Shown here piece after piece: positions 1-64,000 of a stretch of 64,000 nucleotides of DNA. Position numbers and translations under genes: made by a program. The stretch covers positions 37,138,001 to 37,202,000 of the forward strand of contig OZ260666.1 in NCBI GenBank assembly GCA_965285935.1, in the 5' to 3' direction. How positions within the stretch are numbered: the first letter of the stretch is position 1; every line of letters begins with the position of its first letter. The DNA is from Ophelia neglecta. Its lineage: Eukaryota. Below the pieces are notes generated by a model. That model had not been told where the DNA came from. It ran no database searches and worked only from the letters and a program-made list of their open reading frames with translations.

Positions 1-1
1 T

Positions 2-3000
2 GAGACTCAAATTTTAGCACAGGTTACTGAAGTCGCGCCTGAAACTGTGACGCAGGAAATAGTCATCCAGACAGGAGAATCTATTAAACCTGAGGAGATC
101 CAGTTAGATATTTCCCAAGCTTCAGTTGAAATAAAACCAGAAACTCAGATCTCTGAACAGATAACAGAACTAAAACCAGAAACTGTTTCACAAGAATTAG
201 TTATCCAAGTGGGAGAAACAGTTAAGCCTGAAGAAATCCAGTTTGAGGTTGCTGAGGCTGGCATTGAGCTTAAGCCTGAAACCCAAACTACCATCCAAGA
301 GGCAGAAATGCAACCAGAAACTGTAACTGAAGAGGTGATCATCCAAACCGGCGAAAGCGTCCAACCTCAAGAGATCACAATGCAGGTTGTAGAAGCTGAT
401 GTCACCACACCTCAGGAGGCCCAGGTAGCAGAACAAAAGGAAAGGATCAGCCCTGAGACCATCACGGAGGAGGTTGTGATCCCGTCTGGGGAGACTATTG
501 AACCTCAAGAAATTGAGTTCCAGGTATCAGAGGCCCAGGTAGAGGAGAAAATGACCACCGAAGTCATCACACAACAGGTGGAGCCGAGGAGGGAATCAGT
601 CACTCAAGAAATTGTGCTTCAAACAGGTGAGAAGGTAGAACCAGAGGAAACAGTTTTTGACATATCGACGGCTTCAATTGACGTTAAACCCGAGACTCAA
701 ATTTTAGAACAGGTAACAGACATTGTCCCCGAAACTGTGACCCAGGAAATAGTTATTGAGACAGGAGAATCTATTAAACCTGAGGAAATCCAGTTAGATA
801 TTTCCCAAGCTTCAGTTGAAATAAAACCAGAAACTCAGATCTCTGAACAGATAACAGAACTGAAACCAGAAACTGTTTCGCAAGAATTAGTTATCCAAGT
901 GGGAGAAACAGTTAAGCCTGATGAAATCCAGTTTGAGGTTGCTGAGGCTGGCATTGAGCTTAAGCCTGAAACCCAAACTACCATCCAAGAGGCAGAAATG
1001 CAACCAGAAACTGTAACTGAAGAGGTGATCATCCAAACTGGCGAAAGCGTCCAACCTCAAGAGATCACAATGCAGGTTGTAGAAGCTGATGTCACCACAC
1101 CTCAGGAGGCCCAGGTAGCAGAACAGAAGGAAAGGATCAGCCCTGAGACCGTCACGGAGGAGGTTGTGATCCCGTCTGGGGAGACTATTGAACCTAAAGA
1201 AATTGAGTTCCAGGTATCAGAGGGACAGGTAGAGGAGAAAATGACCACCGAAGTCATCACACAACAGGTGGAGCCGAGGAGGGAATCATTCACTCAAGAA
1301 ATTGTGCTTCAAACAGGTGAGAAGGTAGAACCAGAGGAAATAGTTTTTGACATATCTACGGCTTCAATTGACGTTAAACCCGAGACTCAAATTTTAGAAC
1401 AGGTAACAGACATTGTCCCCGAAACTGTGACCCAAGAAATAGTTATTGAGACAGGAGAATCTATCAAACCTGAGGAAATCCAGTTAGATATTTCCCAAGC
1501 TTCAGTAGAAATAAAACCAGAAACTCAGATCTCTGAACAGATAACAGAACTGAAACCAGAAACCGTTTCGCAAGAATTAGTTATCCAAGTGGGAGAAACA
1601 GTTAAGCCTGATGAAATCCAGTTTGAGATTGCTGAGGCCGGCATTGAGCTTAAGCCTGAAATCCAAACTACCATCCAAGAGGCAGAAATGCAACCAGAAA
1701 CTGTAACTGAAGAGGTTATCCTCCAAACTGGCGAAAGCGTCCAACCTCAAGAGATCACAATGCAGGTTGTAGAAGCTGATGTCACCACACCTCAGGAGGC
1801 CCAGGTAGCAGAACAGAAGGAAAGGATCAGCCCTGAGACCGTCACGGAGGAGGTTGTAATACAGACTGGGGAGACTATTGAACCTCAAGAAATTGAGTTC
1901 CAGGTATCAGAGGCCCAGGTAGAGGAGAAAATGACCACCCAAGTCATCACACAACAGGTGGAGCCGAGGAGGGAATCAGTCACTCAAGAAATTGTGCTTC
2001 AAACAGGTGAGAAGGTAGAACCAGAGGAAATAGTTTTTGACATTTCTCAGGCTTCAATTGACGCTAAACCCGAGACTCAAATTTTAGAACAGGTAACAGA
2101 CATTGTCCCCGAAACTGTGACCCAAGAAATAGTTATTGAGACAGGAGAATCTATCAAACCTGAGGAAATCCAGTTAGATATTTCCCAAGCTTCATTAGAA
2201 ATAAAACCAGAAACTCAGATCTCTGAACAGATAACAGAACTAAAACCAGAAACTGTTTCGCAAGAATTAGTTATCCAAGTGGGAGAAACAGTTAAGCCTG
2301 ATGAAATCCAGTTTGAGATTGCTGAGGCTGGCATTGAGCTTAAGCCTGAAACCCAAACTACCATCCAAGAGGCAGAAATGCAACCAAAAACTGTAACTGA
2401 AGAGGTTATCATCCAAACTGGCGAAAGCGTCCAACGCCAAGAGATCACAATGCAGGTTGTAGAAGCTGATGTCACCACACCTCAGGAGGCCCAGGTAGCA
2501 GAACAGAAGGAAAGGATCAGCCCTGAGACCGTCACGGAGGACGTTGTGATCCCGTCTGGGGAGACTATTGAACCTCAAGAAATTGAGTTCCAGGTATCAG
2601 AGGCCCAGGTAGAGGAGAAAAAGACCACCGAAGTCATCACACAACAGGTGGAGCCGAGGAGGGAATCAGTCACTCAAGAAATTGTGCTTCAAACAGGTGA
2701 GAAGGTAGAACCAGAGGAAACAGTTTTTGACATATCTACGGCTTCAATTGACGCTAAACCCGAGACTCAAATTTTAGAACAGGTAACAGACATTGTCCCC
2801 GAAACTGTGACCCAAGAAATAGTTATTGAGACAGGAGAATCTATCAAACCTGAGGAAATCCAGTTAGATATTTCCCAAGCTTCATTAGAAATAAAACCAG
2901 AAACTCAGATCTCTGAACAGATAACAGAACTGAAACCAGAAACTGTTTCGCAAGAATTAGTTATCCAAGTGGGAGAAACAGTTAAGCCTGAAGAAATCCA

Positions 3001-6000
3001 GTTTGAGGTTGCTGAGGCTGGCATTGAGCTTAAGCCTGAAACCCAAACTACCATCCAAGAGGCAGAAATGCAACCAGAAACTGTAACTGAAGAGGTGATC
3101 ATCCAAACTGGCGAAAGCGTCCAACCTCAAGAGATCACAATGCAGGTTGTAGAAGCTGATGTCACCACACCTCAGGAGGCCCAAGTAGAAGAACAGAAGG
3201 AAAGGATCAGCCCTGAGACCGTCACGGAGGAGGTTGTAATACAGACTGGGGAGACTATTGAACCTCAAGAAATTGAGTTCCAGGTATCAGAGGCCCAGGT
3301 AGAGGAGAAAATGACCACCCAAGTCATCACACAACAGGTGGAGCCGAGGAGGGAATCAGTCACTCAAGAAATTGTGCTTCAAACAGGTGAGAAGGTAGAA
3401 CCAGAGGAAACAGTTTTTGACATATCTACGGCTTCAATTGACGTTAAACCCAAGACTCAAATTTTAGAACAGGTAACAGACATTGTCCCCGAAACTGTGA
3501 CCCAAGAAATAGTTATTGAGACAGGAGAATCTATCAAACCTGAGGAAATCCAGTTAGATATTTCCCAAGCTTCAGTAGAAATAAAACCAGAAACTCAGAT
3601 CTCTGAACAGATAACAGAACTGAAACCAGAAACCGTTTCGCAAGAATTAGTTATCCAAGTGGGAGAAACAGTTAAGCCTGAAGAAATCCAGTTTGAGGTT
3701 GCTGAGGCCGGCATTGGGCTTAAGCCTGAAATCCAAACTACCATCCAAGAGGCAGAAATGCAACCAGAAACTGTAATTGAAGAGGTTATCCTCCAAACTG
3801 GCGAAAGCGTCCAACCTCAAGAGATCACAATGCAGGTTGTAGAAGCTGATGTCACCACACCTCAGGAGGCCCAGGTAGCAGAACAGAAGGAAAGGATCAG
3901 CCCTGAGACCGTCACGGAGGAGGTTGTAATACAGACTGGGGAGACTATTGAACCTCAAGAAATTGAGTTCCAGGTATCAGAGGCCCAGGTAGAGGAGAAA
4001 ATGACCACCCAAGTCATCACACAACAGGTGGAGCCGAGGAGGGAATCAGTCACTCAAGAAATTGTGCTTCAAACAGGTGAGAAGGTAGAACCAGAGGAAA
4101 CAGTTTTTGACATTTCTCAGGCTTCAATTGACGCTAAACCCAAGACTCAAATTTTAGAACAGGTAACAGACATTGTCCCCGAAACTGTGACCCAAGAAAT
4201 AGTTATTGAGACAGGAGAATCTATCAAACCTGAGGAAATCCAGTTAGATATTTCCCAAGCTTCAGTAGAAATAAAACCAGAAACTCAGATCTCTGAACAG
4301 ATAACAGAACTGAAACCAGAAACCGTTTCGCAAGAATTAGTTATCCAAGTGGGAGAAACAGTTAAGCCTGAAGAAATCCAGTTTGAGGTTGCTGAGGCCG
4401 GCATTGAGCTTAAGCCTGAAATCCAAACTACCATCCAAGAGGCAGAAATGCAACCAGAAACTGTAATTGAAGAGGTTATCCTCCAAACTGGCGAAAGCGT
4501 CCAACCTCAAGAGATCACAATGCAGGTTGTAGAAGCTGATGTCACCACACCTCAGGAGGCCCAGGTAGCAGAACAGAAGGAAAGGATCAGCCCTGAGACC
4601 GTCACGGAGGAGGTTGTAATACAGACTGGGGAGACTATTGAACCTCAAGAAATTGAGTTCCAGGTATCAGAGGCCCAGGTAGAGGAGAAAATGACCACCC
4701 AAGTCATCACACAACAGGTGGAGCCGAGGAGGGAATCAGTCACTCAAGAAATTGTGCTTCAAACAGGTGAGAAGGTAGAACCAGAGGAAACAGTTTTTGA
4801 CATTTCTCAGGCTTCAATTGACGCTAAACCCGAGACTCAAATTTTAGAACAGGTAACAGACATTGTCCCCGAAACTGTGACCCAGGAAATAGTTATTGAG
4901 ACAGGAGAATCTATTAAACCTGAGGAAATCCAGTTAGATATTTCCCAAGCTTCAGTTGAAATAAAACCAGAAACTCAGATCTCTGAACAGATAACAGAAC
5001 TGAAACCAGAAACTGTTTCGCAAGAATTAGTTATCCAAGTGGGAGAAACAGTTAAGCCTGATGAAATCCAGTTTGAGGTTGCTGAGGCTGGCATTGAGCT
5101 TAAGCCTGAAACCCAAACTACCATCCAAGAGGCAGAAATGCAACCAGAAACTGTAACTGAAGAGGTTATCATCCAAACTGGCGAAAGCGTCCAACCTCAA
5201 GAGATCACAATGCAGGTTGTAGAAGCTGATGTCACCACACCTCAGGAGGCCCAGGTAGCAGAACAGAAGGAAAGGATCAGCCCTGAGACCGTCACGGAGG
5301 AGGTTGTAATACAGACTGGGGAGACTATTGAACCTCAAGAAATTGAGTTCCAGGTATCAGAGGCCCAGGTAGAGGAGAAAATGGCCACCGAAGTCATCAC
5401 ACAACAGGTGGAGCCGAGGAGGGAATCAGTCACTCAAGAAATTGTGCTTCAAACAGGTGAGAAGGTAGAACCAGAGGAAACAGTTTTTGACATATCTACG
5501 GCTTCAATTGACGTTAAACCCGAGACTCAAATTTTAGAACAGGTAACAGACATTGTCCCCGAAACTGTGACCCAAGAAATAGTTATTGAGACAGGAGAAT
5601 CTATCAAACCTGAGGAAATCCAGTTAGATATTTCCCAAGCTTCAGTAGAAATAAAACCAGAAACTCAGATCTCTGAACAGATAACAGAACTAAAACCAGA
5701 AACTGTTTCGCAAGAATTAGTTATCCAAGTGGGAGAAACAGTTAAGCCTGATGAAATCCAGTTTGAGGTTGCTGAGGCTGGCATTGAGCTTAAGCCTGAA
5801 ATCCAAACTACCATCCAAGAGGCAGAAATGCAACCAGAAACTGTAACTGAAGAGGTGATCATCCAAACTGGCGAAAGCGTCCAACCTCAAGAGATCACAA
5901 TGCAGGTTGTAGAAGCTGATGTCACCACACCTCAGGAGGCCCAGGTAGCAGAACAGAAGGAAAGGATCAGCCCTGAGACCGTCACGGAGGAGGTTGTGAT

Positions 6001-7523
6001 CCCGTCTGGGGAGACTATTGAACCTCAAGAAATTGAGTTCCAGGTATCAGAGGCCCAGGTAGAGGAGAAAATGACCACCGAAGTCATCACACAACAGGTG
6101 GAGCCGAGGAGGGAATCAGTCACTCAAGAAATTGTGCTTCAAACAGGTGAGAAGGTAGAACCAGAGGAAACAGTTTTTGACATATCTACGGCTTCAATTG
6201 ACGCTAAACCCGAGACTCAAATTTTAGAACAGGTAACAGACATTGTCCCCGAAACTGTGACCCAAGAAATAGTTATTGAGACAGGAGAATCTATCAAACC
6301 TGAGGAAATCCAGTTAGATATTTCCCAAGCTTCAGTAGAAATAAAACCAGAAACTCAGATCTCTGAACAGATAACAGAACTAAAACCAGAAACTGTTTCG
6401 CAAGAATTAGTTATCCAAGTGGGAGAAACAGTTAAGCCTGATGAAATCCAGTTTGAGGTTGCTGAGGCTGGCATTGAGCTTAAGCCTGAAATCCAAACTA
6501 CCATCCAAGAGGCAGAAATGCAACCAGAAACTGTAACTGAAGAGGTGATCATCCAAACTGGCGAAAGCGTCCAACCTCAAGAGATCACAATGCAGGTTGT
6601 AGAAGCTGATGTCACCACACCTCAGGAGGCCCAGGTAGCAGAACAGAAGGAAAGGATCAGCCCTGAGACCGTCACGGAGGAGGTTGTGATCCCGTCTGGG
6701 GAGACTATTGAACCTCAAGAAATGGAGTTCCAGGTATCAGAGGCCCAGGTAGAGGAGAAAATGACCACCGAAGTCATCACACAACAGGTGGAGCCGAGGA
6801 GGGAATCAGTCACTCAAGAAATTGTGCTTCAAACAGGTGAGAAGGTAGAACCAGAGGAAACAGTTTTTGACATATCTACGGCTTCAATTGACGTTAAACC
6901 TGAGACTCAAATTTTAGAACAGGTAACAGACATTGTCCCTGAAACTGTGACCCAAGAAATAGACGAATCTGTCAAACCTGAAGAAGTCCAGATTGACATA
7001 TCTCAAGCAGCAATAGAAATTGAACCAAAAATTCAAAAAGATGGACAAGTTACAGTGTTGAAACCAGAAATTGTCACAGAGGAGTTATTTATGCAAGAAG
7101 GAGAAACTACCAAACCTGAGGAAATCTTGTTTGACAGTCCAAAAGATTCAATGAAGATGACGCCAGATGTACAGATGGTTGAACAAGTATCTGAACTTAG
7201 ACCAGAGGATCAAACTGAACTGCCACAAGATTCATTTATTGAAATTGGTGAAGCTCGCATAGATATGAGTACCGCAGACATTGGAGAAATACTCATCTCA
7301 AAGCCAGAAACCAGTGTAGAAATCGCTTCTGGTGAACCCGAAATTTCTGAAGCTGATGAATTTGATGATGCTCTTGATGTGACCCAATCTGAGATGGTAA
7401 TTACAGACATTACTGATGAATTAAAGTCAGACTCTACCAAACAGGACATCACAGTTGAGGAATACCAACCAGTCTGTGAGGAAACTGTTTCATTCATGGA
7501 AGCTCTTGAGGAGAAACCTGAAG
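2..7523 (+). CDS. Giant exon (5' end outside window): acidic E/Q/T/V/I/P-rich tandem-repeat region
   Basis: Frame open from nt 2; likely donor GAAG|gtactc after 7523 (phase 1), compatible with the exon at 9960. Confidence 0.88.
38..6937 (+). repeat. Coding tandem repeat: 10 x 690 bp (230 aa), each unit = 5 diverged 138-bp (46-aa) subunits
   Basis: PETVTQEI codons recur every 690 nt (38, 728 ... 6938); subunits begin PETVTQE/PETVSQE/PETVTEE/PETVTEE/RESVTQE, 46 aa each. Confidence 0.97.
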
Positions 7524-9959
7524 GTACTCATTTAAGGAATCTTGCTTTTGCATGGCATTTTTGGTATACTTCAGACAGTATACCACCAACCAAGCTGTTC
7601 ATGCTGTTAACCTTATACTAGTCAAACTTTAAATCAAATGCAGTGATGCATTTAGCTGTTAATATTATATTGGAACTGTCAAAAAGTGGAACCACATGCG
7701 GACATATCATACCAGCATGGAGCAAGATTATGTTGATTGCATGGAACTAGCTCTTTGACACATTTACAACTGACTTGTAGCTGGTATCTGAAACTCACAT
7801 TCAGCACTTTGGCATGCTTTTAAACAAAACTCCGGCTAAACAACAATGGAAAAACATCTTTATATTATTTGACTTATTGCTTATCCTTGCTTTGGGAAAC
7901 ACATCAGTTATTTCATGGATATTGGATGGACAGAAGCGTCAATTTATTTTACAGTTTCTTTTTGTTTGACACACATGGATTTTACATGAAAAAACACTTT
8001 TAGTCCTTGATTATTTTTCCGTTTCTCTAATGCTATTGGCCAAGGAAACCTAATAATCAACCATTGACATGACTCACAGTGACAGTGAATTATATTCAGT
8101 TTATTTTATTTTACTAGGTGGATTTTTACAGCTGTTTGATATGGAATTATTTATTTCACTTCTCATTTCAATGCATATTTTTTTATAACACATTGATTTT
8201 TACAGTTCTAAAGTCATTTTTATGTATAATGTTTCACTTGTACGTACTATTTATATAATTTGCTTTGATATGTTTTCCATTTTACTTTATTTTAATGTCC
8301 TTTTTTTGTTATTATATTCAGGTTTGCTATATTTTGTTTCAATTTTGATATGTTCCTTTTTTTCTTCTTTTTTCTGTTTTGTTCTTTTTAGAAATGTACA
8401 TTTAATTTCTATATTTTACATTCCCAATTTTTATTTATTAAATCACCACTGACCCATTTATTATTTCATACTCTTTTGCTTTGATTTTACCTTTTTTTTA
8501 TATTCCAATACACAGGTTTTTTCTTCGTTAATAATGGTCATTTTCTATGTTTTCTACATTTATGATATTTATGACATTTACATATTCTATTTTTATATTA
8601 CTAATGTTTATTATTGAAATTACCACTGACATATTTATTTTCTTTATTTTATATTCCTTGCATTGTTTTTACAATTTTTTTTATATTCTTGTATTATGTT
8701 GTTTTCATTCATGATGTTTTCATTGTTTTCATTTTTTTTCATGAGATTCATGAGATTCATAACATTTATGACATTTACATGTTCTTTTTCTTTTATTACT
8801 AATGTTTATTATTTAAATTTCATTATTAATTTAATATTTTCATTATTTTATATTTTTTAATACATATATGATACATATTTTTCAATTATTCTTTTCAAAA
8901 GCAGTAATCAAACTTAGCCATTTTAACCTGTTTATTGCTCACACCTACTTTCCTAATCAAATATTGAACTTATTTTATTTTTGTTATTTATTTTCTATTG
9001 TTTTTTTTTTAAATTGAATTCCATAGATTAAATAATTTTTCTTTCACCTTGCTCGCTTTAATTTTTTTCTTGTAACATGTGTTAGATAGAAACTTTATTA
9101 ATTTTACACTGTTAAAATTAAACGCATAACATTTTCAAGTTAAATTATGCATCTTGACTCTTAATTTCACTCTTAAAAAATTGTTTCATGTATTTATCTC
9201 TGGTATATGATAACAGGAATGACTAATAATACAATTAAAATTGCATTGAGTTTGTATGAACCTTATGCTACAATGAACTAACATCAACTTCCTTGATTAA
9301 ATACTGATATTTGATAAAGAATTGTTAGTTTGTTACTGTACTCAGTGTGTGTCAAATATGTTATAGACTATTCTTATGTTTGTCATTGCTGTGGCCTTTT
9401 TAACCTTGAATATGATTATGAATACATTTTTGTGCAGCATTATTCATAGATCCTCATTGTTTAGTTTTGCATGCTGTGTGAATAAAAAGTTAAAGCAATA
9501 CATCAATTAGGAGTGTGTGTGATTATTGCATTTTTTAGAAACAATTAAATACCCCAGTTAGTTAATGTGTGCTACTAGAGAGAGAAATTCTAAATCCCTG
9601 TATACATATCCCAAGTTTGAACCTACACGAAAACAATTGAACGGTACAACCTACACATTTCATTAAAAACGCATGTCCCTTGCCTACTCCTCCCCCCCCC
9701 CAAAAAAATTATCACCAAGCCTCCCACCACACCTGTAGATAGTGCTGGTATTAAATATACACAGAACTTGTACATGCTTGCAAAGTGTACCGACTTGAAT
9801 ACAGCATGACATCCAAACAAACCCTCACAATGCAGCACAAAAAACATTCTGCTTTCAGCCAAACATATTAACACATTTGTCAAATTAATTAGGACCCTGT
9901 TCAATGACAATATGGGCATGATCAATCATTAATCTTTAATGTGTTCTTTTCCCAAATAG

Positions 9960-9996
9960 AAGAGACTGCTGATACCCAAGTGGTGGAAACTATAGA
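9960..9996 (+). CDS. 37-nt small exon (EETADTQVVETID)
   Basis: ttcttttcccaaatag| ... |gtaagt; phase 1 to 2. Confidence 0.75.
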
Positions 9997-10107
9997 GTAA
10001 GTCTTTTAGCATTAATAATTTTTGCAGATATGTTTAGCAGATTTCCATTAATTATAAGAATAAAACCTATTTACACTAACTGTTAACTGCTGTCAGCCTC
10101 TATTGGC

Positions 10108-10589
10108 ACTACTGTATATTATACTGGTAATACTACTGTATATTATACTGGTAATACTACTGTATATTATACTGGTAATACTACTGTATATTATACTGGT
10201 AATACTACTGTATATTATACTGGTAATACTACTGTTTATTATACTGGTAATACTACTGTATATTATACTGGTAATACTACTGTATATTATACTGGTAATA
10301 CTACTGTATATTATACTGGTAATACTACTGTTTATTATACTGGTAATACTACTGTATATTATACTGGTAATACTACTGTATATTATACTGGTAATACTAC
10401 GGTATATTATACTGGTAATACTACTGTATATTATACTGGTAATACTACTGTATATTATACTGGTAATACTACTGTATATTATACTGGTAATACTACTGTA
10501 TATTATACTGGTAATACTACGGTATATTATACTGGTAATACTACTGTATATTATACTGGTAATACTACTGTATATTATACTGGTAATAC
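10108..10589. repeat. Intronic minisatellite, ~20 x 24 bp (actactgtatattatactggtaat)
   Basis: Directly visible near-perfect tandem repeat with rare variants (tgttt, cggta). Confidence 0.97.
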
Positions 10590-10613
10590 AACTAACACTT
10601 GCTAATGATGCAG

Positions 10614-10672
10614 TTATGATTCCAGGCTTGATCAACCCACAGAAGACATAGTTGACTTCACTTTTCAGCAGG
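10614..10672 (+). CDS. 59-nt small exon (YDSRLDQPTEDIVDFTFQQ)
   Basis: actaac...gatgcag| ... CAGG|gtaagt; phase 2 to 1, restores frame with the 37-nt exon. Confidence 0.75.
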
Positions 10673-11058
10673 GTAAGTTGGATTTACAAAGATATGATTA
10701 AGTAAGAAAGGGCATCACGGGAGGCAATTTATGCAAATGGGTGTCCTTCTCGGAACTCTTTATAATAACAAGGCTGATGATAAAGGGCCGAAGATCACAT
10801 TTAATCCCTAGACACTGCGGAAATTAAAGGGGAATGTATTTTGTAGTGACAAACTGGGTAAATGTATTCCCTATTTGCTATTCATAACCTATTTATCACA
10901 TCAAAAATTATTGTGCATGGATCCCATGTGTGTTTTGTCATTTTGATGGCATGCATGTAGGATTGTATGGTTATAAACCTATAAACACAAAGCATGTAAG
11001 GAAACCTCTTGCTGTTTATTACTGTGTGGTTTGCATTTGGAAGTGTGATCTTTTTCAG

Positions 11059-12168
11059 ATAAAACTGGTAATATAAATGATATTGAGCTAGAAGAATCCA
11101 CAATCTATGACGAATTGAAAGTAAATAATGCCATTGTTAAAGAGGACAGTATCATTCATCTAGAACTTTTTCCAAAAGAGCAGGAAAGTGAAAGTGATGT
11201 TCTTGAAGAAATTGTGGAAGAAAAAACCACAAAGCAAAGTGATCCAAATTCATTGTCTATCAATGATGAAACTGCTGTCAAGAGTTTTGTAAATGGCAGT
11301 AGTCCTAACCAGTCCATGATTACCACAGAGAGTTCACAAGATCTATCAAAACAAGATCAGCTGAGGATAGAGGTGTCCGAGCCTGGTGCGGTGACCAGAC
11401 AGGTTCTGAGTATTGAGCCAGACATGGAGGTGACATCCGAGATCCATGTTAAACCTCAGATGGTGGCTGCTGAGGCTCTCAGTCACTCTGTCCAGCAGCT
11501 GGAATGGGCACTCAGTCAGGAGATAGACAAGTCTGTCAAAACAGAGCAAACTGAGGTGACCGATGAAATCACAGTGGAGACGCGAGTCACAGAGGTGAAA
11601 ACACTGAAAATGGAAATGGGAGAATCTGGTCGCATTTCGGTGTCAGAGACGACTGAAGTCCAGACTGATACTGACTTGCATGAACAGAAGACTACTAAGG
11701 AGAAGGAAGAACTGGTGGTATCTCACAAGACAGACAGAAAGGCATTGGAGGATACATCAAGGTCACCACCATACTCTCCTGCTTTCTCACCACAATTCTC
11801 CCCATATTCAAGGCATGAACGCTCTTTTGAGCGACCCTCAAGTCGCCATAGCACTAGCAAAGATAGTGACCAAGAGGCAAGCTTGCACAATGGAAGTCTT
11901 CTAGACATCCACCACAGTGACTCCGTGTTCCCATTTTATGTGGCCATCAGTCCATATGAGCCAGAGTCAGATGAGGTCATGTCCCTTCATGAGGGGGAGC
12001 AGGTGGAAATACTGGATGATAACCAGGAGGATTGGTGGCTGGTTAGAAAATGCTGGAACAAGGCCGAAGGTTGGGTCCCGGGACAGTATTTACAAGAAAA
12101 GGCGGAATACGAGAAAATATTAGATGAACAACTTGCAGAACAAATAAAAAACCTTCCTTCGGAATGCA
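11059..12168 (+). CDS. Exon: acidic/low-complexity linker followed by an SH3 domain
   Basis: ctttttcag| ... TGCA|gtaagc; YVAISPYEPESDEVMSLHEGEQVEILDDNQEDWWLVR...EGWVPGQYL fits the SH3 consensus. Confidence 0.9.
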
Positions 12169-12394
12169 GTAAGCTTTTGTGTTTTTGCTTAGTCATAGAA
12201 ACAGCCAAAAATATAGCCGGAACAATAAAGTATATTATTTAATCTGCTTTTTTAAAATAATGGCATGTAATATAGCTGTTTTGCTCATTTATATAACACG
12301 ATTAAAAACTACACACCCTGTTTCATCCTAGAAACAGTGTGTTTTTTACATGTTTGCATGCCTGTACATGTACCTGCTTGCTTTCCTCACCCAG

Positions 12395-12709
12395 AAGAAG
12401 AGATGTTCGGAGCTCCTATGCCACCAGAAGTGGTGTGTGCATTGGACAGCTTGAGCGTCTTAGATGGTGAACCAGCTCGACTAGAGTGTGCCATAGATGG
12501 CAATCCCAAGCCTAACATTGCATGGTTTCGAGATGCTACCCTTATCCAACCCTCCCCAGACTTTATGCAGTTTTATGATGTAGACAACCTGTGTTCCCTA
12601 GTGATAAAAGAGGTGTTTCCTGAGGACACTGGCAGGTACACTGTGGTAGCTAAGAACCCCTTTGGCACTGCTACCTGTACAGCTGAACTGCTGGTGGAAG
12701 ATTTAGCTG
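12395..12709 (+). CDS. Ig I-set exon
   Basis: cacccag| ... G|gtaagt; LECAIDGNPKPNIAW...EDTGRYTVVAKNPFG. Confidence 0.92.
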
Positions 12710-13060
12710 GTAAGTCAGGGAAATCCACTTCAGACCACCTGGGTACAACTAAATCCAGCTTCCAATCACACCCATTCATGCATGCTTTGCATTTTAAAAT
12801 TGCTATATTTTTCTTATTTCCTTCATGCATACATCTGGTAATGCAACTTTTCCCTGTTAGTAGAAGTTTAACCTTACTTGTACATGTGTTTTGCCTACGA
12901 TTAATCTTCACAAAGTGTTTAGTTAACAGCAGTAGGTTTTAGTTGTGTAATACAATATCATGTGCATAAATATGAAATTCTGAATTGAAATGTCTGCTAT
13001 GAAATCCAGTGGTAGTTTTCCAGTATGTGAACATGTGAACAAAAAGGAATTGTGTTTTAG

Positions 13061-13185
13061 CTCCAGAAGAGCCCAAAGAGGAGGGTGTTGCCCCAACCCT
13101 GATCTCCAAACCCAAGGCCCAGGTGGTTGAGGAAGGAGAAACGGTGACATTTGAATGTACACTGGGTGGCAAACCTGCCCCAGAG
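13061..13185 (+). CDS. Ig I-set exon, N-terminal half
   Basis: gtgttttag| ... GAG|gtcagt; APTLISKPKAQVVEEGETVTFECTLGGKPAPE. Confidence 0.9.
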
Positions 13186-13818
13186 GTCAGTAAATGATAC
13201 CAGGCCAGTAAATAATGACTATCATGGAGGGCAACAGGTTGAACTTTGATTCCCCATGTTGCCTGAAATATTGAAGACCTTATTTGTTATGTTATACATG
13301 AACATCCAATATGTATTTAAACAGACCAATTATCTGCTGACTGGTGTTACAGAACTACAATTTATCAATTGCCATAAACACAAAACGAGTCAATTTAAAA
13401 AATGTATTTATTCAGTAAAAGGTGCTAATGGCCTGGTTCTTTATAAAGACACACCATAAATAATGGTATCTGTAATAAGCGGGGGTTTTGAAAACAATAA
13501 TAATATTAACATCATGATTTTGATAGCTTTAATTCTATATTATTGGCTTTCTCTAAGATGAGCAGTCTGCTGCTACAAGCATAACTCGTCTGAAACCTCA
13601 GGATAATATAGACAGATCCATCATGAAGCTCTTCTGAATCATTAACGTTAAATGGCCTCTTCATATAGCAACTAAACTCTACAATATCTATTAAGCATGC
13701 TTATAACGTTTCCAACTGTACTAAGTTATAAATATGAATATAAATTTGTTTGTCACTTGGCTGTTGTTACAGTATGGTTCAGGGATGAGTTTTCTTATTG
13801 ACTTGTCTAATGTTGCAG

Positions 13819-14011
13819 ATTACCTGGTTTAAGGATGAGTTAACTATTGAGCAAACAAATCGCTATGAGCTGAAGATTGAGGAGGAGGACCATACTTATA
13901 CCACTTACCTCACCATTCACAATGTAGAACTCTCCGATGCCGGAAAGTACAAAATTACTGCAAGGAATGACTATGGAGAGGTCACAATGGTGGTCAGCAT
14001 GATTGTCAAAG
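13819..14011 (+). CDS. Ig I-set exon, C-terminal half
   Basis: gttgcag| ... G|gtgaga; ITWFKD...DAGKYKITARNDYG. Confidence 0.92.
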
Positions 14012-14403
14012 GTGAGAATATCTATATATATCATCCATTTCACCTGCTGGAACTTATCCATGTATAGGTGATACCCTGGTATATTTGTTACATAAATAAA
14101 TCTGTAATTCATGCCATACAGTATAAGGAACTATTTTCAAAACAGATTGATAAATACAAAATTAATAAAGAGCAATCATTATCTAATGTTAGGTTGAACA
14201 CAAGGAATTGCAACTTACATGCTTATTTCTACTTGGAACAATCTTATGTTAATTACTATTTAAAGTTGTCTTCAATGTAGTGATATACAACTTGGTTTGC
14301 ACAGGATACTATAATCATCATACCGTTCTGGTTTTACAGCCCAATCAATTTCTAAAAAGCTTATTTTGATATATTTCTATTCCTAAATTTTTACATCCAA
14401 CAG

Positions 14404-14948
14404 AAGTTGAGAAGACTGAGGAGATTGAGGTAAGATCCAGATTGCGATCCAGGTTGTCTGAATCTGCTTCTGAATCTGATGTTAGAGTAGAAAAACCGCA
14501 TGACTTCCGTAGTGTGCTGAAAAAGCCTGCTACTACCCAAGACCCATCCTCTAAAACCACCTTCAAAACCAAGCAGAAAGATTTTAGGTCTGTGCTGAAA
14601 AAGAAGGACCAACCAAGTCCTTCAAAACTTGCTCAACAAGAGGAAGAGCCCATGGACTGGACTTTGTTATTGAAAAGAAAGTCTAAAACTGAACCAGAAT
14701 TAACACAGCATGTAGAATCTGGTACAAAGACTGAAAAGCTAGACTTCAGGGATGTTCTGAGGAAGTCGTCTGAATCAGAAGACCCTAAAATCAAACAGAA
14801 GACAGAAGCAGCCGAACAGAAAGATTTCAGGACTGTTCTAAAGAAAGCTGAGCCCTCTTCTACTAAAACTGAGCATGTGCCACCCAAAGAACCGAAACAG
14901 AAAGATTTTAGAGCCTTGCTGAGAAAGCCTAGTAGTTCTAGTTCTGAG
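14404..14948 (+). CDS. Exon with five DFRxxL motifs (putative F-actin-binding repeats); alternative short form 14404-14429
   Basis: tccaacag| ... GAG|gtttgc; DFRSVL, DFRSVL, DFRDVL, DFRTVL, DFRALL. Confidence 0.82.
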
Positions 14949-15229
14949 GTTTGCTTGCATGTTTGTTTTTGTTTCTTTTAATACTTATTATTTTGAGTTA
15001 AATCAACCCATACTAGTTTATACTTTTCATAACCTGCCCAAATTACATATAACACCCCTATTAATAGATGCATGTTGAGCAAGTTCCATTTTAAATAAGA
15101 CTAGTTAGTATCATCTGTTCTTAATGGTACAAACCACTTTTTGTAGAAACGATTGTTTTGGTCTTAGGATAGCTTTCTGCCATGTATTTTCCACTTCGTA
15201 ATGCTCAGGATTTGACTGTGCCCTTTCAG

Positions 15230-15515
15230 AAACCACAGCCCCAGGTTGTGGAGAAGCCGCTGGATGTGACTGTGACGGAAGGTGAGAGTGCACGTTTTCA
15301 GTGTCGTGTGATTGGCATGCCCCCTCCTCAGATCACCTGGCTTTTCCAGGGTAGGCCTATTGTAGATGAGGAGGTTTACACCATAGAGGAGGGAGAGGGC
15401 GGCCTACAGGTCCTCTCCATACCTGAATGCTTCCCTGAGGATGCAGGTGTCTACACCATACGAGCCTCCAATGAGCATGGCATTACAGAGGCCTCTGCAA
15501 TACTCACTGTACTGG
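15230..15515 (+). CDS. Ig I-set exon
   Basis: ccctttcag| ... G|gtcagt; FQCRVIGMPPPQITW...EDAGVYTIRASNEHG. Confidence 0.93.
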
Positions 15516-17341
15516 GTCAGTGCATGGCTTTAGTGTTTGTTAAAGGTGTCGGCTGTGAGACCATATACTCCAGGAACAGATATGTAGATAGTAGTTAAGT
15601 GAAAAAATGAAAGGAATTGTGACCTATAAACATGAATGGCTGTCCTAAAAACAAAATTCTTATCATATATGAAACTTATTTTTCAATTGTCTGAATGGTA
15701 TATGAAAGCATCAGTAAATTCACATACATGTACATGTAATATACTGAATTTTAAAGCTATACTTTTTCTTGTTAAATCATTGTGACTCCTGTAGTTTGTA
15801 TTCTCACAGCCTTGCCTTTTTTGTAAACATTTAGGTAGTTACCAAAGTATACCCCTACATCATGTCCTTAAATCATTAGATTTCGCAACTTGTAGTTTAA
15901 CTTCTAAGCCACCCCAGAATTTTTTGAAGTTGCTGTGAGCCAAATAGCACAGTCAAACCAGGATAATGTGTGTATTACCTCAAAATATTTGATGTGTGCA
16001 TGTCTGTTTAACAGTACCTCTCATTATTGTGGCAGAACAAGGATGGTAATCAAGGAATACTAGTCATGCAGCTATAGTTTCGACGGTGCTGGTCAAAGCT
16101 GCACTTTAAAGCTTTTCAGAAATTGATATTGGAACTTTAATGTAAACTGTTATCTTCTGAAATTTTGAGCACCTGCTGTTTCTGGAGACCCTTGTACACC
16201 CACATTATAACAGTGAATTGTGACATTGTCTGATGGTTTGGAGTATGCCAAGCAAAACCTTGCCAGTCATGGCTGCCACACACAGTGGGTGCATGCGTAT
16301 GAAGTGAATAGTTTCCCTAAACTCTTATCATGTACGAATCTATGAATTTTATAACTTTCTTATCCACCTGTTTTAGGTTTTCAAGACCATGACTTGGGTT
16401 AATTCAATGTTGAGGTGACTCCTTTATCTCCTAAACTATGTTAACAAACTTGAACATTGACAGTTCTTTCCAAAAATTACCACTTGCAGGGTGTACCTAG
16501 TATGTCAGGTATATACATGAATGCCAGGTAGAATTGTTACAGTAACACTTATGATAATGGTAAGTGATTATCAGGCATAAGATGTTCCCATACTTGGTAA
16601 TATTTGGAAAGAAGCCAAGACATCCAGGACTTTGAGCTGGACCAAGAGGGATATACAAGCCACTTGAATATTTAGCATGCTTACATTATCTCATTCAAGA
16701 GCTTGGGAGCATTCAAATCTATCCAAATCACCCCTCTCAAAGATCAAGTTGTAATACCAATGTATTAAGATGATTTTGGCAAACAATCTTGGATCGACCC
16801 AACATTTATGTGGGTGTTCCCCCAAAAAACATGCATTTTTTCAAAAATTTCATACAAACAGTTTGTCAACCGTTTATAAGGAATTATTATCTAATATTCT
16901 GAAGCAAAAGCATATAACATGCAGGGCACAGAGCTGAGGTCACTGTCACTAGTCAGACACTTATCATGACCAAGTTGTCAGTTGACCTCCCACCCCTCCA
17001 GATCGAGAACCACAGTAGCTTGGCCTTGGGCAAACTTTTGTACACCATTTGTCTCTATCAGTGTGAATTTGGATACAATGTACACTAGTCATGTTGTAGA
17101 CCTCAATTGGATCTCTAGTCCTAGTGTGATTTCTAAATGTTGTGGCTTCAGTGGTGTAAAAAGGGTGGCTCCTAATCATGTGAATTGGCATAAATTTGGG
17201 AAAATGTAGTGTGATTCACTGGATGCATTGTGAAATTGTGTAAAAAATTAGGAAAAGAGCAAAGAACCACTAGCCGGGTGGACTAAGGGAAGCTGACACC
17301 AGTCTAGGTGTGTTCCTTACTGGTCTGTTTCTGTGTTCCAG

Positions 17342-17655
17342 AGGAGACAGTTGAGGGAGAGTTTACCGTGACAGAGACGGTTGAAGAGCCGGAGGAGGAG
17401 ACTGTTGAAGGCGAGTTTACCCTAACGGAGCCAGTTGAGGAGCCCACAGAAGAGGAGGCCATGCTGACGCTCCAGCAGCAGCCGGAGAGCCAGCAGATGG
17501 AGAGCATCACCATGGAGAAGGTGAAGCAGACGGTTATTACTGATGTGTTGACAGAGACTCTAGGGGGAGCTGTGGAGGTGTCCCTCTCTCCCCTGGAGCT
17601 CTGCCCACACAAACGACGCAGGCTGCGACAGCCTAAGCATGTGCATGCCAGACAG
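17342..17655 (+). CDS. Acidic linker exon (EETVEGEF repeats); 3' end uncertain (in-frame donors after 17520, 17577 or 17655)
   Basis: ttctgtgttccag| phase 1; the next exon needs a phase-0 donor and three GT candidates fit. Confidence 0.7.
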
Positions 17656-19535
17656 GTACCCTCAGTTCTAACTGCTAACTTCAATTTGCTTGTCATTAAC
17701 CCTCTAGATAATACAAACAGTTTTAACCACCTTTAAATTAATTTGAATGTCATCGGTGACATTTTTATGATAGACAGTATCAGTAGGTATATAGTTTGAA
17801 TAATGTTTCTTCTACTATGATTATAGATTGTAATTATTCAATAGTTGTTAGGTTATGATACTTGATTTAATATCTGTTTTTTTCTCAGTAATTTAGGTAG
17901 TCTTAGTGTTCATAATATTATCAATAGCTCACAAGGGCATTCTGCATGTTTAGAATTCTTCACCCAACACAGTCCTTTCAGCAGGGAGTGTATAGAGCCA
18001 CTTGACTTTTGAACAATCACTTTACCAAACCGGATCCATTAGAACTTATATTTGGCAATCTTACTTTATCTAACAAAGTCCTTATTTTCGTAATATTCAA
18101 AATTAATGGTAGACGAGAACATTTGATTCATTTTAATCAAATCAAGAGGAAAAATTCAATCACCATTCAATCAGAACAATAACTCCTTCAATTCTTGGGA
18201 TTTAAGTTTCTTTGACATGTATATGTGTATGCATGACAAATTTGCTGATCACATCTACTTGTTGGTTGAGTATCTCGGGAACCTGTCCACTTAATTTTCT
18301 CAGGGTGTGGCCCCCACCTCTCAGAAAGGAATGTGTTCTAGTGTTAGGTGTTTACTGAGCATACTAGCTATTTGTTTCCAGCTGCTGAGAGCTCCAAAGC
18401 AGGTTAACATCGCTGTGCGACTACAGGAGTTTGAGCATGCAATTGTTCACCGATCTGAAGCCCAACTTTATGTTTGTCAACAGGTGTGTGGGTGTCTAAA
18501 TAACATACTAATCATTCCACACCCACCCATTATTCAAATTTTGAATAAGCAGGTCTTTTTTTATAGAGAATGTAGCTTCTGTGATTTGCTTGCTATTTAA
18601 CACTTTCTAACAGTTATGGAGTGCATTATATTTCATATTAGATATTTTTTGACATTGTTAATGATGCCTGAACATGAACTGGTAATAGTACCCATACCCT
18701 ATCTACTAAAACAATATGTAAATTTCTGAACAGATTTTGTGTGCAAGGTCCTTCAATTTGTTTGCTTGCTCAGTGCTGGGGTGGTTAAGGCTGAAATCAG
18801 AAAGATTTTATAAAGATTCCAATATAAGAGAAATGTTAAAGCAAATATAGAAGTACATATATATTAGCAAATATAAAACTACCTATGTCAGCCATATGTC
18901 ATATGTCACTATTTAAAGCTCTGTCACGTCATTCCTAATCAAATGCTATTAAACTCAGGCATGCATGCAAAATATGTACACACACACTTAGGTGGTGACA
19001 GACTGAAGACCATTGTGCCACACTGAAATACCTGTACTCATTTGCTAAGCAACACATGAACCCAGAATGCAAATTTCTACCAATATTTGAAATAAATTAT
19101 ATGCTCTCTTAGGGAAATAAATGAATATAAATTAGTCAGTTTATAAAAAAAAAAGTGTGTTCCCATGTTGAAACAGTTCTTCAGCCAAATTCCGATTTCA
19201 GCCTTTATCAACTTCAGGAGTAGTTGGTCTGGTCACTTGAAGTTAAAATCTTTTATCTATGCTCCAATGATTATCACTGTCCAGTAAATATATTGTCCAT
19301 GTAATTTTTATGTTCCTTAAATCAGAGCTGTATTTTCTAAAATCTGTAAAGCAGGGTTTTATTTTCTAAAAAGTTAGTTGCTTTATTCATTAAAAAGAAC
19401 TTAATAACTATGTTCTCTTAGCAGTGACATGCTGTTAGCATGTAATTATCATAATTCCTTTTTTTATTACTTATTTCCTGGCATATCACTTGCTGATAAT
19501 AGATACTAATAGCTTACACGTTGACCTGATTCCAG

Positions 19536-19690
19536 ACTGTGGGTGCTGCCCCCAGCTTTGTGAAGGAGGTGAGCGCCATCTCAGTTGATCTGGGTAAGCC
19601 CATCGTCCTGGACTGCCAGGTACGAGGTGAACCTAGACCAACCATCAAATGGTACAAGGATGAAATTGAAATCATTGATGAAAGACACAT
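19536..19690 (+). CDS. Ig I-set exon, N-terminal half
   Basis: gattccag| ... AT|gtaagt; APSFVKE...LDCQVRGEPRPTIKWYKD. Confidence 0.9.
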
Positions 19691-19974
19691 GTAAGTCTTC
19701 TTTGGGAATTACCCTAAGTCAGTTACTAAGTCAATAGATTTATCAATGGGGATGCACATGTTATTATTAAAGTTAACTTTAAGAAAATTTCATTCACAAC
19801 AGCTGTCTCCAAAAAGTAAATACATAATTATGTAAATAACTTCAAACTGAAGAGGCCTATTATTTATGTATCTTTATCCAATTAAGAGAAATCAAGATTT
19901 GAGAGGTATAACACAGACACATTTATACAATTTATGGCATTAATACATCATTTAATCTCTTACTGTTGTTTTAG

Positions 19975-20393
19975 CATTGAGATCACAGAGGATTTGGAGG
20001 TCACCTTGACCATTGAGGAGTCCACATGGGACGACACCGGAAACTACACAATAATCATCAGCAATGACTACGGCGAAAGTCAGTGCACCGTGTCCGTTCA
20101 CATAACCGTGGAGCCACCCCGCTTCGTTAAGCCACTCGACAATACCCGTGCCACCCTGACCAAGACCGCCACCTTCGAGTGTGTCGTGTCTGGTCAGCCA
20201 CAACCGCAGGGCACGTGGCTCTGCTTCGGCGTCGAACTCGCCGAGTCGGATAAATATCACATGACTCAAACAGAGGACACATTCACACTGGAAATTCATA
20301 GTGTCACAATCGATGACACTGAAATGGAATACACCATAAAGGTGGAGAATCCTGCTGGAACAGCCACATGCACAGCTAGGTTGATCCCTCAAG
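19975..20393 (+). CDS. Exon: C-half of one Ig plus a complete Ig
   Basis: gttttag| ... G|gtttgt; DDTGNYTIIISNDYG and FECVVSGQPQPQGTW. Confidence 0.92.
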
Positions 20394-23300
20394 GTTTGTT
20401 TCCATTTATGTTCTATTCTTCTCTCCAGTATATACTCTTCTATACGATGTCCTCGGCAGTGTGCAATGCACTGTTTTGCGCTTTTTTAAGTCATCGACAT
20501 CCTGGGTTCAAAGATGTTTCGTATCCATATCACATCACATGTTGTGCATTCTGATGTAGTTTTATCACTTGGTAGTTTTAAGGCTCAGTAAAAACTATAT
20601 TAACTAGGTTGTAGCTGCATGATCACCATTACAAGTTTTCACTTAAACACTAACATTTCAAACTAAATTTGAAGCATTGTTTGAGCATGTATGGTGAATT
20701 ATTCTTGCATTGATTCTTGTAAACAGGGTATCAGCTGTTCAAAGCAATGTTCCATATTTTGTGATTACATTTACCTACATGTATTTTACCAGTTAAGGAA
20801 TTTACTGTTAAAGAGTAAAAGAGAAGTAGTTTGCATGTACATGTACATGGTTGTTAAGATTTTGTGGCTTCTAACAATAAATAGGCCAGTTTTTCTGATG
20901 TCCGTACTATGATATTCTAGTATAGCTGTACATGTTACACATCTGTTAGGTGTAAATGTGTTGTATTGTGATATGTTGTGTCCCTGTTTTGTCCTACACT
21001 GCATGTACCCTGGTAGATATAAGATGTTCACTGTATTTGTTCTTTGCGTATGATGTCATTGTCTCTGATTCTATCTATACCCCTGCTGGACTCATGGCTA
21101 TGAATTGATATGATGTCAAGCTTTGTCTTTCTGATAATAGACTCTCATAATTTGTGTAAGATCTGCACATGGAATTAAAAAAATGAAAAAAGCAAGAACA
21201 TGGAATTAAAAATGAAAAAGCCAAATTAATGATTAGGACCTGGTATTTCTGGATTCTTAATCAATGCTCATGTACATATTAATTTGTAGGCTTTAGAACT
21301 AGACACGTGTCAGTAGGCTCCTGGTTAATTGTACATGTATATACATCTCTGTCTCTGTAGTGCCTGCTCACTGCACAAAAACGCATGCAAAACGGATATT
21401 AGTCCGCTGTAATACATGACACGCTTTGAATTTATTAGATGCTTTAGATATAATTGTCAGAAGAATAGACAGTTGGTAGCATAGGTTGTAGTATAGAGAG
21501 CAGTCAATGAAAACAGTATTCTCAGAAAGTTTTTTGTTAAAAAGACTGAGTAGAGATTACTTATTAATAGATATTTGTAGAGGTGAGGGATGGAATAAAG
21601 GTAATATATTCCCGGGTGTGCCGGCAAGCCTTTTTGCTGATTGCTACTGTGGCAGTTCTCCTTACTTTTAGAAATGCAGTTGTACATTGCCTTATGTTTG
21701 ATATGTATTTTCAGCCCAGGGTAATCCTGACACTGAAAAGCATATTCATGATGATCACCAATCCTCCGGGGCTGATCCAGCGCCCAGCACTTTAAAAACT
21801 ATACATGTACCTCTAGAGAGTGTTTTTGCTTATTTGCTAGTCGGCCTCGGAATATTGATCAACCTGAGCCTGCACTCCACCAGCTTGATTCTGCTTCTGT
21901 TTGTGGTTATCTTAGTAGTAGTATTGGTTTGTCTGCTGCTGTTGTTACATGCTCAGGAGAGGGACATATCCTGAGAGATAGGGCCCAGAACAGGCCCCAG
22001 AACAAGTATTACCAGTAGATAGATACTGTCAATGTATAATTTCAGCCTTTACTATGTATACCTGATTGTACTGTTAAGTCCTGCTCCCCAGTGCCTCAGA
22101 TTTACTTTAAATGTAAAATTAAAATGGAAGGATACCAGTTGACACTGCTGAACTGGCAGTATTGGCTCAGAAAAGTCGTGGTTTGTGCATGTGATATTAA
22201 CAGTTTTATTGGTTGTTTCAATAACAGTAATGATCATAACAAGCACATTATTATAATATGTGCTGTTTTGGTGCTACCACTGTCAGAACGTGGCAACATA
22301 TTCATAATACATGTTGTACTAATAATAACTAGCAAACACCAGGCACTTAATATTTGTAGGTTGACTTAGTTTTGCCATTAACTAAGTCACTAACTCCCAG
22401 TTTGTTTTATGAATGGTGTTGTTAATTGTTGGTTTAAATCATTTGATCATAGATTCAGCGGGAGATCCTGGGAAGTGTCAACACTTGACTGCTGATGTAA
22501 ATTACTCAAATGATGTCAGTAATGTAAAAATGCAGATATATAAAAATATACTTTTTACTTATGTATTCTGAATGTAAAGATTAATATCTTCCAATATTGC
22601 TTCACTTAAGAAGTGAGTCATTGAGGTTTTCTTAAGCTTACACTAAATAATATCATTGTATCAGGATTTAGATGCCTCCGTATATGGCCTTATAGATACT
22701 GTACAAATTTCTTTTATGAATGAATTCTCCCATTATAATATGTGGTTTTTAAATTGTAAACAATGTTTTATGTAACATTAATATTGTGACTTCCGCTAGC
22801 TGGAAATGATCGATTGATTAAAGTGAATTGCATGTGCATTTGTGCTACCCTGTTATAACTAACCCAATGGAGGTATTATTAGTTTATAAACTTGGTTATT
22901 TTAATGTTTTAACACTTGTTAAATATATGGCCCATGTCAGAACAATACAGTGGGGTTCACATTTGAGTGTCTTCAGGAGAGCAGTCTTTTCAGTGGATTT
23001 TTTTACAGCAGTTATTTTAAACATAAACAATGGAAGTATAATAGCAAATTTTTATGTGGGAGGGTAGGGGGGGGGGGGGTGTCCAGAAAACACTGGGCAG
23101 CCTTTGTGGTCTAAATGACAGGCACACCCTAAATCAATATCCTCAAACTTTATTTAGGTACCTCCTGTCGGGGTCATTCTATCATGAGGCTTAAACTTCT
23201 CATCATGTGAATTTCTGATTGCTATACATGTATCTTTTGACCTGAAGTTGAGTCACTTAACTGCATAGCAGATCATTATATATACATGTCTTCTACCCTA

Positions 23301-25491
23301 TTATTGTTCATACTGGCAGGACATACATGCAGGCCTCCTATTGGTGTTACCTGTATATACAGTGTATCAATTGACATTGCATATATATAAATACATAAGA
23401 AACAGGTATGTCAAAAGTTGAAACAGTAAAGATTTTAAAAAAAAGTCTTGCACAGCCGTCTTAAGCCTGCCCGCTACATTAGTATCAGTAAACTTGACTG
23501 TTTGTTAATCACAGAGTTGCCTCTTCTGCTATTGGAGGTCTGTGATAAAAACAGCATATTATTTTAAAATTATTTATACAGAAAAGCCATATTTTTACTT
23601 CCTTTCTAGATGTGAAAAAAATAACTGCTGTAATCTTTAATTGAGTGTCAAAATTCATATAAAATAGTTGAAGGTGAAAGATTATTTGTAAATTTATTGT
23701 CTTATAATATATGAAATTATGAAATGTATATTTCAGGACTATTGTGTTATTCGAGAAAGTTATGCTTGTGTACATGACCACCTTAACTAACATAACCACT
23801 AATAATATGTTAATTTGTATCAGTAATGTTAATGGGTCTGCTATACTACTTGTAGATATCTCTTTGATTGAAGAGTATTTTAAATTTCTGTTTATTTTGT
23901 TGCAAGCATAAACATGAAGCCTGGTGACCATATCATATTGGGCAGTTTGGTTTGATTGTCATTGAGTTGTTTGTGTTCATGTTTATTGTCCCAGATTGAG
24001 CTAACTAATAAATTGCACGATGTTTTATACGTATGCATGAGTTTGTTTTTCATAGCAGCCTTTTCCAGATCCTCATTCTGGAAGTTTTGTATACAAATGC
24101 GTTTTATCTTTATTTATTCGCTAGCCTCCTTTTGCCAAGGAACATGTATTCTGATTGTTTTAGGACTTTGCCTGTATTCATAGGAGATTGTTGATGGGTG
24201 ATATGCATTGAGCTTCTCAAGTGTCGGGAGTTTAGTCAAGACATTTAATTCATTCCCTGAAAATGTATCACCTTTATTGAAAGCCGCTAATTCAAAATCA
24301 GTCAATGAAATGCCTACTTTTGTCGGTAGCGCCGAGTATCACCTCGATACCTATGTTCCTGAGTATCATAATAAAATACCTGATTATCACATTAAAGACT
24401 ATAGACAGAAGACATACAAAAACTAAAAATGCTAATAAGTCTCCACTATCCTACGTGAATATAAATACAACATTGTGGTAAGTATATCATATTTGTATGC
24501 AGCATGGGTATGAGGGGTTCTTGTTATAGTTTGTAATGTATGCATACAAGCTGCACAATACGGTTGCCTTGTGGGAACATTTGTTTTAAATGAATAGGTC
24601 CTTTTTTGAGGTTATACAGGTACCACCAATCTCATGGGGAACTCTCATCAGTGTTTAGTAATATTGGCAATATTTTGTCCGAAATTATTTATGTTCACTT
24701 TATGTTGCATGGAACTTTTCAAAAATATGCTATCAACAGCCTGGCTTGGGATCTCAAACTAACTGCATGTTAACATCGGAGTTTGTTAACTCTAGCCTTG
24801 ACATAATAGTGGTGGAGGAAAGATTGCACAACTATGTGGTGGGGCTTTTATGTTAAAGTTTTACTTTTTTCAAAAAATGATTTTTTAGTTATTTTCTGTA
24901 TTATGTGACCACAATCAGCCAGCTACATGGGCTGCTTTAAGCAGACAAGGTTCTTTCTGCAATATTTTGCATGTTTCAGTATAATTGATTTAGTTAGAAT
25001 GACTAAAATAATAGTCTTTCAAATAAATTTGCATGGTAAAATTCTAAATGTCATAAAATGCACAAAATAAGCACTGAGATGCACAAGTCTTGTAAATATT
25101 ATTTTAGTTATTCTGGTAAGAGATGTATTCCTCTGTGAGCTGCAAAACCCTTATACTTGGCAAACTCTTTATTTCATTACTTTCTCATCAGATTTGAAGG
25201 CATTGTATGATACCCTAAAAGGGAAATTAATGGGCAGCAAAAAAATTTGTGCTCTGAACTCACAAACATTAAGGCAGCAAGATATAAGGGTTTTACAGTG
25301 TATATATTTGTTAATCTAGTCATATCCCAAAACCTTCTTATACATGTATGTCTGTGTATTCAAGATTTTGTTTATTAATGTACACATCTGTGTTTATTTC
25401 CCTTAATTGTTCATATGCCCAATGTCACTTAAATCATGGTGGTGTTTATAAATTCATTTGAGTAAAAATTCTGTTTTGACATCTTTCACAG

Positions 25492-25630
25492 TTCCACCAA
25501 AGATCAAAGGCCCTGGTCCAATCACGGTACAGCAGGGCGAGTACATCAGAATAGACTGCCAGTACGAGGGCCAGCCACAACCCACACCCACCTGGTATAA
25601 ATCTGGAATAGAAATTGAACCCAATGACAA
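25492..25630 (+). CDS. Ig I-set exon, N-terminal half
   Basis: ctttcacag| ... AA|gtaagg; VPPKIKGP...IDCQYEGQPQPTPTWYK. Confidence 0.9.
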
Positions 25631-26775
25631 GTAAGGCACTTGGTTAAGTTGAGAAACTGGCAAAAAAACAGTTTGAGGGCTAGTTGTCAATAGGCATTTA
25701 ATTGTTTAATGCTAATATTATTTGATGAAGAGCAAAATTAATATTCATGTAATGTATTATCTTGGAATAGTTTGAGATAGGACACATGGATCAACTCACT
25801 AAAAGTTTACTTCTAGCATCTCACTTCTACACTTATGAGTGATTTATATGGTGTCACAATTCATCCTAAGTAAGCTACAATAAATTGGAAAACATTATGT
25901 GACAGGATGAGTACAATATGAACAAAATAAAACACAATACAACAACAAATACAGAATAATAACATCATATATCATGAGACCGACCATAAAGGTTAATATA
26001 GTGGTGACAAAAAAAGGAGAGGTATAGCAATGCTTAAAATGTCTCAAAGAATTATTATTCTGCATGTTTAAGTAAATGGCCATGCGGGTAACATGACAAA
26101 TTATCCCAAGTAGAAAATTAGCTCTCATCATCATCAAAGGCTATCCTAGATGCATACATTCATTTTTACTTTCATTTCCTAATTCAGGAGCCAATATGGC
26201 CTCTACTTGGGTTTGCAAACTTTGATGGTATATAGGATAAGACCCATCTTTTTCCATTCATATACTTTGAGATCTACTTGCGCCTGTATATTTAGAGCCT
26301 TGCCGCGGTCCCTATTATAGGACAACCTATCCTGGTGTGAAATACATCTTAGTATTACTTGCAAGTATACAATGGTCATATGAAAGTACTTAGACTGTCT
26401 GGTGTTATGTTCATAAAATTTGTCAATAAATAAAAATATACATTTGACACAAACCAGAATCAGATTATGGGCAATTCTAATATGAAAACCTGTAAGGTAT
26501 AAGTAACCCTCCATGGTAGTATTTTAGTCATGATCATTAGCTGTTGAGATGGGAATAATCTATGGGAACCAGTGATAATAAATACTGTTGTTTTTGCAAT
26601 TTGAAAAGTGGGTCAGGATAAGAAGTACCTGTACCTCTGAATGTAATGTTTTTCATCTAATGTGCAAGATTCAGTTGAAACAAAGTGCATTTTTTGCTGA
26701 TATAGGCCATTCTTTCCCCGCTATAATTTAAGAGATCATTTGTGGTTGAAATCTTTAAAAGAATGTCTTTTGCAG

Positions 26776-26912
26776 GTACCAAGTGGGTTACACCCTTGAC
26801 ACTGTCACCCTGCTGATTAGTGATGCCACAGAAGAGGAGTCGTGTGAGTACACCCTCAAACTGGAGAACCCTGCTGGCGAGGACACCTTCTCTGTCACTG
26901 TCATTGTCATCG
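26776..26912 (+). CDS. Ig I-set exon, C-terminal half
   Basis: cttttgcag| ... G|gtaagt; TVTLLISDATEEESCEYTLKLENPAG. Confidence 0.9.
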
Positions 26913-28577
26913 GTAAGTACTAGGTGTCACTCTATTATAGTAACCTTCATATCCCTCATTTCTCATATTAGATCTTTGGGGGATTCAATAGATATATATC
27001 ACCAGGCAGGCTCAAACATCCTTAGTCAAAATATCTAGGCAGACCAGTTACATGAAGAGAAGTCACATGCACTTAGACATAAATTGTTATCCGGTTTATA
27101 TCTATGAAGTGTGCATATCTTTATGATACGAGTGGAGTCGTGACTGACCCAGTTATACATCACATTCTTTAGGATGATATATAGATGTGTCCAGGGTTAT
27201 TGAATAAAGTTGGTCTCTTTTAATCCGTCTGTCAAAGACTATCTGTAATGAACACTTGGCTTTGGACTTTGTGGTAGCTGATGGTAAACACACTTCACCC
27301 AAGATTGATATAAGTTAAGGTGATATTACAGGTATCATGAAATAGGCTAGATGGGGGTAGACCTAAAGCTTTAGCACACTCTTGTTGATCTCAGGGGGCA
27401 ATTTTGCAGATAAGAAATCGTAGTTAGAGTGAAAATGTGTATACAATGCAATATTATCTAAACATGACACAGATACATGTACATATTAAAGTGTATATTA
27501 CGGGTTAATTGAGGGAAGACATTCCTGCATATTCTCTGTGTTTTTATTGAACTGATCTCAGGTGTAACGAGACTATTACAGGTATATTTAAATGAGGGGT
27601 CTGCTCTATCAGATAGTAAAGGACTTTGTCACGCCCCTTGGTGAAATGATTAGGCTGTAGCTGAATAATTCAAGGATACATGGCATATCAATAACAGCGG
27701 AGGAATAGCAGGCCACTATTTAAGTCTGACAAGGCTAAAACCGATGATATGTAAATAATAGTTGGGATCCAATTTGACGAGATGAAACTCATGCCAAGAA
27801 TTACACATGTAGAAATCACCACCAGCTCTGAATTGGATAAAATATGTATTCAGCGGATAAAGAAATGGGTTAAGGAGACCTACTTACATGGGCGTGAGTG
27901 TTGACATTGACATAGATGGATTAATCCTATTTTATACCACCTACATCTACATGTAAATGATTACTGAAGAAGATTACTTGCCAATGATTTGACAAGTAAA
28001 TGGTATCAGTTGAAATCCTTCTTTAAATGATACATGTACATACAATGTAACTAGTAACATGTAAAAGTCATTGTACTAGAATTGCCAAATACTCCACTTG
28101 ATCCATCCCATCTAAAACCTGTACATGTACACAAGTTTAGGCTTGAATTTGTGACAAATCACATAATATTTCATAGTCTAATCTGAGTATGCCAGTCGGT
28201 AGATTGCTTGACACACACCAGTGTAGTTTATGAATTTTAATGTATTTAACTATGCCAAATATCCTCATCATAATGATTTATTTCAATACTGTGTGTTAAA
28301 ATAATTCAAAGCTGACACATTCCTTCCACCGTAGTTATGGAAAACACAGCTATAAAATTGTACCCTCTGAATCTTTTAACATTTTGGCTCCCTTTTCTGC
28401 GGAAAAATACAACTATGGTCACAACTTATAGAAGTCCAAGTGGTTGACACAACCTTACCAATGATCACTGACACTTCTGAACTGTACAGACACCTGTGTC
28501 CTGGTTAGAGCCCCCAAACTGCTCTAGGAGACAAGCAGCCATTAACCATGCCTTTAATCTGCGGGGTGTCTTTTCAG

Positions 28578-28889
28578 TACCTGAGCCTGTGCCTGAGGAG
28601 CCTCAGGGCAGCCCCCCAGAGTTTATAATCACTCTCCAGCCTACCAAGGTCAAAGAAGGGGAGACTGCCGAGTTCAACTGCCGGGTGTTGGGAGAGCCCA
28701 CACCGGAGCTCACCTGGTACGTCAATGGACAGATCATTGAGACCACGGGCCGCTACACCTTGTTGGAGAGAGAGGAGCTGACGGTGTTGGAGGTCCATGA
28801 GGTCATCCCCAAAGACACTGGAGATTATAAGGTCACTGCCAGGAATCCATTCGGCGAGGCTAGCTGCACAGCCAACCTCAATGTTGAAC
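28578..28889 (+). CDS. Ig I-set exon
   Basis: cttttcag| ... C|gtaagt; FNCRVLGEPTPELTW...DTGDYKVTARNPFG. Confidence 0.93.
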
Positions 28890-29105
28890 GTAAGTTCTGA
28901 GAAAAGCATGCAATGCATGTCACCAACACTAACACTCAGTTTACTTAATTTTAGTTACACAGATCAAGTATTAAAAAAGAAGGTTGTTGTATTTTTTCAT
29001 GTGATTTCATTTTGGTTGCATTTCTTTACAATGTGAGGTTGTGAATCACCGGAGACTCCTGCCCTGACTAACCCTGCATGACATGTCCCTGTTTGTTTAT
29101 CACAG

Positions 29106-29417
29106 CTGTACCTAAGACTAGACCACCCCATTTCATTGTCTCTGTCGAGTCTGCCGAAGCCACAGTGGGTGACGAGGCAAAATTCTTCTGTAAGGCATTA
29201 GGCCAGCCAGTCCCCGAGATCTTGTGGTATTTGGATGGTCAACAAATTTCAAACAATAACAGGTTTATTGTGAAGTGCAATGATTGGGAAGATGGTGATG
29301 ACCAAGGCCAAGAGAGCCTGCTAGTTGTTTTGGATATTATACCAGAGGACAATGGCACTTTGGAGGCTAGAGCTATCAATGAAGTAGGACAAGTGTCCTG
29401 TGAGGCAGAGCTCCTTG
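29106..29417 (+). CDS. Ig I-set exon
   Basis: tttatcacag| ... G|gtatgc; FFCKALGQPVPEILW. Confidence 0.92.
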
Positions 29418-29904
29418 GTATGCTTGACACATTTACATACATACTAACTACCCGTTCACACTTTATTTCATCATATTGGAATCTCCTAACTGTCATGTTT
29501 GTCTTCATATGATGATTTATATGATGTTAAATGTTATAACTTTCCTTTGGTATAACTCAGCACATATCTATTTACTCACCACTTGTAATTACCTTGTTAT
29601 TTACTTGCTGCTTTCATTGAATGTCATAAATTATTTATATAATGTTGTTGTTTTGTGTATATAAATGTTGTATGCCATACTACTAACATGAATTGTTTTT
29701 CCTCCTACCATGTACAACCTTTAAATAATGCCCTTGAAGCGTTACCTGCTTTACGTTAGATTTATAAAGTTTATTGCTTTAAGTATACAAAAAAGCTTGC
29801 AAGTGTATATACATGTACATAGCTTATAAATGACAATATAAATGCCAATATACATTGCATTAGAGGAATAAGAATATATTATGCCATGTTCCGTCCAAAT
29901 ATAG

Positions 29905-30498
29905 CCAAGTCAAAGGACCTGCCACCAGAGTTTACTGAGGTCTTTGAGTCCACCGTGATAGAGGTGAAGAAGAACATGACTCTTGTCTGTAAGGTGATTG
30001 GCAAACCAGAACCTGACACTAAGTGGTTCAAAGATGACAAGGAAATAAAGCCTACCTTTAAGAACAAGATCACCAAAGAAGGTGAAGTTTGCACCTACCT
30101 CCACAGCAGTGTCACCCTGAAAGAGACCGGTGTGTACAAGTGTGTGGCCACAAACAGAGCAGGCGAGGCCACACATGAAGCTCCCGTCACCATCACAGAG
30201 AAGATGGAGCCGCCTGTCTTCACGCAGAAACCTTATAACAAAGATGTGAATGAGGATGCCAAGGCTCGTTTTGATGCCAAGGTCAAGGGAAAACCGCTGC
30301 CAGAGGTCACATGGTTCAAGGATGAAGAGCCTGTTAAATCCAATGGAGATATCAAAATTGACACTCGAGAGGTTAAAGGAGAAGTTGTGACCTATCTACA
30401 GTTTGACAAATGCAAGGAGGAGCATAAAGGAGATCTAACATGCAAGGCTAATAACCCTGCAGGAGAAGCTCAAGTCACTGCAAAACTCAATGTCAAAG
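29905..30498 (+). CDS. Two-Ig exon (diverged paralogue of the repeat-unit Ig-Ig exon)
   Basis: aatatag| ... G|gtaaat; IEVKKNMTLVCKVIGKPEP...EKMEPPVFTQKP. Confidence 0.92.
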
Positions 30499-31378
30499 GT
30501 AAATTTGATAGTCTATTGTGTGTATTGTGTACATTGATTTCCATTTCCAAAGATTTTAGGGGTCACTGTTTGTATTTTTAATGTAAGGTGTCACAAAGTG
30601 AATAAGGTAAAGGCAGGTATTTATTCACAGAAATGGGCTCAGTAATTCATCCCCCCCCCCCCCCCCCCGCCCAACTGTTTGTTGCAGAACACTGTTTGGG
30701 AGTGAGGTTAAAAAAATTGTTTTACTTGTGATAAAAATAACTTTATTAAGTTAAGTACCAATGGATCTAACAGGCAGTGTTTTATGTTTGTGCTAGCAAT
30801 CCTGCCAGAAAGCTGTATGCAGTATTTGATAATTATTACTTAAAAATAGAGATGTCCAAGGGAAGATAGTCATGCATCTGTCACTACCCTATGTTGAGGT
30901 ATGAGCTAAATGGACATCAAACTCTATATTCACACACATGTAATTAGATAAATGGCAATTTACCTTGCAAACTGTAGAAGAAATTGCATTAAAAATCGAC
31001 CTTGGAAATCCATCTGGGCCCTGAGTACCGGTAGTAATGCTGGCCATATGCAAACCCTGGTCTTATAGTTACCCATTTCCAAGCCATACGTGCTTTTGGG
31101 TCTTTCTTTAGCCACAGTGTGGTTTCATCTGCCTGGTTATGGTGTTGAATTGTATATGGGAAATATGTCAAATTACCAATCATTTCCCTTATAACACTTC
31201 CCTTGTTTTTGCCTATGACAGCTGGATTTAATTAGACAGGTGGTAGTCGAGGGTCCTTTTATTTACTTTGTATGGTCTACAGAATGCATGCACATATATG
31301 AAGGATTGAAGGTACATATAGTTCTGTTGAATAGCATTTTTCTCTGCCATTCAATTGTTGTTAATTACTATACTACAG

Positions 31379-31666
31379 TCAAAAAAGAGAAGCCAAAGAT
31401 GTTCAAGAAGCCCTCGGATGTGACCATCAATGAGGGTGAAGATGCTTACTTTGAGGCAGGTATAACTGGCAAACCTGCTCCCGTTGTAGAGTGGTTCCTT
31501 GGTGAAACCAAGCTAGAACCCTCCGACAGGATCATCCACGAGCCTAATGGAACTATTTTCAAACTTAAAATGAAGGACTGTAAGCCAGAAGAAACTGGAC
31601 CAATCACCGTAAAGGCTACAAATGACCAAGGCACTATCAGCGGAACAGCCAGCCTAACAGTAAAAG
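31379..31666 (+). CDS. Single-Ig exon
   Basis: tactacag| ... G|gtgggc; DAYFEAGITGKPAPVVEWF. Confidence 0.9.
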
Positions 31667-32462
31667 GTGGGCTTTAGGCGTGTTAATGGCATGGATTTTA
31701 CATTTTTACTGGCAGCATCCTTAGAGATCTGCATGGTATTCTTTTTGACCAATAACCATCTCATGACTTACAACATAGGGAAAACTGAAACATACAACAA
31801 TTGGTGCCTTGCAATGTATTATGTTATGCATGAATTTCAGTGTGAGCATGCCTGTTCCCTACACCCTCTACATGCTTAATGATCCTATTGCAACTTTCCT
31901 TGGCATTGAAGAGCCATGTGTGCAGTGGAGCATCACTCCAGATGAAGCAAACAATTTTTTTGCGTGATATTTAATGACAAGGCTTATGATGAGAAGAAAC
32001 ACCAGACTAATATTCCTAGTGTGCTGTTTTGTTTCTGGACTCCTGGCTGTTAGACATTGACACTAAGTTTGGTAATGTAGTCTGTTGTTTGTTTTGGTAT
32101 TAGAGTCAATTTTGACAATGTTGTCAGTTTGAGCATCGTTTTCTACCTGTTCATGTGAAATATGGCTTGTTGATACCTGAGTTCCCTGAGGCGAAAACCC
32201 TATTTGTATAAACCTCTATTCTGGTTAGTTTGTTATTAGGATACGTTTTGAAACTGCTTATTTGTTTTTTGTTGTATTTATACGGTAGCTACTTCTGTCT
32301 GCAGTTTTTATTGGTTGTAGAGTTATTTAAGGCTGGGGGGTCTTTATATGAAATTTGTAAAAAATGGTAGGATTTATTCTCACTGACTGGCTCTTCTCAT
32401 TGTATGCACTGACCAAACATTTAATTCGAGAGGGGTCTCTCAAATATCAAAACATTTTACAG

Positions 32463-32611
32463 AGCTGCCCAAAGCTGAGGAGCCTGAACCTGTTCAGGAG
32501 GTAGTTGAGGAGCTTCCTCAGGAGGTTGTAGAGGAACAGCCTCAGGAACCACAACCTGAACCTAAACCCAGCATGGAACCACCAGTGTTCACCGAGATCT
32601 ACAAGGAAACT
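32463..32611 (+). CDS. PEVK-like exon ending in the first strand of the next Ig
   Basis: ttttacag| ... ACT|gttagt; ELPKAEEPEPVQEVVEE...EPPVFTEIYKET. Confidence 0.88.
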
Positions 32612-32969
32612 GTTAGTATTGACTTCACTAAGTAGTCCTTGGTGCTGAAAATCTTGCGTTGTGATGGCAACAGCTATTTATGCTATTTGATAGTGAACCA
32701 CTTATTATTTAATAAGGATTATTCATTTTCATACTTCCACAGATTAGCCCTTTAAGTGACATTGTTTTTCCTTAGTGGCCACATTAATCCCCTTGATACT
32801 CCCAACTGGGGAGATGTATATTGGCACAATTAGCAAATTTGAAATTGATAAACCAAGGATCCTTTTACAACATTATTTATTCACAGATTTCATTATTATT
32901 TATTATTAGAACACAGGTTTCCTGCTCTTAAAGGCAATTTCATTTACGTATTTTGTTTCGAATTTGAAG

Positions 32970-33513
32970 ACCATTGAGGTGAAGAAGAACCTTGTTCTGA
33001 CTGCCAAAGTCACAGGGAAACCTGAGCCTACTGTCAAGTGGTTTGTAGACGGAACCGAGATCAAGCCAACATTCAAAATAGTAATGAAGAAAGAGAATGA
33101 AGTATGCACACTGACCATCTCAGGGGTCACCTTGAAGATGACAGGAGTGTACAAATGCGTTGCCACCAACGAGGCTGGAGAAGCTATTCACGAGGCTAAG
33201 ATAACAGTCTGCGAGAAGATGGAGCCTCCAGTCTTCACACAGAAACCAGCAAAGAAGAATGTTGTTGAGGGCAGCCCAGCTAAATTTGAGGCCAAGGTCA
33301 AAGGCGTTCCGGTTCCTGAGGTGATCTGGTACCGAGGTGAGGAAGAGGTTGTGCCTACTGAGCGAGTCACAGTGACCACCAAGGAGGTGAAGGGTATTGT
33401 CCACACCATTCTCACATATGACAAGTGTGTTGTGGAGGACATATGTGACCTCAAATGTTTTGCCAAGAATCCGGCTGGAGAAGCAACTTGCACTACTACA
33501 CTCAATGTGAAAC
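32970..33513 (+). CDS. Repeat unit 1: two-Ig exon
   Basis: ttgaag| ... C|gtatga; 544 nt. Confidence 0.9.
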
Positions 33514-33730
33514 GTATGAATGCTTTGACGTTTTAGCATGCTTTTCAAATTTCCCAATAATTTCCAGGGTTTCCTTCATTTAAAGGTGATGCTTTGTAGC
33601 TAAATCCAAAGAATACTTCTATATATTTCAAGTATATGATTAATTGGAAAGTTCTGGCACGGAAGCAATATTTTTTAGGAAATATTGGCCACATTTAAAT
33701 TAGTTTTCTCTCCCTTGGTATTATCAACAG

Positions 33731-34015
33731 TCTATACAGAAAAACCAACGGTAAAGAATCTAACTGATGTAGAGATCATGGAACAGGAGGATGCTGTCTT
33801 TGAGACAGAGATTACAGGGAAACCAGAACCCACGGTTGAGTGGTTCTCTGGGTCCGTCAAACTGGAGCCTTCTGATAAGGTTATCATTGAAAAAGAAAAT
33901 ACAAAGTGCAGACTGACACTGAAGACATGTGAAGTCAATCAGACTGGGGCCATCTCAGTGAAAGCCACTAACGATGTTGGTTCTGAGAGTTCTAAAGCCA
34001 AATTGACAGTCAAAG
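33731..34015 (+). CDS. Repeat unit 1: single-Ig exon
   Basis: tcaacag| ... G|gtatgt; 285 nt (alternative acceptor 33740). Confidence 0.9.
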
Positions 34016-34320
34016 GTATGTTGTATGCGTTCGGCATTGTGTGGACATTCTCCTTTTATTCCCTGTTGTTGTTTCTACTAGTGTGCTAAAGTGTATTTAT
34101 TAATGAAGTTTCTGCATGGTGATCTTCTGAAGGTGCTATGGTGTTCCACACGTTCAAAAAGTCTTTTGATTCAACATTTTATTATTGTGAAGATCATTAA
34201 ATGTCATTTGCTTGTAAAGAATTCCCTCACCTGTTGTATCACCTTTCCATTGATTGCCAATTACAAGTGTGTTTTTCTCTGGTTTGTCTTTCACTGTCCA
34301 TAATACCTCCCTGTTACCAG

Positions 34321-34443
34321 CCCCTGTTGTTGAAGAACTTGTACCTGAAGAAGAGGACACCACAGAGTTTGCTTTTTCTCTTCCTTCTCCTGAGCCTGAA
34401 ACTGAAATTGCGACTGTTGAGGAAACAGTTGATATAGTTGAAG
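34321..34443 (+). CDS. Repeat unit 1: acidic linker exon
   Basis: gttaccag| ... G|gtataa; 123 nt, APVVEELVPEEED... Confidence 0.82.
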
Positions 34444-35419
34444 GTATAAAAATGAGCATGACTTTCCCCGTTGCTTATGAGTTTTTGATATTTTCACTTA
34501 TATTTAATAGCATCCAGTAGGATTTTGACACAACTGTTGTTTTCTGTTTAACATTGTTAAGCAGATAGTTTGCATACTGTTCGCGCAAAGATGAAATCAT
34601 TCATGACTGCTCTGTGCAATTTATTAATTGATAGTTATTTTTCCTGAATGCACATATATGTAAGCATTATGTGTTTGGAGAATAATCTTTTAATTCTTCC
34701 CTAGCATTTGACTCCTAGTTTTATGGTAATGCTAAGGTTGCACATCCTGTGCTCCCGAATTGCCGATAGACAGAATGTTTTGTATCCTAGATATAATGAT
34801 ATGGGTCGTGGGGAATGTGATGATAGTTATTAGCCGGGATTTGATTAGTTATAGATAATCGAATGGCACTAGAAACCCCTCTCTCTAGTGATTTGCTTGA
34901 TTGTCATCCTGCTAAGATCTGCCTTAGTCATGATTGTTTATGGGCAAACCACAGTCTTAGTTGTATTTTCGTCCACTGTTCTAAAAAATGTGGTCACATG
35001 ATTATGATCTGAGTATGGTCTGTTGACATTCCTACGCAGACTAATTGAACAGAACAAACTAGTCTTACATGTTGTCATCAGCTGTTTTATGTTCTCAAGC
35101 ATGTGTCAGAAATACCCATGTTTGCCATTTGAATATGACTATAAGTGTCATATAGAAAGCAGATTCACTGTTCATTAACTGTTTATTGGAAATAGGAAAT
35201 ACCTTGAACCTAATAGTGGTAGTATGGTTTATTTCTTCAATATGAACTTGGAAGTTGTGAAACTTAATAACAGAAATTGTTGGAGCTTAGTAATGATGTC
35301 ATTATCTGTGGGATTATAAAAATAAATCCTCTTTGAAAATATTACCTTAATTTCTACTGTACTGTGAACAAGCCGAGTTTTGTGGGAATAATCATATATG
35401 GGGCCATGGGATATTACAG

Positions 35420-35589
35420 AGAAACCAAAGACGCCAGAACCAGAACCAGAGCCTGTCGTAGAAGAGCAGGCGCCGGAGCCTGAACCAGAACCAGAGCCCG
35501 TCACGGAAGAGCAGGCCCCAGAGCCTGAACCTGAACCCAAAAAGCCTGATACGGAACCGCCGAAATTTACAGAAGTCTTCCAAGATACT
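35420..35589 (+). CDS. Repeat unit 1: PEVK-like exon
   Basis: attacag| ... ACT|gttagt; EKPKTPEPEPEPVVEEQ. Confidence 0.85.
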
Positions 35590-35774
35590 GTTAGTTTTGA
35601 TTCTTATATGTTTAAGATTGTTATCTGACTATAAATCTTTATTTATATAGTATCGTTTGTCAGTTAAATACACATTATGAAAGAAAAAAATGGGTGGTTC
35701 CATGAGTTTCCTAGTTCCACCAAGAGTCAACTTCCCATAGCACCAGATTTATTGACGTTTATCTTCGCTTTAAG

Positions 35775-36318
35775 ACCATTGAGGTGAAGAAGAACCTTGT
35801 TCTGACTGCCAAAGTCACAGGGAAACCTGAACCTACTGTCAAGTGGTTTGTAGACGGAACCGAGATCAAACCAACATTCAAAATAGTAATGAAGAAAGAG
35901 AATGAAGTATGCACACTGACCATCTCAGGGGTCACCTTGAAGATGACAGGAGTGTACAAATGCGTTGCCACCAACGAGGCTGGAGAAGCTGTTCACGAGG
36001 CTAAGATAACAGTCTGCGAGAAGATGGAGCCTCCAGTCTTCACACAGAAACCAGCAAAGAAGGATGTTGTTGAGGGCAGCCCAGCTAAATTTGAGGCCAA
36101 GGTCAGAGGTGTTCCGGTTCCTGAGGTGATCTGGTACCGAGGTGAGGAAGAGGTTGTGCCTACTGAGCGAGTCACAGTGACCACCAAGGAGGTGAAGGGT
36201 ATTGTCAGCACCACACTCACATTTGACAAGTGTGTTGTGGAGGACATATGTGACCTCAAATGTGTTGCCAAGAATCCGGCTGGAGAAGCAACTTGCACTG
36301 CTACACTCAATGTGAAAC
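35775..36318 (+). CDS. Repeat unit 2: two-Ig exon
   Basis: ctttaag| ... C|gtacga. Confidence 0.9.
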
Positions 36319-36535
36319 GTACGAATGCTTTGACGTTTTAGCATGCTTTTCAAATTTCCCAATAATTTCCAGGGTTTCTTTCATGTAAAGGTGATGCTTT
36401 GTAGCTAAAGCCAAAGAATACTATTATATATTTCAAGTATATGATTAATTGGAAAGTTCTGGCACGGAAGCAATATTTTTTAGGAAATGTTGGCCACCTT
36501 TAAATTAGTTTTCTCTTCCTTGGTATTATCAACAG

Positions 36536-36820
36536 TCTATACAGAAAAACCAACGGTAAAGAATCTAACTGATGTAGAGATCATGGAACAGGAGGATGCT
36601 GTTTTTGAGACAGAGATTACAGGGAAACCAGAACCCACTGTTGAGTGGTTCTCTGGGTCCGTCAAACTGGAGCCTTCTGATAAGGTTATCATTGAAAAAG
36701 AAGAAACAAAGTGCAGACTGACACTGAAGACATGTGAAGTCAATCAGACTGGACCCATCTCAGTGAAAGCCACTAACGATGTTGGTTCTGAGAGTTCTAA
36801 AGCCAAATTGACAGTCAAAG
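36536..36820 (+). CDS. Repeat unit 2: single-Ig exon
   Basis: tcaacag| ... G|gtatgt. Confidence 0.9.
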
Positions 36821-37127
36821 GTATGTTGTGTGTATTTGGCATTGTGTGGCCACTCTCCTTTTATTCCCTGTTTGTCGTTTCTACTAGTGTCCTTAAGTGT
36901 ATTTATTAAAGAAGTTTCTGCATGTTGATCTACTGAAGGTGTTATGATATAACACACGTACAAGAATCTCTTGATTCAACATTTTATTTATTGTGAAGAT
37001 CATTAAATGTCATTTGCTTGTAACTAAATTCCCTCACCTTTTGTGTCTCCATTCCATTGGTTGCCAATTACAAGTGTGTTTTTCTCTGGTTTGTCTTTCA
37101 CTGTCCATAATACCTCCCTGTTATCAG

Positions 37128-37250
37128 CCCCTGTTGTTGAAGAACTTGTACCTGCAGAAGAGGACACACCAGAGTTTGCTTTTTCTCTTCCTTCTCCTGA
37201 GCCTGAAACTGAAATTGCGACTGTTGAGGAAACAGTTGATATAGTTGAAG
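37128..37250 (+). CDS. Repeat unit 2: acidic linker exon
   Basis: gttatcag| ... G|gtataa. Confidence 0.82.
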
Positions 37251-38231
37251 GTATAAAAATGAGCATGACTTTCCCCGTTGCTTATGAGTTTTTGATATTT
37301 TCACTTATATTAAATAGCATCCAGTAGGATTTTGACACAACTGTTGTTTTCTGTTTAACATTGTTAAGCAGATAGTTTGCATACTGTTCGCGCAAAGATG
37401 AAATCATTCACGACTGCTCTGTGCAATTTATTAATTGATAGTTATTTTTCCTGAATGCACATATATGTAAGCATTATGTGTTTGGAGAATAATCTTTTTA
37501 TTCTTCCGTAGCATTTGACTCCTAGTTTTATGGTAATGCCCAGGTTGCACATCCTGTGCTCCCGAATTGCCGATAGACAGAATGTTTTGTATCCTAGATA
37601 TAATGATATGGGTCGTCGGGAATGTGATGATAGTTATTAGCCGGGATTTGACTAGTTATAGATAATCGAATGGCACTAGAAACCCCTCTCTCTAGTGATT
37701 TGGTTTGCTTGATTGTCATCCTGCTAAGATCTGCCTTAGTCATGATTGTTAATGGGCAAACCACAGTCTTAGTTGTATTTTCGTCCACTGTTCTAAAAAA
37801 TGTGGTCACATGATTATGATCTAAGTAGGGTCTGTTGACATTCCTACGCAGACTAATTGAACAGAACAAACTAGTCTTACATGTTGTCATCAGCTGTTTT
37901 ATGTTCTCAAGCATGTGTCAGAAATACCCATGTTTGCCATTTGAATATGACTATAAGTGTCATATAGAAAGCAGATTCACTGTTCATTAACTGTTTATTG
38001 GAAATAGGAAATACCTTGAACCTAATAGTGGTAGTATGGTTTATTTCTTCAATGTGAACTTGGAAGTCGTGAAACTTAATAACAGAAATTGTTGGAGCTT
38101 AGTAATGATGTCATTATCTGGGGGATTATAAAAATAAATCCTCTTTGAAAATATTACCTTAATTTCTACTGTACTATGAACAAGCCGAGTTTTGTGGGAA
38201 TAATCATATATGGGGCCATGGGATATTACAG

Positions 38232-38401
38232 AGAAACCAAAGACGCCAGAACCAGAACCAGAGCCTGTCGTAGAAGAGCAGGCGCCGGAGCCTGAACCAG
38301 AACCGGAGCCCGTCACGGAAGAGCAGGCCCCAGAGCCTGAACCTGAGCCCAAAAAGCCTGATACGGAACCGCCGAAATTTACAGAAGTCTACCAAGATAC
38401 T
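38232..38401 (+). CDS. Repeat unit 2: PEVK-like exon
   Basis: attacag| ... ACT|gttagt. Confidence 0.85.
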
Positions 38402-38586
38402 GTTAGTTTTGATTCTTATATGTTTAAGATTGTTATCTGACTATAAATCTTTATTTATATAATATCGTTTGTCAGTTGAATACACATTATGAAAGAAAAA
38501 AATGGGTGGTTTCATGAGTTTCTTAGTTCCACCAAGAGTCAACTTCCCATAGCACCAGATTTATTGACGTTTATCTTCGCTTTAAG

Positions 38587-39130
38587 ACCATTGAGGTGAA
38601 GAAGAACCTTGTTCTGACTGCCAAAGTCACAGGGAAACCTGAACCTACTGTCAAGTGGTTTGTAGACGGAACCGAGATCAAACCAACATTCAAAGTAGTA
38701 ATGAAGAAAGAGAATGAAGTATGCACACTGACCATCTCAGGGGTCACCTTGAAGATGACAGGAGTGTACAAATGCGTTGCCACCAACGAGGCTGGAGAAG
38801 CAGTTCACGAGGCTAAGATAACAGTCTGCGAGAAGATGGAGCCTCCAGTCTTCACACAGAAACCAGCAAAGAAGGATGTTGTTGAGGGCAGCCCAGCTAA
38901 ATTTGAGGCCAAGGTCAAAGGCGTTCCAGTTCCTGAGGTGATCTGGTACCAAGGTGAGGAAGAGGTTGTGCCTACTGAGCGAGTCACAGTGACCACCAAG
39001 GAGGTGAAGGGTATTGTCAGCACCACACTCACATTTGACAAGTGTGTTGTGGAGGACATATGTGACCTTAAATGTGTTGCCAAGAATCCGGCTGGAGAAG
39101 CAACTTGCACTACTACACTCAATGTGAAAC
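38587..39130 (+). CDS. Repeat unit 3: two-Ig exon
   Basis: ctttaag| ... C|gtacga. Confidence 0.9.
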
Positions 39131-39350
39131 GTACGAATGCTTTGACGTTTTAGCATGCTTTTCAAATTTCCCAATAATTTCCAGGGTTTCTTTCGTTTAA
39201 AGGTGATGCTTTGTAGCTAAAGCCAAAGAAAACTTCTATATATTTCAAGTATAGGAATAATTGGAATGCTCTGGAACGGAAGCAATATTTTTTTTTTGTA
39301 AATGTTGGCCACATTTAAATTAGTTTTCTCTTCCTTGGTATTATCAACAG

Positions 39351-39635
39351 TCTATACAGAAAAACCCACGGTAAAGAATCTAACTGATGTAGAGGTCATG
39401 GAACAGGAGGATGCTGTCTTTGAGACAGAGATTACAGGGAAACCAGAACCCACTGTTGAGTGGTTCTCTGGGTCCGTCAAACTGGAGCCTTCTGATAAGG
39501 TTATCATTGAAAAAGAAGAAACAAAGTGCAGACTGACACTGAAGACATGTGAAGTCAATCAGACTGGGCCCATCTCAGTGAAAGCCACTAACGATGTTGG
39601 TTCTGAGAGTTCTAAAGCCAAATTGACAGTCAAAG
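39351..39635 (+). CDS. Repeat unit 3: single-Ig exon
   Basis: tcaacag| ... G|gtatgt. Confidence 0.9.
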
Positions 39636-39942
39636 GTATGTTGTATGCGTTTGGCATTGTGTGGACTTTCTCCTTTTAGTCCCTGTTTGTCGTTTCTACT
39701 AGTGTCCTAAAGTGTATTTATTAAAGAAGTTTCTGCATGTTGATCTACTGAAGGTGTTATGGTATAACACACGTACAAAAATCTCTTGATTCAACATTTT
39801 ATTTATTGTGAAGATCATTAAATGTCATTTGCTTGTAACTAAATTCCCTCACCTTTTGTGTCTCCATTCCATTGGTTGCCAATTACAAGTTTGTTTTTCT
39901 CTGGTTTGTCTTTCACTGTCCATAATACCTCCCTGTTACCAG

Positions 39943-40065
39943 CCCCTGTTGTTGAAGAACTTGTACCTGCAGAAGAGGACACACCAGAGTTTGCTTTTTC
40001 TCTTCCTTCTTCTGAGCCTGAAACTGAAATTGCGACTGTTGAGGAAACAGTTGATATAGTAGAAG
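39943..40065 (+). CDS. Repeat unit 3: acidic linker exon
   Basis: gttaccag| ... G|gtataa. Confidence 0.82.
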
Positions 40066-41025
40066 GTATAAAAATGAGCATGACTTCCCCGTTGCTTATT
40101 AGTTTCTGATATGTTCACTTATATTTAATAGCATCCTGTAGGATTTTAACACAACCGTTTTTCTGCTTAACATTGTTAAGCAGATAGTTTGCATACTGTC
40201 CGCGCATAGATGAAATCATTCATGACTGCTATGTGCAGTTATTAATTCATAGTTATTTTTCCTAAATGCACATATATGTAAGCTTTATGTGTTTGAGGAA
40301 TAATCTTTTGAATTTTCCGTAGCATTTGACTGCTAGGTTTATGGTAATGCCAAGGTTGCACATCCTGTGCTCCCGAATTACCGATAGACAAAAAGTTTTG
40401 TGTCCTACATATAATGATATGGGTCTTCAGGAATGTGATGATAGTTTATTACCCGGGATTTGATTAGTAAAAGGTAATCGAATGGCTCTAGAAATCCCTC
40501 TCTCTAGTGATTTGCTTAATTGTCATGCTGCTAAGATCTGCCTTAGTCATGATTGTTTATGGGCAAACAACAGTCTTAGTTGTGTTTTCGTCCACTGTTC
40601 TCAAAAATACGGTCACAAGATTGTGATCTATGTATGGTCTGTTAACATTCCTACACAGACTAATTGAACAGAACAAACTAGTCTTACATGTTGTCATCAG
40701 TTGTTTTATGTTCTCAAGCATGTGTCTGAATTACTCTTGATTGCCTCATGGATAGGACTATCAGTGTCATATAGAAAGCAGATTCTCTGTTCATTAAACT
40801 GTTTATTGGAAATATGAAATACCTTAATTCTAATTCTGGTAGCATAGTTTATTTCTTCAATATGAACTTTGAAGTTGTGAAACTTAATAAGCTTAGTAAT
40901 GATGGCTTTGTCTGAGGGGTAATTAATATAAATCCTCTTTGAAAATATATCCTTAATTTCTACTGAACTATGAACAAGCCGAGTCTTGTTTGAATAATCA
41001 TATATGGGGCCATGGGATATTACAG

Positions 41026-41201
41026 AGAAGCCAAAGACGCCAGAACCAGAACCAGAACCAGAGCCTGTCGTAGAAGAGCAGGCGCCGGAGCCTGAACCAG
41101 AACCGGAGCCCGTCACCGAAGAGCAGGCCCAAGAGCCTGAGCCTGAACCCAAAAAGCCTGATACGGAACCGCCGAAGTTTACAGAAGTCTACCAAGACAC
41201 T
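41026..41201 (+). CDS. Repeat unit 3: PEVK-like exon (one extra PE dipeptide)
   Basis: attacag| ... ACT|gttagt; 176 nt. Confidence 0.85.
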
Positions 41202-41424
41202 GTTAGTTTTGATTCTTAAACGTTTAAGATTTTAGTCTAGGTATAAATTGTTATGAATGTACTATCGTTTGTCAGTTAGGTACATACTCTGAAAGAATAC
41301 CTCTATATTCTAAGTATGTCCAAAACCGTAACGAAGAAATTGGGTGGGTCCATGAGGTACTTAGTTCTACAAAGAGTCAACTTCCCATAACACCAGATTT
41401 ATTGACGTTTATCTTCGCTTTAAG

Positions 41425-41968
41425 ACCATTGAGGTGAAGAAGAACCTTGTTCTGACTGCCAAAGTCACAGGGAAACCTGAGCCTACTGTCAAGTGGTTTG
41501 TAGACGGAACCGAGATCAAGGCAACATTCAAAATAGTAATGAAGAAAGAGAATGAAGAATGCACACTGACCATCTCAGGGGTCACCTTGAAGATGACAGG
41601 AGTATACAAATGTGTTGCCACCAACGAGGCTGGAGAAGCAGTTCACGAGGCTAAGATAACAGTCTGCGAGAAGATGGAGCCTCCAGTCTTCACACAGAAA
41701 CCAGCAAAGAAGGATGTTGTTGAGGGCAGCCCAGCTAAATTTGAGGCCAAGGTTAAAGGCGTTCCGCTTCCTGAGGTAATCTTGTACCGAGGCGAGGAAG
41801 AGGTTGTGCCGACTGAGCGTGTCACATTGACCACCAAGGAGGTGAAGGGTATTGTCCACACCATTCTCACATATGACAAGTGTGTTGTGGAGGACATATG
41901 TGACCTCAAATGTGTTGCCAAGAATCCGGCTGGAGAAGCAACTTGCACTACTACACTCAATGTGAAAC
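41425..41968 (+). CDS. Repeat unit 4: two-Ig exon
   Basis: ctttaag| ... C|gtacgc. Confidence 0.9.
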
Positions 41969-42185
41969 GTACGCATGCTTTGACGTTTAAGCATGCTTTT
42001 CAAATTTCCCAATAATTTCCAGGGTTTCTTTCATGTAAAGGTGATGCTTTGTAGGTAAAGCCAAAGAATACTATTATATATTTCAAGTATATGATTAATT
42101 GGAAAGCTCTGGCACGGAAGCAATATTTGTTTGTAAATGTTGGCCACATTTAAATTAGTTTTCTCTTCCTTGGTATTATCAACAG

Positions 42186-42470
42186 TCTATACAGAAAAAC
42201 CCACGGTAAAGAATCTAACTGATGTAGAGATCATGGAACAGGAGGATGCTGTCTTTGAGACAGAGATTACAGGGCAACCAGAACCCACGGTTGAGTGGTT
42301 CTCTGGGTCCGTCAAACTGGAGCCTTCTGATAAGGTTATTATTGAAAAAGAAGATACAAAGTGCAGACTGACACTAAAGACATGTGAAGTCAATCAGACT
42401 GGGCCCATCTCAGTGAAAGCCACAAACGATGTTGGTTCTGAGAGTTCTAAAGCCAAATTGACAGTCAAAG
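42186..42470 (+). CDS. Repeat unit 4: single-Ig exon
   Basis: tcaacag| ... G|gtatgt. Confidence 0.9.
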
Positions 42471-42777
42471 GTATGTTGTATGCGTTTGGCATTGTGTGGA
42501 CTTTCTCCTTTTATTCCCTGTTTGTCGTTTCTACTAGTGTCCTAAAGTGTATTTATTAAAGAAGTTTCTGCATGTTGATCTACTGAAGGTGAGATGGTAT
42601 AACACACGTACAAAAATCTCTTGATTCAACATTTTATTTATTGTGCAGATCATTAAATGTCATTTGCTTGTAACTAAATTCCCTCACCTTTTGTGTCTCC
42701 TTTCCGTTGGTTGCCAAATATAAGTGTGTTTTTCCATGGTTTGTCTTTCACTGTCCATAATACCTCCATGTTACCAG

Positions 42778-42900
42778 CCCCTGTTGTTGAAGAACTTGTG
42801 CCTGAAGAAGATGACACCACAGAGTTCGCTTTTTCTCTTCCTTCTCCTGAGCCTGAATTTGAAATTGCGACTGTTGAGGAAACAGTTGATATAGTAGAAG
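42778..42900 (+). CDS. Repeat unit 4: acidic linker exon
   Basis: gttaccag| ... G|gtatag. Confidence 0.82.
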
Positions 42901-43859
42901 GTATAGAAATGAGCATGACTTTCCCCGTTGCCTATGAATTTCTGATATGTTCGTTTATATTTAATAGCATCCATAAGGATTTGAACACAACTGTTGTTTT
43001 CTGTTTAACATTGTTAAGCATATAGTTTGCATACTGTCCGCGCATAGATGAAATCATTCATGACTGCTATGTGCAGTTTATTAATTGATAGTTATTTTTC
43101 CTAAATGCACATATGTAAGCTTTATGTGTTTGAAGAATAATCTTTTCAATTTTCCGTAGCATTTGTCTCCTAGTTTTATGGTAATGCTAAGGTTGCACAT
43201 CCTGTGCTCCCGAATTACCGATAGACAGAAAGTTTTGTGTCCTACATATAATGATATGGGTGTTCGGGAATGTAATGATAGTTTATTAGCCGGGATTTGA
43301 TTAGTAATAGGTAATCGAATGGCACTAGAAACCCCTCTCTCTAGTGATTTGCTTGATTGTCATCCTGCTAAGATCTGCCTTAGTCATGATTGTTTATGGG
43401 CAAACCACAGTCTTAGTTGTGTTTTCGTCCACTGTTCTCAAAAATACGGTCACAAGATTGTGATCTATGTATGGTCTGTTAACATTCCTACACAGACTAA
43501 TTGAACAGAACAAACTAGTCTTACATGTTGTCATCAGTTGTTTTATGTTCTCAAGCATGTGTCAGAAATACCCATGTTTGCCATTGGAATATGACTATAA
43601 GTGTCATATAGAAAGCAGATTCACTGTTCATTAACTGTTTATTGGAAATATGAAATACCTTAATTCTAATTCTGGTAGCATGGTTTATTTCTTCAATATG
43701 AACTTTGAAGTTGTGAAACTTAATAAGCTTAGTAATGATGGCTTTGTCTGGGGGGTAATTAATATAAATCCTCTGAAAATATATCCTTAATTTCTACTGA
43801 ACTATGAACAAGCCGAGTTTTGTTTGAATAATCATATATGGGGCCATGGGATATTACAG

Positions 43860-44029
43860 AGAAACCAAAGACGCCAGAACCAGAACAAGAGCCTTTTGTA
43901 GAAGAGCAGGCGCCGGAGCCTGAACCAGAACCGGAGCCCGTCATCGAAGAGCAGGCACCAGAGCCTGAACCAGAGCCCAAAAAGCCTGATACGGAACCGC
44001 CGAAGTTTACAGAAGTCTACCAAGACACT
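43860..44029 (+). CDS. Repeat unit 4: PEVK-like exon
   Basis: attacag| ... ACT|gttagt. Confidence 0.85.
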
Positions 44030-44258
44030 GTTAGTTTTGATTCTTAAAAGTTATAGATTGTAGTCCACTTATAAATTGTTATCATATGTATGTACTATCG
44101 TTTGTCAGTTAGATCCACATTATGAAAGAATACCTCTATATTCTAAGTAAGCCCAAAACCATAATGAAAAAAAATTGAGTGTGTCCATGAGTTTCTTAGT
44201 TCTACAAAGAGTCAGCTCCCAAAGCTCTAGATTTATTGATGTTTTTCTTCGCTTTAAG

Positions 44259-44802
44259 ACCATTGAGGTGAAGAAGAACCTTGTTCTGACTGCCAAAGTC
44301 ACAGGGAAACCTGAGCCTACTGTCAAATGGTTTGTAGACGGAACCGAGATCAAGCCAACATTCAAAATAGTAATGAAGAAAGAGAATGAAGTATGCACAC
44401 TGACCATCTCAGGGGTCACCTTGAAGATGACAGGAATGTACAAATGTGTTGCCACCAACGAGGCTGGAGAAGCAGTTCACGAGGCTAAGATAACAGTCTG
44501 CGAGAAGATGGAGCCTCCAGTCTTCACACAGAAACCAGCAAAGAAGGATGTTGTTGAGGGCAGCTCAGCTAAATTTGAGGCCAAGGTCAAAGGCGTTCCG
44601 GTTCCTGAGGTGATCTGGTACCGAGGCGAGGAAGAGGTTGTGCCGACTGAGCGTGTCACATTGACCACCAAGGAGGTGAAGGGTATTGTCCACACCATTC
44701 TCACAGTTGACAAGTGTGTTGTGGAGGACATATGTGACCTCAAATGTGTTGCCAAGAATCCGGCTGGAGAAGCAACTTGCACTACTACACTCAATGTGAA
44801 AC
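44259..44802 (+). CDS. Repeat unit 5: two-Ig exon
   Basis: ctttaag| ... C|gtacgc. Confidence 0.9.
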
Positions 44803-45011
44803 GTACGCATGCTTTGACGTTTAAGCATGCTAAACATTTTCCTGATTTCATAATAGTGGCCATGGTTTCTTTTACTTAATGGTGTTGCTTTGTAGCTAAA
44901 GCAAAAGAATACTTCTTTATATTTTAAATTTATGAATAATCTGAAAGCTCTGGCATGGAAACAATATTATCTTGGAAATGTTGGCCACATTTGAATTATT
45001 ATTCTCAACAG

Positions 45012-45296
45012 TCTATACAGAAAAACCCACGGTAAAGAATCTAACTGATGAAGAGATCATGGAACAGGAGGATGCTGTCTTTGAGACAGAGATTACAGGG
45101 AAACCAGAACCCACTGTTGAGTGGTTCTCTGGGTCCGTCAAACTGGAGCCTTCTGATAAGGTTATCATTGAAAAAGAAGATACAAAGTGCAGACTGACCC
45201 TAAAGACATGTGAAGTCAATCAGACTGGACCCATCTCAGTGACAGCCACCAATGACGTTGGTTCTGAGAGTTCTAAGGCCAAACTGACAGTCAAAG
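45012..45296 (+). CDS. Repeat unit 5: single-Ig exon
   Basis: ctcaacag| ... G|gtatgt. Confidence 0.9.
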
Positions 45297-45314
45297 GTAT
45301 GTTCTGTGTGAACA

Positions 45315-45508
45315 TGCATGTTATCGTATCACATGTCTGAATTAATATTTAAATAAAAACATATATTATCCATAGTCATGTTCTCTTAGGGAACTTGTTT
45401 GGATTTTATTTTTTAATGAATTTCAAAATGTGTATATGTTGTTCATTTATTGACAAATTTGTTTGTATTGCATGCCGACATTTTTATTGTGTTTATGTTA
45501 TCTGCATG
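45315..45508 (+). promoter_or_regulatory. Cluster of three TGCATG (RBFOX-type) intronic splicing elements ahead of the Ig exon array
   Basis: TGCATG at 45315, 45469, 45503, within ~210 nt of the donor at 45296; function is inferred. Confidence 0.45.
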
Positions 45509-46853
45509 ATCAGCTAGCTACTGTTTCAACTCGATGTTTTTTACGGAGTGCTGTTTGACATTTTCTTTGTGTGATCAACTTGTGGGTTTGTTGAATAGCC
45601 CGTAATGAAATAATTACCATGTTGAGCGGACGGGCTTAGCATCAACCAGCATATGTATTGGAACATACAATTATGGTTCTTCATCTAGATCTCCCCTCCC
45701 CACAAAAAGCTTGAGCGAATGTTACTTAACCTTTCTATGGCAGTTTAAGAAATGGGATAAAACATTAGTGGCTTGTTTGCCAGCTGCCGCGTTTTTAAGC
45801 CTCAGCAAAAACCTCGAACATTCTATATATCGGGTACTTTTAGGGACATTCTTAACAGGTGTGACGCAAAGGTATTTGTGTAAAGTATATGGCTTATTTA
45901 TTCACCATAAGGCCATGAATATAATTATCTAGTTCTAAGAAATATTCATATTATATGTTATTAATCATTGTTTCGATATTTGAACTTTGGCATCTATTGG
46001 TTTCCTTCTTAAATTGACTGTGAGTCGATGATACAGTACGGGGAAGACTGTTCACACAGCCTGCAAGCCCTAAACCTATTTATCATTTTTACACGTTAGC
46101 AGTTCCACTGACAGTTCTATGAAATAGGTATTTTGGAGTTGGATAATCATTGAATAACAGTATTAATGGTATTAATGGTTCATTTATGTAAATAAACCTC
46201 TAGGATTGATCCAGAAAATTTTATCTGAATATTGTGTGCTCATGTACGATACTTTGTATGCTGGCAATGTTGGGAACATTGATAGATGAATGCTGTTTCA
46301 TATACACGGGGCTTCATCGGATGTTATGTCGTGTCAAATTCCCTTTGTGAGCAATGTAGTACCTAGATATGACTTACTTGGATAATTGTGTTTCCATTGG
46401 CGCAACATTTTCACCTGCAATTATATCCCCAGAAACTCCAATTTCAGAACTTTACTGATGCCAAACAAAGGCATAAATATATCATTGATGTATGTGTTTA
46501 CAAATATGTATATACATTTCTATTATAATTGTCTGAAATTAATTTTCGAACGTCACGTCTTTTAGGGCTTTACCTGAATAGTCACGGGATTAAAAAACAC
46601 ATTGTTGTGAGGCTGTAGATAAATTGAATAAGTCAATGCTTTTAGTTAAGGCTAAAATGTGACTATAAGTGGGCTTTCATAATGAAAGAATATGCTTTGA
46701 AGATAAAATCTTGTCCTAGGCATATATTCTTTTGTTTAAGGTTAGGCTTTGGTATTCCTTTGTATATAGCTCTTTGCTTTACGTTGTCTTCATGCAATAG
46801 TATTTTCCCTTTAAGAAAATTCAAAGAAAAGCAAATTCACACTTTCATTACAG

Positions 46854-47138
46854 TGAAATGTCTGAAGCCCACACTTTCAAAACTCGAAAACGTACTGATA
46901 ATGGAACAAATGGATGCTGGTTTTAAAACAGTTGTAACAGGAAAGCCTGTGCCCAAAGTGGATTGGTTTCGAGGTGTTGTACAACTTGCCCCCTCAGAGA
47001 CAGTTGTCATTGAGACCGATCATGAAGAGTGCACACTCATTTTGAAGTCCTGTCAAGTTTATCAGACTGGATCCATTTCTGTGAAAGCAACCAATGAGGC
47101 TGGTTCAGCGAATGCAGTTGCAATGCTCACTGTACAAG
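46854..47138 (+). CDS. Ig array exon 1
   Basis: ttacag| ... G|gtccag; 285 nt. Confidence 0.8.
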
Positions 47139-47322
47139 GTCCAGTCACTAAAAATATACTGTTTATCATATATGTAGTTATTGTTACTTCTCCTGGAAGG
47201 CTGTGTCATCTACCCGATTATGCTGTTTTAAATTAAAAGACCTTTTCCTAACAATAGTCCATTACTACTTGTTCCATAACCATACCAATTATTATGTTTT
47301 TCTTTCGTATTGTGATATTTAG

Positions 47323-47607
47323 AATTAACAAAGAAACCTACAATATCCGGGTTGATGGATGTAGAAATCTTAGAAGAGAAAGATGCAAAATTTGAAATAA
47401 ATGCAATTGGTAAACCTGATCCAGTTGTAGAATGGTTCCTTGGCAATACAAAGTTAGATCCATCTGATAGAGTGACTATATCTCAGGATAGTTTGTGTCA
47501 TCGGCTTATCATACACCAATGCGGAATGAATGATTCGGGTAATGTGACTGCCAAAGCATCCAATAAAGCTGGTGTCTGTACCGAAGAAGCTAAATTGATT
47601 ATCATAG
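47323..47607 (+). CDS. Ig array exon 2
   Basis: atttag| ... G|gtttga; 285 nt. Confidence 0.82.
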
Positions 47608-48331
47608 GTTTGAACATTTTTGTATTTTTCGGATTATGTTGCTATCATGTCCTTCTTTATTACATATATTATAAGATGCAAGAAAAACAGCTTGACAGTT
47701 CTGTACAGTCCCTGGCTTCCATTTCTGAAAGCACGTCTGCTATTTCGAATTCTTCTTAGAATGAATATAGCTTGATACTTTCTTACACACCTTGGCTTGC
47801 CTTTCTGGAAGCGCATCTTGCATATCTTTGTCTTTTACTTTCGGTTTCCCACACAATTATTAGTGGCAAATAAATGAACTAGGAAATTGATTCAATCAGT
47901 ATGACTATTTCTATAGATGAAAGACTCATAGGATTAAATTGTACGAAACCAAGCATTACATTGTGCTTGTATAGAATAAATTGATCATTATAGTTATTGC
48001 TATACTATTGCGTGATTAAGAGTTGATCAATGCTCTAAGGCTGGCTTGATTTGTATGATTCTATAAACATTTTCCTGTCCACTTTTTGCACCCACATTCC
48101 TTGGAACTTCGTATTTAAGATAAGTGAAAAGGAATTGCCCTTTGGTACGAATTTCAAATTATTTTCTCTATTTCACTCTGCGTTCAAGCTTTCTTTACTG
48201 ATAATTTCTAGTGATAGTAAAAGTGTCACAACTGTCAACCATCTGATGCTTCAGCTCGTTAACTTTCGTAAGAATTATTATTTCTATCTTTTCTGTTTAA
48301 TCTATTAATTAGAAAGGGTATATTTATTTAG

Positions 48332-48616
48332 AATTGTCTGAAGAACCATTTTTGACCAGACCGCAAAATGTCCAAATAATGGAGAATGAAAGCGCATCGT
48401 TTGAAACAACTGCGACTGGGAAGCCGCCCCCTGCAGTAAAATGGTTTATTGGGGCTAATGAAATTGTATCATCTAATGATTTCATATGCCAAAAGGATGA
48501 CCAAAAATACACCTTGACAATTCAGAAATGTCAGGTGGAACACAGTGGAACCATTACAGCAGAGGCGATGAACACAGCTGGTTCCTATAAAGTATCCAGT
48601 AATATTCTGGTCAAAG
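48332..48616 (+). CDS. Ig array exon 3
   Basis: atttag| ... G|gtttga; 285 nt. Confidence 0.82.
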
Positions 48617-48779
48617 GTTTGATATTAGTATATGAAACATCAAGGGAAAGCTATATGGTTTACGATTAATAATCAGCGTTTGACATTATGTTAAAAGCCA
48701 ATATTATCTCATAGCATTACTTTACAAAAGCTTTGGTACATACTTTTTATTATTGTATTAACCAGTATTCTATCAACAG

Positions 48780-49064
48780 AAATCTTGGAATCGCCCACTC
48801 TTTCTGCCATAAATGATGTTCAAATAACAGAAACAGAAGATGCCCTATTCAAAACAATCGCAACTGGGAAGCCTAAACCAAACGTAGAGTGGTTTATAGG
48901 CAATACATTGCTGGAAGAATCTGACATTGTTCAAATAGAGAATGACAATGACACGCATGTTCTCATGTTAAAGTCATGCGTTGTGCAACAGTCGGGTCAT
49001 ATCAGGGTGACAGCGTGTAACAAGGCAGGGTTTTGTGCAGCAGAGGCTAATCTGATGGTCAACG
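48780..49064 (+). CDS. Ig array exon 4
   Basis: caacag| ... G|gtgtgt; 285 nt. Confidence 0.82.
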
Positions 49065-49173
49065 GTGTGTTGTTGTTCATTTCTCCTTTCTAACTTTATA
49101 CACTTGCCAAACTATTGATTGTCTGTTAAGGACAAATGATGTAGTAAAAATATATAATTTTCTTTTACAACAG

Positions 49174-49458
49174 AGGCACTCTGTGCGCCCACTGTGACAC
49201 AACCCCGAAATGTAGTAATTACTGAACAAGATGATGCTATATTTGAGACCACAGCCACTGGCAAACCTGAGCCTATCATTGAATGGTATAAAGGTTCAAA
49301 AAAACTGACCAACAGTGATAATGTCGTTATTGACGATGTCGAAAATACCAGTAAAATAGTATTGAAGAATTGTCAAGTGGAAGATGGAGGACATGTCACA
49401 GTTAAAGCCACCAGTATTGCTGGAACCTGTTCTGCTGAAGCCAGGCTAACAGTGAAAG
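49174..49458 (+). CDS. Ig array exon 5 (type A)
   Basis: caacag| ... G|gttata; 285 nt. Confidence 0.82.
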
Positions 49459-49564
49459 GTTATAGCTATGCACTTTAAACCATAAAATTTCTGTTATGTA
49501 TTTACAAAAAATATATCTCACAAACTAATTCATTACAGGCATACATTGCTCATATCGTTCACAG

Positions 49565-49849
49565 AAATCCTGGAGTGTCCCGAAGCCACTAGCCCAGCAG
49601 ATGTCGAGATATTCGAAAATGACAATGCTGTGTTTGAAACTAGTATAAAAGGAAGGCCTGAACCTCAAGTGCAATGGTTCTGTGGCCCTAATATATTAGT
49701 GGCATCTGATGAAATCCTTATTGAAAGGGAAGGCTCAGTGCATAGGATAACATTGAAATCATGCCAGCTAGACCAGTCTGGGACACTACAAGTGAAGGCA
49801 TCAAGCAAAGCGGGAACAGTAACTAGGGATGCTTTACTTGTGGTGAAAG
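49565..49849 (+). CDS. Ig array exon 6 (type B)
   Basis: tcacag| ... G|gtgttt; 285 nt. Confidence 0.82.
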
Positions 49850-50063
49850 GTGTTTTGAAACTTTTTTCCTGATGATGTTTTTGTGCATTCAAGCAAGTTA
49901 CAAGAATAAGTTTTTATATCACCTATCAGATATGTGATAAATATTTGGATGGTCGAACCATCTTTTTTAGGAATTTTGTTTAGTGTCAGACAAAGGCATT
50001 TGGTAAAACTACCCATCAGTTTTTTTGTGCAGCTTCCAATATCACATGTTTGTATTTATTTAG

Positions 50064-50348
50064 AAATAACTGATGAGCCAACCATGAAACAGTTTGATGA
50101 TGTTGAAATTATGGAATTTGAAAATGCTGTTTTTGAAACCTCCTCCTCTGGCACGCCGAAGCCAATTGTTGAATGGTTCTATGGCTTAAACAAACTCAGG
50201 CCTTCGAACCGAATCATTATTGAAGAAAGAGATAACATTCATAGATTGGTGATTGAGAGTTGCAATATTGAAGACTCAGGGCTCATAACTGCTAAGGCAA
50301 CTAATATTGCAGGATCTTGTTCAAAAGTTGCAAAGGTGACAGTGAAAG
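50064..50348 (+). CDS. Ig array exon 7 (A)
   Basis: atttag| ... G|gtaaac; 285 nt. Confidence 0.82.
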
Positions 50349-51247
50349 GTAAACATTTTTGCTGTTATTTAATGCACATATAGTTTGATTATCTAAACCC
50401 TGATAATCCCCCAGTTTGACTTATTGCTATCTCTGTTCTACATTATACTAGGGCCTCATATATTATAACTAGAGCCACCTAAAGTTAATAAAGTGATTGT
50501 CAAGCATGTCTCCTTCCATCATGGCCACCAAGTAGTGATATTGCTTATAAATTGATCCGATGAGCAATAAACAATAAATGTCACCGGCTGCCTGCATCAG
50601 CATAGTCAGGCGTGGTGAAAAAAAAGTGCTCTCCTTTGGTGGGAGTAAAAATAATCTTCTGCAACCCGCATTACAGTTTGTTTCCACATCACGCTTGACA
50701 TTCTAAAGAAAACCATGTGTCAGTGGTTCGATGACTAGTCTTATTACTTTACCAGTTAGCCAAAAGTCACACATAAATGCCTTAAAGTCAAGTAGGAATG
50801 GTAACATTAACGGAAGTTATTATAACTAAGCACTATAAACACTTGTTTTGCTTTAGAGTTGCCATGCGTTAGTGGGGCAAAACCAAGTGCCCTCACAATA
50901 TATTTTTTGTGGAATCTAAAATCTCTCCGCCCTCACTCTATACTGTATGAATCAGAGGAGGTGTCTGAGAACCTCCTGTTTCTGGACCTAAGGATAAAGC
51001 CCCACCCCCCACCCCTAACCCGTCTTATTTGTTAAAACAAAATACCCGAGAATCACTTTATCAACTTGGGGTGGCCTGGATTAATTTTGCAATTAAAATA
51101 AGATATCAAATATGCTCGGCTTGTTTTTAGTCATAGACCCGACTCTATGTACTGCCACTTCACTCATATGTGTTAAGTGTCAGCATGAGCAAATCATTCA
51201 TGACCGTTAAAAGTTTAACTGTTAACAGCAAATTGTTTTTCGAATAG

Positions 51248-51532
51248 AAATCCTAGAGTCTCCTTCTTTGACAAAACCAAAAGCGATGACAATATGGGAA
51301 ATGGAAGATGCCTCGTTTCAAACAATTGTATGTGGGAAACCAGAGCCTGACGTCCAGTGGTATTTTGGAAGCGACCTCTTAAACCCATCAGAAACTTTTG
51401 AGTTTGAAAAAGAGGATAATGTGCATAGGTTGATAGTAAAGTCATGTCAGCTGCACATGTCTGGAACAATTCAGGTCGTAGCTACAAATAAGGTTGGGGA
51501 GGAATCTTGTGAAACCAATTTAATGGTTAAAG
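51248..51532 (+). CDS. Ig array exon 8 (B)
   Basis: gaatag| ... G|gtgcat; 285 nt. Confidence 0.82.
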
Positions 51533-51685
51533 GTGCATATGAATTCTGTAGTAGTCAACATTTAACACAATTTATTTTAATTATTAAACTTATTTTTTAA
51601 ACACCATCGGAAAGTCCTCTGGGTACGGCCCTCCACTGTATCAGGTTTCCCATTTCCTATAATTTGTATATTTTAATTAACATAG

Positions 51686-51970
51686 AACAAGAAATGGCAC
51701 CAACTTTGACCCAAATAAGAAACGTGACAATTATGGAAAACGGACAGGCAGTTTTTGAGACCTCTACTACTGGTAAACCAATACCGTCTGTGGAATGGTT
51801 TCATGACCTGGCACTTGTTCGGCCTTCTGAAGATATCATAATGGAGGAAATTGGAAACAACCACAGACTAATATTGATGAGATGTCTAATTGATGACGCT
51901 GGATGTTACACTGTAAAGGCATCTAATGTGGCTGGATCATGTCTGGCTAAGGCTGAACTTACAGTCAAAG
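51686..51970 (+). CDS. Ig array exon 9 (A)
   Basis: acatag| ... G|gttgac; 285 nt. Confidence 0.82.
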
Positions 51971-52074
51971 GTTGACTTCACTTTACTAATAGAAAATAGC
52001 AGTACAATATCCATAATTTTGAAATCGGTTCATGCAAATGATTACATTAACTCTGTTACTTATTCACATAACAG

Positions 52075-52359
52075 AAATTCTAGAGAAGCCAAAGGTGACA
52101 AAACCAGCTGATATTGAAATAGTTGAGATGGAAGACGCAGTGTTTGAATCTGAAATAACTGGATACCCAGAGCCCCATATTGAATGGTACAGTGGACCCA
52201 ACTTGCTAGAAGGGTCTGACAATGTTTTGATTGAAAAATGTGCCAATATTGGTCGGCTGGTACTGAAATCCTGTTCAATGGAGCAGTCTGGAACTATTGA
52301 AATAAGAGCAACCAATGAGGCTGGTACGACATTCAGCGAGGCTTCTCTTGCAGTGAAAG
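52075..52359 (+). CDS. Ig array exon 10 (B)
   Basis: taacag| ... G|gtagaa; 285 nt. Confidence 0.82.
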
Positions 52360-52488
52360 GTAGAATCATGACTCGACCTTTTACACAATTTGTCGTCAAA
52401 ACCAGACCAACTTTTTGAATTCTTGTCTACATGCCCTGTTTGTTTTCTAGAATTATCCAAGAATATATATAGTGTGTTTATGTTATAG

Positions 52489-52773
52489 AAAAATTTGAAA
52501 CACCGAGACTAACAAAGCCAGGGCACGTAACTGTTAATGAACAGGAAGATGCTGTTTTTGAAACAGCATCAACAGGAAAGCCTCTCCCTGAAGTGGAATG
52601 GTACCACGGGCTAGTAAAACTGAGGCCTTCAGAGAGAGTAATTATTGAACGAAACAACAACATCCACAGGCTTGTTATTAAAAAGTGTCAGGTGAAAGAA
52701 AGTGGGCAAGTCATTGTGAAGGGAACCAATATTGCCGGATCATGTTGTGAACAGATGAGTTTCACTGTGAAAG
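52489..52773 (+). CDS. Ig array exon 11 (A)
   Basis: ttatag| ... G|gttgtt; 285 nt. Confidence 0.82.
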
Positions 52774-53106
52774 GTTGTTCTAATGTATATTTTTCTGTCA
52801 CTCCAATCATCATATAAAATCATGCCTTATTTCTGCTTTTGTCTTGCTGGGTGTTCTAGTGCAAAATTACACCAGATTTTGACATAAAAGAAAATGAGAA
52901 TTCTAGATCCCCCTAGCTTACATTTTGCAAGGTCATCTACCAATAATTACTGAAATAAATTGTTGTTTTACTTACGAATTGCATAGCATATTTGACCAAC
53001 TTCTAGTTTGAGATCTCCATTTCAAAAAAGTGCATTACATAATGTCTTTCTGGTTATGCAATTCCATGTTCTGTCATACAAATACCTTTTACATGCACAA
53101 AATCAG

Positions 53107-53391
53107 AATTATTGAAGAAGCCAGAAGTTTCAAAGCTGGCCGACCTGGAAATAGTTGAGATGGAAGAAGCTGTGTTTGAAGCTGATGTAAGCGGGAGGCC
53201 AGATCCAGTCGTTGAATGGTATCGTGGACCAATGTTGCTTGAACCATCACAGCAGGTCTCTGTCGATTCAACTGGCATTAAACACAGATTGAGGTTACAA
53301 AACTGCGCTTTGGATTACACCGGAGACATTGTAATAAAAGCTTCCAATGAGGCTGGTACAACATCCAATTCTGCAAGGCTAATCATAAGAG
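53107..53391 (+). CDS. Ig array exon 12 (B)
   Basis: aatcag| ... G|gtatat; 285 nt. Confidence 0.82.
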
Positions 53392-53822
53392 GTATATTTG
53401 TCATTTGTGATACTCAAATTCCCATTCTCCGGGAAGGTAATAGCCATGGTTTATGCGTTTGGTTTCATAATCTCTTAAATGAATTCCCCAACAGTCGATG
53501 CATTAGAATGATAATATAAGCAGTTTATTTGACAGAACTAAATGATAGTTTAATGTCATGCCTTGTTGATAAAAACAACACTTTGTTATATTGATCTATT
53601 GGTAACACCAAATCTAGTGACCCATGATTAAATTTAGATAATCAAAAGTCTGTTTATACTCGTGATCACAAACAAGTCTACATTTGAAAAACAAGTACAA
53701 TCATTCCCATTGGAGTATCAATGAAAAAAAATTCCAAAAGATTCCATGGAACCAGTATGTTTTATGTAATTAAATTCCATGAAAAAGGCCCTTTTCAGAA
53801 TGGTTTTTGTTTATGTTTAAAG

Positions 53823-54107
53823 AAAGGAAAGAATGCCCGACACTTAGCAAGCTCAGAAATGTAGTCATTGCCGAGCACGAGGAGGCTGTCTTTGAAACCA
53901 AATCAACTGGGAAACCCCCACCAGTAATAGAGTGGTACTGCGGTCTCGTGAAACTGAGCCCATCAGAACTTGTTGAAATCCAGAATATTGAGAATAAACA
54001 CAGGCTTGTATTGAAGAATTGTCAAGTGAGACAGTCAGGAGATATCACAGTAAAAGCCACCAATGACGGCGGCACATGTTCTAGGGATGCAGATCTCAGT
54101 GTCAAAG
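53823..54107 (+). CDS. Ig array exon 13 (A)
   Basis: ttaaag| ... G|gttcct; 285 nt. Confidence 0.8.
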
Positions 54108-54225
54108 GTTCCTGCCTTCTACTTTCGATTCACCGAGTTTAAGAGTCTTCATCGTTGTTTATTTAATTTTCCTTTTAGGACCATTATTATTAGTTATTCT
54201 AATACTATTCATCACAATTTCATAG

Positions 54226-54510
54226 AAATACTGGAGAAGCCAGTTATAACGAAACCCATGGATGTGGAAATAATGGAAAATGACGATGCCACATTTGAAG
54301 CAAATGTATCAGGCAAGCCAGAGCCAAAAGTAGAGTGGTACTGTGGACCAATAAAACTAAACCCATCTGAGCATGTACTGATAGTTAATGATGGTCAGCT
54401 CCACAGACTGACATTGACAACTTGTCACCTAAACCAGTCGGGTACAATTGAAGTCAAAGCTTTAAGCAAAGCCGGAACTGTCTCTACCGAAGCATTCCTA
54501 ATTGTTAAAG
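54226..54510 (+). CDS. Ig array exon 14 (B)
   Basis: tcatag| ... G|gtaact; 285 nt. Confidence 0.82.
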
Positions 54511-55173
54511 GTAACTGTCTACTACATTTTTATAATCTGCTCACTTACCTTTACCACCATCTGCTCAGATGGCACGGATATTATTCACCCTCATCTTTGC
54601 TTTTTTGATTTTGCTCAATGTCAAGCTATTTGATCCATCGCAAATTGATGATTAATCAGATTGACGCATTGTAAGTTCCTGAGATCAATTCGGAACATTG
54701 CATTTTGAAATAACCTTAGGGGTGCAAATTACTGCCAACACTGACATCAGCATTGTAAGATAATATTGTGCATTTTGCATTCAGGATCTTTTGGCTTTTG
54801 ATTTTTAAAGCGCCCTGATGATTTTTGATCAGGGGATAGTCTTAATTGATAATGCTCTGTCTGCCAGGAATTCAATGTCGTTATGAAATATTACTTTATG
54901 ACAAATTTTGTTATGTGGATAATTAATTGCTTGCCGCTTCCCTGCCCAGTGAAAAAAATAAGTACTAGTGATTGATTTGCCATCCAATGTACCATTATCA
55001 TGTGATATGGTTCAGGACATTTCTTTTTCTGCTCACCAATATGCTTCTACACACTCTTGGTCCTTGGGACTTTTGGTGTATCAAATTATTAGCTATTGTA
55101 GTACGTACTGTTTTTAATCTTCTTCATAATTGAGTATATCAAATAGTGAATGATTTGTGTGTGTTCAATTAAG

Positions 55174-55467
55174 AACGAGAGGAACAACAGGATGCCCCAA
55201 CGCTTACTGAGCTAAAGCATGTTGTCATTGTCGAACACGAGGATGCAGTGTTTGAGACTGTATCAACTGGGAATCCGGCCCCAGTGATTGAATGGTTCTG
55301 TGGTATGGTCAAACTCAACCCATCACCGCACATTGATATTCAGCATACTGAAACCATTCATAGGCTTGTGTTAAGGAACTGTGAAGTGAAACAGTCAGGA
55401 GCTATCACAGTGAAGGCAACTAATGTCGCAGGCACTTGTTATGCAGAAGCAGATTTCATGGTCAAAG
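55174..55467 (+). CDS. Ig array exon 15 (A)
   Basis: attaag| ... G|gttatt; 294 nt. Confidence 0.78.
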
Positions 55468-55596
55468 GTTATTATTTTTATATATCTAGTAGAAAAAAAT
55501 CCAAAGAAACAGAACAGTAGACAGATGGTTGATTATTGAGTTGATATAACAAATTTAAAAGAGCATGTTTTACTAATCAAAAAATCTCTGCCACAG

Positions 55597-55881
55597 AAAT
55601 ACTGGAGGTGCCATTAATATCACAACCATTTGACGTCCAAATACCAGAGCTGGAAGATGCTACATTTGAAGCACATGTATCAGGGAAACCAGAACCAAAT
55701 GTCGAGTGGTTCTGTGGCCCTATAAAACTAAAGCCATCCAAACATATATTGATAGTCAAGGATGGAGAGCTCCACAGACTGACATTGAGAACCTGTCAGT
55801 TTAATCAGTCAGGCACAATTGAAGTAAAAGCTTCCAACAAAGCCGGCACTGCATCCAATGAAGCTCAGCTGATGGTCCAAG
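55597..55881 (+). CDS. Ig array exon 16 (B)
   Basis: ccacag| ... G|gtaact; 285 nt. Confidence 0.82.
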
Positions 55882-56367
55882 GTAACTTTATAGATTGTAT
55901 TTATAGCCGCCTCCCTCCCAGGTGCTTTTTATGACAAAAAAAGAAATAGACCCCATCATCTATTTCATTATATGAGATGACATTTTACTCAAAATTTAGC
56001 ATTTAAATTCAAATAATTGGTTGAAAATGGTTGTAGATCTTCGTTTTTTCCAATTCCTTAATTACTTGGAAACCTTGGTGATATGAACCTTTATTTGGCC
56101 TTTTCTGCTGCTACCCGTTCCAATGAGCACCATTTTATGTAATGATATGTGCCTCGAACGTATTTGAGCATTCACTCAGCACAATTAAATAGTCTGTCTC
56201 TTCACCTAAATGTTTATAATCGCCTTTAGTTCCTTAGTCTGAGGTTTATAACTGGCTATGCGTCCCATTATGCGATGGAAATCCCAAATGAACATTAACG
56301 TATAAAGTATGATTACTGGTTTAAATTTGTTGAATTATAAAAAAACATTTTTTTTGTGTTCATTAAG

Positions 56368-56661
56368 AACAAGAAGCACACCAGGAGCCCCCAACTTTGA
56401 GCAAACCCAATGGTGTTGCCATTAATGAGCATGAGCAGGCTGTCTTTGAGACAGTATCGAGTGGCAATCCAACACCAGTGATCAAATGGTTCTGTGGTCT
56501 GGTTAAACTGGCCCCTTCAGGGCTCGTTGACATCCAAAATACGGGGAATACTCATACACTTACGTTGAAGGATTGTGAAGTGAGACAGTCAGGAGATATC
56601 ACTGTGAAAGCCACTAATGTCGCAGGCACTTGTTATGCCGAAGCAGATTTGATAGTCAAAG
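56368..56661 (+). CDS. Ig array exon 17 (A)
   Basis: attaag| ... G|gttatc; 294 nt. Confidence 0.78.
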
Positions 56662-56795
56662 GTTATCACTTTTTTGCACTAAATGTGATTAAATCTGAAT
56701 AGAACGACAGCAGACTCATAAATAATTAGTAAGCGAAATAAATACTTTCTAAATGTCATGGTTTACTAATAATCAGCTTTAATGACATGCCACAG

Positions 56796-57080
56796 AAATT
56801 CTGGAGATGCCTGTTGTTTCACGACCATCTGATGTCCAAATACCGCAACTCGAGGATGCCATATTTGAAGCATATGTGTCAGGGAGACCAGAACCAAAAG
56901 TCGAGTGGTTCTGTGGTCCACTCATACTAAATCCTTCTGAACATGTTTTGATAGATAATGATGGTGAGCTCCACACACTAACCTTAAAAGCATGTCAATT
57001 AGGACAGTCTGGTACAATTGAAGTCAAGGCTACAAACAATGCAGGAACTTCATCCAGTGGGGCACATCTAATTGTTCAAG
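56796..57080 (+). CDS. Ig array exon 18 (B)
   Basis: ccacag| ... G|gtaaaa; 285 nt. Confidence 0.82.
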
Positions 57081-57177
57081 GTAAAATAAATTAATAAATA
57101 TGGAATCGATTCCTTACATTTGGTTACTAATGCTGGGCTATGAATAAAATATTTGAACTCATTTTTGTTCCAATTAG

Positions 57178-57471
57178 CACGAGAGGAACAAATTGAGTCC
57201 CCAACTTTGACCAAGCCGAATAATGTTGCCATTACTGAGCATAAGGAGGCGGTCTTTGAGGCAGTATCAACTGGGAAACCTGCACCAGTGATAGAGTGGT
57301 TCTGTGGTCTTGTCAAACTCAACGAATCAAAACTTGTTGACATCCAGAATATTGGGAACCATCATAGGCTGGTTTTGAGAAATTGTCAAATGGCTCAGTC
57401 AGGGGAAGTCACAGTAAAAGCCACAAATGCTGCAGGATCTTGTACATCAAAAGCAGATTTTAATGTCAAAG
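57178..57471 (+). CDS. Ig array exon 19 (A)
   Basis: aattag| ... G|gttcat; 294 nt. Confidence 0.8.
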
Positions 57472-57725
57472 GTTCATCTTACTCTAATTTTTCTTGCTAT
57501 TCTATATTTTTAAATTGATTTGTTTTGGTCGTTGACACCATATCCTAGGCAAAAAATGATCACAATCCCTGCAAGCTATGTCTACAATTAGCAAGCCACA
57601 TTTCCACATCTTTTGAACGGTGTATCAAGAAAACTAGGCATGACTTCATCATGTTCAGATGATATTGATTGTAAAAGCATCATTGAGGCAAACTTATACA
57701 CTAATACTATTTTTATACACAATAG

Positions 57726-58010
57726 AAATACTGGAGTTGCCTCTTATTACAAGACCATCTGATGTGGAAATTATGGAAATGGAGGATGCCATATTTGAAG
57801 CACATGTATCAGGGAAGCCAGAACCAAGTGTAGACTGGTTCTGTGGTCCTATAAAACTCAAACCAACTGAGCATGTACTAATAGATAATGATGGTGAGCT
57901 TCACAGTCTGACATTAAAAAGCTGCCAGTTGAATCAGTCTGGTACGATTGAAGTCCAAGCTTCAAATAAAGCTGGTACTGAGTCCAAAGAAGCACACCTT
58001 ATAGTTTTAG
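57726..58010 (+). CDS. Ig array exon 20 (B)
   Basis: caatag| ... G|gtaact; 285 nt. Confidence 0.82.
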
Positions 58011-58202
58011 GTAACTACGCTAATTTTGTTATGTATTACTGAGCCATTTTTACCTCTTGCCACAGATAATGGTTCAAACCATGGGCTGGTTGTTGTGTAT
58101 GCGCTGCTATGTTTTGGCACTTCATATCTTGCATAAGAATATACTGGCCTAATGGTTTCACTAGGTATATGTTGTTTAAATTGATCTTTTTGTTCAATTA
58201 AG

Positions 58203-58496
58203 AACACGAGGAACAACAGGAACCTCCGACTTTGACCAGGCCCAAAAACTGTGACATTGCCGAGCATGAGCAGGCAGTCTTTGAGACAGTATCGACTGGG
58301 AATCCAGCCCCACTGATTGAGTGGTTCTGTGGTCTGGTTAAGCTGGGCCCTTCAGAACTAGTTGATATCCAGAATACGGAGAACATTCATAAGCTTGTTA
58401 TGAGGGATTGTGAGGTGAAACAATCAGGCGAAATAACTGTAAGGGCCACAAATGTGGCTGGAACGAGTTCAGCCAGGGCAGATCTCAGCGTCAAAG
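58203..58496 (+). CDS. Ig array exon 21 (A)
   Basis: attaag| ... G|gttatt; 294 nt. Confidence 0.78.
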
Positions 58497-58615
58497 GTTA
58501 TTGTCAACTTCAATTTAAAGAAAATGTTTTTCTAAGATGACCTTATGCATATGCCTCATGAATTTAAATAATGAATATTTATTGTATACTAACAGTCCAA
58601 TACTATCCATAATAG

Positions 58616-58900
58616 AATTACTGGAGCTGCCCCTAATAACAAAACCATCTGATGTCCTAATAATGGAAATGGAGGATGCCATATTTGAAGCACATGTATC
58701 AGGGAAGCCAACACCAAATGTAGAGTGGTTCTGTGGACCAATGAAACTAATGCCAACTGAACATGTACTGATAGATAACGTTGGTGAGCTCCACAGACTG
58801 ACATTGAAAACTTGTCAGTTAAATCAGTCAGGTACAATTGAAGTCAAAGCTTCTAATAAAGCTGGAACCGAATCCACAGAAGCACATCTAAATGTCCAAG
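58616..58900 (+). CDS. Ig array exon 22 (B)
   Basis: taatag| ... G|gtaact; 285 nt. Confidence 0.82.
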
Positions 58901-59263
58901 GTAACTTGATTAATTCATATGTATATGCTGATTTGTGCCCTGTCGCAACGATTTAATACATCAGAGTTATTCATTAGTCGCAATTCAGGGCTGGACAATT
59001 TTCAGTACATATGTGTAAATTGGACTTTTGAATAGTGAATTATCCTTAGGTCTATAAGATTAAACTATTTTTTCTATTTTTAAGTGAAGGTGTGTGGAAA
59101 ATCATAAAATGCCTACATTCTATTTAAATTGGTAAACCTATGTGTGGAATGGTTGATACCACCAGTCGGTGTATGGCTGTGAACAATTAAATGTTTTTGC
59201 AATGTCGTTTGATGCTAACCATAATATAATGACAATTTTCAATATTTGTGTCTTCCACGAAAG

Positions 59264-59557
59264 AGCAAGAAGAAAAAAGTGTAGATCCGTCATTGACCAG
59301 ACCTACCAGTGTTGTTATAACTGAGCATGAGGATGCTGTATTTGAGGTGTCTTCCTCTGGGACACCAAGACCTTTTGTAGAATGGTTCAATGGTCGGATA
59401 AAATTGAAACCTTCAGAGCATATTTTGATTTTGGATAATGACAACTGTCACCGCCTTGTTATAAGAGACTGCAAGGTGGAAGACTCTGGCCACATTACAG
59501 TAAAGGCGTGGAATGTGGCCGGTGAATTCTTTGAGGAGGCAGAGCTGACTGTAAAAG
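59264..59557 (+). CDS. Ig array exon 23 (A)
   Basis: cgaaag| ... G|gttaat; 294 nt. Confidence 0.78.
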
Positions 59558-59720
59558 GTTAATTTCCATTTTTTGAATTGAATGATGCAACATCAGATTC
59601 AATTTGCCCTCCTTTTTCATGTTTGCTCATGCTCTTGCATGTCTATGGCACATACATGACAGGTGAGTAATAAATGTACATTTTATACTAACATATCTAT
59701 TTTACCTATACCCAACCCAG

Positions 59721-60014
59721 AAATACTTGAGATTCCAAAAGTTTCCAAGCCCATGGACATTGAAATAGTTGAAATGGAAGATGCAGTATTTAAGGCTGAG
59801 GTAACAGGGGTGCCAGAGCCAGAGGTGAGCTGGTACTGTGGGCCTGTTACACTACAACCATCTGACAGTGTTGGTTTTGAAAATCATGGCAAACTCCATA
59901 AGCTGGTCTTGAAGCACTGTAAATTACAGCAGTCAGGAACCATTGAGATCCGGGCTTCTAACAAAGCAGGTTCAGCATTTAGCGAAGCAAACCTGCTAGT
60001 GAATGCAGTGAAAG
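59721..60014 (+). CDS. Ig array exon 24 (B, 3-aa C-terminal insertion)
   Basis: acccag| ... G|gtatat; 294 nt. Confidence 0.82.
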
Positions 60015-60201
60015 GTATATTAAGATATGTCTCACTATTCTTTAAACCAGAAAATCATAATTTATTTGCTCTAAGACAGAGTGGCCTGATTATCATCAAA
60101 ACATTGATACCACATGGTATAGTTACGATTAATAAGTTGAAAGAATAGTTTGTCTTTTGTTTGATTGAATCCCATAAAAATATTTTTTATTTGAATTTAA
60201 G

Positions 60202-60486
60202 AGCAAAACACACTACCAACTTTGAGCAAGCCAAGAGACGTGGAAATAAAAATACACGAAAGTGCTGTCTTTGAAACTGAATATGCAGGCAATCCCAGTC
60301 CTGTCATCGAATGGTTTAGAGGCATGGTCAAAATGAAACCTTGTGAAAATGTCTTTATTGAAGACCATGGCAGTTCATGTAGACTTATAATGAAAAATTG
60401 TCAAATGGAAGACGCTGGCCGAATCACTTTGAAGGCAACTAATCAGACTGGCAGCTGTTCAGTGGAAGCAGATCTGAACGTTAGAG
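60202..60486 (+). CDS. Ig array exon 25 (A)
   Basis: tttaag| ... G|gtgtgc; 285 nt. Confidence 0.8.
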
Positions 60487-60607
60487 GTGTGCCATCAATT
60501 CTAAATCCATTTATCACTTTATTAGTTTTTGCCATTATAACAAAGCTAAGGTATGTTTCAAAAATATCCTTGTTTGTCCTTTAAACTGTTAACAAATTTT
60601 GATTTAG

Positions 60608-60892
60608 AAATTCTGGAGAAACCCGAGGTTACGAAACCAGCCAATATTGAAATATTTGAAATGGAAGAAGCATTTTTTGAAGTTCAAGTAACAGGAAAAC
60701 CAGAACCGATTGTGCAATGGTATTGTGGATCCCTCTTATTAGAAACAGCAGAGAATGTTCTGATTCACAAAAGTGACAAGACACATAGATTGATATTGAA
60801 ATCTTGTCAACTGTCACAGTCCGGAACCATACAAATAAGAGCTTCTAATACAGCGGGAATGGCATCCAATGAAGCCAAGCTCAATGTTAAAG
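60608..60892 (+). CDS. Ig array exon 26 (B)
   Basis: atttag| ... G|gtgtat; 285 nt. Confidence 0.82.
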
Positions 60893-61149
60893 GTGTATAT
60901 TATATCCAATATGATATAGTTGTAATGACCCTTAAGGGAATACGTCACATGTCATGTGAATAACATATTGTCCATTATTTTACCCATTATGCTTCTCAGT
61001 GAAAAAGTACCAGCTTGAACTAAAATAATATTGATTTGTGTCTGATAATTTGCTCTCCAAATATATAAATGAATTTGAGGAATCTATTTGTGCGATTCGT
61101 CCAAAAGGATATTTTTGTTGAGTTCCAATTATTTTTGTAATCTGCCTAG

Positions 61150-61434
61150 AACTACATGAAGCACCAATGTTGACCAGGCCTAGAAATGTGGAAATATTTG
61201 AACACCAAGAGGCAGTCTTTGAAACAACCTCACTTGGGAACCCTAAGCCTGTTATAGAGTGGTTTGTTGGCCTTGCAAAACTAAGGCCGTCTGACAAAAA
61301 CATAATAGAAGAAACTGGCAACAGCCATATACTGACATTAAAGGACTGTCAAGTTGAAGATTCCGGACGTATCACAGTCAAGGCAACTAATGTGGCTGAT
61401 ACATGTTCTGCTGAGGCATATCTTACTGTCAAAG
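61150..61434 (+). CDS. Ig array exon 27 (A)
   Basis: gcctag| ... G|gtcttt; 285 nt. Confidence 0.82.
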
Positions 61435-61553
61435 GTCTTTCTTTCATACCCGTATTTTACATTTTCGTTAACAGCTAAAATACATGCTATAACATTTTCT
61501 ATGATCTAGTTTATGAATGTCCACTACTAACTTATTACATAACCATAATACAG

Positions 61554-61838
61554 AAATATTGGAGAAACCCGTTGTTACTAAACCAACTGATGTAGAAATT
61601 CTTGTGATGGGAGATGCCATATTTGAAGCCGAGGTAACAGGGAAGCCCGAGCCCGATGTACAGTGGTGCCGGGGACCGATCACACTAAAAGCATCTGAAC
61701 GGGTCTTGATTGATCAGATTGGCAACATCCATAGACTGGTACTAAAATCCTGCAAATTGGAACATTCCGGCACCATTGAAGTGAAAGCCTTCAATGCAGC
61801 TGGAACTGCATCATGTGAAGCTAGCCTCAAAGTGAAAG
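61554..61838 (+). CDS. Ig array exon 28 (B)
   Basis: atacag| ... G|gtgcaa; 285 nt. Confidence 0.82.
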
Positions 61839-62051
61839 GTGCAATGAACATCAATTACAATTTCTACATATTAAGTTAAATTCATATCGAGTTATAGCGT
61901 TACTAAAGCTTTCTTAATAGAGAAAAAATTATAAAAGGGAAAGTTGTCACATTCAAAAAATTGCAATTTCCAATGTAAAGATCAATGTGGAAAGCTTGGC
62001 AACCTGGTGCCATAATCAGATTATTATATTCACATTTGGTATTTCATTTAG

Positions 62052-62336
62052 AGCAAACTGATGTTCCAATCCTGACTAAACTAGCAGACATCGAAATCAT
62101 GGAAAATGAAGATGCTGTATTTGAAACATTGGCATCAGGAAAACCCTTGCCTATTATAGAATGGTTTAAGGGCATGGTGAAATTGAAGCCTTCACGTAGA
62201 ATATTAATAGAGTGTACTAACAATGAACATAAATTAGTGATAAGGGAGTGCCAAGTGGAAGATACCGGACATGTGACCGTGAAAGCCTCCAATGTCGCTG
62301 GTGCACATTCTGAACGCGCCGATCTTTTAGTGAAAG
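62052..62336 (+). CDS. Ig array exon 29 (A)
   Basis: atttag| ... G|gtcaat; 285 nt. Confidence 0.82.
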
Positions 62337-62424
62337 GTCAATATCCGAGTTTTCTGTATTAATCTTCCAATTTTGAAAACAAAAGTACAGAAATAACATA
62401 CTAACAATTTTTTATTTGTAATAG

Positions 62425-62709
62425 AAATAGTAGAGGCACCCAAACTAACTAGGCCAGCTGATGTAGAAGTAACCGAAACAGAGGACGCCCTCTTTGAAAC
62501 GGAAGTAGAAGGAATTCCAAAGCCTGAAGTTGATTGGCTCTTTGGAGATGACATAGTTACACCTTCCAGTAAGGTGCTGATTGAGCAGCAGGGGAGTATT
62601 CACCGATTGAAGATGCGCTTTTGTGAGTTAGAGCAGTCAGGAATCATCATAGTAAAGGCATCAAATAAAGTGGGTGTAGCCACAGTTGATGCTAAACTGG
62701 AAGTGAAAG
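62425..62709 (+). CDS. Ig array exon 30 (B)
   Basis: taatag| ... G|gtatgg; 285 nt. Confidence 0.84.
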
Positions 62710-63740
62710 GTATGGAAACTGCCTTGACAATGTCCTTGTCAAGTGTATATACCGAATGAAGCTATTACTAGCGGAGATTTAAATTATAGTGCATCACAAA
62801 ACATTCATTGTATGCTCACTCTGGCAGGGAGTAGTACAATAGTTTTGTTCTGCATACATTAACAGAAAATTGTACAAATTAAGTAAAAAAAATGCTTACC
62901 TGCTGATTTGCCGTTTGCTCTCCTGTATTATATTTCATCCGGCAGTGCAAGCTAATTTAAAGCTGGAGCCTTCTCTCCCACCATGTATATTGTTTTCCCT
63001 GATATCATTTTTCTCAATGCTTGATGACCGATCGGTGAAAGTTTTCCATTACATTTTTTCTCAATATACAAAGGAACATTTAATTTGAGTGTCAACGGAT
63101 AGACCACCAAAGCCTGATATATACTTCCTACATATTTGTGACACGTATTATCGGCATTAAGGTGGCACTAGTAGATAATGGTAAACTCTAGATAAGCTTT
63201 TGCTTCAAAATCATATGTATGATAAGGAGCCAGGACCTGATAATTTATATCTTGTATGCTTGCTCTACAAACTAGCTAAGGACAAGACTTTTCTTTGTGG
63301 AGGAAGGGCATAGTGGGTTTTTCTGTATATAATTCTCTTTTAGGGACTTCTCTGAAGAGTGCAGGCTTTTTGTATATTTCGTGTTAAGCATTGTCTTATC
63401 AGTGACTTTGATTATTTTTAACGAACAGGCGTTATGGACTCATTTCATTAGCTGCTATCATTTGAAAACCATTACTATACAACTTAACTGAAAGCTACCT
63501 TTTCACCTCTATTAATGCATCATATGATGGCATCAACTGCTCTCTTTTCAGGCTTCTATTTCTTCTTCTGTTCAGAAGAAAATCTAATTCTATTTCACAA
63601 ATACAACAGCTAAATCGAATTTACCGCAACTGACACCTAACAAGTACCAATGTATATGAATAGCATGGCATAATAACACGGACTTGATAACAACACTACC
63701 AACGTGTTACTTGAATTGAGAAAGAAGCCACTTATTACAG

Positions 63741-63967
63741 AAAAGCCAAAAACTCCAGAGCTTGAGCCAAAGCCAGTGCCCGAGCCGGTGGTTGAAAAGC
63801 AGGCCCGAGAGCCTGAACCAGTAACCGAGGCGGAAGTTGAGGAGCTGGCACCAGAGGCCAAACCAGAACCTGAGCCAGTAGTGGAAGAACAGGCCCCAGA
63901 GCCTGAACTAAAACCCATAAAGCCTGACACAGAACCACCTATGTTTACAGAAGTCTACCAAGACACT
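63741..63967 (+). CDS. PEVK-like exon, paralogue of the repeat-unit PEVK exons
   Basis: attacag| ... ACT|gttagt; EKPKTPELEP...PDTEPPMFTEVYQDT. Confidence 0.87.
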
Positions 63968-64000
63968 GTTAGTAGAAAAACTGTATGATTATACATGAAT

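What the first reader, a model, noticed from the sequence alone, without database searches (positions are those of the whole stretch)
14404..14961. Five DFRxxL actin-binding motifs in a titin-like protein, switchable by an internal in-frame 5' splice site
Seen: DFRSVL (14502), DFRSVL (14580), degenerate DWTLLL (14655), DFRDVL (14742), DFRTVL (14823), DFRALL (14904), spaced 25-29 aa. A near-consensus donor GAG|gtaaga lies after 14429 in phase 0, the same phase as the weaker distal donor GAG|gtttgc after 14948. Using it deletes 519 nt (173 aa) containing all motifs, in frame. A TGCATG lies 8 nt past the weak distal donor. Known: DFRxxL repeats at ~28-aa spacing are the F-actin-binding elements of vertebrate smooth-muscle MLCK, and a DFRxxL motif has been described in Mytilus twitchin. 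Inference: an on/off thin-filament tether controlled by splicing, possibly muscle-type specific.
Basis: partly seen in the sequence, partly recalled or inferred. Interest (0 to 1): 0.8.

Follow-up and report, generated by a model that had tools for sequence, protein, structure and literature searches.

The report
Actin-binding repeat array in invertebrate titin
One exon of a giant titin-like muscle gene, probably from a mollusc, encodes five copies of the short motif that anchors vertebrate myosin light-chain kinase to actin filaments, and splice signals conserved in related species suggest, without RNA proof, that the array can be spliced out.

Summary
Exon 14404-14948 encodes five DFRxxL motifs and one degenerate copy, spaced 25-29 residues apart. 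An in-frame GAG|GTAAGA lies after 14429, the distal donor GAG|GTTTGC lies after 14948, and TGCATG sits at intron position +8.

The gene is a giant titin/twitchin-family gene. It has a 2539-codon PEVK-like exon, an SH3 exon and many Ig exons. Fn3 repeats and a twitchin-like kinase follow downstream on the same strand.

The array is not chance. Orthologous genes in at least four other lineages carry 3-9 motifs at the same place. The repeat unit (EQxDFRxVLKK) also matches the array of a gene with MLCK architecture.

New here:
- The internal donor-like GAG|GTARG is kept in phase 0, 7-28 nt into the exon, in all three species for which I had this DNA.
- GCATG follows the distal donor within 13 nt in those same three species.
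- Between the window and its closest orthologue, only the exon's 5' start and the DFR cores are conserved at nucleotide level.

- Weak donors are normal in this gene.
- No RNA data exist, so splice-site use is unproven.
- Actin binding is inferred only; a complex prediction gave no answer.

Verdict: a real, conserved MLCK-type array, with a plausible but untested splice switch.

The parts
13819..14011 (+). Second half of an I-set Ig domain, the exon upstream of the DFR exon; its donor AAG|GTGAGA is in phase 1
   Evidence: Pfam I-set match at E 1.4e-13; donor position; acceptor read from the open frame
14404..14948 (+). DFR exon of 545 nt, phase 1 in and phase 0 out; encodes 181 full codons of a disordered K/S/E/T-rich linker with five DFRxxL motifs and one degenerate copy
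   Evidence: no Pfam family; AlphaFold2 mean pLDDT 58.5 with short helices only at motif cores; two synonymous polymorphisms
14404..14429 (+). Purine-rich first 26 nt of the exon, which would remain as a micro-exon if the internal donor is used; conserved at nucleotide level with L026
   Evidence: 20 of 30 identical here, against 10-15 of 30 in introns and in non-motif coding windows
14427..14435 (+). Internal donor-like site GAG|GTAAGA in phase 0; the only G|GTRRG in the exon
   Evidence: homologous GAG|GTAAGG in L026 (28 nt into the exon) and GAG|GTAGGG in L024 (7 nt into the exon), both in phase 0
14502..14519 (+). DFRSVL motif 1
14580..14597 (+). DFRSVL motif 2
14655..14672 (+). Degenerate copy DWTLLL
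14742..14759 (+). DFRDVL motif 3
14823..14840 (+). DFRTVL motif 4
14904..14921 (+). DFRALL motif 5
14946..14954 (+). Distal donor GAG|GTTTGC in phase 0
   Evidence: orthologous donors are CAG|GTGTGC (L026) and AAG|GTGTGG (L024)
14956..14985 (+). TGCATG at 14956-14961 followed by a GU/U-rich tract; a candidate intronic splicing enhancer of the Rbfox-type GCAUG kind, with a U-rich run of the kind that helps weak donors
   Evidence: GCATG at intron +9 (window), +5 (L026) and +6 (L024). From local GCATG density, the two replications together have p of about 5e-4
15230..15515 (+). Next exon, a complete I-set Ig domain with a phase-0 acceptor and phase-1 donor; its own intron starts with GTCAGTGCATG
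   Evidence: Pfam I-set match at E 9.8e-23; 74% and 51% identical to the orthologous exons of L026 and L024; GCATG at 15522

Best explanation
Exon 14404-14948 belongs to a giant titin/twitchin-family muscle gene. It encodes an intrinsically disordered linker between two Ig domains. The linker carries a periodic array of the MLCK-type motif: EQxDFRxVLKK, five good copies and one decayed copy, about 27 residues apart.

In vertebrate MLCK each such motif contacts one actin monomer. By that analogy, the array most likely fastens this part of the giant protein along a thin filament. It lies just after the PEVK-like spring and the SH3 domain. This step is inferred.

Inclusion of the array is probably regulated. 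A strong donor-like site, GAG|GTAAGA, lies 26 nt into the exon in the same phase as the true exon end. Its use would join a 26-nt purine-rich micro-exon directly to the next Ig exon and remove exactly the 173 codons that hold all the motifs. Use of the distal donor would be promoted by the conserved GCAUG and U-rich element that begins 8 nt into the intron. This step is also inferred, from conservation only.

Shown: the motifs, the reading-frame phases, the homology of the array, and the conservation of the two splice elements. Inferred: actin binding, use of the internal donor, and the identity of the factor that reads GCAUG.
For: Motifs, spacing and phases.

Gene context:
- Pfam I-set and SH3 matches.
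- A 2539-codon PEVK-like exon and tens of Ig exons.
- Fn3 repeats, then kinase exons, downstream on the same strand. Their best solved relatives are Aplysia twitchin kinase, MYLK4 and titin kinase.

Homology of the array:
- phmmer against 1.84 billion proteins found only DFRxxL arrays.
- P0004, from a locus with the order Ig, six DFR-type motifs (four strict DFRxxL, two DYRxxL), Ig, Ig, Fn3, kinase start, matches at E 3.9e-7. Searched back in this genome, it hits only this exon, at E 7e-7.
- 74 repeat units from 13 sequences share E(-3) Q(-2) D F R x V/L L K/R K.

Orthology:
- L024 and L026 have the same exon order: SH3, Ig, split Ig, DFR exon, Ig, IQ exon, Ig-Ig.
- The P0006 contig shows DFR, Ig, IQ.

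Splice elements:
- GAG|GTARG in phase 0 is the only G|GTRRG in each of three DFR exons, and lies within their first 28 nt.
- The residue after Val changes between Arg and Gly, yet intron position +5 stays G.
- Window against L026 is at background identity except at the exon start and the DFR cores.
- GCATG lies within 13 nt of the distal donor in three species.
- In L024 and L026, skipping the whole exon would shift the frame, whereas the internal donor keeps it.

Literature:
- Five motifs 28-29 residues apart target long MLCK to actin stress fibres (PMC2185581).
- One MLCK binds per three actins through three motifs (PMC2196421).
Against: - No RNA evidence exists. The only public runs that hold the locus are genomic contigs without joints.
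- This gene's own donors are degenerate, so the distal donor is not unusually weak.
- Strong donor-like sites also occur inside other coding exons here: ten phase-1 copies in the PEVK-like exon and one at 15280.
- In L024 the internal site lies 7 nt from the acceptor, too close for ordinary exon definition. L024 also has another in-frame route, through tandem donors of its mini exon.
- L029 lacks both the internal site and the GCATG.
- E-V-R/G after an acidic run could be a protein-level or enhancer-level constraint.
- A GCAUG at +5 to +9 overlaps the region paired by U1 and U6, so its effect could be negative.
- The complex prediction with actin gave no answer, score 0.13.
- Whether the kinase 135 kb downstream belongs to the same transcript is not shown.
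Confidence: 0.5

Rival explanations
1. The exon is constitutive. The internal GAG|GTAAGA is never used as a splice site. It is kept because it encodes the end of an acidic E-E-E-V-R/G stretch, or because a U1-binding, purine-rich start helps define the acceptor of an unusually long exon. The GCAUG and U-rich element merely strengthens a constitutive weak donor.
For: - Weak donors are the rule in this gene.
- Donor-like sequences sit unused, as far as is known, in other coding exons.
- ORFs P0006 and P0013 also read E-E-V-G at the protein level, which fits a peptide constraint.
- The 7-nt spacing in L024 argues against use there.
Against: - An Arg to Gly change at a conserved peptide is not conservative, yet it keeps G at intron position +5.
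- Val is GTA in 3 of 3 species although GTA is only 24% of Val codons here.
- The site is in the one phase that joins in frame to the next exon in all three species.
Confidence: 0.3
2. Splicing is regulated, but as a block. The DFR exon is skipped together with the following Ig exon, and with the mini exon where one exists. The internal donor plays no part.
For: - The DFR exon plus the Ig exon total 831 nt, a multiple of three, flanked by phase-1 boundaries.
- The Ig exon's own intron also begins with TGCATG in the window and in L026.
- Block skipping of Ig exons is the known mode in the vertebrate titin I-band (my knowledge, not checked here).
Against: - It does not explain conservation of the internal GTARG, nor the nucleotide conservation of the first 26-28 nt.
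- L024 lacks GCATG after its Ig exon.
Confidence: 0.12
3. The array is not an actin binder in this protein. It would serve as a phosphorylation-controlled spacer, or bind another partner, and the resemblance to MLCK would be shared ancestry without shared function. This rival is independent of the splicing question.
For: - No binding evidence was obtained.
- One copy has decayed to DWTLLL.
- Copy number varies from 1 to 9 among orthologues.
- Similar arrays occur in ORFs without Ig neighbours: L027 and L038.
Against: - D, F, R and L are close to invariant across 74 units from distant lineages, the least conserved being F in 63 of 74. The 24-31 residue period is also kept, near the 28-29 of MLCK. 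This is what binding to successive actin subunits predicts.
- Mutating these residues abolishes filament binding in MLCK (PMC2196421).
Confidence: 0.25

Closest known systems
DFRxxL (DXRXXL) actin-binding region of vertebrate smooth-muscle and non-muscle myosin light-chain kinase (MYLK)
   Same: - Same core motif, with a basic tail after the Leu.
- Same number of motifs as long MLCK (five).
- A similar period: 25-29 residues here against 28-29.
- Placed in a disordered stretch next to I-set Ig domains.
- Detectable sequence homology to the array of a gene with MLCK architecture.
   Different: - Here the array sits deep inside a giant titin-like gene, after a PEVK-like exon and an SH3 domain, more than 135 kb upstream of the nearest kinase exons.
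- Vertebrates vary motif number (five or three) through an internal promoter. Here the candidate mechanism is an alternative 5' splice site that removes all the motifs.
- Binding to actin is untested here.
Molluscan twitchin (Mytilus), the phosphorylation-controlled link between thick and thin filaments in catch muscle
   Same: - A giant Ig/Fn3 protein with an MLCK-like kinase.
- It binds F-actin in a regulated way (review PMC12040844).
- The kinase exons downstream of this window are most similar to Aplysia twitchin kinase among solved structures.
   Different: - Twitchin is reported with 24 Ig and 15 Fn3 domains and no SH3. This gene has a 2539-codon PEVK-like exon, an SH3 domain and many more domains.
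- Kinase identity to Aplysia twitchin is only moderate, so this is not clearly the twitchin orthologue.
Actin-binding parts of other titin-family proteins: the vertebrate titin PEVK segment and Drosophila Sallimus/kettin Ig-linker modules (from my knowledge, not tested here)
   Same: An I-band-like part of a giant elastic protein that contacts the thin filament, in a gene whose I-band exons are widely alternatively spliced.
   Different: Those contacts use PEVK repeats or Ig-linker units, not DFRxxL motifs.
Rbfox-type regulation through GCAUG in the downstream intron (established in vertebrates, flies and worms; my knowledge)
   Same: (U)GCAUG just downstream of the regulated splice site, conserved across species while the rest of the intron is not.
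   Different: - The element lies unusually close to the donor, at +5 to +13.
- No factor, tissue pattern or RNA isoform has been observed.
- A search for the Fox-1 C-terminal family in this genome was uninformative.

Membership tests
MLCK-type DFRxxL actin-binding array | Three or more copies of D-F/x-R-x-x-L | tested here: met
   Five strict copies and one degenerate copy
MLCK-type DFRxxL actin-binding array | Regular spacing of about 28-29 residues | tested here: met
   Spacings of 26, 25, 29, 27 and 27; the 28-29 figure is from PMC2185581
MLCK-type DFRxxL actin-binding array | Sequence homology to the array of a gene with MLCK architecture | tested here: met
   P0004 matches at E 3.9e-7 and reciprocally at E 7e-7. 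Locus L025/L037 shows Ig, six DFR-type motifs (four strict DFRxxL, two DYRxxL), Ig, Ig, Fn3 and a kinase start. That the locus is an MLCK is my reading of its architecture.
MLCK-type DFRxxL actin-binding array | Lies in the same polypeptide as an MLCK-family kinase | tested here: inconclusive
   Kinase exons lie on the same strand about 135 kb past the window's end. Continuity of the transcript is not shown.
MLCK-type DFRxxL actin-binding array | Binds F-actin, one motif per actin subunit, and loses binding when the motif is mutated | not testable with these tools
   The complex prediction gave no answer; this needs co-sedimentation.
Titin/twitchin family of giant muscle proteins | Long tandem arrays of I-set Ig domains | tested here: met
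Titin/twitchin family of giant muscle proteins | Fn3/Ig repeats and a C-terminal autoinhibited kinase of the titin/twitchin/MLCK group | tested here: inconclusive
   Both are present downstream on the same strand. Whether this is one gene or two tandem genes is unresolved.
Titin/twitchin family of giant muscle proteins | PEVK-like elastic low-complexity segment | tested here: met
   A 2539-codon open exon rich in E, P, V, T and Q, built of repeats of about 230 residues. No Pfam family matched, so the feature is met by composition only.
Regulated alternative 5' splice site with a downstream GCAUG enhancer | Two in-frame competing donors | tested here: met
   Donors after 14429 and after 14948, both in phase 0; the same holds in L026 and L024
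Regulated alternative 5' splice site with a downstream GCAUG enhancer | (U)GCAUG in the downstream intron, conserved across species | tested here: met
   At +9, +5 and +6 in three species; absent in L029
Regulated alternative 5' splice site with a downstream GCAUG enhancer | Both junctions observed in RNA, with tissue bias | not testable with these tools
   No RNA run holds the locus

The most novel reading that the evidence does not exclude
A conserved splice switch turns a five-site thin-filament anchor on or off in an invertebrate titin. The switch would be read through a GCAUG and U-rich element beside a weak donor. Muscles could then set passive stiffness, or a catch-like filament tether, by isoform choice. 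The MLCK actin-binding array would descend from such a titin-family module, or share a portable origin with it.
Probability: 0.3. Interest if true: 0.75.

Novelty: new variant of a known kind. Interest (0 to 1): 0.55.

Why it matters
In the open papers searched, DFRxxL arrays are described only for vertebrate MLCK. Three points follow from finding one here.

- **Shared module.** A conserved array of 3 to 9 copies sits at a fixed place in a giant titin-like gene in several invertebrate lineages. This links the actin anchor of MLCK to the titin family, and suggests a portable, countable thin-filament tether.
- **Regulation.** If the conserved internal donor is used, the tether is an all-or-none splice option. 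That would be a simple way to tune how the elastic filament engages actin in different muscles.
- **Testability.** Both ideas can be tested directly, by junction counts and a co-sedimentation assay.

Tried and rejected
- **RNA evidence.** The search for sequencing runs found only three contig sets from one sample. Laid on 13700-15600, they are unspliced genomic DNA without joints.
- **Complex prediction.** Full-length actin (P0120, chosen as a non-primate sequence) was folded with residues 105-181 of the exon. The score was 0.13, a verdict of no answer, so it counts neither for nor against binding.
- **Pfam.** No family matched the exon.
- **Word-index protein search.** With the exon alone it gave one hit.
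- **Metagenome scan.** The scan with the Ig-exon alignment gave three loci, of which only L032 was informative.
- **Contigs without DNA.** No DNA could be had for the contigs of P0005, P0006 and P0013. The E-V-G seen in two of those ORFs could therefore not be checked at nucleotide level.
- **Mini exon.** I looked in intron 14012-14403 for the mini exon present in L024 and L026, and found none.
- **Rbfox gene.** The Fox-1 C-terminal family gave no match, and its controls did not ring either, so the result is uninformative.
- **Papers.** The Funabara twitchin papers are not held. One paper search was wasted on 'twitchin' matching 'twitching'.
- I recomputed from coordinates.

Full report
**What is there**

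The window is G000:C9:37138001-37202000, from a 762-Mb animal genome. It has 38% G+C, a CpG ratio of 0.37 and no N.

The + strand carries one long run of coding exons:
- an open exon of 2539 codons made of E/P/V/T/Q-rich repeats (2-7618);
- an exon with an SH3 domain (about 11049-12200);
- tens of I-set Ig exons.

The next 200 kb downstream (L004-L023) continue on the same strand. They hold more Ig exons, then about 55 Fn3 matches, then kinase exons at L017:2158-3286 and L018:1359-1619, and further Ig domains. Among solved structures, the kinase exons are most similar to Aplysia twitchin kinase, then MYLK4, then titin kinase.

So 'titin-like' is fair. Whether the window and the kinase belong to one transcript or to two tandem genes is not resolved.

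An actin exon of this genome finds molluscan actins as its best named matches: Haliotis, Mya, Mytilus and Crassostrea. The animal is therefore probably a mollusc. Actin is a poor marker, and I claim no more than that.

**The observation**

- The exon runs 14404-14948. Its acceptor is in phase 1 and fits the phase-1 donor of the preceding half-Ig exon at 14011.
- It encodes DFRSVL, DFRSVL, DWTLLL, DFRDVL, DFRTVL and DFRALL, with spacings of 26, 25, 29, 27 and 27 residues.
- GAG|GTAAGA after 14429 and GAG|GTTTGC after 14948 are both in phase 0, as is the acceptor at 15230.
- The 519 nt between the two donors hold all six motifs.
- TGCATG begins at intron position +8.

When the exon's residues were shuffled, two or more DFRxxL appeared in 5e-6 of trials.

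The segment has no Pfam family. It is predicted to be disordered (mean pLDDT 58.5, pTM 0.16), with short helical turns at three motif cores and one helix at the N-terminus.

Genomic contigs from one sample show two polymorphisms inside the exon. Both are synonymous.

**Relatives**

A phmmer search of 1.84 billion representative proteins found nine hits, all of them DFRxxL arrays. A profile search added more.

*Loci with the same gene order.* Their contigs show that the array sits at a fixed place in orthologous genes.
- L024 and L026 have the order SH3 exon, Ig, split Ig, DFR exon, Ig, IQ-motif exon, double Ig.
- The flanking Ig exon is 51% (L024) and 74% (L026) identical to ours.
- The P0006 contig shows DFR, Ig, IQ.
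- P0005, P0012 and P0013 share unique sequence after the array with those loci.

*Copy number* differs: 9 in L024, 7 in L026 (5 strict), 5+1 here, and 3-4 in L029.

*A mini exon.* L024 and L026 also have a 49-nt mini exon with one motif-like unit (DFKKQL, DLRDTL) just upstream. A more distant orthologue, L032, has such a mini exon with DFRSQL and no detectable large array. Our window has no mini exon.

*An MLCK-type locus.* Locus L025/L037 has six DFR-type motifs (four strict DFRxxL and two DYRxxL) fused to an Ig domain, followed by Ig, Ig, Fn3 and the start of a kinase. I read this as the architecture of smooth-muscle MLCK. Its array matches ours at E 3.9e-7. Searched back in this genome, it finds only our exon.

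*The repeat unit.* Across 74 units from 13 sequences the unit is E(-3) Q(-2) x D F R x V/L L K/R K, with a period of 24-31 residues. The array is therefore homologous to the MLCK-type array, not a chance look-alike.

*Other contexts.* Arrays also occur in ORFs without Ig neighbours (L027 and L038). The module looks portable.

**What is known**

In vertebrate MLCK, three DFRxxL motifs bind three actin subunits, and mutating them abolishes filament binding (PMC2196421). The long isoform has five motifs spaced 28-29 residues apart, which suffice for targeting to stress fibres (PMC2185581).

The seven open papers that contain the term DFRXXL appear, from their titles and abstracts, to deal only with vertebrate MLCK. 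I read two of them.

The papers are not held, so this stays unverified. A review confirms only that twitchin binds F-actin in a phosphorylation-dependent way (PMC12040844).

**The splice question**

I inferred 33 Ig-exon donors from the domain ends, 29 of them non-redundant. They show almost no consensus at intron positions +3 to +6. On that matrix the internal donor scores 6.04 and the distal donor 6.17. GTTTGC is therefore not odd in this gene. Strong donor-like sites also lie inside other coding exons. From one species alone, the case would be weak.

1. In L026 the DFR exon reads GAG|GTAAGG 28 nt after its acceptor. In L024 it reads GAG|GTAGGG 7 nt after. Both are in phase 0, and both join in frame to a phase-0 Ig exon. 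In each of the three exons this is the only G|GTRRG.
2. The residue after Val is Arg or Gly, a non-conservative change that keeps G at +5. Val is GTA in all three species, though GTA is only 24% of Val codons here.
3. In a window-to-L026 alignment, introns and most coding windows sit at 10-15 identities per 30. The exon start has 20 of 30, followed by an identical GAGGTAAG. Most of the aligned DFR cores have 18-20 of 30.
4. In L024 and L026 the DFR exon enters in phase 2 and leaves in phase 0. Whole-exon skipping would break the frame there, while the internal donor would not.
5. GCATG follows the distal donor at +9 (window), +5 (L026) and +6 (L024), each time followed by TTT. From local GCATG density, the two replications together have a chance of about 5e-4. 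No GCATG lies in the 300 nt upstream of any of the acceptors.

Cautions.
- L029, a fourth lineage, has a phase 0-0 exon, no internal site near the start and no GCATG.
- The 7-nt spacing in L024 is too short for ordinary exon definition. L024 also has tandem mini-exon donors that offer another in-frame bypass.
- A GCAUG this close to the donor might hinder rather than help.
- No RNA run exists for the locus.

**Mechanism, with odds**

- The array is a real, conserved coding feature: about 0.95.
- It binds thin filaments in the MLCK manner: about 0.6, by homology and by the conserved period.
- Its inclusion is regulated by splicing in some way: about 0.55.
- That regulation is specifically through the internal donor: about 0.45.

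The GCAUG and U-rich element fits what is known of Rbfox-type and U-rich-binding activators of weak donors. This is my knowledge and was not tested here.

**Limits**

The upstream flank could not be fetched. The complex prediction gave no answer and counts neither way.

**Verdict**

I class it as a new variant of a known kind, of moderate to good interest.

Noticed in passing
window 625, 1315, 2005 ... 6835 (every 690 nt in the exon 2-7618): Each repeat of the giant PEVK-like exon carries CAG|GTGAGAA in phase 1, the same phase as the inferred phase-1 boundaries of the Ig exons downstream. These could be internal donors that vary the length of the spring.
   Followed up: no
window 15516-15526; L026 just after 11814: The Ig exon that follows the DFR exon also has TGCATG within the first 11 nt of its intron, in the window and in L026 but not in L024. 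This may point to co-regulation of the two exons.
   Followed up: partly
L024 9237-9285; L026 about 9838-9886; L032 5471-5567: A mini exon upstream of the DFR exon encodes one motif-like unit (DFKKQL, DLRDTL, DFRSQL). It is 49 nt in L024 and L026 and 97 nt in L032, and runs from phase 1 to phase 2. It is absent from the window. L032 has TGCATG 15 nt past the mini exon's donor and seems to lack the large array. L026 also has a second acceptor 9 nt into the DFR exon that would keep the frame if the mini exon were skipped.
   Followed up: partly
L027 10001-10498 and L028 9399-9896 (GCA_012263305.1, GCA_012271395.1); L038 10001-10831: DFRxxL arrays of three to four copies occur in ORFs with no Ig exon nearby, one of them next to a DEPDC5 C-terminal exon on the other strand. 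The motif array therefore exists in other gene contexts too.
   Followed up: no
window 14430-14470: Directly after the internal donor the exon encodes RSRLRSRLSESASES, and two motifs are followed by RKSS or RKPSS. These are basophilic-kinase-like sites that could make actin binding phosphorylation-dependent, as in twitchin. This was read by eye only.
   Followed up: no
window 32387-45337: A unit of about 2.8 kb is repeated five times in tandem with very high identity. Each unit holds a PEVK-like exon, a double-Ig exon and a single-Ig exon. This looks like a recent super-repeat expansion.
   Followed up: no
window 14649-14672: The degenerate copy reads M-D-W-T-L-L-L. From memory, the short vertebrate MLCK isoform starts with Met directly before a DFRxxL. 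This is probably coincidence; an internal start was not examined.
   Followed up: no

Follow-up and report, generated by a model that had tools for sequence, protein, structure and literature searches.

Anatomy of the exon array and its host gene

The analysed window is a 64,000-nt stretch of the Ophelia neglecta genome (OZ260666.1, positions 37,138,001 to 37,202,000), in which positions 46854-62709 are occupied by an array of 30 intact Ig exons (Table 1). Twenty-four of these exons are 285 nt long and six (exons 15, 17, 19, 21, 23 and 24) are 294 nt long, giving a coding total of 8,604 nt, or 2,868 codons (2,868 aa). All 30 exons are in phase 1-1 with AG/.../GT borders (a slash marks an exon border throughout), none contains a stop codon, and each, searched singly, matches Pfam I-set (PF07679) as one domain, with a best E value of 8e-20. 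The count, sizes and phases are those given in an earlier note on this DNA, which had also claimed that any subset of the exons would keep the frame; the block is indeed symmetric and in frame. The junction codon is Glu at almost every border. Because every exon is in phase 1-1 and encodes one I-set domain in full, and nearly all junction codons are Glu, the protein could lose the whole block, or any series of consecutive exons, without harm. Two exon types alternate, namely A-type exons (even numbers, ILExP start) and B-type exons (odd numbers), and the introns of the array have a median length of 163 nt.

Table 1. Features in and around the array of single-Ig exons (positions of the window)
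Feature	Position	Strand	Remarks
T5, 285-nt single-Ig exon, the last of T type in the 2.8-kb repeat units upstream	45012..45296	+	CAG acceptor; consensus-like donor AAG/GTATGT
Entry intron, 1,557 nt	45297..46853	+	three GCAUG within the first 210 nt; no docking-type complementarity to array introns
Exon 1, 285 nt	46854..47138	+	donor AAG/gtccag; clusters with T exons in the tree
Exon 2, 285 nt	47323..47607	+	donor TAG/gtttga (+5G)
Exon 3, 285 nt	48332..48616	+	donor AAG/gtttga (+5G)
Exons 4-14, eleven of 285 nt	48780..54510	+	starts 48780, 49174, 49565, 50064, 51248, 51686, 52075, 52489, 53107, 53823, 54226; +5G in exon 4 only
Exons 15-24, first half (whole group 55174..60014)	55174-55467 (294 nt), 55597-55881, 56368-56661 (294), 56796-57080, 57178-57471 (294)	+
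Exons 15-24, second half	57726-58010, 58203-58496 (294), 58616-58900, 59264-59557 (294), 59721-60014 (294)	+
Exons 25-30, six of 285 nt (group 60202..62709)	60202-60486, 60608-60892, 61150-61434, 61554-61838, 62052-62336, 62425-62709	+	donors of exon 25 (gtgtgc) and exon 30 (gtatgg) both +5G
Exit intron, 1,031 nt	62710..63740	+	no docking signal
PEVK-like exon 3' of the array	63741..63967	+	acceptor ttattacag/AA, phase 1; 3' end 63967 (/GTTAGT, phase 0) inferred

The array occupies the place where other repeat units have a PEVK-b exon, and both outer sites are in phase 1. Skipping of the array would use the donor of T5 at 45296 and the acceptor at 63741. Joining these two sites preserves phase 1 and places a T-type Ig exon next to a PEVK-like exon.

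Open frames, together with HMMs built on the locus's own exons, place about 178 Ig domains and 72 Fn3 domains on a single strand between -57 kb and +164 kb. Ig, PEVK-like and Ig-Fn3 repeat exons share this strand for over 220 kb, the array has P/E/V/K-rich exons on either side, and a second tandem run of single-Ig exons is found at +94 to +109 kb. Judged by its domain content, the host gene, which exceeds 220 kb, is a giant titin/connectin homolog. The best explanation of the array is that it forms a spring segment of tandem Ig domains within the I-band-like part of this homolog, between the T5 Ig exon and the PEVK-like exon, with a predicted role in muscle.

A single search for sequencing runs yielded three, all of them DNA and from one sample, and no RNA run; their contigs were genomic, with introns and without splice joints, and displayed the identical exon-intron layout with scattered SNPs. 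The joints listed for these DNA runs were cross-matches between paralogs, with 24-30 mismatches in every 100 letters. Querying the protein collection with words from exon 16 yielded no transcript-derived fragment of 52-165 aa. A profile of the 30 exons searched against 1.84 billion representatives recovered no orthologous array; its matches were confined to generic Ig giants, which scored 26-53 bits per domain, compared with 115-140 bits for the array itself.

Duplication history and selection

The closest exon pairs showed dS values of 0.41-0.67 and dN/dS values of 0.12-0.44, and the median pS across all exon pairs was 0.75. Together with the absence of stop codons, these ratios bear out the claim that the exons are under selection. 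Such long purifying selection on all 30 exons, as read from the substitutions, shows that the translation of each is frequent enough to matter. In the tree, exons 15-22 and the adjoining upstream exons 13-14 formed a central clade, made up of B-A pairs (13-14 to 21-22) that were duplicated in parallel. By sequence comparison, the array is an old expansion by duplicated two-exon B-A units, lying beside one T-type Ig exon.

Tandem homologous Ig exons of equal size would also be expected of a Dscam-like locus, in which one Ig exon in 30 is chosen in a mutually exclusive manner, as one branch of the earlier note had it. We reject this reading as highly improbable. A search of the entry intron for a docking sequence had been suggested, and both the entry and exit introns were scanned. 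In blastn-short searches, reverse-complement matches of the flanking introns to array introns were no better than same-strand matches and had no single site in common. When 40-nt windows were paired with the 150 nt preceding each exon, real and reversed windows reached the same duplex energies (best values -19.4 and -20.3, respectively). Moreover, the A and B types alternate and were duplicated as pairs, which implies tandem use, so the variants are not interchangeable copies of one kind, and each exon encodes a full domain along with its own linker, the protein being an intracellular spring.

Splice sites within the array

The control consisted of 124 phase-1 donors from other Ig/Fn3 parts of this gene, chosen by domain-end position only and blind to positions +3 to +6. 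Among the array donors, which belong to paralogs rather than to 30 independent events, +5G was present in 5/30 (exons 2, 3, 4, 25 and 30), compared with 111/124 in this one-gene control (Fisher 1e-14). GTRAG donors numbered 0/30 and 64/124, respectively. The earlier description, with no GTAAG or GTGAG donor and +5G in those five exons, was exactly right. A PWM trained on the control donors, and therefore on this gene rather than species-wide, placed the median array donor at the control's 5th percentile. The information at +3 to +5 was 0.03-0.07 bit in the array and 0.4-2.0 bit in the control, and G at +5 (17%) stood at the intron background for G (15%). The total U1 complementarity was also lower, with 5.5 versus 6.1 matches (p = 7e-4). 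On the acceptor side, CAG was used by 10/30 array exons versus 53/67 control exons, the array often having TAG or AAG instead; the "several" AAG acceptors noticed earlier turned out to be six (exons 13, 15, 17, 21, 23 and 25). The sites bounding the block, in contrast to the internal ones, were consensus-like (donor AAG/GTATGT at 45296, acceptor cag at 63741). The duplicates are old enough for +5G to have arisen, yet it did not, while the coding sequence was retained.

The exonic side of the array donors was nearly invariant, with -3A in 87%, -2A in 97% (29/30) and -1G in 100% (30/30), compared with 52%, 40% and 74% in the control. This is consistent with constitutive inclusion, in which the 30 exons would always be joined in order and recognition would have moved to the exonic AAG/GT, strong branch sites and short introns (intron definition). 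We regard this as a real possibility, although on balance a doubtful one. The short introns of the array and the lack of decay in any exon, at the dN/dS values given above, fit it, as does the distribution of branch-site motifs: within -55 to -8 of the acceptor, CTAAY occurred in 12/29 array introns (control: 3/59) and ACTAAY in 9/29 (control: 2/59). Both were concentrated in the short B-to-A introns, those with the weakest GTT donors. However, the A-to-B introns, which end in TAG or AAG, lack such branch-site compensation (ACTAAY in 1/13), and the U1 complementarity of the array remains below that of the control even with the exonic positions counted. In addition, +5G was kept by 27/34 control donors with exonic xAG (array: 4/29) and in 45/50 control introns of up to about 300 nt. 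Donors without +5G are therefore not the norm for short introns in this gene, and because other single-Ig exons with xAG ends and short introns keep +5G, the architecture alone does not explain its loss in the array. Two myosin introns read elsewhere both lacked +5G, a sample (n=2) too small to weigh.

The near-zero information at +3 to +5, with +5G at background, could alternatively reflect relaxed selection: if one Ig in 30 can be lost in frame and without harm, efficient splice sites would no longer be selected for, and inclusion would be stochastic, with noisy, unregulated skipping. The symmetric exons and the same Glu junction codon offered by nearly all acceptors agree with this, but we consider it improbable. 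The gene's other tandem single-Ig run is not relaxed likewise, and several features of the array sites look maintained. In the central clade, A-type donors read GTAACT/GTAAAA and B-type donors are GTTAT-like, and the B-type acceptors share ttgttcaattaag/AAC. Donor hexamer identity within the two subfamilies was 0.80 and 0.60 at +3 to +6, versus 0.33 and 0.32 at +7 to +30, a retention that constitutive use would also predict. The keeping of non-consensus hexamers, the B-type acceptor tract and branch motifs by subfamily argues that the sites may have been maintained, if only marginally beyond shared ancestry.

Other explanations for the unusual donors were tried and rejected. U12-type (minor) introns would carry an RTATCCTT donor and a TCCTTAAC branch site, whereas the array has GTTAT, GTAACT and other donors, and its branch motifs are of the U2-type TACTAAY. 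A variant U1 fitting GTAACT or GTTAT was ruled out, since the canonical 5' end ATACTTACCTG was present in 30/30 U1 gene copies read and no position-4 variant occurs in the genome; with this 5' end, GTAAGT is the optimum donor in the species. Among UCUU, PTB, Rbfox, CELF, TIA, hnRNPA1 and G-run motifs, none was clearly enriched in the array introns. UCUU occurred at 5.9/kb compared with 6.5/kb in control introns, under the shuffle expectation, which does not correspond to the intronic UCUU clusters of an RBM20-type repressed region. YGCY was modestly over shuffle (75 vs 54±8).

Proposed conditional inclusion and comparison with known springs

From the observed anatomy, splice-site contrast, duplicate age and purifying selection, we infer that inclusion of the block varies and is regulated, en bloc or in graded fashion, as in the vertebrate titin I-band; we favour this reading tentatively, at a probability close to even. 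Against it count the purifying selection on every exon, the signs of compensation in the exonic AAG, branch motifs and short introns, the lack of clear enrichment of known regulator motifs, the one-gene control and the two myosin introns lacking +5G. The premise from which the earlier note argued for a regulated module holds (symmetric, in-frame, selected exons with atypical splice sites), while its one-of-N branch has fallen. The off-consensus sites suggest an optional stretch of a molecular spring. Holding only AAG/GT, with almost nothing at +3 to +5, the internal donors present little of the usual splice signal. Where the internal introns are inefficiently spliced or repressed, the strong outer pair 45296/63741 would join, giving a short spring; where internal splicing is aided, inclusion of the whole block, or of B-A pairs in graded number, would give a longer, more compliant spring.

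A more specific version is that the array has its own splice grammar, which would make the B-A pair the unit of inclusion and allow one muscle-type-specific factor to add or remove up to 2,868 aa of the spring. This grammar would consist of AAG/GT donors with subfamily GTAACT/GTTAT hexamers, TACTAAY in the short B-to-A introns, and TAG/AAG acceptors ending the A-to-B introns. Although we think it unlikely, it would, if true, be an independent invertebrate counterpart of the RBM20 control of titin.

In the vertebrate titin I-band, each exon encodes one Ig domain and has a symmetric phase. As there, the array lies in an elastic region by PEVK-like exons, its duplicated units form a super-repeat, and the strong sites on its two sides could be joined with the block left out. 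Unlike there, the array donors lose +3 to +5 wholly, branch motifs are enriched and UCUU is not, the super-repeat is two domains long, and the array belongs to an invertebrate lineage and its skipping is a prediction. The Dscam1 exon 4, 6 and 9 clusters are also tandem arrays of paralogous Ig-coding exons, but the present array has no docking/selector pairing and consists of whole-domain exons of two alternating types in an intracellular spring.

If inclusion varies, the array would be a clear case beyond vertebrates and insects of a titin-homolog spring whose length is tuned by single-Ig cassette exons, and a compact system for studying the joint inclusion or skipping of weak exons in long runs. 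Its signature is readable from DNA, as 30 consecutive exons lack a consensus donor while 90% of comparable donors in the gene have +5G, and it would help to locate optional parts of springs in invertebrate genomes that lack annotation. If the exons are constitutive, the array would be a natural example of donors working without an intronic U1 match past GT.

The size of the I-band springs of vertebrate titin and Drosophila Sallimus is set by exon skipping (PMC3575840; PMC12063666). Sallimus, like the present homolog, is an invertebrate I-band titin, and the length of its spring is set by omitting exons; its optional parts, however, comprise a small number of very large PEVK exons rather than 30 single-Ig exons (PMC12063666). 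Similar to the 'mixed' titins of Lophotrochozoa (PMC12063666), the gene combines I-band-like parts (Ig, PEVK) with A-band-like ones (Ig-Fn3).

The single-Ig array and its host gene

The array comprises 30 AG/GT-bounded exons on the + strand, with phase 1 at both ends in all 30, stops in none and a coding total of 8,604 nt (2,868 codons). Twenty-four of them are 285 nt long, and six (exons 15, 17, 19, 21, 23 and 24) are 294 nt long. In searches, array exons were queried one at a time, and all 30 translations matched Pfam I-set (PF07679; best E-value 8e-20). The window, G000:C9:37138001-37202000, contains no N, and the array's exon-intron arrangement recurs, along with scattered SNPs, in contigs of three DNA runs from one sample. 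Additionally, a second NAG lies nine bases inside exons 17 and 23 (AACAAGAAG and AGCAAGAAG, respectively), so 285-nt or 294-nt versions of both exons could arise via tandem acceptors.

Gene context was read from 60 kb upstream to 100 kb downstream of the window. The array strand also bears Ig exons, P/E/V/K-rich exons, very long single open exons (5,739 and 2,585 codons) and, further downstream, Ig-Fn3 repeats; a Pfam search with the in-window part of the 5,739-codon exon gave no credible match. The host gene spans more than 220 kb and is a titin/connectin homolog combining I-band-like and A-band-like parts, a combination reported for chordates, with a mixed form in lophotrochozoans (PMC12063666 section 6; PMC12198301 section 18).

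In a profile search, scores above 100 bits for the array Ig type were confined to this gene, namely to the 30 array exons, five upstream single-Ig T exons and a few flanking exons. The T exons (285 nt) belong to 2.8-kb units ordered PEVK-a, two-Ig exon, T exon, PEVK-b. The array takes the place of PEVK-b in unit 5 and is followed by a PEVK-a exon; in the tree, array exon 1 clusters with the T exons (support 95/81). The five units are near-identical duplicates, far younger than the array. The PEVK-b donors of units 1-3 (three read) are AAG/GTATAA, also lacking G at donor position +5 (+5G). An AT-rich intron contains a ~24-nt tandem repeat, one frame of which reads TVYYTGNT.

Coordinates of features, relative to the window on contig G000:C9 unless another contig is named
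Feature	Position
Open exon, 5,739 codons	-9598 to 7618
Tandem repeat, ~24 nt	10064-10648
Five 2.8-kb units	32400-45300
T5, last T exon before the array	45012-45296
GCAUG cluster	45297-45510
Upstream flanking intron	45297-46853
Array, 30 exons	46854-62709
Second NAG, exon 17	56368-56376
Second NAG, exon 23	59264-59272
Downstream flanking intron	62710-63740
PEVK-a exon after the array	63741 (acceptor)
Open exon, 2,585 codons	+82088 to +89842
Control introns for UGCAUG density	~+94 to +164 kb
Ig-Fn3 repeats	from ~+110 kb
U1 tandem arrays (L031-L052)	G000:C5:105.6-106.5 Mb
Intronless myosin head (L019)	G000:C8:42860759-42862801

Splice sites compared with the rest of the gene

Domain ends were found with Ig and Fn3 HMMs made from the locus's own sequence, and donors were placed from those ends by the modal codon offset, blind to +3 to +6, which retrieved 30/30 array donors and 124 others. 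Against this control of Ig/Fn3 phase-1 sites, whose introns all come from the one host gene, the splice-site deviation of the array, whose 30 exons are paralogs of one another, was confirmed and is strong. The earlier note had assigned +5G to exons 2, 3, 4, 25 and 30 only, found no GTAAG/GTGAG donor and mentioned AAG acceptors; re-reading bore out all three (0/30 for GTAAG/GTGAG), with AAG at exons 13, 15, 17, 21, 23 and 25.

Splice-site features of the array and of the same-gene control
Feature	Array	Control
+5G (Fisher 1e-14)	5/30	111/124
GTRAG donors	0/30	64/124
+5G among donors with exonic xAG	4/29	27/34
+5G, introns up to about 300 nt		45/50
CAG acceptors	10/30	53/67
AAG acceptors	6/30	3/67
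Pyrimidine content upstream of acceptor	0.61	0.61

The median score on a control-trained, leave-one-out donor PWM was 1.0 bit in the array versus 5.2 bits in the control, placing the array at the control's 5th percentile, and donor information at +3/+4/+5 was 0.04/0.03/0.07 bit versus 0.59/0.43/2.04 bit. The U1 5' end was canonical in 30/30 copies read and no position-4 variant was found in the genome; therefore, a variant snRNA matched to the array donors was rejected, and the donor consensus is missing without one. The U1 genes of the tandem arrays (period ~1,356 bp) fall into three main sequence variants, none of which departs from the canonical 5' end.

Duplication history and selection

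From exon 4 onward, exons alternate between an even-numbered A type with an ILExP start and an odd-numbered B type, in separate clades of the tree. The well-supported central clades (A: 14, 16, 18, 20 and 22, 98/90; B: 13, 15, 17, 19 and 21, 100/98) indicate that five B-A pairs were duplicated as units. The duplicates are old, with a median pS of 0.75 over all exon pairs; the closest pairs have dS of 0.41-0.67 and dN/dS of 0.12-0.44. Thus, the coding sequence has long been kept, and the intron side of the donors is at background composition (+5G 17% vs intron G 15%). It is unlikely that the array exons are skipped noisily, without regulation and under relaxed selection.

GTAACT is common to 4/5 central A-type donors, GTT at +3 occurs in 9/10 B-type exons from 5 to 23, and the acceptor tract ttgttcaattaag is common to the central B exons, while the remaining intron sequence does not align. 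Among copies at pS 0.3-0.6, this sharing is only marginally above the expectation from ancestry and is taken as no more than suggestive.

Inclusion of the array

The outer sites are consensus-like (donor AAG/GTATGT at 45296; acceptor ttattacag at 63741) and both in phase 1, and the junction codon is Glu at nearly all array acceptors. Therefore, any exon subset remains in frame, as had been claimed from the 1-1 phases. We tentatively favor an optional spring segment that would be included conditionally, either en bloc or stepwise in B-A pairs.

Constitutive splicing, with compensation on the exon side and at the branch site, is a real, if lesser, possibility. The exon side of the donor runs opposite to the intron side, with -3A, -2A and -1G at 87%, 97% and 100% in the array versus 52%, 40% and 74% in the control. 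CTAAY lies at -55 to -8 of the acceptor in 12/29 array versus 3/59 control introns (p = 6e-5), and ACTAAY in 9/29 versus 2/59. The nine ACTAAY cases include eight B-to-A introns, whose GTT donors are the weakest and which tend to be shorter (88-899 nt); A-to-B introns are somewhat longer, with GTAACT-like donors and TAG or AAG ends. The branch-motif enrichment shows signs of what may be compensation.

The earlier note had also allowed a Dscam-like, mutually exclusive choice of one exon. Comparing the flanking introns with the 29 internal introns gave complementary matches that were scattered and did not exceed those on the same strand. Duplex energies with the 150 nt preceding each exon were the same whether the 40-nt windows were real or reversed. 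Because of this missing docking signal and the copying of B-A pairs together, one-of-N choice was rejected as very unlikely.

As for the putative optional segment, no RNA run was found to carry the array, the three sequencing runs that do are genomic, a word-indexed protein collection yielded no short protein fragment of it, and a profile search with its exons found no orthologous array. Scanning the array introns for UCUU, PTB-type, Rbfox, CELF, U-runs, UAGG and G-runs revealed no clear enrichment. The T5-to-array intron has three GCAUG, one of them a UGCAUG at +19, within its first 210 nt, and each paralogous intron after T1-T4 has one, at about +100; the cluster at the array entry is a possible Rbfox-type element. 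UGCAUG density was 0.99 per kb in control introns, where duplicated units may partly account for it, versus 0.14 per kb in array introns.

Elsewhere in the genome, +5G was absent from both myosin introns read (2/2, only two). In addition, a complete intronless myosin head domain lies in a long open frame at locus L019, unlike the remaining myosin genes, which have many exons each.
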